Shown here: positions 1 through 38,106 of the stretch, piece after piece
Position numbering within the stretch: position 1 is the first letter of the stretch
How the letters are laid out: every line of letters starts with the position of its first letter
DNA from: a plasmid
Strand: one strand, 5' to 3'
Sequence record: NZ_CP144727.1
DNA: 38,106 bases
Notes under the pieces: model-generated
What the model was told of the DNA's origin: nothing
Databases searched by the model: none
What the model saw: the letters and a program-made list of their open reading frames with translations, nothing else
Program-made: the position numbers and the translations under genes

Positions 1-270
1 CTCGGCCAGGCCGCTGGCTTCCTCGCAATGGGTGCCATCCTCCAGCCGCAGTAGCTCGGCGATTTCGTCCAGGCTAAAGCCCAGCCGCTGGGCCGATTTC
101 ACGAACCGCACTCGTGTTACATCCGCCTCGCCATAGCGGCGAATGCTGCCATAGGGCTTGTCTGGCTCCGGCAGCAGGCCCTTGCGCTGGTAGAACCGGA
201 TGGTCTCCACATTGACCCCGGCCGCCTTGGCAAAAACGCCAATGGTCAGATTCTCAAAATTAATTTGCAT
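1..270 (-). CDS. merR: MerR Hg(II)-responsive regulator, N-terminal 90 codons (ATG at 270..268); gene runs off left edge, its 3' end is at 37921..38106
   Basis: Reverse translation [90 protein letters not shown] matches Tn21/Tn501 MerR; divergent to merT. Confidence 0.9.
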
Positions 271-341
271 ATCGCTTGACTCCGTACATAACTACGGAAG
301 TAAGCTTAAGCTATCCAAACCAAATTTGAAAGGACAAGCGT
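271..341. promoter_or_regulatory. mer operator/promoter: -35 TTGACT, MerR dyad TCCGTACATAACTACGGAAG in long spacer, -10 TAAGCT; RBS AGGACAAGCG before merT
   Basis: Dyad symmetry and spacing as in the Tn501/Tn21 merO/P between divergent merR and merT. Confidence 0.7.
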
Positions 342-752
342 ATGTCTGAACCACAAAAGTCTGAACCACAAAAGTCTGAACCACAAAAGTCTGAACCACA
401 AAAGTCTGAACCACAAAACGGGCGCGGCGCGCTCTTCGCCGGTGGGCTGGCCGCCATTCTTGCGTCGGCCTGCTGCCTGGGGCCGCTGGTTTTGATCGCC
501 TTGGGGTTCAGCGGGGCATGGATCGGCAACCTGACGGTGCTGGAACCCTATCGCCCGATCTTCATCGGCGCAGCGCTGGTCGCGCTGTTTTTCGCCTGGC
601 GGCGCATCTACCGCCCGGCGCAAGCCTGCAAACCGGGTGAGGTCTGCGCGATTCCCCAAGTGCGAGCTACTTACAAGCTCATTTTCTGGATCGTGGCCGC
701 GCTGGTCCTGGTCTCGCTCGGATTTCCCTACGTCATGCCATTTTTCTATTAA
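342..752 (+). CDS. merT: MerT mercuric ion transporter with 20-aa N-terminal (SEPQK)x4 insertion
   Basis: MSEPQ...NGRGALFAGGLAAILASACCLGPLVLIALGFSGAWIGNLTVLEPYRPIFIG..., CC motif in TM1, canonical MerT apart from repeat. Confidence 0.9.
   Translation: MSEPQKSEPQKSEPQKSEPQKSEPQNGRGALFAGGLAAILASACCLGPLVLIALGFSGAWIGNLTVLEPYRPIFIGAALVALFFAWRRIYRPAQACKPGEVCAIPQVRATYKLIFWIVAALVLVSLGFPYVMPFFY
345..419 (+). repeat. Perfect tandem array, 5 copies of 15-bp unit TCTGAACCACAAAAG (last copy ends AAAAC), in-frame in merT codons 2-26
   Basis: Direct reading of 345-419; canonical merT has a single copy (MSEPQNGRG). Confidence 0.9.
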
Positions 753-767
753 TCACAGGAGTTCATC

Positions 768-1043
768 ATGAAAAAACTGTTTGCCGCCCTCGCCCTCGCT
801 GCCGTTGTTGCCCCCGTGTGGGCCGCCACCCAGACCGTCACGCTGTCCGTGCCTGGCATGACCTGCGCCTCTTGCCCGATCACTGTCAAGCACGCGCTTT
901 CCAAGGTTGAGGGCGTGAGCAAGACCGACGTAAGTTTCGACAAGCGCCAGGCCGTCGTCACCTTCGACGATGCCAAGACCAACGTCCAGAAGTTGACCAA
1001 GGCGACCGAGGACGCGGGCTATCCGTCCAGCCTCAAACGCTGA
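768..1043 (+). CDS. merP: MerP periplasmic Hg(II)-binding protein (signal peptide, GMTCASC HMA motif)
   Basis: MKKLFAALALAAVVAPVWAATQTVTLSVPGMTCASCPITVK... Confidence 0.9.
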   Translation: MKKLFAALALAAVVAPVWAATQTVTLSVPGMTCASCPITVKHALSKVEGVSKTDVSFDKRQAVVTFDDAKTNVQKLTKATEDAGYPSSLKR

Positions 1044-1070
1044 TCCGTTAACCGAACTCGGGAGCGACAC

Positions 1071-3220
<2,150 letters not shown>

Positions 3221-3237
3221 GGAAAAGGAGGTGTTCA

Positions 3238-3603
3238 ATGAGCGCCTACACAGTGTCCCGGCTGGCCCTTGATGCCGGGGTGAGCGTGCATATCGTGCGC
3301 GACTACCTGCTGCGCGGATTGCTACGGCCGGTCGCGTACACCACGGGCGGCTACGGCTTGTTCGATGACACCGCGTTGCAACGGCTGCGCTTTGTACGGG
3401 CTGCCTTCGAAGCGGGTATCGGCCTGGACGCACTGGCGCGGCTGTGCCGGGCGCTGGATGCTGCGGACGGTGACGGTGCGTCTGCGCAGCTTGCCGTGTT
3501 GCGGCAACTCGTCGAGCGTCGGCGCGAGGCCCTGGCCAGCCTCGAAATGCAACTGGCCGCCATGCCAACCGAACCGGCACAGCACGCGGAGAGTCTGCCA
3601 TGA
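3238..3603 (+). CDS. merD: MerD secondary regulator (MerR-like HTH); ATG at 3238 preferred over upstream ORF-track start
   Basis: [31 protein letters not shown]... matches MerD; RBS AAAGGAGG upstream. Confidence 0.85.
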
Positions 3604-3836
3604 ACAGCCCAGAGCACTTGCCGTCTGAGACGCACAAACCGATCACCGGCTACTTGTGGGGCGCGCTGGCCGTGCTCACCTGTCCCTGCCATTTGCCGAT
3701 TCTCGCCATTGTGCTAGCCGGCACGACGGCCGGCGCGTTCATCGGGGAGCACTGGGGTATTGCAGCCCTCACGCTGACCGGCTTGTTTGTCCTGTCTGTG
3801 ACGCGGCTGCTGCGGGCCTTCAAGGGAAGATCATGA
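3600..3836 (+). CDS. merE: MerE small membrane Hg transporter
   Basis: 78 aa, [10 protein letters not shown] motif, 4-nt overlap with merD. Confidence 0.85.
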
Positions 3837-3901
3837 CCGCTTCCCAGCCAGCCGAGAGTGGGCAGCTTTGAGCTTCGCTACCAATCTGGAGGAGTACCAC
3901 C

Positions 3902-4114
3902 ATGAACGCAAACGCCCCGAACACTGCCAGTTGCACCACCTGCTGCGTATGCTGCAAAGAAATTCCGCTCGATGCCGCCTTCACCCCGGAAGGCGCGGAA
4001 TACGTCGAACATTTCTGCGGGCTGGATTGCTATGAACGCTTCCAGGCACGCGCCAAGGCCGCGACAGAATCTGACATTGCGCCTGTCCCTGGCGGTTCGC
4101 AGCCGTCAGATTGA
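3902..4114 (+). CDS. Small Cys-rich protein (CTTCCVCC...C..DC), DUF3330-like, in the urf2 position downstream of merE
   Basis: 70-aa ORF with strong RBS GGAGGAG 8 nt upstream; 8 Cys in metal-binding-like arrangement. Confidence 0.5.
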
Positions 4115-4119
4115 GGCAT

Positions 4120-4280
4120 ACCCTAACTTGATGTCAGGCAGGGCCGCGCCGCTTCGTCAGAATAGAGTCTGCTTTCCCATTTTTTGACACATGCCCGCGA
4201 AGGTTATAGATTTCAGCCTGACAGAAATGGGCTTTGAGGCACAACGGAACAGAAAGTGCACTTAAGCCGCCTTCAACCAA
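4120..4280. promoter_or_regulatory. Putative res (resolution) site and tnpR promoter region
   Basis: Inverted TGTCAGGC / GCCTGACAG motifs in the interval immediately upstream of tnpR, as in Tn21-subgroup res. Confidence 0.45.
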
Positions 4281-4289
4281 GGAGACATC

Positions 4290-4850
4290 GTGCAGGGGCA
4301 CCGCATCGGCTACGTCCGGGTCAGCAGCTTTGACCAGAACCCGGAACGCCAGCTGGAACAAACCCAGGTGAGCAAGGTGTTCACCGACAAGGCATCGGGC
4401 AAGGACACCCAGCGCCCCCAGCTCGAAGCGCTGCTGAGCTTCGTCCGCGAAGGCGATACAGTGGTGGTGCACAGCATGGATCGGCTGGCCCGCAACCTCG
4501 ATGACCTGCGTCGCTTGGTACAGAAGCTGACTCAGCGCGGCGTGCGCATCGAGTTCCTGAAGGAGGGCCTGGTGTTCACTGGCGAGGACTCGCCGATGGC
4601 CAACCTGATGCTGTCGGTGATGGGGGCCTTCGCTGAGTTCGAGCGCGCCCTGATCCGCGAGCGGCAGCGTGAGGGCATCGCCTTGGCCAAGCAGCGTGGC
4701 GCGTACCGGGGCCGCAAGAAAGCCCTGTCCGATGAGCAGGCTGCTACCCTGCGGCAGCGAGCGACGGCCGGCGAGCCCAAGGCGCAGCTTGCCCGCGAGT
4801 TCAACATCAGCCGGGAAACCCTCTACCAGTACCTCCGCACGGACGACTGA
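4290..4850 (+). CDS. tnpR: TnpR serine recombinase resolvase (Tn21/Tn501 subgroup)
   Basis: 186 aa, MQGHRIGYVRVSSFDQNPERQ..., catalytic Ser, C-terminal HTH. Confidence 0.9.
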   Translation: MQGHRIGYVRVSSFDQNPERQLEQTQVSKVFTDKASGKDTQRPQLEALLSFVREGDTVVVHSMDRLARNLDDLRRLVQKLTQRGVRIEFLKEGLVFTGEDSPMANLMLSVMGAFAEFERALIRERQREGIALAKQRGAYRGRKKALSDEQAATLRQRATAGEPKAQLAREFNISRETLYQYLRTDD

Positions 4851-4853
4851 CAC

Positions 4854-7781
4854 ATGCCGCGTCGCTTGATCCTCTCGGCCACGGAGCGGGACACCCTGCT
4901 TGCGCTGCCGGAAAGCCAGGATGACCTGATCCGCTACTACACCTTCAACGACTCCGACCTGTCGCTGATCCGCCAGCGACGCGGCGACGCCAACCGCCTC
5001 GGCTTCGCCGTGCAGCTCTGCCTGCTGCGCTACCCCGGTTACGCGCTGGGAACCGACAGCGAGCTGCCCGAGCCGGTCATCCTGTGGGTGGCGAAGCAAG
5101 TCCAGGCCGAGCCGGCGAGCTGGGCAAAGTACGGCGAGCGCGACGTGACCCGTCGCGAGCATGCCCAGGAACTGCGCACCTACCTGCAACTGGCCCCGTT
5201 CGGCCTGTCCGACTTCCGCGCCCTGGTGCGCGAGCTAACCGAGCTGGCCCAGCAGACCGACAAAGGCTTGCTGCTGGCCGGTCAGGCCCTGGAGAGCCTA
5301 CGGCAGAAACGACGCATCCTGCCGGCGCTGAGCGTGATTGACCGGGCCTGCTCGGAAGCCATTGCGCGAGCCAATCGGCGGGTCTACCGCGCCCTGGTCG
5401 AACCACTCACGGACTCGCATCGGGCCAAGCTGGACGAGCTGTTGAAGCTCAAGGCCGGCAGCAGCATCACCTGGTTGACCTGGCTGCGCCAGGCACCGCT
5501 GAAACCCAACTCTCGGCACATGCTGGAACACATCGAGCGGCTGAAGACATTTCAGTTGGTGGACTTGCCCGAAGGCCTGGGCCGGCACATCCACCAGAAC
5601 CGCCTGCTCAAGCTGGCCCGCGAGGGTGGGCAGATGACGCCCAAAGACCTCGGTAAGTTCGAGCCGCAGCGCCGCTACGCGACCCTGGCCGCCGTGGTGC
5701 TGGAGAGCACCGCGACCGTGATCGATGAGCTGGTCGATCTGCATGACCGCATCCTGGTCAAGCTGTTCAGCGGCGCGAAGCACAAGCATCAGCAGCAGTT
5801 CCAGAAGCAGGGCAAGGCGATCAACGACAAGGTGCGCCTGTACTCCAGGATCGGCCAGGCGCTGCTGGAAGCGAAGGAAAGCGGCAGCGACCCCTATGCC
5901 GCCATCGAGGCGGTGATTCCCTGGGACGAGTTCACCGAGAGCGTCAGCGAGGCCGAGCTGCTGGCCCGGCCGGAAGGCTTCGACCACCTGCACCTGGTCG
6001 GCGAGAACTTCGCCACCCTGCGCCGTTACACGCCGGCCTTGCTGGAGGTGCTGGAACTGCGCGCCGCGCCGGCCGCGCAAGGCGTGCTGGCAGCCGTGCA
6101 GACCCTGCGTGAGATGAACGCCGACAACCTGCGCAAGGTGCCGGCCGATGCACCCACGGCCTTCATCAAGCCGCGCTGGAAGCCGCTGGTGATCACCCCG
6201 GAAGGCCTCGACCGGAAATTCTACGAAATCTGCGCCCTGTCCGAGCTGAAGAACGCCCTGCGCTCCGGCGACATCTGGGTCAAGGGCTCGCGGCAGTTCC
6301 GCGACTTCGACGACTACCTGCTGCCGGCCGAGAAGTTCGCCGCACTCAAGCGCGAGCAGGCCCTGCCCCTGGCGATCAACCCGAACAGCGACCAGTACCT
6401 GGAAGAGCGTTTGCAGCTGCTGGACGAGCAGTTGGCCACCGTCACCCGCCTGGCCAAGGACAACGAGCTGCCCGATGCCATCCTCACCGAGTCAGGGCTG
6501 AAAATCACCCCGCTGGATGCGGCGGTGCCGGATCGGGCGCAGGCGCTGATCGACCAAACCAGCCAGTTACTGCCGCGCATCAAGATCACCGAACTGCTGA
6601 TGGACGTGGACGACTGGACGGGCTTCAGCCGCCACTTCACCCACTTGAAGGACGGGGCCGAGGCCAAAGACAGGACGTTGCTGCTGTCCGCAATCCTCGG
6701 TGATGCGATCAACCTCGGGCTGACCAAGATGGCCGAGTCGAGCCCCGGCCTGACCTACGCCAAGCTGTCCTGGCTGCAAGCCTGGCACATCCGCGACGAA
6801 ACCTATTCGGCGGCCTTGGCCGAGCTGGTCAACCACCAGTATCGCCACGCCTTTGCCGCCCACTGGGGCGACGGCACGACCTCATCCTCCGATGGCCAGC
6901 GCTTCCGCGCGGGTGGCCGGGGCGAGAGCACCGGGCACGTCAACCCGAAGTACGGTAGCGAGCCGGGACGGCTGTTCTATACCCATATCTCCGACCAGTA
7001 CGCGCCGTTCAGCACCCGCGTGGTGAATGTCGGCGTCCGCGATTCCACCTATGTGCTCGACGGCCTGCTGTACCACGAGTCCGACCTGCGGATCGAGGAG
7101 CACTACACCGACACGGCCGGCTTCACCGATCACGTCTTTGCCCTGATGCACCTGCTAGGCTTCCGCTTCGCGCCGCGCATCCGCGACCTCGGCGAAACCA
7201 AGCTGTACGTGCCGCAGGGCGTGCAAGCCTACCCGACGTTGCGCCCGCTGATCGGCGGCACCCTGAACATCAAGCACGTGCGTGCCCACTGGGACGACAT
7301 CCTGCGCCTGGCCAGCTCGATCAAGCAGGGCACCGTCACCGCCTCGCTGATGCTGCGCAAGCTCGGCAGCTACCCGCGCCAGAACGGACTGGCCGTGGCC
7401 CTGCGCGAGCTGGGCCGGATCGAGCGCACGCTGTTCATCCTGGACTGGCTGCAAAGTGTTGAACTGCGCCGCCGCGTGCATGCCGGCCTGAACAAAGGTG
7501 AGGCGCGCAACTCGCTGGCCAGGGCGGTGTTCTTCAACCGCCTTGGGGAAATCAGGGATCGGAGCTTCGAGCAGCAGCGCTACCGGGCCAGCGGCCTCAA
7601 CCTGGTGACGGCGGCTATCGTGCTGTGGAACACGGTGTACCTGGAACGCGCCACCCAGGGGTTGGTCGAGGCCGGCAAGCCGGTGGACGGCGAGCTGCTG
7701 CAATTCCTGTCGCCGCTGGGCTGGGAGCACATCAACCTAACCGGCGATCATGTACAGAACCTTAAGCGGCAAGCGAATTAA
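4854..7781 (+). pseudogene. tnpA: Tn3-family (Tn21 subgroup) transposase tnpA, interrupted after codon ...NLTGD by IS insertion; ORF reads 10 codons into the IS and stops
   Basis: 975-aa ORF typical of Tn21/Tn501 TnpA up to 7748; native C-terminus [23 protein letters not shown] resumes in frame at 11174. Confidence 0.85.
7739..7748. repeat. Left copy of 10-bp target site duplication AACCGGCGAT
   Basis: Identical 10-mer at 11164..11173 immediately outside the opposite IS end. Confidence 0.75.
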
Positions 7782-9137
7782 TAATACCGTCTAACGTGTT
7801 GTTTTGCTTGGATTTTCTCTGCCTACTCTTTTTGCCGTTTTTGGATAAATACACCATTGCCCACTCCAACTTCTCTGTTATTTCCTGCCACGCACCATGG
7901 ATGATGCTCGCCAATATCGGCATTAACCAAAGCGCGCTGTTTTTGGCAATCTTCAGCATCGATAACTCCGCGCTGCCAATCAGCGTCAGCGCCAGCCGAC
8001 GTTTGACCAGCAAGGCCAGCAAACTAGCCCAGATCAAGCCTTCCGCTATCGCTTTTTGTCGTGTCGCGAACGCCTTCAACCGGTTATGTGATTTCAGCTC
8101 TTTGAACAACAGTTCGATCTGCCAACGGCAACGATACAATGCCATCACCTTCTCGGCTGGCCATCGCTCACGCGGAAGATTGGTCATCCATATACAGAAC
8201 CGTTTTTCCTCTGCAAACCAACGTCTTATTAGTCGATATTTATACTTTCCCGAACTCACATCCAGATCCAGAACCTCGGCTCTGCAGCTTCTCCGATCGA
8301 TATCCTTGAGCTTTTTTCCGAGTAACTTGGGCATTTCCCTGCCGTCCTGTCGGTAAGCTGCCTGTACTTTGGGATTGAGATTTTGACTCCCTCTGACCAG
8401 ATAGCTTCCTTTGGCTTTGGTCACATCAGCAAAGTACTCGCGGCTGATGTAACCGGCATCCGCCAATAACAGTTTGTTATTTAACGAATTTGCGGCCGGA
8501 AGATGCTTGCGCTCCGATTCGGTATCCGCCGTGATACTCATCGATATCGGCGACTGGTCCAGCAAGGACATGGTCATATGACACTCTACCGCAGCGGGGC
8601 TGTGCTTATTGAATCGGCCCGGGAAATGTTCTGCCAATTGCGGATGTAACGCGAATGACGACCCGTCCTGCAGCAGTACCTGCTCAAAGCCTGCCAGTCC
8701 GTGGGCGTCCGGTAGACACTCCTTGAGGCGTAAGGCGATGGCTCGTTCAACCAGTGCGCGCATGAACAAGGGAAAACCCTGCTTGCGTAACTGGTTGTGA
8801 AAGGGTTTATACGCTATTTGGTCAGTATCATGGAGCTGCAACGCATTGAAATGGCGATGCAAACCAGCAATACCATCCACCTTGTCGCAACCAAGCCCTG
8901 AGAGCAGAGCCGGGAGTAGTCTCGCAGGCTGGATATCCCGGAGTCGCTGACAAAAACCGGTAAATTTACCGATCCGGTTGAGTTCAGAAGAGCTAAGAAG
9001 TTGCTTGAGGTACTGGGTTGCATTGATAATAGTCATGGCTTCGGGCGTGTCGGTTTTTTTTTGCGATTAAATCAGATCACAAACGAAGCCTTTTTTCTAT
9101 CTATTTCAATTGGTTGTAGCTAAAGATCCTGTACATG
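7749..9137 (-). mobile_element. IS4-family insertion sequence copy A (1389 bp), termini CATGTACAG[A/G]A[C/T]CTT[A/T]AGC inverted
   Basis: Terminal IRs at 7749-7769 and 9119-9137; single DDE transposase ORF. Confidence 0.7.
7762..9036 (-). CDS. IS4-family DDE transposase (424 aa)
   Basis: DAGY...D...[15 protein letters not shown] (Y-2-R-3-E-6-K signature of IS4/IS5 DDE transposases). Confidence 0.75.
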
Positions 9138-9192
9138 ACAGGTCACTGCAGCGGCCAAACTGTTGCCACATCTCAGTTCAGGAGGAAACGCA

Positions 9193-9564
9193 ATGACTCA
9201 GGAAAGGATCCAGACCCGCTACCCACTCGGCGGCCCCTTCGCCACCCAGGCTGAGCTGGAGCAGGCCATCACCCAGGCCATAACGACCCACAGACAAGAT
9301 TTCTTCCCTCTGCTGGAACGGCTGGTGGACGTGGGGGACACCCGGGTCAACCTCAGTCAGGAGAACCCGCTGCGGGTGCTCAGCATCGAACTCGCTGACG
9401 GCCGTGAAGGAGTGGCCCATATCAACTACGAGTCCAACTTCGCCGAGAGCTGCCTGATTATCAACGAATACGACCAGCACCAGACCAGCCTGGCCTTTCG
9501 CCTCGACGGGGATGCACTTATCTTCGACGTCGAACTGCCGATCGCGTGGAATTTCAATAACTGA
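9193..9564 (+). CDS. Hypothetical passenger protein, 123 aa (ATG at 9193 with GGAGG RBS; ORF-track start 9163 is TTG)
   Basis: Only ORF in the 641-bp segment between the two IS copies; acidic, no recognisable motif. Confidence 0.55.
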   Translation: MTQERIQTRYPLGGPFATQAELEQAITQAITTHRQDFFPLLERLVDVGDTRVNLSQENPLRVLSIELADGREGVAHINYESNFAESCLIINEYDQHQTSLAFRLDGDALIFDVELPIAWNFNN

Positions 9565-9626
9565 AGATTCAGCGGTGTAATGCCGCCTGGTTGCTACACC
9601 CGGTCAGCCAGCTCCCCTCACCCTAA

Positions 9627-9647
9627 CCCTCTCCCAAAGGGAGAGGG
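9627..9647 (+). other. Perfect 9-bp stem / 3-nt loop hairpin CCCTCTCCCAAAGGGAGAGGG downstream of passenger ORF (no T-tract)
   Basis: Direct reading. Confidence 0.4.
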
Positions 9648-9779
9648 GATCAGCCCGTGCCAACCTCCAGCCGTGGTAGTCACTCCATACTCTGCTGTTA
9701 TTTCAGGCGCCTGTAATCTTCCCCATATGGCTGTCATCTGAATAGCAATATCCAGCATATAGCCACCATAACCCTCACT

Positions 9780-11163
9780 CATGTACAGGATCTTTAGCGG
9801 CAACCAATTGAAATAGATATAAAAAAGGCTTCGTTTGTGATCTGATTTTATCGCCAAACAAAATCAACACGCGCGAAGCCTATGACTATTATCAACGCTA
9901 ATTACTATCTGGAGCAACTCTTGGCTCCCGCCGCACTCGAGCGCATTGCTCGGCTCTGCAAGTTTTGTCTGCGTCAGCGTGCCATTACCCCAGCCATGCT
10001 CGTACCTGCACTGCTGCGGGCCATGGGAGGCGACCAGGTCAATGACATTGCCGGTTTACACCGCCATTTCAATGCCTTGCAACTGGTAAACACCCATCAG
10101 GTTTCTTACAAACCGTTTCACAATCAGCTGCGCAAAGAGAGCTTTGCCCTGTTTATGAAAGCCCTGGTCGAGCGGGCCATCGCCTTGCGTATCGACCATC
10201 AACTCAAAGCAGCCTCCCTCGGCGCGTTCAAGCAGGTGTTACTGCACGATGGCACCTCCTTTGCGGTGCATCGGCGCCTTGCTGCTGATTTTCCCGGCCG
10301 GTTCAAGACCATCAGTCCGGCAGCTATCGAGTGCCATATGACCATGTCACTGTCGGAGCAGAGCCCGTTGTGCATGAGTGTGTCTGCCGATACCGCAGGG
10401 GAACGGCAATTTCTGCCTGAAGCCCACACGCTGACCAACTGCCTGCTGCTGGCTGACGCAGGTTACATTGACAGGGCTTGGTTTGAGCAGGTGAACGACG
10501 CTGGCGGATTTTATCTGGTGCGCGGCACGAAAAGCCTGAACCCCAAGATAATCCAAGCCTGGCGCGGTGATGGACGGGAAGTACCCAAGCTGGCGGGACT
10601 ATCTCTGAGAGAGGCCGGACGGCGACGCTGTCGGGCCGAGGTACTGGATATGGTGGTGAAGTCCGGCCAGGTCGAGTACCGGTTGATCCGGCGCTGGTTT
10701 GCTGAGGAAAAGCGGTTCTGTCTGTGGATGACGAACCTACCGCGAGCAGCATGGTCAGCAGAGCAGGTGATGAGCCTGTATCGCTGCCGTTGGCAGGTGG
10801 AGTTGTTATTTAAAGAGTGGAAATCGCACAACCGGCTCAAGGGGTTTGTGACGGGCGAGAAAGCGATTGCCGAGGGGTTGGTGTGGACGAGCCTGCTGTC
10901 GCTGGTGATGAAGAGACGGGTCGCGCAGAGTGTGATGAGTGGGGCGCTATCGATGCTGAAAGCGTCGAAGAACAGTGCGACGTGGTGGCTACCGCTATTG
11001 GAAGCAGTGGCCCATAGGGCGCTGACAGAAATAAGGGAAAGATTGGAATGGGCTGCCGATTATTTGGCCAAGAACGCCTGCCGAACCAAGCAGAGAAAGT
11101 CGATACAGAACAGGACCTTGGAAGGCGTTTTAAATGGACTCGCCGCTTAAGGTCCTGTACATG
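9780..11163 (+). mobile_element. IS4-family insertion sequence copy B (1384 bp), inverted relative to copy A
   Basis: Termini CATGTACAGGATCTTTAGC ... CCGCTTAAGGTCCTGTACATG; first ~75 bp nearly identical to inner end of copy A. Confidence 0.7.
9882..11150 (+). CDS. IS4-family DDE transposase (422 aa), ~60% identical to copy A transposase
   Basis: Same motifs (DAGY, YRCRWQVELLFKEWK). Confidence 0.75.
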   Translation: MTIINANYYLEQLLAPAALERIARLCKFCLRQRAITPAMLVPALLRAMGGDQVNDIAGLHRHFNALQLVNTHQVSYKPFHNQLRKESFALFMKALVERAIALRIDHQLKAASLGAFKQVLLHDGTSFAVHRRLAADFPGRFKTISPAAIECHMTMSLSEQSPLCMSVSADTAGERQFLPEAHTLTNCLLLADAGYIDRAWFEQVNDAGGFYLVRGTKSLNPKIIQAWRGDGREVPKLAGLSLREAGRRRCRAEVLDMVVKSGQVEYRLIRRWFAEEKRFCLWMTNLPRAAWSAEQVMSLYRCRWQVELLFKEWKSHNRLKGFVTGEKAIAEGLVWTSLLSLVMKRRVAQSVMSGALSMLKASKNSATWWLPLLEAVAHRALTEIRERLEWAADYLAKNACRTKQRKSIQNRTLEGVLNGLAA

Positions 11164-11173
11164 AACCGGCGAT
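11164..11173. repeat. Right copy of 10-bp target site duplication AACCGGCGAT
   Basis: See 7739..7748. Confidence 0.75.
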
Positions 11174-11245
11174 TACGTCTGGCGGCAGAGCCGCAGACTG
11201 GAAGACGGGAAGTTTCGGCCCTTACGGATGCCCGGAAAACCTTAG
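11164..11245 (+). pseudogene. tnpA: 3' remnant of interrupted tnpA (encodes [26 protein letters not shown])
   Basis: In-frame continuation of 4854..7748 once IS composite and one TSD copy are removed. Confidence 0.8.
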
Positions 11246-11278
11246 CGTACGATTTTTTCCGAATTCTGCGGGCTCCCC
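11241..11278. repeat. 38-bp terminal inverted repeat (IRtnp) of the Tn21/Tn501-subgroup transposon: CTTAGCGTACGATTTTTTCCGAATTCTGCGGGCTCCCC
   Basis: Matches Tn501-type IR; overlaps tnpA stop. Confidence 0.8.
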
Positions 11279-11330
11279 TATTAGCGTAGAGAAAAGTGTT
11301 GGACCATTTTGAGTCGTGGTTATGCGTGAA

Positions 11331-11407
11331 GACTATAGCGTCAGTCCAGTATGATTTCCCAATACCCTGTAGCTATAGTTTCGATAGCTTCGAATCGGCA
11401 TTGCAGG
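11331..11407 (+). repeat. Copy A of ~75-bp conserved element (GACTATAGC...GCTATAGTTTCGATAGC...TTGCAGG)
   Basis: ~70% identical to copies at 11592..11667 (inverted) and 20619..20688 (direct). Confidence 0.6.
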
Positions 11408-11591
11408 CGTATCCCCGTCAGCGGATTTCGAGCGGACGCCGTCGCTTGCCAACGTTGGTGTGAGACCGGCGGGCGAGATCGCCCCTGCCAACGCGACCGC
11501 TGAGAGGTCGACTCCTCAACCGCTTGGGCGCTTATCGCCTCCATCCGGATGCTCACCCGCCGAACAGCAATAAACCGCTATTTTCGATAAA

Positions 11592-20721: not shown

Positions 20722-21327
20722 CTAAGCGTTAGCTCTGTGTCGTTGCACGATGTCAGCGACGGTATTCTTGCTGATACCGAGCTCGCGTGCGATCCAGCGA
20801 TAGCTGCGTCCCTCGGCCCTCATCGCAACCACCTTAGGCAAAAGTCGGTCTGATTTTGGTCGCACTCCGGCCTGACGACCAAGCCTCTTACCACGTGCCT
20901 TCGCAACAGCAAGGCCTGACTTGACCCGCTCGCTGATGAGATCCCGCTCAAACTCCGCAATGCCGGAAAGAAACGTCGCCAGCATTCGTCCATACGGCGA
21001 CGAAAGATCGAACGCCATTCCATTCATGGCTATCACGGAAACCTTCCAGTTCTCCAGTTCACGTAGCGTATTGAGCAGATCGAGCGTCGAGCGCCCCCAC
21101 CGGGAAAGCTCAGTGACCAGGATTGCATCAATTTGTCTGGACTGGGCAAGCGCCAGGACTTTCTTTCGCTCGGCCCGGTCGAGTTTAGTTCCTGAACCTG
21201 TTTCCTTAAATATTCCCACCACGTCGTAGCCGGCACGGCCGGCGAAGGCTCGCAGATCAAATTCCTGGCGTTCACAAGACTGATCCGCTGTTGAAACCCG
21301 GCAGTAAATGGCGGCACGATGTCCCAA
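20722..21327 (-). CDS. tnpR: Serine recombinase resolvase TnpR
   Basis: IYCRVSTADQ...RQ catalytic motifs, C-terminal HTH. Confidence 0.85.
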   Translation of the reverse strand: MGHRAAIYCRVSTADQSCERQEFDLRAFAGRAGYDVVGIFKETGSGTKLDRAERKKVLALAQSRQIDAILVTELSRWGRSTLDLLNTLRELENWKVSVIAMNGMAFDLSSPYGRMLATFLSGIAEFERDLISERVKSGLAVAKARGKRLGRQAGVRPKSDRLLPKVVAMRAEGRSYRWIARELGISKNTVADIVQRHRANA

Positions 21328-21421
21328 TTGAACCCTCCTGGATTTTTGTATCGGAACGCCCTGATTTATATGGGCTGGCTGTTGTCCAAAACAGACTATA
21401 CTTCAAAAGGGACGAATTTGT
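21328..21421. promoter_or_regulatory. Probable res site / divergent promoters between tnpR and tnpA
   Basis: Position as in Tn3-type elements. Confidence 0.35.
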
Positions 21422-24319
21422 ATGTCACGACGCCATATTTTCACCGAACGGCAGCGAGCAGCGCTGTTCGATCTGCCCACGGACGAACTGTCGCTACTGA
21501 AGTTCTACACGCTGGGCGATGATGACCTGGAAAACATTAGGCAGCGCCGCAGACCGGAAAACAGGATTGGCTTTGCCCTGCAACTTTGTGCCTTACGATA
21601 TCCGGGCCGTGCACTGGCTCCTGGTGAGATGATCCCGCGTGAAGTCCTTTCCTTCGTCGGTGCTCAGCTTGGAGTTCCGGCTGATGCGCTTCTCACTTAT
21701 GCCACACGGCGCCAAACCCGTCAGCAGCACATGGACACGCTGCGCGAAATTTACGGCTACAAGACCTTCACGGGCCGTGGTGCCCGTGATCTGCGGGAGT
21801 GGACTTTCGGCCAGGCCGAAGATGCCAGATCAAACGAGGATCTTGCTCATCGTTTTATTGTGCGGTGTCGGGAAACTTCCACCATTCTGCCCGCAGTATC
21901 GACAATCGAGCGCTTGTGCGCGGATGCTCTGGTCGCCGCTGAGCGGCGGATTGAAACGCGGATTGCGGAAAATTTAACAGCGGATGTTCGCGATCACCTG
22001 GACAAACTTCTGAGTGAAATGCTCGCCGGCAATATCAGTCGTTTCATCTGGCTTCGCAACTTCGAGGTTGGTAACAACTCGGCTGCTGCTAACCGTTTGC
22101 TCGACAGGCTCGAATTTCTGCGTACCCTGAATATCAATCATAGTGCTTTGGCCAGCATACCTGCCCATCGCATTGCCCGGCTGCGTCGGCAGGGTGAACG
22201 CTACTTCACCGACGGTTTGCGTGACATCACTTCGGACCGCCGCTGGGCGATCCTTGCCGTCTGTGTTGTGGAGTGGGAAGCGGCGATTGCTGATGCCATA
22301 GTCGAAACCCATGACAGGATCGTAGGAAAAACCTGGCGGGAAGCGAAGCGCCAGCATGACGAAACAATTTCCGGCTCTAAAGCCACACTCACGGATACGA
22401 TCCGTACCTTCACCGCGCTGGGAGCTTCGTTGCTTGAGGCCCGCAGTGACGGAACCCCGCTGGAGATGGCTGTCGCCAGTTCGGTTGCATGGGACCGGCT
22501 CGCTCAACTGGTAGCGACAGGGACTCAACTCAGCAACACGCTAGCCGATGAGCCTCTTGCATATGTCGGGCAGGGATACCATCGCTTTCGTCGTTATGCG
22601 CCCCGCATGTTGCGCTGTCTGAAGCTCGAAGCCGCGCCGGTCGCCGGACCATTGGTAGCAGCAGCTTTGTCGATCGGAGAGATGAAAGGTGTTGCATCGC
22701 CAGAAAGGCGTTTCCTGCGGCCCAGCTCCAAATGGAACCGTCATTTACGAGCTCAGGAAAAAGGAGATACCCGTCTTTGGGAAGTGGCGGTACTCTTTCA
22801 CCTCCGGGATGCTTTTCGTTCCGGAGATGTCTGGCTCGCTCATTCGCGCCGCTATGGTGACCTCAAGCAGGTACTGGTGCCGATGATCGCGGCGCAGGAA
22901 AATGCAAAACTGGCCGTGCCTTCCAACCCACAGGATTGGCTGGCAGACAGAAAGGCGCGACTCACGATCGCTCTTAAGCGGCTGGCCCGGGCTGCCCGTA
23001 ACGGCACTATTCCGCACGGTAGCATAGAAGATGGAACGTTGCGGATCGACAGGTTGACAGCAGACGTGCCGGATGGTGCCGAGGCACTCATACTGGATCT
23101 GTATCGCCGAATGCCGTCCGTTCGGATTACCGACATGCTGCTTGAAGTTGATGCAGCCCTTGGTTTCACAGATGCGTTTACCCATCTGAGAACCGGGGCT
23201 CCATGTCGCGACCGGATCGGTCTGCTCAACGTCCTGCTCGCTGAAGGGCTCAATCTGGGCCTGCGTAAGATGGCGGAAGCTACAAACACGCATGATTACT
23301 GGCAGCTCTCACGCCTTGCCCGCTGGCATGTTGAAAGCGAAGCCATGAACCAGGCATTGGCAATTGTGGTGGCCGCGCAGGGTAAACTGCCGATGTCACG
23401 CGTCTGGGGGATGGGCACGTCAGCATCGAGCGATGGTCAGTTTTTCCCGACAGCGCGGCATGGCGAAGCCATGAACATGGTCAATGCCAAATATGGTTCT
23501 GTTCCCGGCCTCAAAGCGTATACTCACGTAAGCGACCAGTTCGCGCCATTCGCTTGTCAGTCGATCCCGGCGACCGTGAGCGAGGCACCGTATATTCTCG
23601 ATGGACTACTGATGAACGAGGTCGGTCGCCATGTTCGCGAACAGTATGCCGATACAGCAGGATTCACCGACCATTTGTTCGGAGCCAGTAGCCTGCTCGG
23701 CTACAATCTCGTTCTGCGAATCAGGGATCTGCCATCGAAGCGGTTGTACGTATTTAATCCCGATACGACCCCCAGGGAGTTACGCAAGTTGGTAGGTGGA
23801 AAAGCCCGGGAGGATCTTATCGTTGCGAACTGGCCTGATATTTTCCGTTGTGCCGCGACGATGACCGCTGGCAAAATCAGGCCCAGCCAACTCCTGCGCA
23901 AGCTCGCTTCTTACCCACGACAAAACAACCTTGCAGTTGCGCTTCGTGAAGTTGGTCGTATTGAACGGACCCTTTTCATTATTGAGTGGATCCTGGATAC
24001 GGACATGCAGCGGCGTGCTCAGATCGGTCTTAACAAGGGAGAGGCCCACCATGCGCTCAAAAATGCGCTCCGTATCGGGAGGCAGGGGGAAATTCGCGAT
24101 CGCACGACAGAGGGGCAGCACTACCGAATCGCTGGGCTCAATTTATTGACTGCGGTGATCATTTACTGGAATACCGTCCATCTTGGTCATGCCGTCACGG
24201 AGCGGCGGAACGAAGGGTTGGATGTTCCCCCTGAATTTCTTCCCCACATATCCCCATTGGGCTGGGCGCACATTCTACTGACTGGCGAATATCTTTGGCC
24301 CAAGGAACCGAAAGCTTAG
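21422..24319 (+). CDS. tnpA: Tn3-family DDE transposase TnpA (965 aa)
   Basis: Full-length homolog of the 4854.. TnpA; C-terminus ISPLGWAHILLTGEY. Confidence 0.9.
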   Translation: MSRRHIFTERQRAALFDLPTDELSLLKFYTLGDDDLENIRQRRRPENRIGFALQLCALRYPGRALAPGEMIPREVLSFVGAQLGVPADALLTYATRRQTRQQHMDTLREIYGYKTFTGRGARDLREWTFGQAEDARSNEDLAHRFIVRCRETSTILPAVSTIERLCADALVAAERRIETRIAENLTADVRDHLDKLLSEMLAGNISRFIWLRNFEVGNNSAAANRLLDRLEFLRTLNINHSALASIPAHRIARLRRQGERYFTDGLRDITSDRRWAILAVCVVEWEAAIADAIVETHDRIVGKTWREAKRQHDETISGSKATLTDTIRTFTALGASLLEARSDGTPLEMAVASSVAWDRLAQLVATGTQLSNTLADEPLAYVGQGYHRFRRYAPRMLRCLKLEAAPVAGPLVAAALSIGEMKGVASPERRFLRPSSKWNRHLRAQEKGDTRLWEVAVLFHLRDAFRSGDVWLAHSRRYGDLKQVLVPMIAAQENAKLAVPSNPQDWLADRKARLTIALKRLARAARNGTIPHGSIEDGTLRIDRLTADVPDGAEALILDLYRRMPSVRITDMLLEVDAALGFTDAFTHLRTGAPCRDRIGLLNVLLAEGLNLGLRKMAEATNTHDYWQLSRLARWHVESEAMNQALAIVVAAQGKLPMSRVWGMGTSASSDGQFFPTARHGEAMNMVNAKYGSVPGLKAYTHVSDQFAPFACQSIPATVSEAPYILDGLLMNEVGRHVREQYADTAGFTDHLFGASSLLGYNLVLRIRDLPSKRLYVFNPDTTPRELRKLVGGKAREDLIVANWPDIFRCAATMTAGKIRPSQLLRKLASYPRQNNLAVALREVGRIERTLFIIEWILDTDMQRRAQIGLNKGEAHHALKNALRIGRQGEIRDRTTEGQHYRIAGLNLLTAVIIYWNTVHLGHAVTERRNEGLDVPPEFLPHISPLGWAHILLTGEYLWPKEPKA

Positions 24320-24361
24320 GGTGTCATTTCGCCCTCAGCCGGAACCGACCCCAGTATCGGT

Positions 24362-24685
24362 AATGCACACGATTTTAAAAATGGGCGACAACTGGCAGCC
24401 TGGCTGGGACTAACGCCATCGCAGTACAGCAGTGGTGGGAAATCAAAGCTTGGCAGGATAACTAAAGCTGGCGATTCGTATCTGCGAACGCTACTGGTTC
24501 AGGGGGCTCGTTCGGTTCTGATTGGTGCCGAGAAAAGGACTGATTTATTCAGTCGTTGGGTCTGTTCACTGGTCGATCGCAGAGGATACTGGCGTGCCGT
24601 TGTAGCCATCGCCGCCAAAAACGCAAGGCTGTGCTGGGCATCATTGCATTACGGTGATGATTTCAGGCTGTACTCAGCCAGCTAA
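24362..24685 (+). pseudogene. 3' fragment (C-terminal ~107 aa) of an IS110-family (IS4321/IS5075-like) transposase
   Basis: Translation ...FKNGRQLAAWLGLTPSQYSSGGKSKLGRITKAGDSYLRTLLVQGARSVLIGAEKRTDLFSRWV... is the conserved IS110-family C-terminal domain; no N-terminal part present. Confidence 0.7.
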
Positions 24686-24970
24686 AGCACGAAACAAAAT
24701 AACCATCTGACCTGCAATTCGTTGATGATAAAGGGTTAGACCCCGTGAGGCCTATCTGGCTATTGTACAGGATATACGTATCCGCTTAACGAACAAGAAC
24801 CTCACGCGCGTCTTTCATCAGGGTCCGAATCGATGACGATTCATCATGGCCGTTTATAGTACCGCAGTCTCTCCCCTTTATTTTTACTGAAGAGCAGACA
24901 GAAACCATAAACACCGGCGTTGACACGCCGGGGAAGCCCTTATAGTACAATAATTTTCGATATCCAAACT

Positions 24971-25150
24971 GACCCCTATAAGGACAACCACGGGCGAAAC
25001 ACCGGATGATGAACATATTGCCCGGCTGTCACCGCTGATGCACGGGCATATCAATATGCTGGGGCATTACACATTCACGCTGCCGGAGGATATTCTGAAG
25101 GGAGAGCTTCGCCCTTTAAATATTAATATAAACAATGAAGTATCTTCTTA
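24971..25150 (+). pseudogene. 3' fragment of a third Tn3-family tnpA (…DDEHIARLSPLMHGHINMLGHYTFTLPEDILKGELRPLNI…)
   Basis: Matches conserved TnpA C-terminal pattern [17 protein letters not shown]...FRPL and runs into an IR. Confidence 0.55.
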
Positions 25151-25184
25151 ACGTGGTTTTTTACATCATTGACCTTCAAACCCC
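25147..25184. repeat. Solo 38-bp Tn3-family terminal IR (CTTAACGTGGTTTTTTACATCATTGACCTTCAAACCCC)
   Basis: GGGG...ACGTTAAG architecture of Tn3/Tn1000-type IRs. Confidence 0.6.
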
Positions 25185-25249
25185 GTTTAAAGCGACTCAG
25201 GGGCTTCTGTACGCGGTCGGAGTGGTCACGTCGAGGCTTTGCCGAAGAG

Positions 25250-25470
25250 GGGCGTATCTCCGCGTAAGCGGCCCCTAGGGGCGCTTACGAGCGTATTCAT
25301 CATGACTTCCAGCGGAGAGACTGACAGCAGCGTCAGTCGTTAGTTACATCATCCATCTTAAAAGCAATGTTGTTCCCGGCCTTCGGCCGGGGGCGCTTTT
25401 CAGTGGTGGGGAGGGGCACCTGGCCGGCAAACCGGCGCCGGTTTTATGATGAACTTCCTTTTGAATGCTG
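25250..25470. other. Cluster of GC-rich stem-loops (GCGTAAGCGGCCCCTAGGGGCGCTTACG; CCCGGCCTTCGGCCGGG+GCGCTTTT; GCCGGCAAACCGGCGCCGGTTTT), terminator-like
   Basis: Direct reading; no coding capacity. Confidence 0.35.
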
Positions 25471-25681
25471 TAACTAACTTAGTTCTTCCGCTGGGGCCCG
25501 ACGCGAAGCGATGGGAGCTACTTTTATCTGAGCGACGCGGACGCGTGCGGCCACTGTAAGCGAAGGCCTCATTGAGTTATTCACAGAGCCTGACCTGCCC
25601 CCAGAGTTAGATACAACCTTCAGTTAGTAATGTCGGTTGGTTTTTCTTCATATTTCCCTCAGTTCAATGCCAGGAACAGGG

Positions 25682-26577
25682 TGGATTGGCCCCTATATTT
25701 CCATACACTTTTTATCACTTAACCCATTACTGGTTCGCCGCCGCAGATATTCCCGTGGCGAACGATACCCCAGTGCACTATGCGGATGCCATTCGTTGTA
25801 ATGTTCGAAGGCCTCCGCAAGGTTCTTTACCGCTTTTAACCCGTCGGGTTTCGGCATGATACTTATGTAATCGCGCTTCATCGTTTTCACGAAGCTCTCT
25901 GCCATCCCGTTGCTTTCCGGGCTACGTACCGCCGTATGTTCAGGCTCCAGTCCTACCATTCTGGCGAACTGACGCGTCTGATAAGAACGGTAGGCTGGAC
26001 CGTTGTCTGTCAGCCACTCAACTGGGGATGTCGGCAGGCTGTTACCGAAGCGACGCTCCACGGCACCCAGCATGACGTCCTGCACGGTTTCACTGTCATA
26101 TCCACCGTTACTGGCCGCCCAGTAAAGTGCCTCGCGATCGCAACAGTCCAGAGCGAACGTGACCCGCAGTTTTTCACCGTTATCACAGCTGAACTCGAAG
26201 CCGTCAGAGCACCACCGCTGGTTACTTTCTCCAACGGCCACTTTCCCTGTATGCGCCCGCTTCGATGGCGGTATTTCCGGTTTACGCTCAAGCAGCAGCG
26301 CATTCTGACGCATGATGCGGTATACACGTTTGGCATTGATCACCGCCATGTCGTCAGTTTCTGATTGTCTGCGCAGCAGTGCCCATACCCGACGATAACC
26401 ATAGGTGGGCAGATCACCGATAACGGTATGGATACGGGCCAGCGCGTCAGTATCATCAGGCTTGCGCTTGCACCGACGATCCTGCCAGTCCTTCGACCGA
26501 CGGGCCATGGCATGCAGTTGCGCACGTGAGACCCGGAGGCAACGACTGACAAGGCTTATTCGCCATCCTCTTATCAT
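25682..26577 (-). mobile_element. IS2-like (IS3 family) fragment: right end with IR TGGATTGGCCCCTATATTTCCA and 5'-truncated orfB; orfA and left end missing
   Basis: IS2 IRR match at 25682-25703; junction with unrelated DNA near 26578. Confidence 0.8.
25693..26577 (-). CDS. insD: IS2 InsD (orfB) integrase-core transposase, N-terminally truncated
   Basis: [20 protein letters not shown]...DDTD...RWCSDGFEF...[13 protein letters not shown] matches IS2 InsD. Confidence 0.85.
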
Positions 26578-26800
26578 AAATGATAAAAGCGATCAGACCG
26601 CCAATACCAATGAACCAGCCAGCAATTAAAGCTGACCATAAAGGCCATAGCGAAAAAGTGTTTTTAACAAGATACGGTATCAGGTATTTAGCCGTTGATG
26701 CGTCAATACCGTAGGTAAATTTAGCAACTAGAAACCATACCATTATTGGCGGCAAAGTAATTGCAAATAAAAATGCTAAGCCTCTTTCTCTATCTTCCAT
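26456..26800 (-). CDS. Small membrane protein (2-3 TM); C-terminus replaced by IS2-derived sequence (disrupted)
   Basis: ATG 26800 with AAGGAG RBS, 1 nt after upstream stop; hydrophobic segments. Confidence 0.45.
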
Positions 26801-26801
26801 T

Positions 26802-27218
26802 TCAGCGCTCCTTTTTTGGTTCCCAGACTTTATAGCCGTTACGTTCAACCTCTGCTTTTGCCGCTTTGGTTTTACCCGGTTCTGCTATCGAACGTAGGAG
26901 GATCAGCGTTTCAATAGCGAGTGATTCATGCAACATCATCTGTCCTGCCGGTGGGAATGTTACGCCAGATAGCGTTTCGGTTATTGCCTTCAGCTCATCG
27001 CGCAGTGAGCCAAAATCCGCATCTGAAGCACGGTCAAAAAGGTAATCCAGTTTGCGATTTACGTCGCTCAGCTGGTTGGTAACTATTTTCAACCCGGACT
27101 CCAGATCACCTGGGCCAGCTTCAAGGCAGCGCCGCAGATACTCTGACCGATTACCACCTGAAACCAGGTCTATATAGGCCAAAAGTTCATCTGATACTTT
27201 TGCGGTTATTGTTGGCAT
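26802..27218 (-). CDS. RHH-type DNA-binding protein, MobC-like (mobilisation accessory) candidate
   Basis: N-terminal RHH-like TITAKVSDELLAYIDLVSGGNRSEYLRRCLE and LKIVTNQLSDVNRKLD resembling the MobC NLNQIAR motif. Confidence 0.35.
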   Translation of the reverse strand: MPTITAKVSDELLAYIDLVSGGNRSEYLRRCLEAGPGDLESGLKIVTNQLSDVNRKLDYLFDRASDADFGSLRDELKAITETLSGVTFPPAGQMMLHESLAIETLILLRSIAEPGKTKAAKAEVERNGYKVWEPKKER

Positions 27219-27518
27219 TCAGTCCTCACTTTGTGCATTTTTTAAACGAAAAAAGGGTGTCTAATACGGTGAAATCATAGTATTACCAAAGTAATAAATA
27301 AAAAATGTTTTAAATCAGTAAGTTAGATTAGATTTGTAATACCTGGGTAATACCGCAGCATGGTTAAATTTGGTTTTTTTCTTTTAAATCAGTGAGATAG
27401 CGTGATTTATCACGCTGCGTTAGGTGTATAGCAGGTTAAGGGATAAAAAATCATCTTTTTTTGGTAGGGCGATCTCCGTAGGTTAAGGGTCATTTGGCTA
27501 AAAAGCGTCCTATTCTTT

Positions 27519-27542
27519 GATGGTCATGCTTGCATGACCATC
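27519..27542. repeat. Perfect 11-bp inverted repeat with 2-bp spacer GATGGTCATGC-TT-GCATGACCATC
   Basis: Direct reading. Confidence 0.7.
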
Positions 27543-27556
27543 TGAGCAACCAAAAA

Positions 27557-27641
27557 CTACAGATAAACTACAGATAAACTACAAAAAACGTGACAGACTA
27601 CAAATAGACTACAAGAAAACTACAGATAAACTACAAAACTC
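27557..27641 (+). repeat. Array of seven 11-bp direct repeats (CTACAGATAAA x3, CTACAAAAAAC, CTACAAATAGA, CTACAAGAAAA, CTACAAAACTC), one 8-bp interruption
   Basis: Direct reading; helical-period spacing typical of centromere/iteron arrays. Confidence 0.7.
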
Positions 27642-27696
27642 GATTGACCCCTTCTTACGAGTGTTGTAGAGTCATTTTCATACAACGGAGGGGGTT

Positions 27697-28083
27697 ATGA
27701 ATAAACCAGCAGATCTGAAACCCCGCAACTTATCGGCTGCTGTCAGATTGCGCCTAAATGAAATCGAGAACTGGCTGGACAGAGGGCTAACGCGGCATGA
27801 AATTGCTGAAATCCTCGACAGCGAATACAGCTTTTCGGTAACAGCCAAAGGGCTTGAGATGGCACTGTATAGAACGCGGCAAAACCGAAAAAATGTATTG
27901 CACAATACACATGATAAGAGTAGCGCGAAGGGTGCAGCGGAAAGTGTATTGCACAATACACAACCGTCTGAGCCTGAAGCGCAGGAAAGTGAAAAAGCAG
28001 AGAGTCCCGGCATTATTGATAAAGAATTCTTCAATAAAATCGGTGAGAATTTCGACCCTAAGAAGTTCAACAAAAAATTCTGA
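27697..28083 (+). CDS. Small putative DNA-binding protein (HTH LTRHEIAEIL), 128 aa, low-complexity C-terminus
   Basis: Strong RBS GGAGGGGG 5 nt before ATG; immediately downstream of repeat array. Confidence 0.5.
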   Translation: MNKPADLKPRNLSAAVRLRLNEIENWLDRGLTRHEIAEILDSEYSFSVTAKGLEMALYRTRQNRKNVLHNTHDKSSAKGAAESVLHNTQPSEPEAQESEKAESPGIIDKEFFNKIGENFDPKKFNKKF

Positions 28084-28091
28084 GGTGATTT

Positions 28092-28283
28092 ATGAAAGTA
28101 GCGGTAATTAATTACAGTGGCAGTGTTCGTAAAACCTTAATTTCATCTTACCTGTTAGCCCCGCGCCTGACTGGTGCAAAGTTCTATGCGGTAGAGACTA
28201 TCAACCAGTCTGCTTCCGATCTGGGTATTGAAAATGTGACCAGTTTTAAAGGTGACGACTTCTCACGTTTGATTGAGGGGTAA
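28092..28283 (+). pseudogene. N-terminal 62 codons of a ParA-like gene (MKVAVINYSGSVRKT, degenerate Walker A), truncated by IS1
   Basis: ORF runs into IS1 end at 28279; stop codon supplied by IS1. Confidence 0.4.
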
Positions 28284-28293
28284 TGACTCCAAC

Positions 28294-28683
28294 TTACTGG
28301 TAGTGTTTTATGTTCAGATAATGTCCAATGACTTTGTCATGCAGTTCTCCCTTCAGGCGTGATTCATAAAGCGGCCAGTCATCCGTCATCCATACCACGA
28401 CCTCAAAGGCCGACAGCAGGCCCGGAAGACGCTCCAGCGTGGCCAACGTGCGTTCACCGAATACGTGCGCCACAACCGTCCTCCGTATCCTGTCATACGC
28501 GTAAAACAACCAGCGCTGGCGTGATTTAGCGCCGACGTAACCCCACTGTTCGTCCATTTCCGCGCAAACAATGACGTCACTGCCCGGTTGTATGCGTGAG
28601 TTTACCGACTGCGGCCTGAGTTTTTTAAGTGTCGTAAAATCGTGTTGAGGCCAACGCCCATAATGCGTGCACTGGCGCGACAT
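28294..28683 (-). CDS. insB: IS1 InsB frame with 38-aa internal deletion
   Basis: 129 aa vs 167 aa in the other copy. Confidence 0.8.
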
Positions 28684-28877
28684 CCGACGCCATTCATGGC
28701 CATATCAATAATTTTCTGGTGTGTACCGGGCTGAGAGGCGGTGTAAGTGAACTGTAGCTGCCATGTTTTACGGCAGTGAGAGCAGAGATAGCGCTGATGT
28801 CCGGCAGTACTTTTACCGTTACGCACCACGCCTTCAGTAGCTGAGCAGGAGGGACAACTGATGGAGATGGAAGCCAC
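28602..28877 (-). CDS. insA: IS1 InsA
   Basis: 91 aa identical to copy at 30435..30710. Confidence 0.9.
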
Positions 28878-28974
28878 GGGAGCACCTCAAAAACACCATC
28901 GTACACTAAATCAGTAAGTTGGCACCATTACCCGGGAAGAGGGGGAAAATCTAGTGTAACAAACTACCCTCAGG

Positions 28975-29145
28975 ATAGGGTGACAAATTGCCCTCAATTC
29001 TGGCTCCACTACCGGTTACAGCCAAAAAAACTATGAGTAAGCGCAGGATGCCAGGGAGGGAACAGCAAAACTGTGACAAATCACTCTCAACCTTCCAGAT
29101 CAAATGTGACGAACCACCCTTAAATCTGTGACAGATAACCCTCAA
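28975..29145. repeat. RepFIB iterons (incompatibility/control side), ~21-bp repeats TGTGACAAATnnCCCTCAA x4
   Basis: Repeats at ~28981, 29083, 29104, 29126. Confidence 0.7.
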
Positions 29146-30240
<1,095 letters not shown>

Positions 30241-30434
30241 CAGAATTTATGAGTACTGTTCCATGGTGCTTCCTCGCTCACTCGGGGCTTCGCCCTGTCG
30301 CTCGGCTGCGGCGAGCACTGCTGGCTCGATTATATCTGTGGCCAGAAGTTAGACATACAGCCTATTCTGTCCAGTTCTGGGTAATGCTACCAACTTGCTG
30401 ATTTAGTGTATGATGGTGGTTTTGAGGTGCTCCC

Positions 30435-30710
30435 GTGGCTTCCATCTCCATCAGTTGTCCCTCCTGCTCAGCTACTGAAGGCGTGGTGCGTAACGGTAAA
30501 AGTACTGCCGGACATCAGCGCTATCTCTGCTCTCACTGCCGTAAAACATGGCAGCTACAGTTCACTTACACCGCCTCTCAGCCCGGTACACACCAGAAAA
30601 TTATTGATATGGCCATGAATGGCGTCGGATGTCGCGCCAGTGCACGCATTATGGGCGTTGGCCTCAACACGATTTTACGACACTTAAAAAACTCAGGCCG
30701 CAGTCGGTAA
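30435..30710 (+). CDS. insA: IS1 InsA
   Basis: 91 aa. Confidence 0.9.
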
Positions 30711-31132
30711 ACTCACGCATACAACCGGGCAGTGACGTCATTGTTTGCGCGGAAATGGACGAACAGTGGGGTTACGTCGGCGCTAAATCACGCCAGCGCT
30801 GGTTGTTTTACGCGTATGACAGGATACGGAGGACGGTTGTGGCGCACGTATTCGGTGAACGCACGTTGGCCACGCTGGAGCGTCTTCCGGGCCTGCTGTC
30901 GGCCTTTGAGGTCGTGGTATGGATGACGGATGACTGGCCGCTGTATGAATCATGCCTGAAGGGAAAGCTGCACGTTATCAGCAAGCGTTACACTCAGCGC
31001 ATTGAGCGGCATAACCTGAATCTGAGGCAGCATCTGGCAAGGCTGGGCAGGAAGTCACTGTCGTTCTCAAAATCGGTGGAGCTGCATGACAAAGTCATCG
31101 GGCATTATCTGAACATAAAACACTATCAGTAA
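30629..31132 (+). CDS. insB: IS1 InsB frame (expressed as InsAB' by -1 frameshift)
   Basis: 167 aa. Confidence 0.9.
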
Positions 31133-31619
31133 GTTGGAGTCATTACCTCAAAGGCGTCGGTGGAAGCGTCTGATACATCTGATATCACACGGGAGGCTTC
31201 GGCCTCCTGATTCAGTTCTCACGATTTTTCTCTGCTATCGTAAACCAGACGGAATAATTGTGCTGTAGGTGATCAAGTCATTTGCGAACAAGTGTCCAAC
31301 TGATTTGCGAATGGGGGATCAAGTAAATGCAAATACACACACAGTCCCGGTCGTCTGCAAAGTTGACCTGTTTCCCACAGAGGATGGAAAACTCTTCTTG
31401 TGCTGAGCGTAAGAGCTATCTGCCGGAACGGTTCCTCTTCGCTTCCTCGCCAGTTCGCTCGGTTACATGGCTGCGGCGAGCGCTGATACCTTTCTCTATA
31501 CCCTTTTGTACGACTTGTTGTGTGATGGTCATAAGTGCGTCTGCGTGTTGCGGCACTGTGATTGAGTGGCACGCCCGTCGAACTTCTCCCCCCTCCTGTT
31601 GAGAGCGAAATCAAAACAA

Positions 31620-31665
31620 TATGATTTTTTGCTTGCAACATGACTCTTTTTGTTCAAAATGACAA
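31620..31665. promoter_or_regulatory. Putative parA promoter/operator: imperfect palindrome TTTTGTTCAAAATGACAAAAAA
   Basis: Located 20-60 bp upstream of parA. Confidence 0.4.
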
Positions 31666-31685
31666 AAAACGTCATGAGGTGATAA

Positions 31686-32891
31686 ATGGACAATATTGAG
31701 CAGTTACGGAAAGTTGCTACACGTGCAGGTAAGCTTCTGACATCTTTGAGCGAGAGTATCCGCCAGCAAAAAGAGGAATTGAAGCTTACCGAGTTCTATC
31801 AGGAATACAGCAAAGCCGCTCTGTATAAGCTGCCTAAGCTCAGTAAAGGCAGTGTTGAGTATGCTGTGGCCGAAATGGAAGCCGGTGGCTACATTTTCAA
31901 AAAGAAACCTTCTGGCAATACGATGAAATACGCGATGACGATTCAGAATGTCATCGATCTGTATAACCATCGTAAAGTACCCAAGTACAGGGATCGCTTT
32001 GATAAAGCCTTTACGATTTTTGTATGTAATCTTAAAGGTGGTGGTTCCAAGACAGTTTCTACCGCTTCATTATCACATGCTTTTCGAGCTCATCCTCAGC
32101 TTCTGTTCGAAGACCTGCGTATTCTGGCCATCGATTTCGATCCGCAGGCATCTCTGACAATGTTCCTGAGCCATGAAAATTCAGTGGGCCTGGTTGAAAA
32201 TACGGCTGCTCAGGCCATGCTCCAGAACGTGTCTCGTGAAGAATTACTTTCCGATTTTATAGTACCGTCTATTATCCCTGGTGTTGATGTAATCCCCGCT
32301 TCCATTGACGATGCATTCCTTGCTGAAGGCTGGAAGGGATTGTGTGAAGAACATCTTCCAGGGAAAAATATTCATGCTGTGCTTAAAGATAACATTATCG
32401 ATAAGCTCCAGCATGACTACGACTTTATTTTCCTTGATAGTGGTCCTCACCTTGATGCGTTCCTGAAAAACTGTATTGGGGCGGCAGACCTGATGTTGAC
32501 CCCTCTTCCACCGGCTACGGTTGATTTTCATTCTTCCCTGAAGTTTGTGGCCAGCCTCCCTGCCCTCATAGATTCCGTTGAAATGGATGGGCACACCTGC
32601 AATCTCATCGGTAATGTCGGCTTCATGTCCAAGATCCTGAACAAGTCTGATCACAAAATTTGCCATAGTCAGGCCAAAGAGGTTTTCGGTGCCGATATGC
32701 TAGACATGGTTCTGCCGAGACTGGATGGTTTCGAACGCTGTGGGGAGACTTTTGACACAGTTATTTCAGCAAATCCAGCAACCTATGATGGAAGTACAGA
32801 GGCACTAAAAAGCGCAAAATCAGCAGCGGAAGACTTTGCGAAGGCAGTCTTTGATCGCATCGAGTTCATTCGTACTAACGGAGGTATGTGA
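31686..32891 (+). CDS. parA: Type Ia partition ATPase ParA (P1 ParA / SopA-like, with N-terminal HTH)
   Basis: 401 aa, Walker A NLKGGGSKT, very similar to P1 ParA. Confidence 0.9.
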   Translation: MDNIEQLRKVATRAGKLLTSLSESIRQQKEELKLTEFYQEYSKAALYKLPKLSKGSVEYAVAEMEAGGYIFKKKPSGNTMKYAMTIQNVIDLYNHRKVPKYRDRFDKAFTIFVCNLKGGGSKTVSTASLSHAFRAHPQLLFEDLRILAIDFDPQASLTMFLSHENSVGLVENTAAQAMLQNVSREELLSDFIVPSIIPGVDVIPASIDDAFLAEGWKGLCEEHLPGKNIHAVLKDNIIDKLQHDYDFIFLDSGPHLDAFLKNCIGAADLMLTPLPPATVDFHSSLKFVASLPALIDSVEMDGHTCNLIGNVGFMSKILNKSDHKICHSQAKEVFGADMLDMVLPRLDGFERCGETFDTVISANPATYDGSTEALKSAKSAAEDFAKAVFDRIEFIRTNGGM

Positions 32892-33865
32892 TGTCGAATG
32901 AGAAAAGAAAAACTATCGGCAGACAGTTAAATACCCAGGCGTCAATTGCGGAAATGACGGACACCGGTAGAAGCCAGGTATTTACCTTAAAAACCGGCAG
33001 GAAGGTAACGTTCAGGTTTGTTCGGGTGCCTGCATCTGAAGTTGAAAGTAAGACCTTCGTAAACCAGGAAAACAACGGAAGAGATCAACTTGCACTGACC
33101 AGGGAGTCCCTGAAATCCATTATCCAGACGATTAAGTTTCAGCAGTTCTTTCCCTGTATTGGTATTAAGCAAAGTGAAAGGATTGAGATACTGGATGGTT
33201 CAAGACGGCGAGCCTCAGCAATTTTTGTCCGTACAGGCCTTGATGTAATGGTTACCGAAGAGCATTTATCAGCTGATGAAGCTCGCCAACTGGCTAAAGA
33301 TATCCAGACAGCTAAAGAACATAATCTTCGGGAGATTGGCCTGAGATTGATCGCTCTTAAAGAGTCCGGATTTAATCAAAAGGAAATTGCTGAACTGGAG
33401 GGGTTATCTCAAGCTAAAGTTACCAGGGCGCTGCAGGCGGCGGCCGTACCGCAAGACTTGATTTCTCTGTTCCCGGTTCAGTCGGAGCTATCGTTTAGTG
33501 ACTATAAACTTCTTTTAGAAGTTAATGAAAAACTCAGTGAAAAGGGATTAACGCCTGAAGAACTCATTCAGTCTGTATCAGCTCAGCTCGATGCAATTTT
33601 GAGTGAAGGCGAGCGACCAGAAGACGAACAGAAAGCCAGTATACTGAAGCTGATTTCTCAGGCATCTCAGGCATTGATAGATCCATCTCCCAAGGAAAAG
33701 TCAGTGGTTTCCCCACTCTGGTCTTTTGAAGAAAAGGACAAGTTCGCGCGTAAGCGTGTGAAAGGGCGTACGCTGACTTATGAGTTTAGCCGTATGTCAA
33801 AAGTGATTCAGGATGAACTGGACAAGGCTATCAACGAGGTCCTTGACAGAAATTTGAGTCAATAA
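32888..33865 (+). CDS. parB: Centromere-binding ParB (P1 ParB-like)
   Basis: 325 aa, ParB N-terminal box (ILDGSRRRAS), 4-nt overlap with parA. Confidence 0.85.
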   Translation: MMSNEKRKTIGRQLNTQASIAEMTDTGRSQVFTLKTGRKVTFRFVRVPASEVESKTFVNQENNGRDQLALTRESLKSIIQTIKFQQFFPCIGIKQSERIEILDGSRRRASAIFVRTGLDVMVTEEHLSADEARQLAKDIQTAKEHNLREIGLRLIALKESGFNQKEIAELEGLSQAKVTRALQAAAVPQDLISLFPVQSELSFSDYKLLLEVNEKLSEKGLTPEELIQSVSAQLDAILSEGERPEDEQKASILKLISQASQALIDPSPKEKSVVSPLWSFEEKDKFARKRVKGRTLTYEFSRMSKVIQDELDKAINEVLDRNLSQ

Positions 33866-33867
33866 TT

Positions 33868-33950
33868 TCGCCATGGCGATTTCACATCTAACTTATTGTA
33901 ATTAGGCAGTTTAGGCTGAGAATTTCAAGGTGAAATCGCCAAAGTTTTAC
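33868..33950. other. parS centromere: ATTTCAC heptamer (box A) and TCGCCA hexamer (box B) motifs in inverted arrangement
   Basis: TTTCGCCATGGCGATTTCAC ... GGTGAAATCGCCA, same architecture as P1 parS. Confidence 0.7.
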
Positions 33951-33957
33951 GCCAGTT

Positions 33958-34777
33958 GGCACTGTTGCAAATAGTCGGTGGTGATAAACTTATCATCCCC
34001 TTTTGCTGATGGAGCTGCACATGAACCCATTCAAAGGCCGGCATTTTCAGCGTGACATCATTCTGTGGGCCGTACGCTGGTACTGCAAATACGGCATCAG
34101 TTACCGTGAGCTGCAGGAGATGCTGGCTGAACGCGGAGTGAATGTCGATCACTCCACGATTTACCGCTGGGTTCAGCGTTATGCGCCTGAAATGGAAAAA
34201 CGGCTGCGCTGGTACTGGCGTAACCCTTCCGATCTTTGCCCGTGGCACATGGATGAAACCTACGTGAAGGTCAATGGCCGCTGGGCGTATCTGTACCGGG
34301 CCGTCGACAGCCGGGGCCGCACTGTCGATTTTTATCTCTCCTCCCGTCGTAACAGCAAAGCTGCATACCGGTTTCTGGGTAAAATCCTCAACAACGTGAA
34401 GAAGTGGCAGATCCCGCGATTCATCAACACGGATAAAGCGCCCGCCTATGGTCGCGCGCTTGCTCTGCTCAAACGCGAAGGCCGGTGCCCGTCTGACGTT
34501 GAACACCGACAGATTAAGTACCGGAACAACGTGATTGAATGCGATCATGGCAAACTGAAACGGATAATCGGCGCCACGCTGGGATTTAAATCCATGAAGA
34601 CGGCTTACGCCACCATCAAAGGTATTGAGGTGATGCGTGCACTACGCAAAGGCCAGGCCTCAGCATTTTATTATGGTGATCCCCTGGGCGAAATGCGCCT
34701 GGTAAGCAGAGTTTTTGAAATGTAAGGCCTTTGAATAAGACAAAAGGCTGCCTCATCGCTAACTTTGCAACAGTGCC
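33958..34777 (+). mobile_element. IS26 (820 bp)
   Basis: 14-bp IRs GGCACTGTTGCAAA; no 8-bp TSD (CGCCAGTT vs CCTAATCG). Confidence 0.95.
34021..34725 (+). CDS. tnp26: IS26 transposase Tnp26 (234 aa)
   Basis: MNPFKGRHFQRDIILWAVRWYCKYGISYRELQEM... Confidence 0.95.
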   Translation: MNPFKGRHFQRDIILWAVRWYCKYGISYRELQEMLAERGVNVDHSTIYRWVQRYAPEMEKRLRWYWRNPSDLCPWHMDETYVKVNGRWAYLYRAVDSRGRTVDFYLSSRRNSKAAYRFLGKILNNVKKWQIPRFINTDKAPAYGRALALLKREGRCPSDVEHRQIKYRNNVIECDHGKLKRIIGATLGFKSMKTAYATIKGIEVMRALRKGQASAFYYGDPLGEMRLVSRVFEM

Positions 34778-35051
34778 CCTAATCGTGTTCAGCAGAATAG
34801 CCGGAGGAAGTTTCCTACTGTCGATAAGAAAGGATTGGCACAGGGAGTGTGAATATCGAAACACCATCACAGAATAATGCCAGATAGAAATGCGATAGTA
34901 GGGTTGGATATTTAAATAAGGAGCATCCCGACTTAAAATGAATATGACTGCGTAACCAGGCGCAATAAAAAAAGCGAAAGAATCGCTTTTATTCTGGTTG
35001 TTTTTTCGAAGAGTGACCGTTTTCTGAGATGACAAGAAATAAGGAAGTCCT

Positions 35052-35552
35052 ATGATCGCTAGCGGAATAGTTCAAAAACTGAATGCGCAAATGAATCAGG
35101 AGTTTTATACCTCAAATTTGTATCTTCAGCTCAGCCAGAGGTGCAGCGAGAATAGCCTTAATGGCACCGCACTATTTTTGCGTCATCAGGCGCAAAATAC
35201 GGTGACGCAAATGATGCGCATGTACGAATACATCAAACAGAGCGGCGCCACGCCGGTGTTACAGGAGCAACACGCCCGGTGCGGTGAATTTTCCACGCTG
35301 GAAGATCTGTTTGAGCAGACGGTAAGCGATTACCAGAAGCGCATTAATGCGCTGACCTCTTTGACGGAAGACGCCCAGGCAGCAAACGATAAGTCAGCGA
35401 TTAACTTCCTGAAGCGATACAGAAAAGAGGAAATCGTGGACGGGACGCTGTTGCAAATCATTCTGGATGAAGTCCGCAGCGCTAAAAAAGCGGGCATCAA
35501 CATGCAGCAAACCGACCACTATCTGGTTGGCGTGATCGATCGCTATCACTAA
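35052..35552 (+). CDS. ftnB: Ferritin-like protein, FtnB-like
   Basis: LNAQMNQEFYTSNLYLQLSQRCSENSLNGTALFLRHQAQNTVTQMMRMYEYIK resembles enterobacterial FtnB. Confidence 0.65.
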   Translation: MIASGIVQKLNAQMNQEFYTSNLYLQLSQRCSENSLNGTALFLRHQAQNTVTQMMRMYEYIKQSGATPVLQEQHARCGEFSTLEDLFEQTVSDYQKRINALTSLTEDAQAANDKSAINFLKRYRKEEIVDGTLLQIILDEVRSAKKAGINMQQTDHYLVGVIDRYH

Positions 35553-35721
35553 ATCAATTTCGCAGTACGATGAGGTTTTACGCCTCCTCAGAAAATCTGT
35601 TTTACATCAGAAACAGAGGTTTATGCCAGTGAACATTTGATACCCAACACGTCATAGTGATTTTTTAACTTAGCGTTTTTATATCGTGCCAAAAATGTCT
35701 CTGCTTGTGTCTTTATATTAA

Positions 35722-36917
<1,196 letters not shown>

Positions 36918-37126
36918 CTAAGTCACCGGCGGCTTGCCTGCCACACATTGAACATTACAGACCAATTAGCACTTTGTCACCGGGGAAAGATGTAAAGATT
37001 ATGTATAAATAGATTGGCTTAGAAGTGACATTTCAACTTTGGAGAAACAGGTGACATTTTAAACTTGCTTTAACAAAATTTTGGGACTGACCGAAACAAA
37101 AAGGCCAGCCCCGGAGGGCTGGCTAT

Positions 37127-37408
37127 TCAGTACAGGGCAATGACAGGTTTCTTGATGCCGCAGGCGTGAGCGTAGCGGGTCAGTGTGTCGATGCTGGCTT
37201 TGGTGATGTTGTTTTCCAGGCGAGAAATAACCGGAGGTGTAACCCCCATGCGTTCAGCAACCTGCGCTTTTGTCAGGTTGTCATGCTTGCGCCATTCAGC
37301 AAGCAGCTCCCTGAGCTTTTCCTTACGTTCTTCTTCCTGCCATGCAGCGCGATATTCATCGTCCTGCATCCACTCGTTATGCAGTTCTTTATGGCTTACC
37401 AGTTTCAT
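37127..37408 (-). CDS. higA: HigA antitoxin (XRE-family HTH)
   Basis: 93 aa, ...ELHNEWMQDDEYRAAW...LTKAQVAERMGVTPPVISRLEN. Confidence 0.75.
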   Translation of the reverse strand: MKLVSHKELHNEWMQDDEYRAAWQEEERKEKLRELLAEWRKHDNLTKAQVAERMGVTPPVISRLENNITKASIDTLTRYAHACGIKKPVIALY

Positions 37409-37718
37409 TAAGTACCTCCGCTAACCGCTTTTTGGCGAGATCGATTTCTTTCGCTGGCGTTTTCTGTGACTTCTTGATGAAAACACGGAGCATGATGATG
37501 GTATTGCCTTTGTGGTATACCCAGATTCCCCTGGCTATGTCCGTCCCCATCGTGCGGATCTCAAAAAGTCCATCGCCCAGGGGCTTCGTGTCCGGCTCCC
37601 GCAGTAATCGGGCGTCATACTCCAGTTTGCCGATGAGACGGTCAAACTTCACCCTGATTTTTACGGGTAATGCTGTGGCTTCTTCCCTGGCTTCCGGGTG
37701 ATAAACAACGCTAAACAT
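37389..37718 (-). CDS. higB: HigB toxin (RelE/ParE superfamily, Gp49-like); start at internal ATG 37718 preferred (GGAGG RBS), ORF-track start 37730 possible
   Basis: Toxin-upstream-of-antitoxin order, 20-nt overlap with higA. Confidence 0.7.
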   Translation of the reverse strand: MFSVVYHPEAREEATALPVKIRVKFDRLIGKLEYDARLLREPDTKPLGDGLFEIRTMGTDIARGIWVYHKGNTIIMLRVFIKKSQKTPAKEIDLAKKRLAEVLNETGKP

Positions 37719-37738
37719 GTGACCTCCCATTTCTATTA

Positions 37739-37797
37739 ATATTAACCTATAGGCTAATTTCAGACAAGGTAGAATTAACCTATAAGCTAATTTTGTT
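37739..37797. promoter_or_regulatory. Two ~19-bp near-palindromic direct repeats TTAACCTATAGGCTAATTT / TTAACCTATAAGCTAATTT upstream of higB: candidate HigA/HigBA operators
   Basis: Direct reading. Confidence 0.5.
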
Positions 37798-37826
37798 GGC
37801 AGTTATCGTGGCTACCCGGTCACTAC

Positions 37827-37864
37827 CCTGTTAGCGTGAGTTTTCGTTCCACTGAGGAACGGGG
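37827..37864. repeat. Partial Tn3-type IR relic (core CGTGAGTTTTCGTTCCACTGAG matches Tn3 IR; outer end divergent)
   Basis: 22/27 match to inner part of Tn3 38-bp IR. Confidence 0.4.
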
Positions 37865-37887
37865 ATTTATGCGCGTTAGCGCATGTA

Positions 37888-37925
37888 GGGGTCGTCTCAG
37901 AATTCGGAAAATAAAGCACGCTAAG
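37888..37925. repeat. 38-bp IRmer of Tn21-family transposon GGGGTCGTCTCAGAATTCGGAAAATAAAGCACGCTAAG
   Basis: Near-identical to Tn21 IR; overlaps merR stop. Confidence 0.85.
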
Positions 37926-38106
37926 GCGTAGTCACCCCGTGACTCCCCCGCGCCGATGCAGCGAGCTTCGTTCCGTCTTGCAGTGACGCAATCAGCGGGC
38001 AGGAAACGTTCCCTTTCCGCGCATGGCAGGCGCACACCAGTTCAGACAGCACGGCCTCCATGCGTGCCAAGTCGGCCATCTTCTCGCGCACATCCTTGAG
38101 CTTGTG
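37921..38106 (-). CDS. merR: merR 3' end (61 codons + stop), continues at 1..270
   Basis: Reverse translation [43 protein letters not shown]...; window end ...HKL joins window start ...LAE in frame. Confidence 0.85.

Follow-up and report, generated by a model that had tools for sequence, protein, structure and literature searches.

A Tn1696-type merT gene with a five-unit in-frame tandem repeat of variable unit number at its 5' end

Introduction

The start codon of the merT gene analysed here is followed at once by five copies of the same 15-nt sequence. The gene belongs to a mercury-resistance operon at the beginning of the window, the whole stretch of 38,106 nt taken from plasmid record NZ_CP144727.1. 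The locus raises the question of whether such an array is genuine, how it arose, and whether it alters the mercury transporter that it extends. The N-terminus of MerT lies in the cytoplasm, and the functional role of its two cysteine pairs, one within the first transmembrane helix and the other in the loop that precedes the last helix, is known. Here, we compare the array with merT alleles in public proteins, plasmids, genomes and metagenomes. The array with which this Tn1696-type merT begins is probably a natural in-frame variable-number tandem repeat (VNTR) that changes by slippage after a first duplication and encodes a near-neutral tail.

Results

Structure and reading frame of the array

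Tandem Repeats Finder detects the array at positions 344-418 (plus strand) with period 15, 5.0 copies, 100% matches, 0 indels, a score of 150 and consensus GTCTGAACCACAAAA. Direct reading gives the same five perfect head-to-tail units, immediately 3' of the merT start codon, and the program finds no other outstanding tandem array in the whole window. The probability that a 15-mer is followed by four more exact copies of itself at fixed spacing is ~7.5e-37 per position and ~3e-32 over the window; a chance origin is excluded. The unit length is a multiple of three, and all units are 100% identical, as in a coding VNTR.

The open reading frame at 342..752 (plus strand) encodes 136 residues and opens with MSEPQKSEPQKSEPQKSEPQKSEPQNGRG. 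In codon phase, positions 345-419 read TCT GAA CCA CAA AAG four times and then TCT GAA CCA CAA AAC, so that the encoded N-terminus is M(SEPQK)4SEPQNGRG and the protein has 136 residues compared with the 116 of the shorter form. The original prediction, an in-frame 15-bp repeat present five times at the N-terminus of MerT, agrees with Tandem Repeats Finder, direct reading and the list of open reading frames, and the four added SEPQK units and the preserved frame that it described are seen in the translation. Its placement of the array at 345-419 is right for the codon phase, but its unit, TCTGAACCACAAAAG, occurs only four times there, the fifth copy ending in C (TCTGAACCACAAAAC). Five perfect copies need the phase 344-418, because that phase takes in the G of the ATG.

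The extended protein and its operon

The assignment of 342..752 to merT is based on the list of open reading frames, Pfam PF02411, hydropathy and the merT annotation of identical public records. Residues 22-136 match positions 2-116 of the 116-position PF02411 profile (E = 3.1e-63; 211.4 bits against a cut-off of 32.9). Because PF02411 covers residues 22-136, the 20 extra residues (residues 2-21, four extra SEPQK units) constitute an insertion right behind Met1 and outside the MerT family model. Hydrophobic segments are centred at residues 37-53 and 115-127; one Cys-Cys pair lies within the first of them (ASACCLGP), and the second cysteine pair lies in AQACKPGEVC. The full-length profile match, both cysteine pairs and the gene order, a divergent merR followed by merT-merP-merC-merA, are those of the MerT family.

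The N-terminal extension precedes the first hydrophobic segment, has a mean Kyte-Doolittle value of -2.6, and contains five K/R and five D/E residues, giving a net charge of zero. From the topology of MerT, the extra 20-residue tail would be cytoplasmic and would not need to cross the membrane, and it is presumably disordered.

Upstream of merT, the segment 276..306 (plus strand) contains TTGACT (276-281), a 19-bp spacer within which lies the MerR dyad TCCGTA..TACGGA (281-298), and TAAGCT (301-306), which we take to be the divergent mer promoter/operator from the established architecture of PmerT. A generic sigma-70 promoter scan, which permits spacers of 16-18 nt only, gave no match, as expected from the 19-bp spacer of PmerT. 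The array begins ~30 nt downstream of the inferred transcription start. A Shine-Dalgarno-like AGGA (331..334, plus strand) is located 7 nt 5' of the merT ATG.

The window opens inside merR; the 5' part of this gene, with its start codon at 268-270, occupies 1..270 on the minus strand, and public records in which it is annotated merR show no difference from the window in the 341 bp that precede merT. On the other side, merP (768-1043), merC (1071-1496), merA (1535-3220), merD (3238-3603) and merE (3600-3836) follow on the plus strand, assigned from the list of open reading frames and the annotation of identical records. Specifically, 768..3836 has 0 mismatches to four public records in which these genes are annotated (L001, L004, L007 and L008). 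The merRTPCADE order adjoins tnpR and tnpA of the Tn21 subgroup (open reading frames within 1-7781), the arrangement of a Tn1696-type mer module, and in public twins of the module the annotated genes include a recombinase gene and one labelled 'Tn3-like element TnAs1 family transposase'.

Unit number in public sequences

Synthetic MerT sequences with n units were looked up by exact match against ~15 billion proteins. The window-type protein with one to eight units was found on 876, at least 1000, at least 1000, 989, 171, 18, 7 and 1 contigs, respectively, counts that mirror the sampling of clinical isolates, include entries of at least 1000, and are not allele frequencies. Window-type proteins with 9 or 10 units were absent from the same ~15 billion proteins. 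The three-unit protein is Swiss-Prot MERT_ENTAG, and the five-unit protein, that of the window, is UniRef O06513_ECOLX and the RefSeq entry 'MULTISPECIES: mercuric ion transporter MerT'.

The nucleotide records give a corresponding picture. With a 271-bp query spanning the array, 2029 plasmid records were matched, over spans of 301, 271, 256, 241, 226 and 211 bp that correspond to 7, 5, 4, 3, 2 and 1 units. Among 60 rows sampled evenly from the 2029, two units were present in 27, one unit in seven, four units in five, and three, five and seven units in one each; the other 18 are partial matches to other mer types. Complete E. coli genomes show the same unit-number classes. A scan for the unit junction in one genome per species returned 23 loci with 2-5 units, whose hosts are Enterobacterales as well as Alishewanella, Rheinheimera, Aliidiomarina, Vibrio and Nitrosomonas. 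Metagenome contigs with 2, 3, 4 and 5 units numbered 8, 6, 9 and 1, respectively. Within all arrays examined, the units are identical in sequence. Two further metagenome contigs (L034 and L035) were discarded, because they match the 23-nt junction pattern through a chance-similar duplicated motif, ACTGAACCACAAAAGTCTGAACCACAAAAAAC, in an unrelated AT-rich coding region.

Thus, the suggestion that the array may vary in copy number is borne out by alleles of 1-8 units, including mer operons that are otherwise without difference. Alignment with public merT alleles, proposed together with that suggestion, identifies the five-unit array as a minority state of a lineage in which 2-4 units are usual, and the window allele is one to three steps from the common alleles of this lineage.

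These data also bear on whether the true array could be shorter and the five units a product of faulty assembly or sequencing. Assemblers can break at the repeat, as at least one metagenome contig (L048) stops inside it. Against this stand the length of the array, 75 bp, which is shorter than ordinary reads; the recurrence of the exact 136-residue protein on its 171 contigs, which come from several sources; and the presence of the same array in the complete plasmid NZ_CP110904.1, in two species-representative genomes (L013 and L018) and in a gut metagenome contig (L039). On this comparison of records, an artefact is very unlikely.

The same haplotype with different unit numbers

For haplotype comparison with the window, we used 341 bp upstream and 3418 bp downstream of the array, to the end of merE, 3759 bp in total. 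Operons with 0 mismatches over the 3759 bp carry two units (L007 and L022), three units (L009), four units (L004, L008, L016 and L023) or five units (L001 and L013), and a seven-unit operon (L002) has a single mismatch. The identical mer haplotype with 2-5 units is spread over different Enterobacterales species. Longer comparisons give the same result: the window differs from CP043767.1, which has two units, by four SNPs in ~15 kb, and from NZ_CP023418.1, which has four units, by two SNPs in ~20 kb. Variation of unit number on identical or near-identical haplotypes is the behaviour of a coding VNTR, and judged from these records the array appears to be the fastest-changing site of the mer operon. 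The rate of change is not extreme, because related plasmids keep the same number: five small plasmids of Klebsiella quasipneumoniae and Aeromonas caviae all have seven units, and six E. coli plasmids of ~303.8 kb all have two.

Other merT lineages

A second array-bearing lineage, lineage B, is a mosaic. Its merR, leader, array and first ~50 codons are as in the window, while the 3' part of its merT has ~77% nucleotide identity, and a recombination breakpoint therefore lies inside merT. The identity to the window runs to ...GFSGAW, with six upstream mismatches in one locus (L021). Contigs of this lineage with one to six units number 7, 125, 170, at least 1000, 193 and 9. It is represented by nine loci (L011, L015, L017, L019, L021, L026, L027, L030 and L031) and is present in genomes of Alishewanella, Rheinheimera, Aliidiomarina, Alkalimonas and Pseudidiomarina; it is also abundant among Salmonella protein records.

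A third, diverged lineage, lineage C, was found in Nitrosomonas ureae (L010) and a metagenome contig (L041). It has ~11% divergent flanks, a different leader, and two units with the same boundaries; one-unit and three-unit forms of its protein are absent from the searched protein collection. Its two units may stem from repeated duplication of this one site, from an old duplication whose copies have been kept identical, or from recombination.

The remaining merT types are essentially single-unit. Tn21-type MerT is found with one unit on at least 1000 contigs versus two units on four, MERT_SERMA-type MerT with one unit on at least 1000 versus two units on one, and a third type with one unit on at least 1000 versus two units on none. 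In two of these normally one-unit types the unit reads CCT, not CCA. The start MSEPQNGRG with a single unit, which the original prediction had given for Tn21/Tn501 merT, is for Tn21 an exact match to MERT_SHIFL; the Tn501 protein starts MSEPKTGRG.

Origin and change of the array

The array is flanked by T on its 5' side and C on its 3' side, and the founding duplication, read directly, gives exactly 2.0 copies without flanking microhomology. One-unit lineages almost never show two units while array-bearing lineages vary, and we therefore infer a rare founding duplication followed by frequent gain and loss. Hairpin-promoted slippage was considered and rejected: as single-stranded DNA, the array is unstructured (z = +1.15) and unpaired in the minimum free energy structure. 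Because there is neither microhomology nor secondary structure of the array, plain misalignment of identical units is the simplest mechanism.

Accordingly worded as a sequence of events, the process would begin with the rare duplication of 15 nt (GTCTGAACCACAAAA), which would place two identical units next to each other. These units could then misalign during replication by slipped-strand mispairing, possibly also by unequal exchange between sister copies, and whole units would be gained or lost. With a unit of 15 nt, or five codons, the frame is kept in all alleles, and SEPQK pentapeptides are gained or lost after Met1. The resulting hydrophilic tail of zero net charge would be tolerated and would most likely leave Hg(II) uptake and translation initiation unchanged or nearly so. 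The slipped-strand, VNTR-type expansion that had been proposed for this locus is supported by the range of 1-8 units, by the identical haplotypes, and by the one-unit lineages staying at one unit.

Variation could instead come mainly from homologous, RecA-dependent exchange, by unequal crossing-over or gene conversion, among the copies of a plasmid or among different mer operons of one cell, a process that looks like slippage in sequence data. The mosaic nature of mer operons is consistent with such exchange: lineage B joins identical 5' parts to a diverged merT 3' part, and in two further loci (L005 and L006) identical 5' parts are followed by operons of 87-89% identity. Several records contain two mer operons, and the rare two-unit proteins of the Tn21 and MERT_SERMA backgrounds could be recombinants. 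However, at 30-75 bp the arrays reach at best the length that RecA-dependent exchange usually needs, and unit number differs on otherwise identical haplotypes, in which exchange with a different operon is not visible. We consider RecA-dependent exchange an unlikely main source of the variation and retain slippage of identical units.

Expression of merT

The leader, from an inferred start at 313, and the coding region were folded for one to eight units and four downstream lengths, from 45 to 200 nt. Over this range, the energy required to open the ribosome-binding site, defined as -18..+13 or as the stretch from the Shine-Dalgarno sequence to the AUG, shifts by at most ~1.7 kcal/mol, and the sign of the shift depends on the length folded. 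All alleles also share the first unit, the part of the array that falls within the ribosome footprint. Thus, the suggestion that the array could affect translation initiation finds no consistent effect behind it in the folding models of 1-8 units.

On/off phase variation was likewise considered and rejected, as a unit of five codons produces no frameshift, and the array is 3' of both the ATG and the -10 element and leaves promoter spacing unchanged. The extension would be tolerated and would probably be near-neutral.

A different reading is that the number of SEPQK units tunes the abundance or activity of MerT, acting for example on the early coding region of the mRNA, on the stability of the protein or on its contact with MerA, and that hosts or mercury regimes select different numbers, balancing uptake against reduction. 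In both array-bearing lineages, multi-unit alleles outnumber the single-unit allele, though one unit should be a near-absorbing state. The array lies directly behind the start codon, where codons are known to influence expression, and has a G+C content of 40% versus 63% for the rest of merT; there is also an apparent ceiling of ~8 units. By contrast, the small and directionally inconsistent changes in opening energy, the identical first unit, and the position of the tail outside the conserved MerT model argue against tuning. No host pattern is evident, the haplotype with 2-5 units occurring across Enterobacterales, and the contig counts are confounded by clonal sampling. We regard tuning as improbable. 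The dominance of 2-4-unit alleles over a near-absorbing single unit could be a sign of weak selection to retain repeats; biased sampling is another possible explanation.

Surroundings of the mer module

Downstream of the mer module are tnpR (4290-4850) and the TnAs1-family tnpA (4854-7781), the 3' end of which is overlapped by an ISApu2 transposase gene (7762-9036, minus strand). Beyond this gene, within the part of the window from 4290 to 20688, lie ISApu1 and then alcohol dehydrogenase, MFS, CorA, GST and MsrA/B genes. This block has 100% identity to Aeromonas caviae plasmid NC_006143 and to other Aeromonas plasmids, and it therefore looks Aeromonas-derived and is now found on Enterobacterales plasmids.

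A second Tn3-family module consists of a resolvase (20722-21327, minus strand) and a 965-residue transposase (21422-24319), both matching records annotated as the Tn5403 family. Other mobile-element genes further along encode an rve-domain (IS-type) integrase/transposase (open reading frame 25693-26577, minus strand), a transposase of IS1 (30629-31132) and an IS5-like transposase (35869-36849, minus strand). Intergenic positions 27554-27635 hold an imperfect tandem array with an 11-bp unit, AAACTACAGAT (7.7 copies, 72% matches). The gene of a Rep3-type initiator (29146-29949, minus strand) lies ~1.5 kb away, and the array precedes parA/parB (31686-33865). This 11-bp array may consist of protein-binding sites such as iterons, or may be a partition or regulatory site.

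Discussion

The array behind the merT start codon is genuine in frame and sequence, varies in unit number among operons of the same haplotype, and is most simply explained by a rare first duplication with subsequent slippage. At the sequence level, the feature is already present in databases: the protein encoded in the window is identical to UniProt and RefSeq entries, and it represents a minority allele. What is new is a modest population-level description, comprising 1-8 units, two lineages and identical haplotypes. A full-text literature search, which did not reach older transposon papers, found no published description of the merT repeat; a 2001 paper on Tn1696 may note that Tn1696 and Tn5036 differ in a 15-bp repeat.

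The practical value of the array is modest. It could serve as a typing marker that separates plasmids otherwise identical over 15-20 kb, and, as a fast molecular clock, it could sub-type the otherwise identical Tn1696-type mer modules of outbreak plasmids. The public eight-unit allele implies that MerT tolerates up to 35 extra residues behind Met1, and the records analysed here give no sign of a changed mercury-resistance phenotype. A more speculative idea is that unit number is under selection as a rheostat of MerT dosage or activity, which would match the import of toxic Hg(II) to the capacity of MerA host by host. If true, it would explain why 2-4 units prevail over one unit in two lineages and why none exceeds eight; we give it little credence.

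The array can also give spurious differences, broken contigs and truncated annotations, and may thereby disturb annotation and assembly. For multi-unit alleles (L001-L005, L007 and L008), the merT calls that PLSDB takes from AMRFinder begin after the repeats, with 98-99% identity. The same records list merT only as an AMRFinder prediction, with no merT CDS row, the PLSDB gene table being incomplete. The searched protein collection holds many 'partial MerT' entries of 29-40 residues.

Among known systems, the closest are the Tn1696/Tn5036-type merT alleles of the databases. Their five-unit entries are without difference from the window protein, and merRTPCADE with its flanks has 0 mismatches over 3.76 kb to several records; unit number (1-8) is all that sets the other alleles apart. 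Tn21 MerT (MERT_SHIFL, 116 residues) shares the MSEPQNGRG N-terminus, the family and the topology, and equals the single-unit state. It differs in belonging to another merT lineage, which has several substitutions and hardly ever departs from one unit.

In-frame coding VNTRs of bacteria include loci used for MLVA typing and the X region of Staphylococcus aureus spa. Like these, the merT array consists of perfect head-to-tail units in multiples of three that are gained and lost stepwise on otherwise identical backgrounds. Unlike these, it is part of a mobile mercury-resistance operon and encodes the tail of an inner-membrane transporter, taken as cytoplasmic from the published topology of MerT; in contrast to the spa X region, it is not surface-exposed under immune selection, and it is short (1-8 units). 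With phase-variable contingency loci, the array shares repeat-mediated hypermutability near a start codon, whereas its 15-nt unit causes no frameshift and its position 3' of promoter and start codon precludes any effect on spacing, so that it provides no on/off switch. By kind, the merT array is an ordinary in-frame coding VNTR.

Follow-up and report, generated by a model that had tools for sequence, protein, structure and literature searches.

The 3.4-kb insert that interrupts a Tn3-family transposase gene in plasmid record NZ_CP144727.1 is a real small composite transposon and one that is already known. The whole 38,106-bp stretch of DNA that was analyzed is referred to below as the window. 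The inserted block is almost certainly the ISApu1-orf7-ISApu2 composite, i.e. the "transposon cassette" of pFBAOT6, also called Tn6583, which would have moved by transposition and then been inherited. The insertion of the Aeromonas plasmid pFBAOT6 (2004) has been published as a transposon cassette that a target duplication encloses. It is described, in exactly this position, in PMC5756416, where the host element is Tn1721 and the passenger is likewise given as 642 bp, and also in PMC4785139; the name Tn6583 was given in PMC11265224. The block aligned with the pFBAOT6 insertion over 3415/3415 bp with 1 mismatch, a synonymous difference at position 8230 in the ISApu2 transposase gene, at which the window also differs from all other copies. 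The order and orientation of the components and the 642-bp passenger with its 372-nt ORF are the same as in the Tn6583/pFBAOT6 cassette. The reference copy of Tn6583 is that of p116965-KPC; the copy compared here is from a related IncP-6 KPC plasmid and is 2 nt from that of the window.

The identity to pFBAOT6 is not confined to the insert. Positions 4114-20688 of the window (16.6 kb) are 100% identical to pFBAOT6, with the same insertion site and 10-bp duplication. The left junction is common to 15 records and the right junction to 33, and pFBAOT6 and several other plasmids share the site, the 10-mer and 9.4 kb of downstream DNA at 100% identity. Because the site and its flanks are shared in this way, the arrangement was inherited within a larger segment. 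Both transposase genes are intact and the element has been active in several replicons, which would suit a recent transposition into this particular plasmid; against the shared junctions and flanks, and the published description of the same insertion in pFBAOT6, such a local event is nevertheless very improbable.

The block, positions 7749-11163 (3415 bp), lies between two copies of the 10-mer AACCGGCGAT. The preliminary description of this DNA had these copies as exact and bounding the block, which is indeed the case. The 10-mer was found at just these two places when both strands of the window were checked, and an exact match at two such fixed positions would be expected by chance with a probability of about 1e-6. 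The same description proposed excising 7749-11173 in silico. This deletion gave a single 988-aa ORF starting at 4854, a full-length TnpA that matched NCBIfam NF033527 (Tn3-family transposase) over model positions 2-954/954 with 1289 bits. The excised junction, carrying one copy of the 10-mer, is matched without a break by at least 5000 plasmid records, annotated as TnAs1-family; among the empty-site matches listed, 4943 are at ≥99% identity. These matches exclude a pre-existing double 10-mer at the site. The features of the region are collected in the table.

Table. Features of the Tn6583 insertion and of its host transposon (positions in the window; IR, inverted repeat)
Feature	Position	Strand	Remarks
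Host tnpR, serine resolvase, 186 aa	4290..4850	+	res upstream at ~4100-4250
Host tnpA 5' part, codons 1-965	4854..7748	+	Sequence beside the insertion shared at 100% identity with the TnAs1/Tn1721-type tnpA of thousands of plasmids
Target duplication of 10 bp, left copy, AACCGGCGAT	7739..7748		Exact match to 11164-11173
ISApu2, 1389 bp	7749..9137	-	IRR-type end 7749 (outer), IRL-type end 9137 (inner)
ISApu2 transposase, 424 aa, intact	7762..9036	-	Pfam DDE_Tnp_1 (PF01609), 96.5 bits
Passenger, 642 bp, a trapped Aeromonas chromosome fragment	9138..9779		Matches to Aeromonas DNA
orf372 (= orf7), 372 nt, 123-aa protein	9193..9564	+	AGGAGG ribosome-binding site ahead
REP-like palindromic repeat in passenger	9605..9689		Passenger nt 468-552
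ISApu1, 1384 bp	9780..11163	+	IRL-type end 9780 (inner), IRR-type end 11163 (outer)
ISApu1 transposase, 422 aa, intact	9882..11150	+	Pfam DDE_Tnp_1 (PF01609), 77.9 bits
Target duplication of 10 bp, right copy, AACCGGCGAT	11164..11173		Exact match to 7739-7748
Host tnpA 3' part, last 23 codons and stop	11174..11245	+	In-silico excision
38-bp Tn1721/Tn1722-type terminal IR, GGGGAGCCCGCAGAATTCGGAAAAAATCGTACGCTAAG	11241..11278	-	Sole such IR in window

The outer termini of the block are inverted, CATGTACAGAACCTTAAGCGGCAAG and CATGTACAGGACCTTAAGCGGCGAG, with 22/24 of their first bases identical. The block contains two more such ends, at 9137 and 9780, and all four IS ends begin with CATGTACAG. The start of the second element had previously been placed one base off, the C of its CATG being at position 9780. 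The sequences on either side are AACCGGCGAT and ACAGGTCACT for ISApu2, and AACCCTCACT and AACCGGCGAT for ISApu1; thus, as first noted from the sequence, neither element has a duplication of its own. A different delimitation of the IS ends, which includes the flanking T and A and leaves an 8-bp duplication, was rejected, as two of the duplications found, CAGCTTCACT and TGGCGGGAAT, lack an initial A.

The view that two diverged, inverted IS4-family elements enclose the cargo was supported by profile matches, the YREK signature and the divergence of the two sequences. Both transposases matched the NCBIfam model transpos_IS4_1 (246.7 bits for ISApu2 and 237.4 bits for ISApu1, cut-off 115), and both contain the signature Y-(2)-R-(3)-E-(6)-K, which in ISApu1 reads YRCRWQVELLFKEWK and in ISApu2 likewise spans a 15-residue stretch. 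The two elements are 68% identical at the nucleotide level overall and 91% over the inner 102 nt, and their transposases share 63% amino-acid identity. Each element has inverted ends of its own, with 74% complementarity across 34 nt in ISApu2 and 91% across 23 nt in ISApu1. The ISApu2 annotation is carried in pFBAOT6 and many other plasmids, and the identity of ISApu1 was also taken from database annotation. Both elements have a DDE/YREK transposase and terminal inverted repeats, and the 10-bp duplications around the composite fall within the ~8-13 bp range given for the IS4 family (Table 1 of PMC2266710). Each of them also occurs alone elsewhere, and two solo copies of ISApu2 are flanked by 10-bp and 9-bp duplications.

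Within the IS4 family, ISApu1 and ISApu2 resemble the ISH8 subgroup, which has CAT ends and 10-bp repeats (IS4-family survey, De Palmenaer et al. 2008, PMC2266710): they have 5'-CAT ends with T at position 15, a length of ~1.4 kb, 10-bp direct repeats and the YREK motif, although their end pattern partly fits the IS231 subgroup too. A relative with 79.6% identity bears the label "ISH8E" in one database record. Since the text of the survey and its supplements includes neither ISApu1 nor ISApu2, their placement in ISH8 draws solely on end sequence and repeat length.

The DNA between the two elements was compared with Aeromonas sequences. Nucleotides 13-638 of the passenger align with an A. lusitana chromosome at 84% identity, and nucleotides 13-642 are 100% identical to a plasmid of A. 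rivipollensis in which no ISApu elements lie alongside. The REP-like repeat matches separate places in three Aeromonas chromosomal loci. The product of orf372 has 213 homologues, and all of those bearing an organism name are from Aeromonas; the best 120 of the 213 are 68-100% identical. Judging by these matches, Aeromonas chromosomes are the native home of the passenger. The orf372 product has no Pfam or NCBIfam match. Its AlphaFold model, of acceptable quality (pLDDT 77.8), has an alpha+beta fold; the matches obtained for it from the PDB with Foldseek were NTF2/SnoaL-like and none was significant (best E = 0.14, TM ~0.3), and these model-based comparisons support no functional conclusion. The native neighbors of the orf372 region in A. 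lusitana encode a POT-family transporter, an HNH protein and topoisomerase IV subunit A, and give no functional clue to the passenger gene. No known selectable gene was found in the passenger by Pfam, NCBIfam or fold comparison.

The preliminary description held that the block had moved as one composite and suggested a database search for the same IS pair and cargo at loci with different 10-bp duplications. Four such loci were found. The 3415-bp unit lies (i) in IncP-6 KPC plasmids, within the duplication ATTTCGCCTT, (ii) and (iii) in two small ColE-like plasmids, within AGGGGTTGTT and CAGCTTCACT, and (iv) in the chromosome of A. media DSM 4881, within AGTTGATCAT. These make five sites in all, and the copies differ by 1-4 nt. 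Altogether, the unit was found in replicons of Aeromonas, Enterobacteriaceae and Pseudomonas, in at least 144 plasmid records. As expected of a composite transposon, a passenger lies between two IS, the duplication surrounds the whole unit rather than a single IS, and one and the same unit occurs at different sites with different duplications. That the unit recurs at four sites besides that of the window, within a different duplication each time, indicates that it moves as one. We infer this movement from the footprints that it left; no transposition assay of the unit is reported in PMC4785139, PMC11265224 or PMC5756416.

The same observations bear on two other ways in which the block could have formed. 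Recombination between homologous IS copies, or cointegrate resolution between them, in place of transposition from the outer ends, would be consistent with the copy in pFOX-7a, which has no duplication, and homologous recombination has been invoked in PMC4785139 for the larger KPC-bearing structure containing the composite. It cannot, however, create a 10-bp target repeat abutting the IS termini, as found at five independent sites, and at the site in the window the empty-site matches exclude flanking repeats that were already there; we give this origin hardly any credence. The missing duplication in pFOX-7a would fit a later rearrangement beside qacEdelta1. Two independent insertions that came close together in tnpA by chance, leaving a block that is not mobile as a unit, might be suggested by two IS of different species, each found alone elsewhere, but this has already been refuted by the identical block found elsewhere four times, each time within a different duplication, and is equally at odds with the single duplication around the whole block, with the Aeromonas chromosomal origin (not tnpA) of the intervening 642 bp and with the precise restoration of tnpA by whole-block excision, so that its probability is negligible.

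As present, the host tnpA ORF extends to position 7781 and encodes 975 aa. It keeps 965/988 residues and Tn3-family model positions 2-950/954, while the last 23 residues, comprising a conserved Y-x-W and a non-conserved tail, are replaced by 10 IS-encoded ones. As the replacement is limited to the last 23 residues, the inactivation of tnpA claimed earlier is presumed, and the interrupted TnpA is probably crippled. Rescue in trans by the intact TnpA at 21422-24319, which had been suggested, is unlikely and was rejected, since this protein belongs to Tn5403 and has 37% identity with the restored TnpA, and since the 38-bp IR of Tn5403 matches the Tn1721-type IR at 20/38 positions.

The interrupted gene had also been assigned to a mercury transposon. 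In evolutionary terms it is of Tn1721/TnAs1 type, and res is where the mer genes were attached to it. From ~4107 on, the arm made up of tnpR, tnpA and IRR is 100% Tn1721/TnAs1-type, and the junction with mer lies inside res: identity to pFBAOT6 starts at 4098-4114, and the mer-side and Tn1721-side matches overlap at ~4107-4137. Like Tn1721/Tn1722 (TnAs1-type), the host element has a 38-bp IRR and codes, when restored, for a 988-aa TnpA. Unlike them, it is broken by Tn6583 and has its left arm swapped at res for merRTPCADE-urf2. On its left side the host transposon has the Tn1721 orfI arm in pFBAOT6 and the mer module in the window. The window starts within merR and so does not include the left end of the host; the IR beside merR in the sibling plasmid pKp1050-2 matches the Tn1721-type IRR at 29/38 positions.

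These comparisons suggest the following history. The transposase genes are read outward from the inverted ISApu2 and ISApu1, which enclose the 642-bp Aeromonas fragment, and the two outer ends, both of IRR type, would presumably be paired by one or both DDE transposases. The 3415-bp block would then move by IS4-family cut-and-paste, with a 10-bp staggered cut at the target; here the footprints are what was observed, and the mechanism is ascribed to the block from its family. In an ancestor, the block was inserted after codon 965 of the 988-codon Tn1721/Tn1722 tnpA. The interrupted transposon and adjacent DNA then spread by other means, the window inheriting 16.6 kb, with the left transposon arm exchanged at res for the mer module. 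A further reading, in which Tn6583 is a working heterologous composite (the transposase of one IS synapsing its own end with that of its 63%-identical partner) and its spread is aided by the conserved Aeromonas gene orf372 and not due to hitch-hiking alone, appears unlikely as a whole; orf372 may in that case act, e.g., as a transposition modulator or host-fitness factor.

Tn10 and Tn5, the classical composites of the IS4 family, likewise consist of two inverted IS4-family elements around a passenger, and a DDE/YREK transposase is common to them and Tn6583. They move from their two outer ends by cut-and-paste and duplicate roughly one helical turn of target DNA, and the Tn5/Tn10 transposase is read inward from the outside end. 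Tn6583 differs from them in that (i) its IS are distinct species (68% nucleotide and 63% amino-acid identity) and not near-identical, (ii) its duplication is 10 bp and not 9, (iii) its passenger has no known selectable gene, and (iv) its transposases are read outward, both outer ends being transposase-distal. It is thus a clean natural case of a composite of two different IS species without selectable cargo. The copy in the window raises no new biological question, and its value is mainly for annotation, as a marker of a segment that came from an Aeromonas IncU plasmid, has travelled widely and now occurs in plasmids of Enterobacteriaceae. In IncP-6 plasmids the composite adjoins blaKPC-2, and its recognition therefore aids in tracing the assembly of resistance regions.

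The insertion within tnpA comprises 3415 bp (7749-11163) lying between two copies of the 10-mer AACCGGCGAT (7739-7748 and 11164-11173), and direct reading of 7600-11300 together with a script found no third copy on either strand of the window. Its first bases are CATGTACAGAACCTTAAGCGGC and its last ones the reverse complement of CATGTACAGGACCTTAAGCGGC, and IS ends of the same type are also present internally, at 9137 and 9780. The flanks of the left element, IS-A (AACCGGCGAT versus ACAGGTCACT), and of the right element, IS-B (AACCCTCACT versus AACCGGCGAT), do not match, and neither IS has a duplication of its own, as had been claimed. In silico removal of 7749-11173 produced a single 988-aa ORF starting at 4854, which covers all 954 positions of the NCBIfam Tn3-family transposase model. 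The excised junction with one copy of the 10-mer, used as a query against plasmid records, gave an unbroken match in at least 5000 of them (≥99% identity for 4943 of the matches listed). The exact 10-mers, the restored TnpA and the empty-site matches thus bear out the preliminary description at both points on which it could have failed, the exactness of the repeats and the reading frame after excision; the feature is real, and its core interpretation is correct.

Features of the insertion and of the region downstream
Feature	Coordinates	Details
IS-A (ISApu2)	7749-9137	1389 bp; ORF of 424 aa, minus strand
Middle segment (passenger)	9138-9779	642 bp
Passenger ORF	9193-9564	372 nt, 123 aa; AGGAGG ribosome-binding site upstream
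IS-B (ISApu1)	9780-11163	1384 bp; ORF of 422 aa, plus strand
Tn5403, complete	20689-24352	tnpR minus, tnpA plus; perfect 38-bp IRs
IS2-like (IS3-family) transposase	25693-26577	
RepE	29146-29949	
IS1 fragment	30629-31132	
ParA and ParB	31686-33865	
IS6-family transposase	34003-34725	
Ferritin-like protein	35052-35552	
IS5-family transposase	35869-36849	

The composite is already known from three descriptions. In the Aeromonas IncU plasmid pFBAOT6, Tn1721 carries a 3415-bp insertion, a transposon cassette whose ISApu1 and ISApu2 lie in opposite orientations, which carries a segment of 642 bp and is enclosed by a target duplication (PMC5756416); ISApu1-orf7-ISApu2 was found in a Tn3-family tnpA of IncP-6 KPC plasmids (PMC4785139); and the name Tn6583 was given to ISApu2-orf372-ISApu1 (PMC11265224). 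The present analysis adds five independently duplicated target sites, the origin of the passenger from an Aeromonas chromosome, a putative chimera at res in the host transposon, and corrections concerning inactivation and trans-complementation.

Records with a Tn6583-like block annotate IS-A as ISApu2 and IS-B as ISApu1. Both ORFs encode IS4-family DDE transposases, each with a Pfam DDE_Tnp_1 match, the Y-(2)-R-(3)-E-(6)-K signature and an NCBIfam transpos_IS4_1 score (246.7 bits for ISApu2, 237.4 bits for ISApu1) above the 115-bit cut-off. The elements are 68% identical in nucleotide and 63% in protein sequence. Their inner, transposase-proximal 102 nt are 91% identical and the remainder about 60-78%; this inner similarity may stem from conservation of regulatory or binding sequence, or the two elements may have undergone exchange. 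The 102-nt stretches (IRL plus transposase leader) occupy 9037-9138 and 9779-9880. Two solo copies of ISApu2 are flanked by duplications of 10 bp (TGGCGGGAAT) and 9 bp (AGTGTTCCA). An IS4-family survey, in which neither ISApu1 nor ISApu2 is named, lists the ISH8 subgroup with CAT ends and repeats of 10 bp, and IS231 with repeats of 10-12 bp (PMC2266710); in their ends and repeat lengths, both elements fit this pattern.

A megablast search of 72,556 plasmids identified 144 records with at least 80% of the 3415 bp, most at ≥99% identity, in Klebsiella, Aeromonas, Citrobacter, Enterobacter, Escherichia, Pseudomonas and other hosts, the best match being pFBAOT6 (46538-49952). Position 8230 of the window differs from all six other copies compared, a synonymous change in Leu269 of the ISApu2 transposase (CTA versus CTC). 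Copies from differing contexts were fetched and their flanks read. The flanking repeat is AACCGGCGAT in the window, pFBAOT6 and the sibling plasmid pKp1050-2, ATTTCGCCTT in IncP-6 KPC-2 plasmids and a Pseudocitrobacter contig (L013), AGGGGTTGTT and CAGCTTCACT in ColE-like plasmids of 6761 and 6974 bp, respectively, and AGTTGATCAT in the Aeromonas media DSM 4881 chromosome. At five sites the same 3415 bp thus lie between exact 10-bp repeats, with a different sequence at each; these footprints show that the composite transposed from its outer ends and confirm that the IS pair and its cargo moved as one unit, with other duplications at other loci. The copy in pFOX-7a (4001-7415), which abuts qacEdelta1, has no repeat (flanks …GGGCTTATT and AATGGCTACT…) and was presumably rearranged after insertion. 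An A-N8-T pattern was observed in four of the five composite duplications, and T is the last base in all six 10-bp duplications, composite and solo, which may point to a weak symmetric preference in target choice.

In the composite both transposases are intact and the inverted ends are paired, and 10-bp duplications flank it at several sites. By analogy with Tn5 and Tn10 of the IS4 family, it would be excised at its two outer ends by DDE-catalysed cut-and-paste and reinserted across a 10-bp staggered target cut. Both outer ends are transposase-distal (IRR-type), with two differences in the first 24 positions, and either transposase could plausibly bind both. Although the composite would work like Tn5 and Tn10, it differs from them in its two distinct IS species, duplications of 10 rather than 9 bp, outward-reading transposase genes and lack of known selectable cargo.

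The 642-bp passenger contains a single ORF. Its homologues (213; identity 68-100% for the best 120) come, wherever an organism is named, from Aeromonas, mostly from large chromosomal contigs. Nucleotides 13-638 of the passenger align at 84% with a single A. lusitana chromosomal stretch, flanked by genes for a POT-family transporter and topoisomerase IV subunit A, and plasmid p1 of A. rivipollensis DSM 24593 (5958-7809) holds 630 nt of the passenger at 100% identity, with neither ISApu1 nor ISApu2. The passenger is thus an Aeromonas chromosomal fragment, trapped as the two IS inserted around it. The p1 copy is split by a 1212-bp IS, with 10 bp of the passenger duplicated, and bracketed by further IS copies (338-aa and 375-aa ORFs on either side); IS seem to have targeted this locus repeatedly. 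The 123-aa protein had no Pfam or NCBIfam match, and none of the PDB matches of its AlphaFold model (pLDDT 77.8, pTM 0.73; beta-alpha-alpha-beta4 fold) was significant (best E = 0.14); nothing in these three comparisons points to a selectable trait. A palindromic REP-like element of ~85 nt within the passenger (9605-9689; …CCCTCTCCCAAAGGGAGAGGGG…) recurs in several Aeromonas chromosomal loci at unrelated positions.

Over 150 bp to either side, the sequence next to the insert matches TnAs1-family tnpA of thousands of plasmids at 100% identity, and a Tn1721-type 38-bp IR, GGGGAGCCCGCAGAATTCGGAAAAAATCGTACGCTAAG, lies at 11241-11278; by sequence, the interrupted gene is a Tn1721/Tn1722 (TnAs1)-type tnpA. 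Since 4114-20688 is 100% identical to pFBAOT6, the insertion was inherited within ~16.6 kb and not made in the window's plasmid. Upstream, a mer module (1-4137; partial merR, merT, P, C, A, D, E and urf2) abuts a tnpR-tnpA arm that is 100% Tn1721/TnAs1-type, and the matches switch within about 4107-4137, in res, which suggests resolvase-mediated arm exchange producing a chimeric transposon. The gene had been assigned to a mercury transposon; mer genes do adjoin it, but they are of a different lineage. In pKp1050-2 the left and right IRs match at only 29 of 38 positions; the left IR lies outside the window. The interrupted ORF retains 965 native residues, followed by 10 IS-encoded ones, and model positions 2-950 of 954, so the proposed inactivation has to be softened: the insertion breaks the conserved LTG(D/E)-Y-x-W motif, common to the Tn5403 TnpA, and function is likely lost. 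The segment 11279-20688 matches the beginning of the '28-kb insertion' adjoining Tn1721 in pFBAOT6 at 100% identity and carries non-resistance genes (Zn-dependent alcohol dehydrogenase, heme-binding protein, MFS transporter, RidA, CorA, GST, MsrA/MsrB).

The TnpA at 21422-24319, proposed to complement the host transposon in trans, is the Tn5403 transposase. Its identity to the restored host TnpA is 37%, and the Tn5403 and Tn1721-type IRs match at 20 of 38 positions. Cross-complementation in the Tn3 family is known only among close relatives, e.g. Tn501 and Tn1721, and rescue by Tn5403 is consequently unlikely. The Tn5403 flanks (CTTCA versus AGTAT) show no 5-bp target duplication, and identity to pFBAOT6 ends exactly at its left IR (20688), suggesting a Tn5403-associated rearrangement and not a simple insertion. 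The remaining segment (24353-38106) consists of plasmid backbone and IS clutter, and its backbone genes indicate that the window derives from an enterobacterial RepE-type plasmid.
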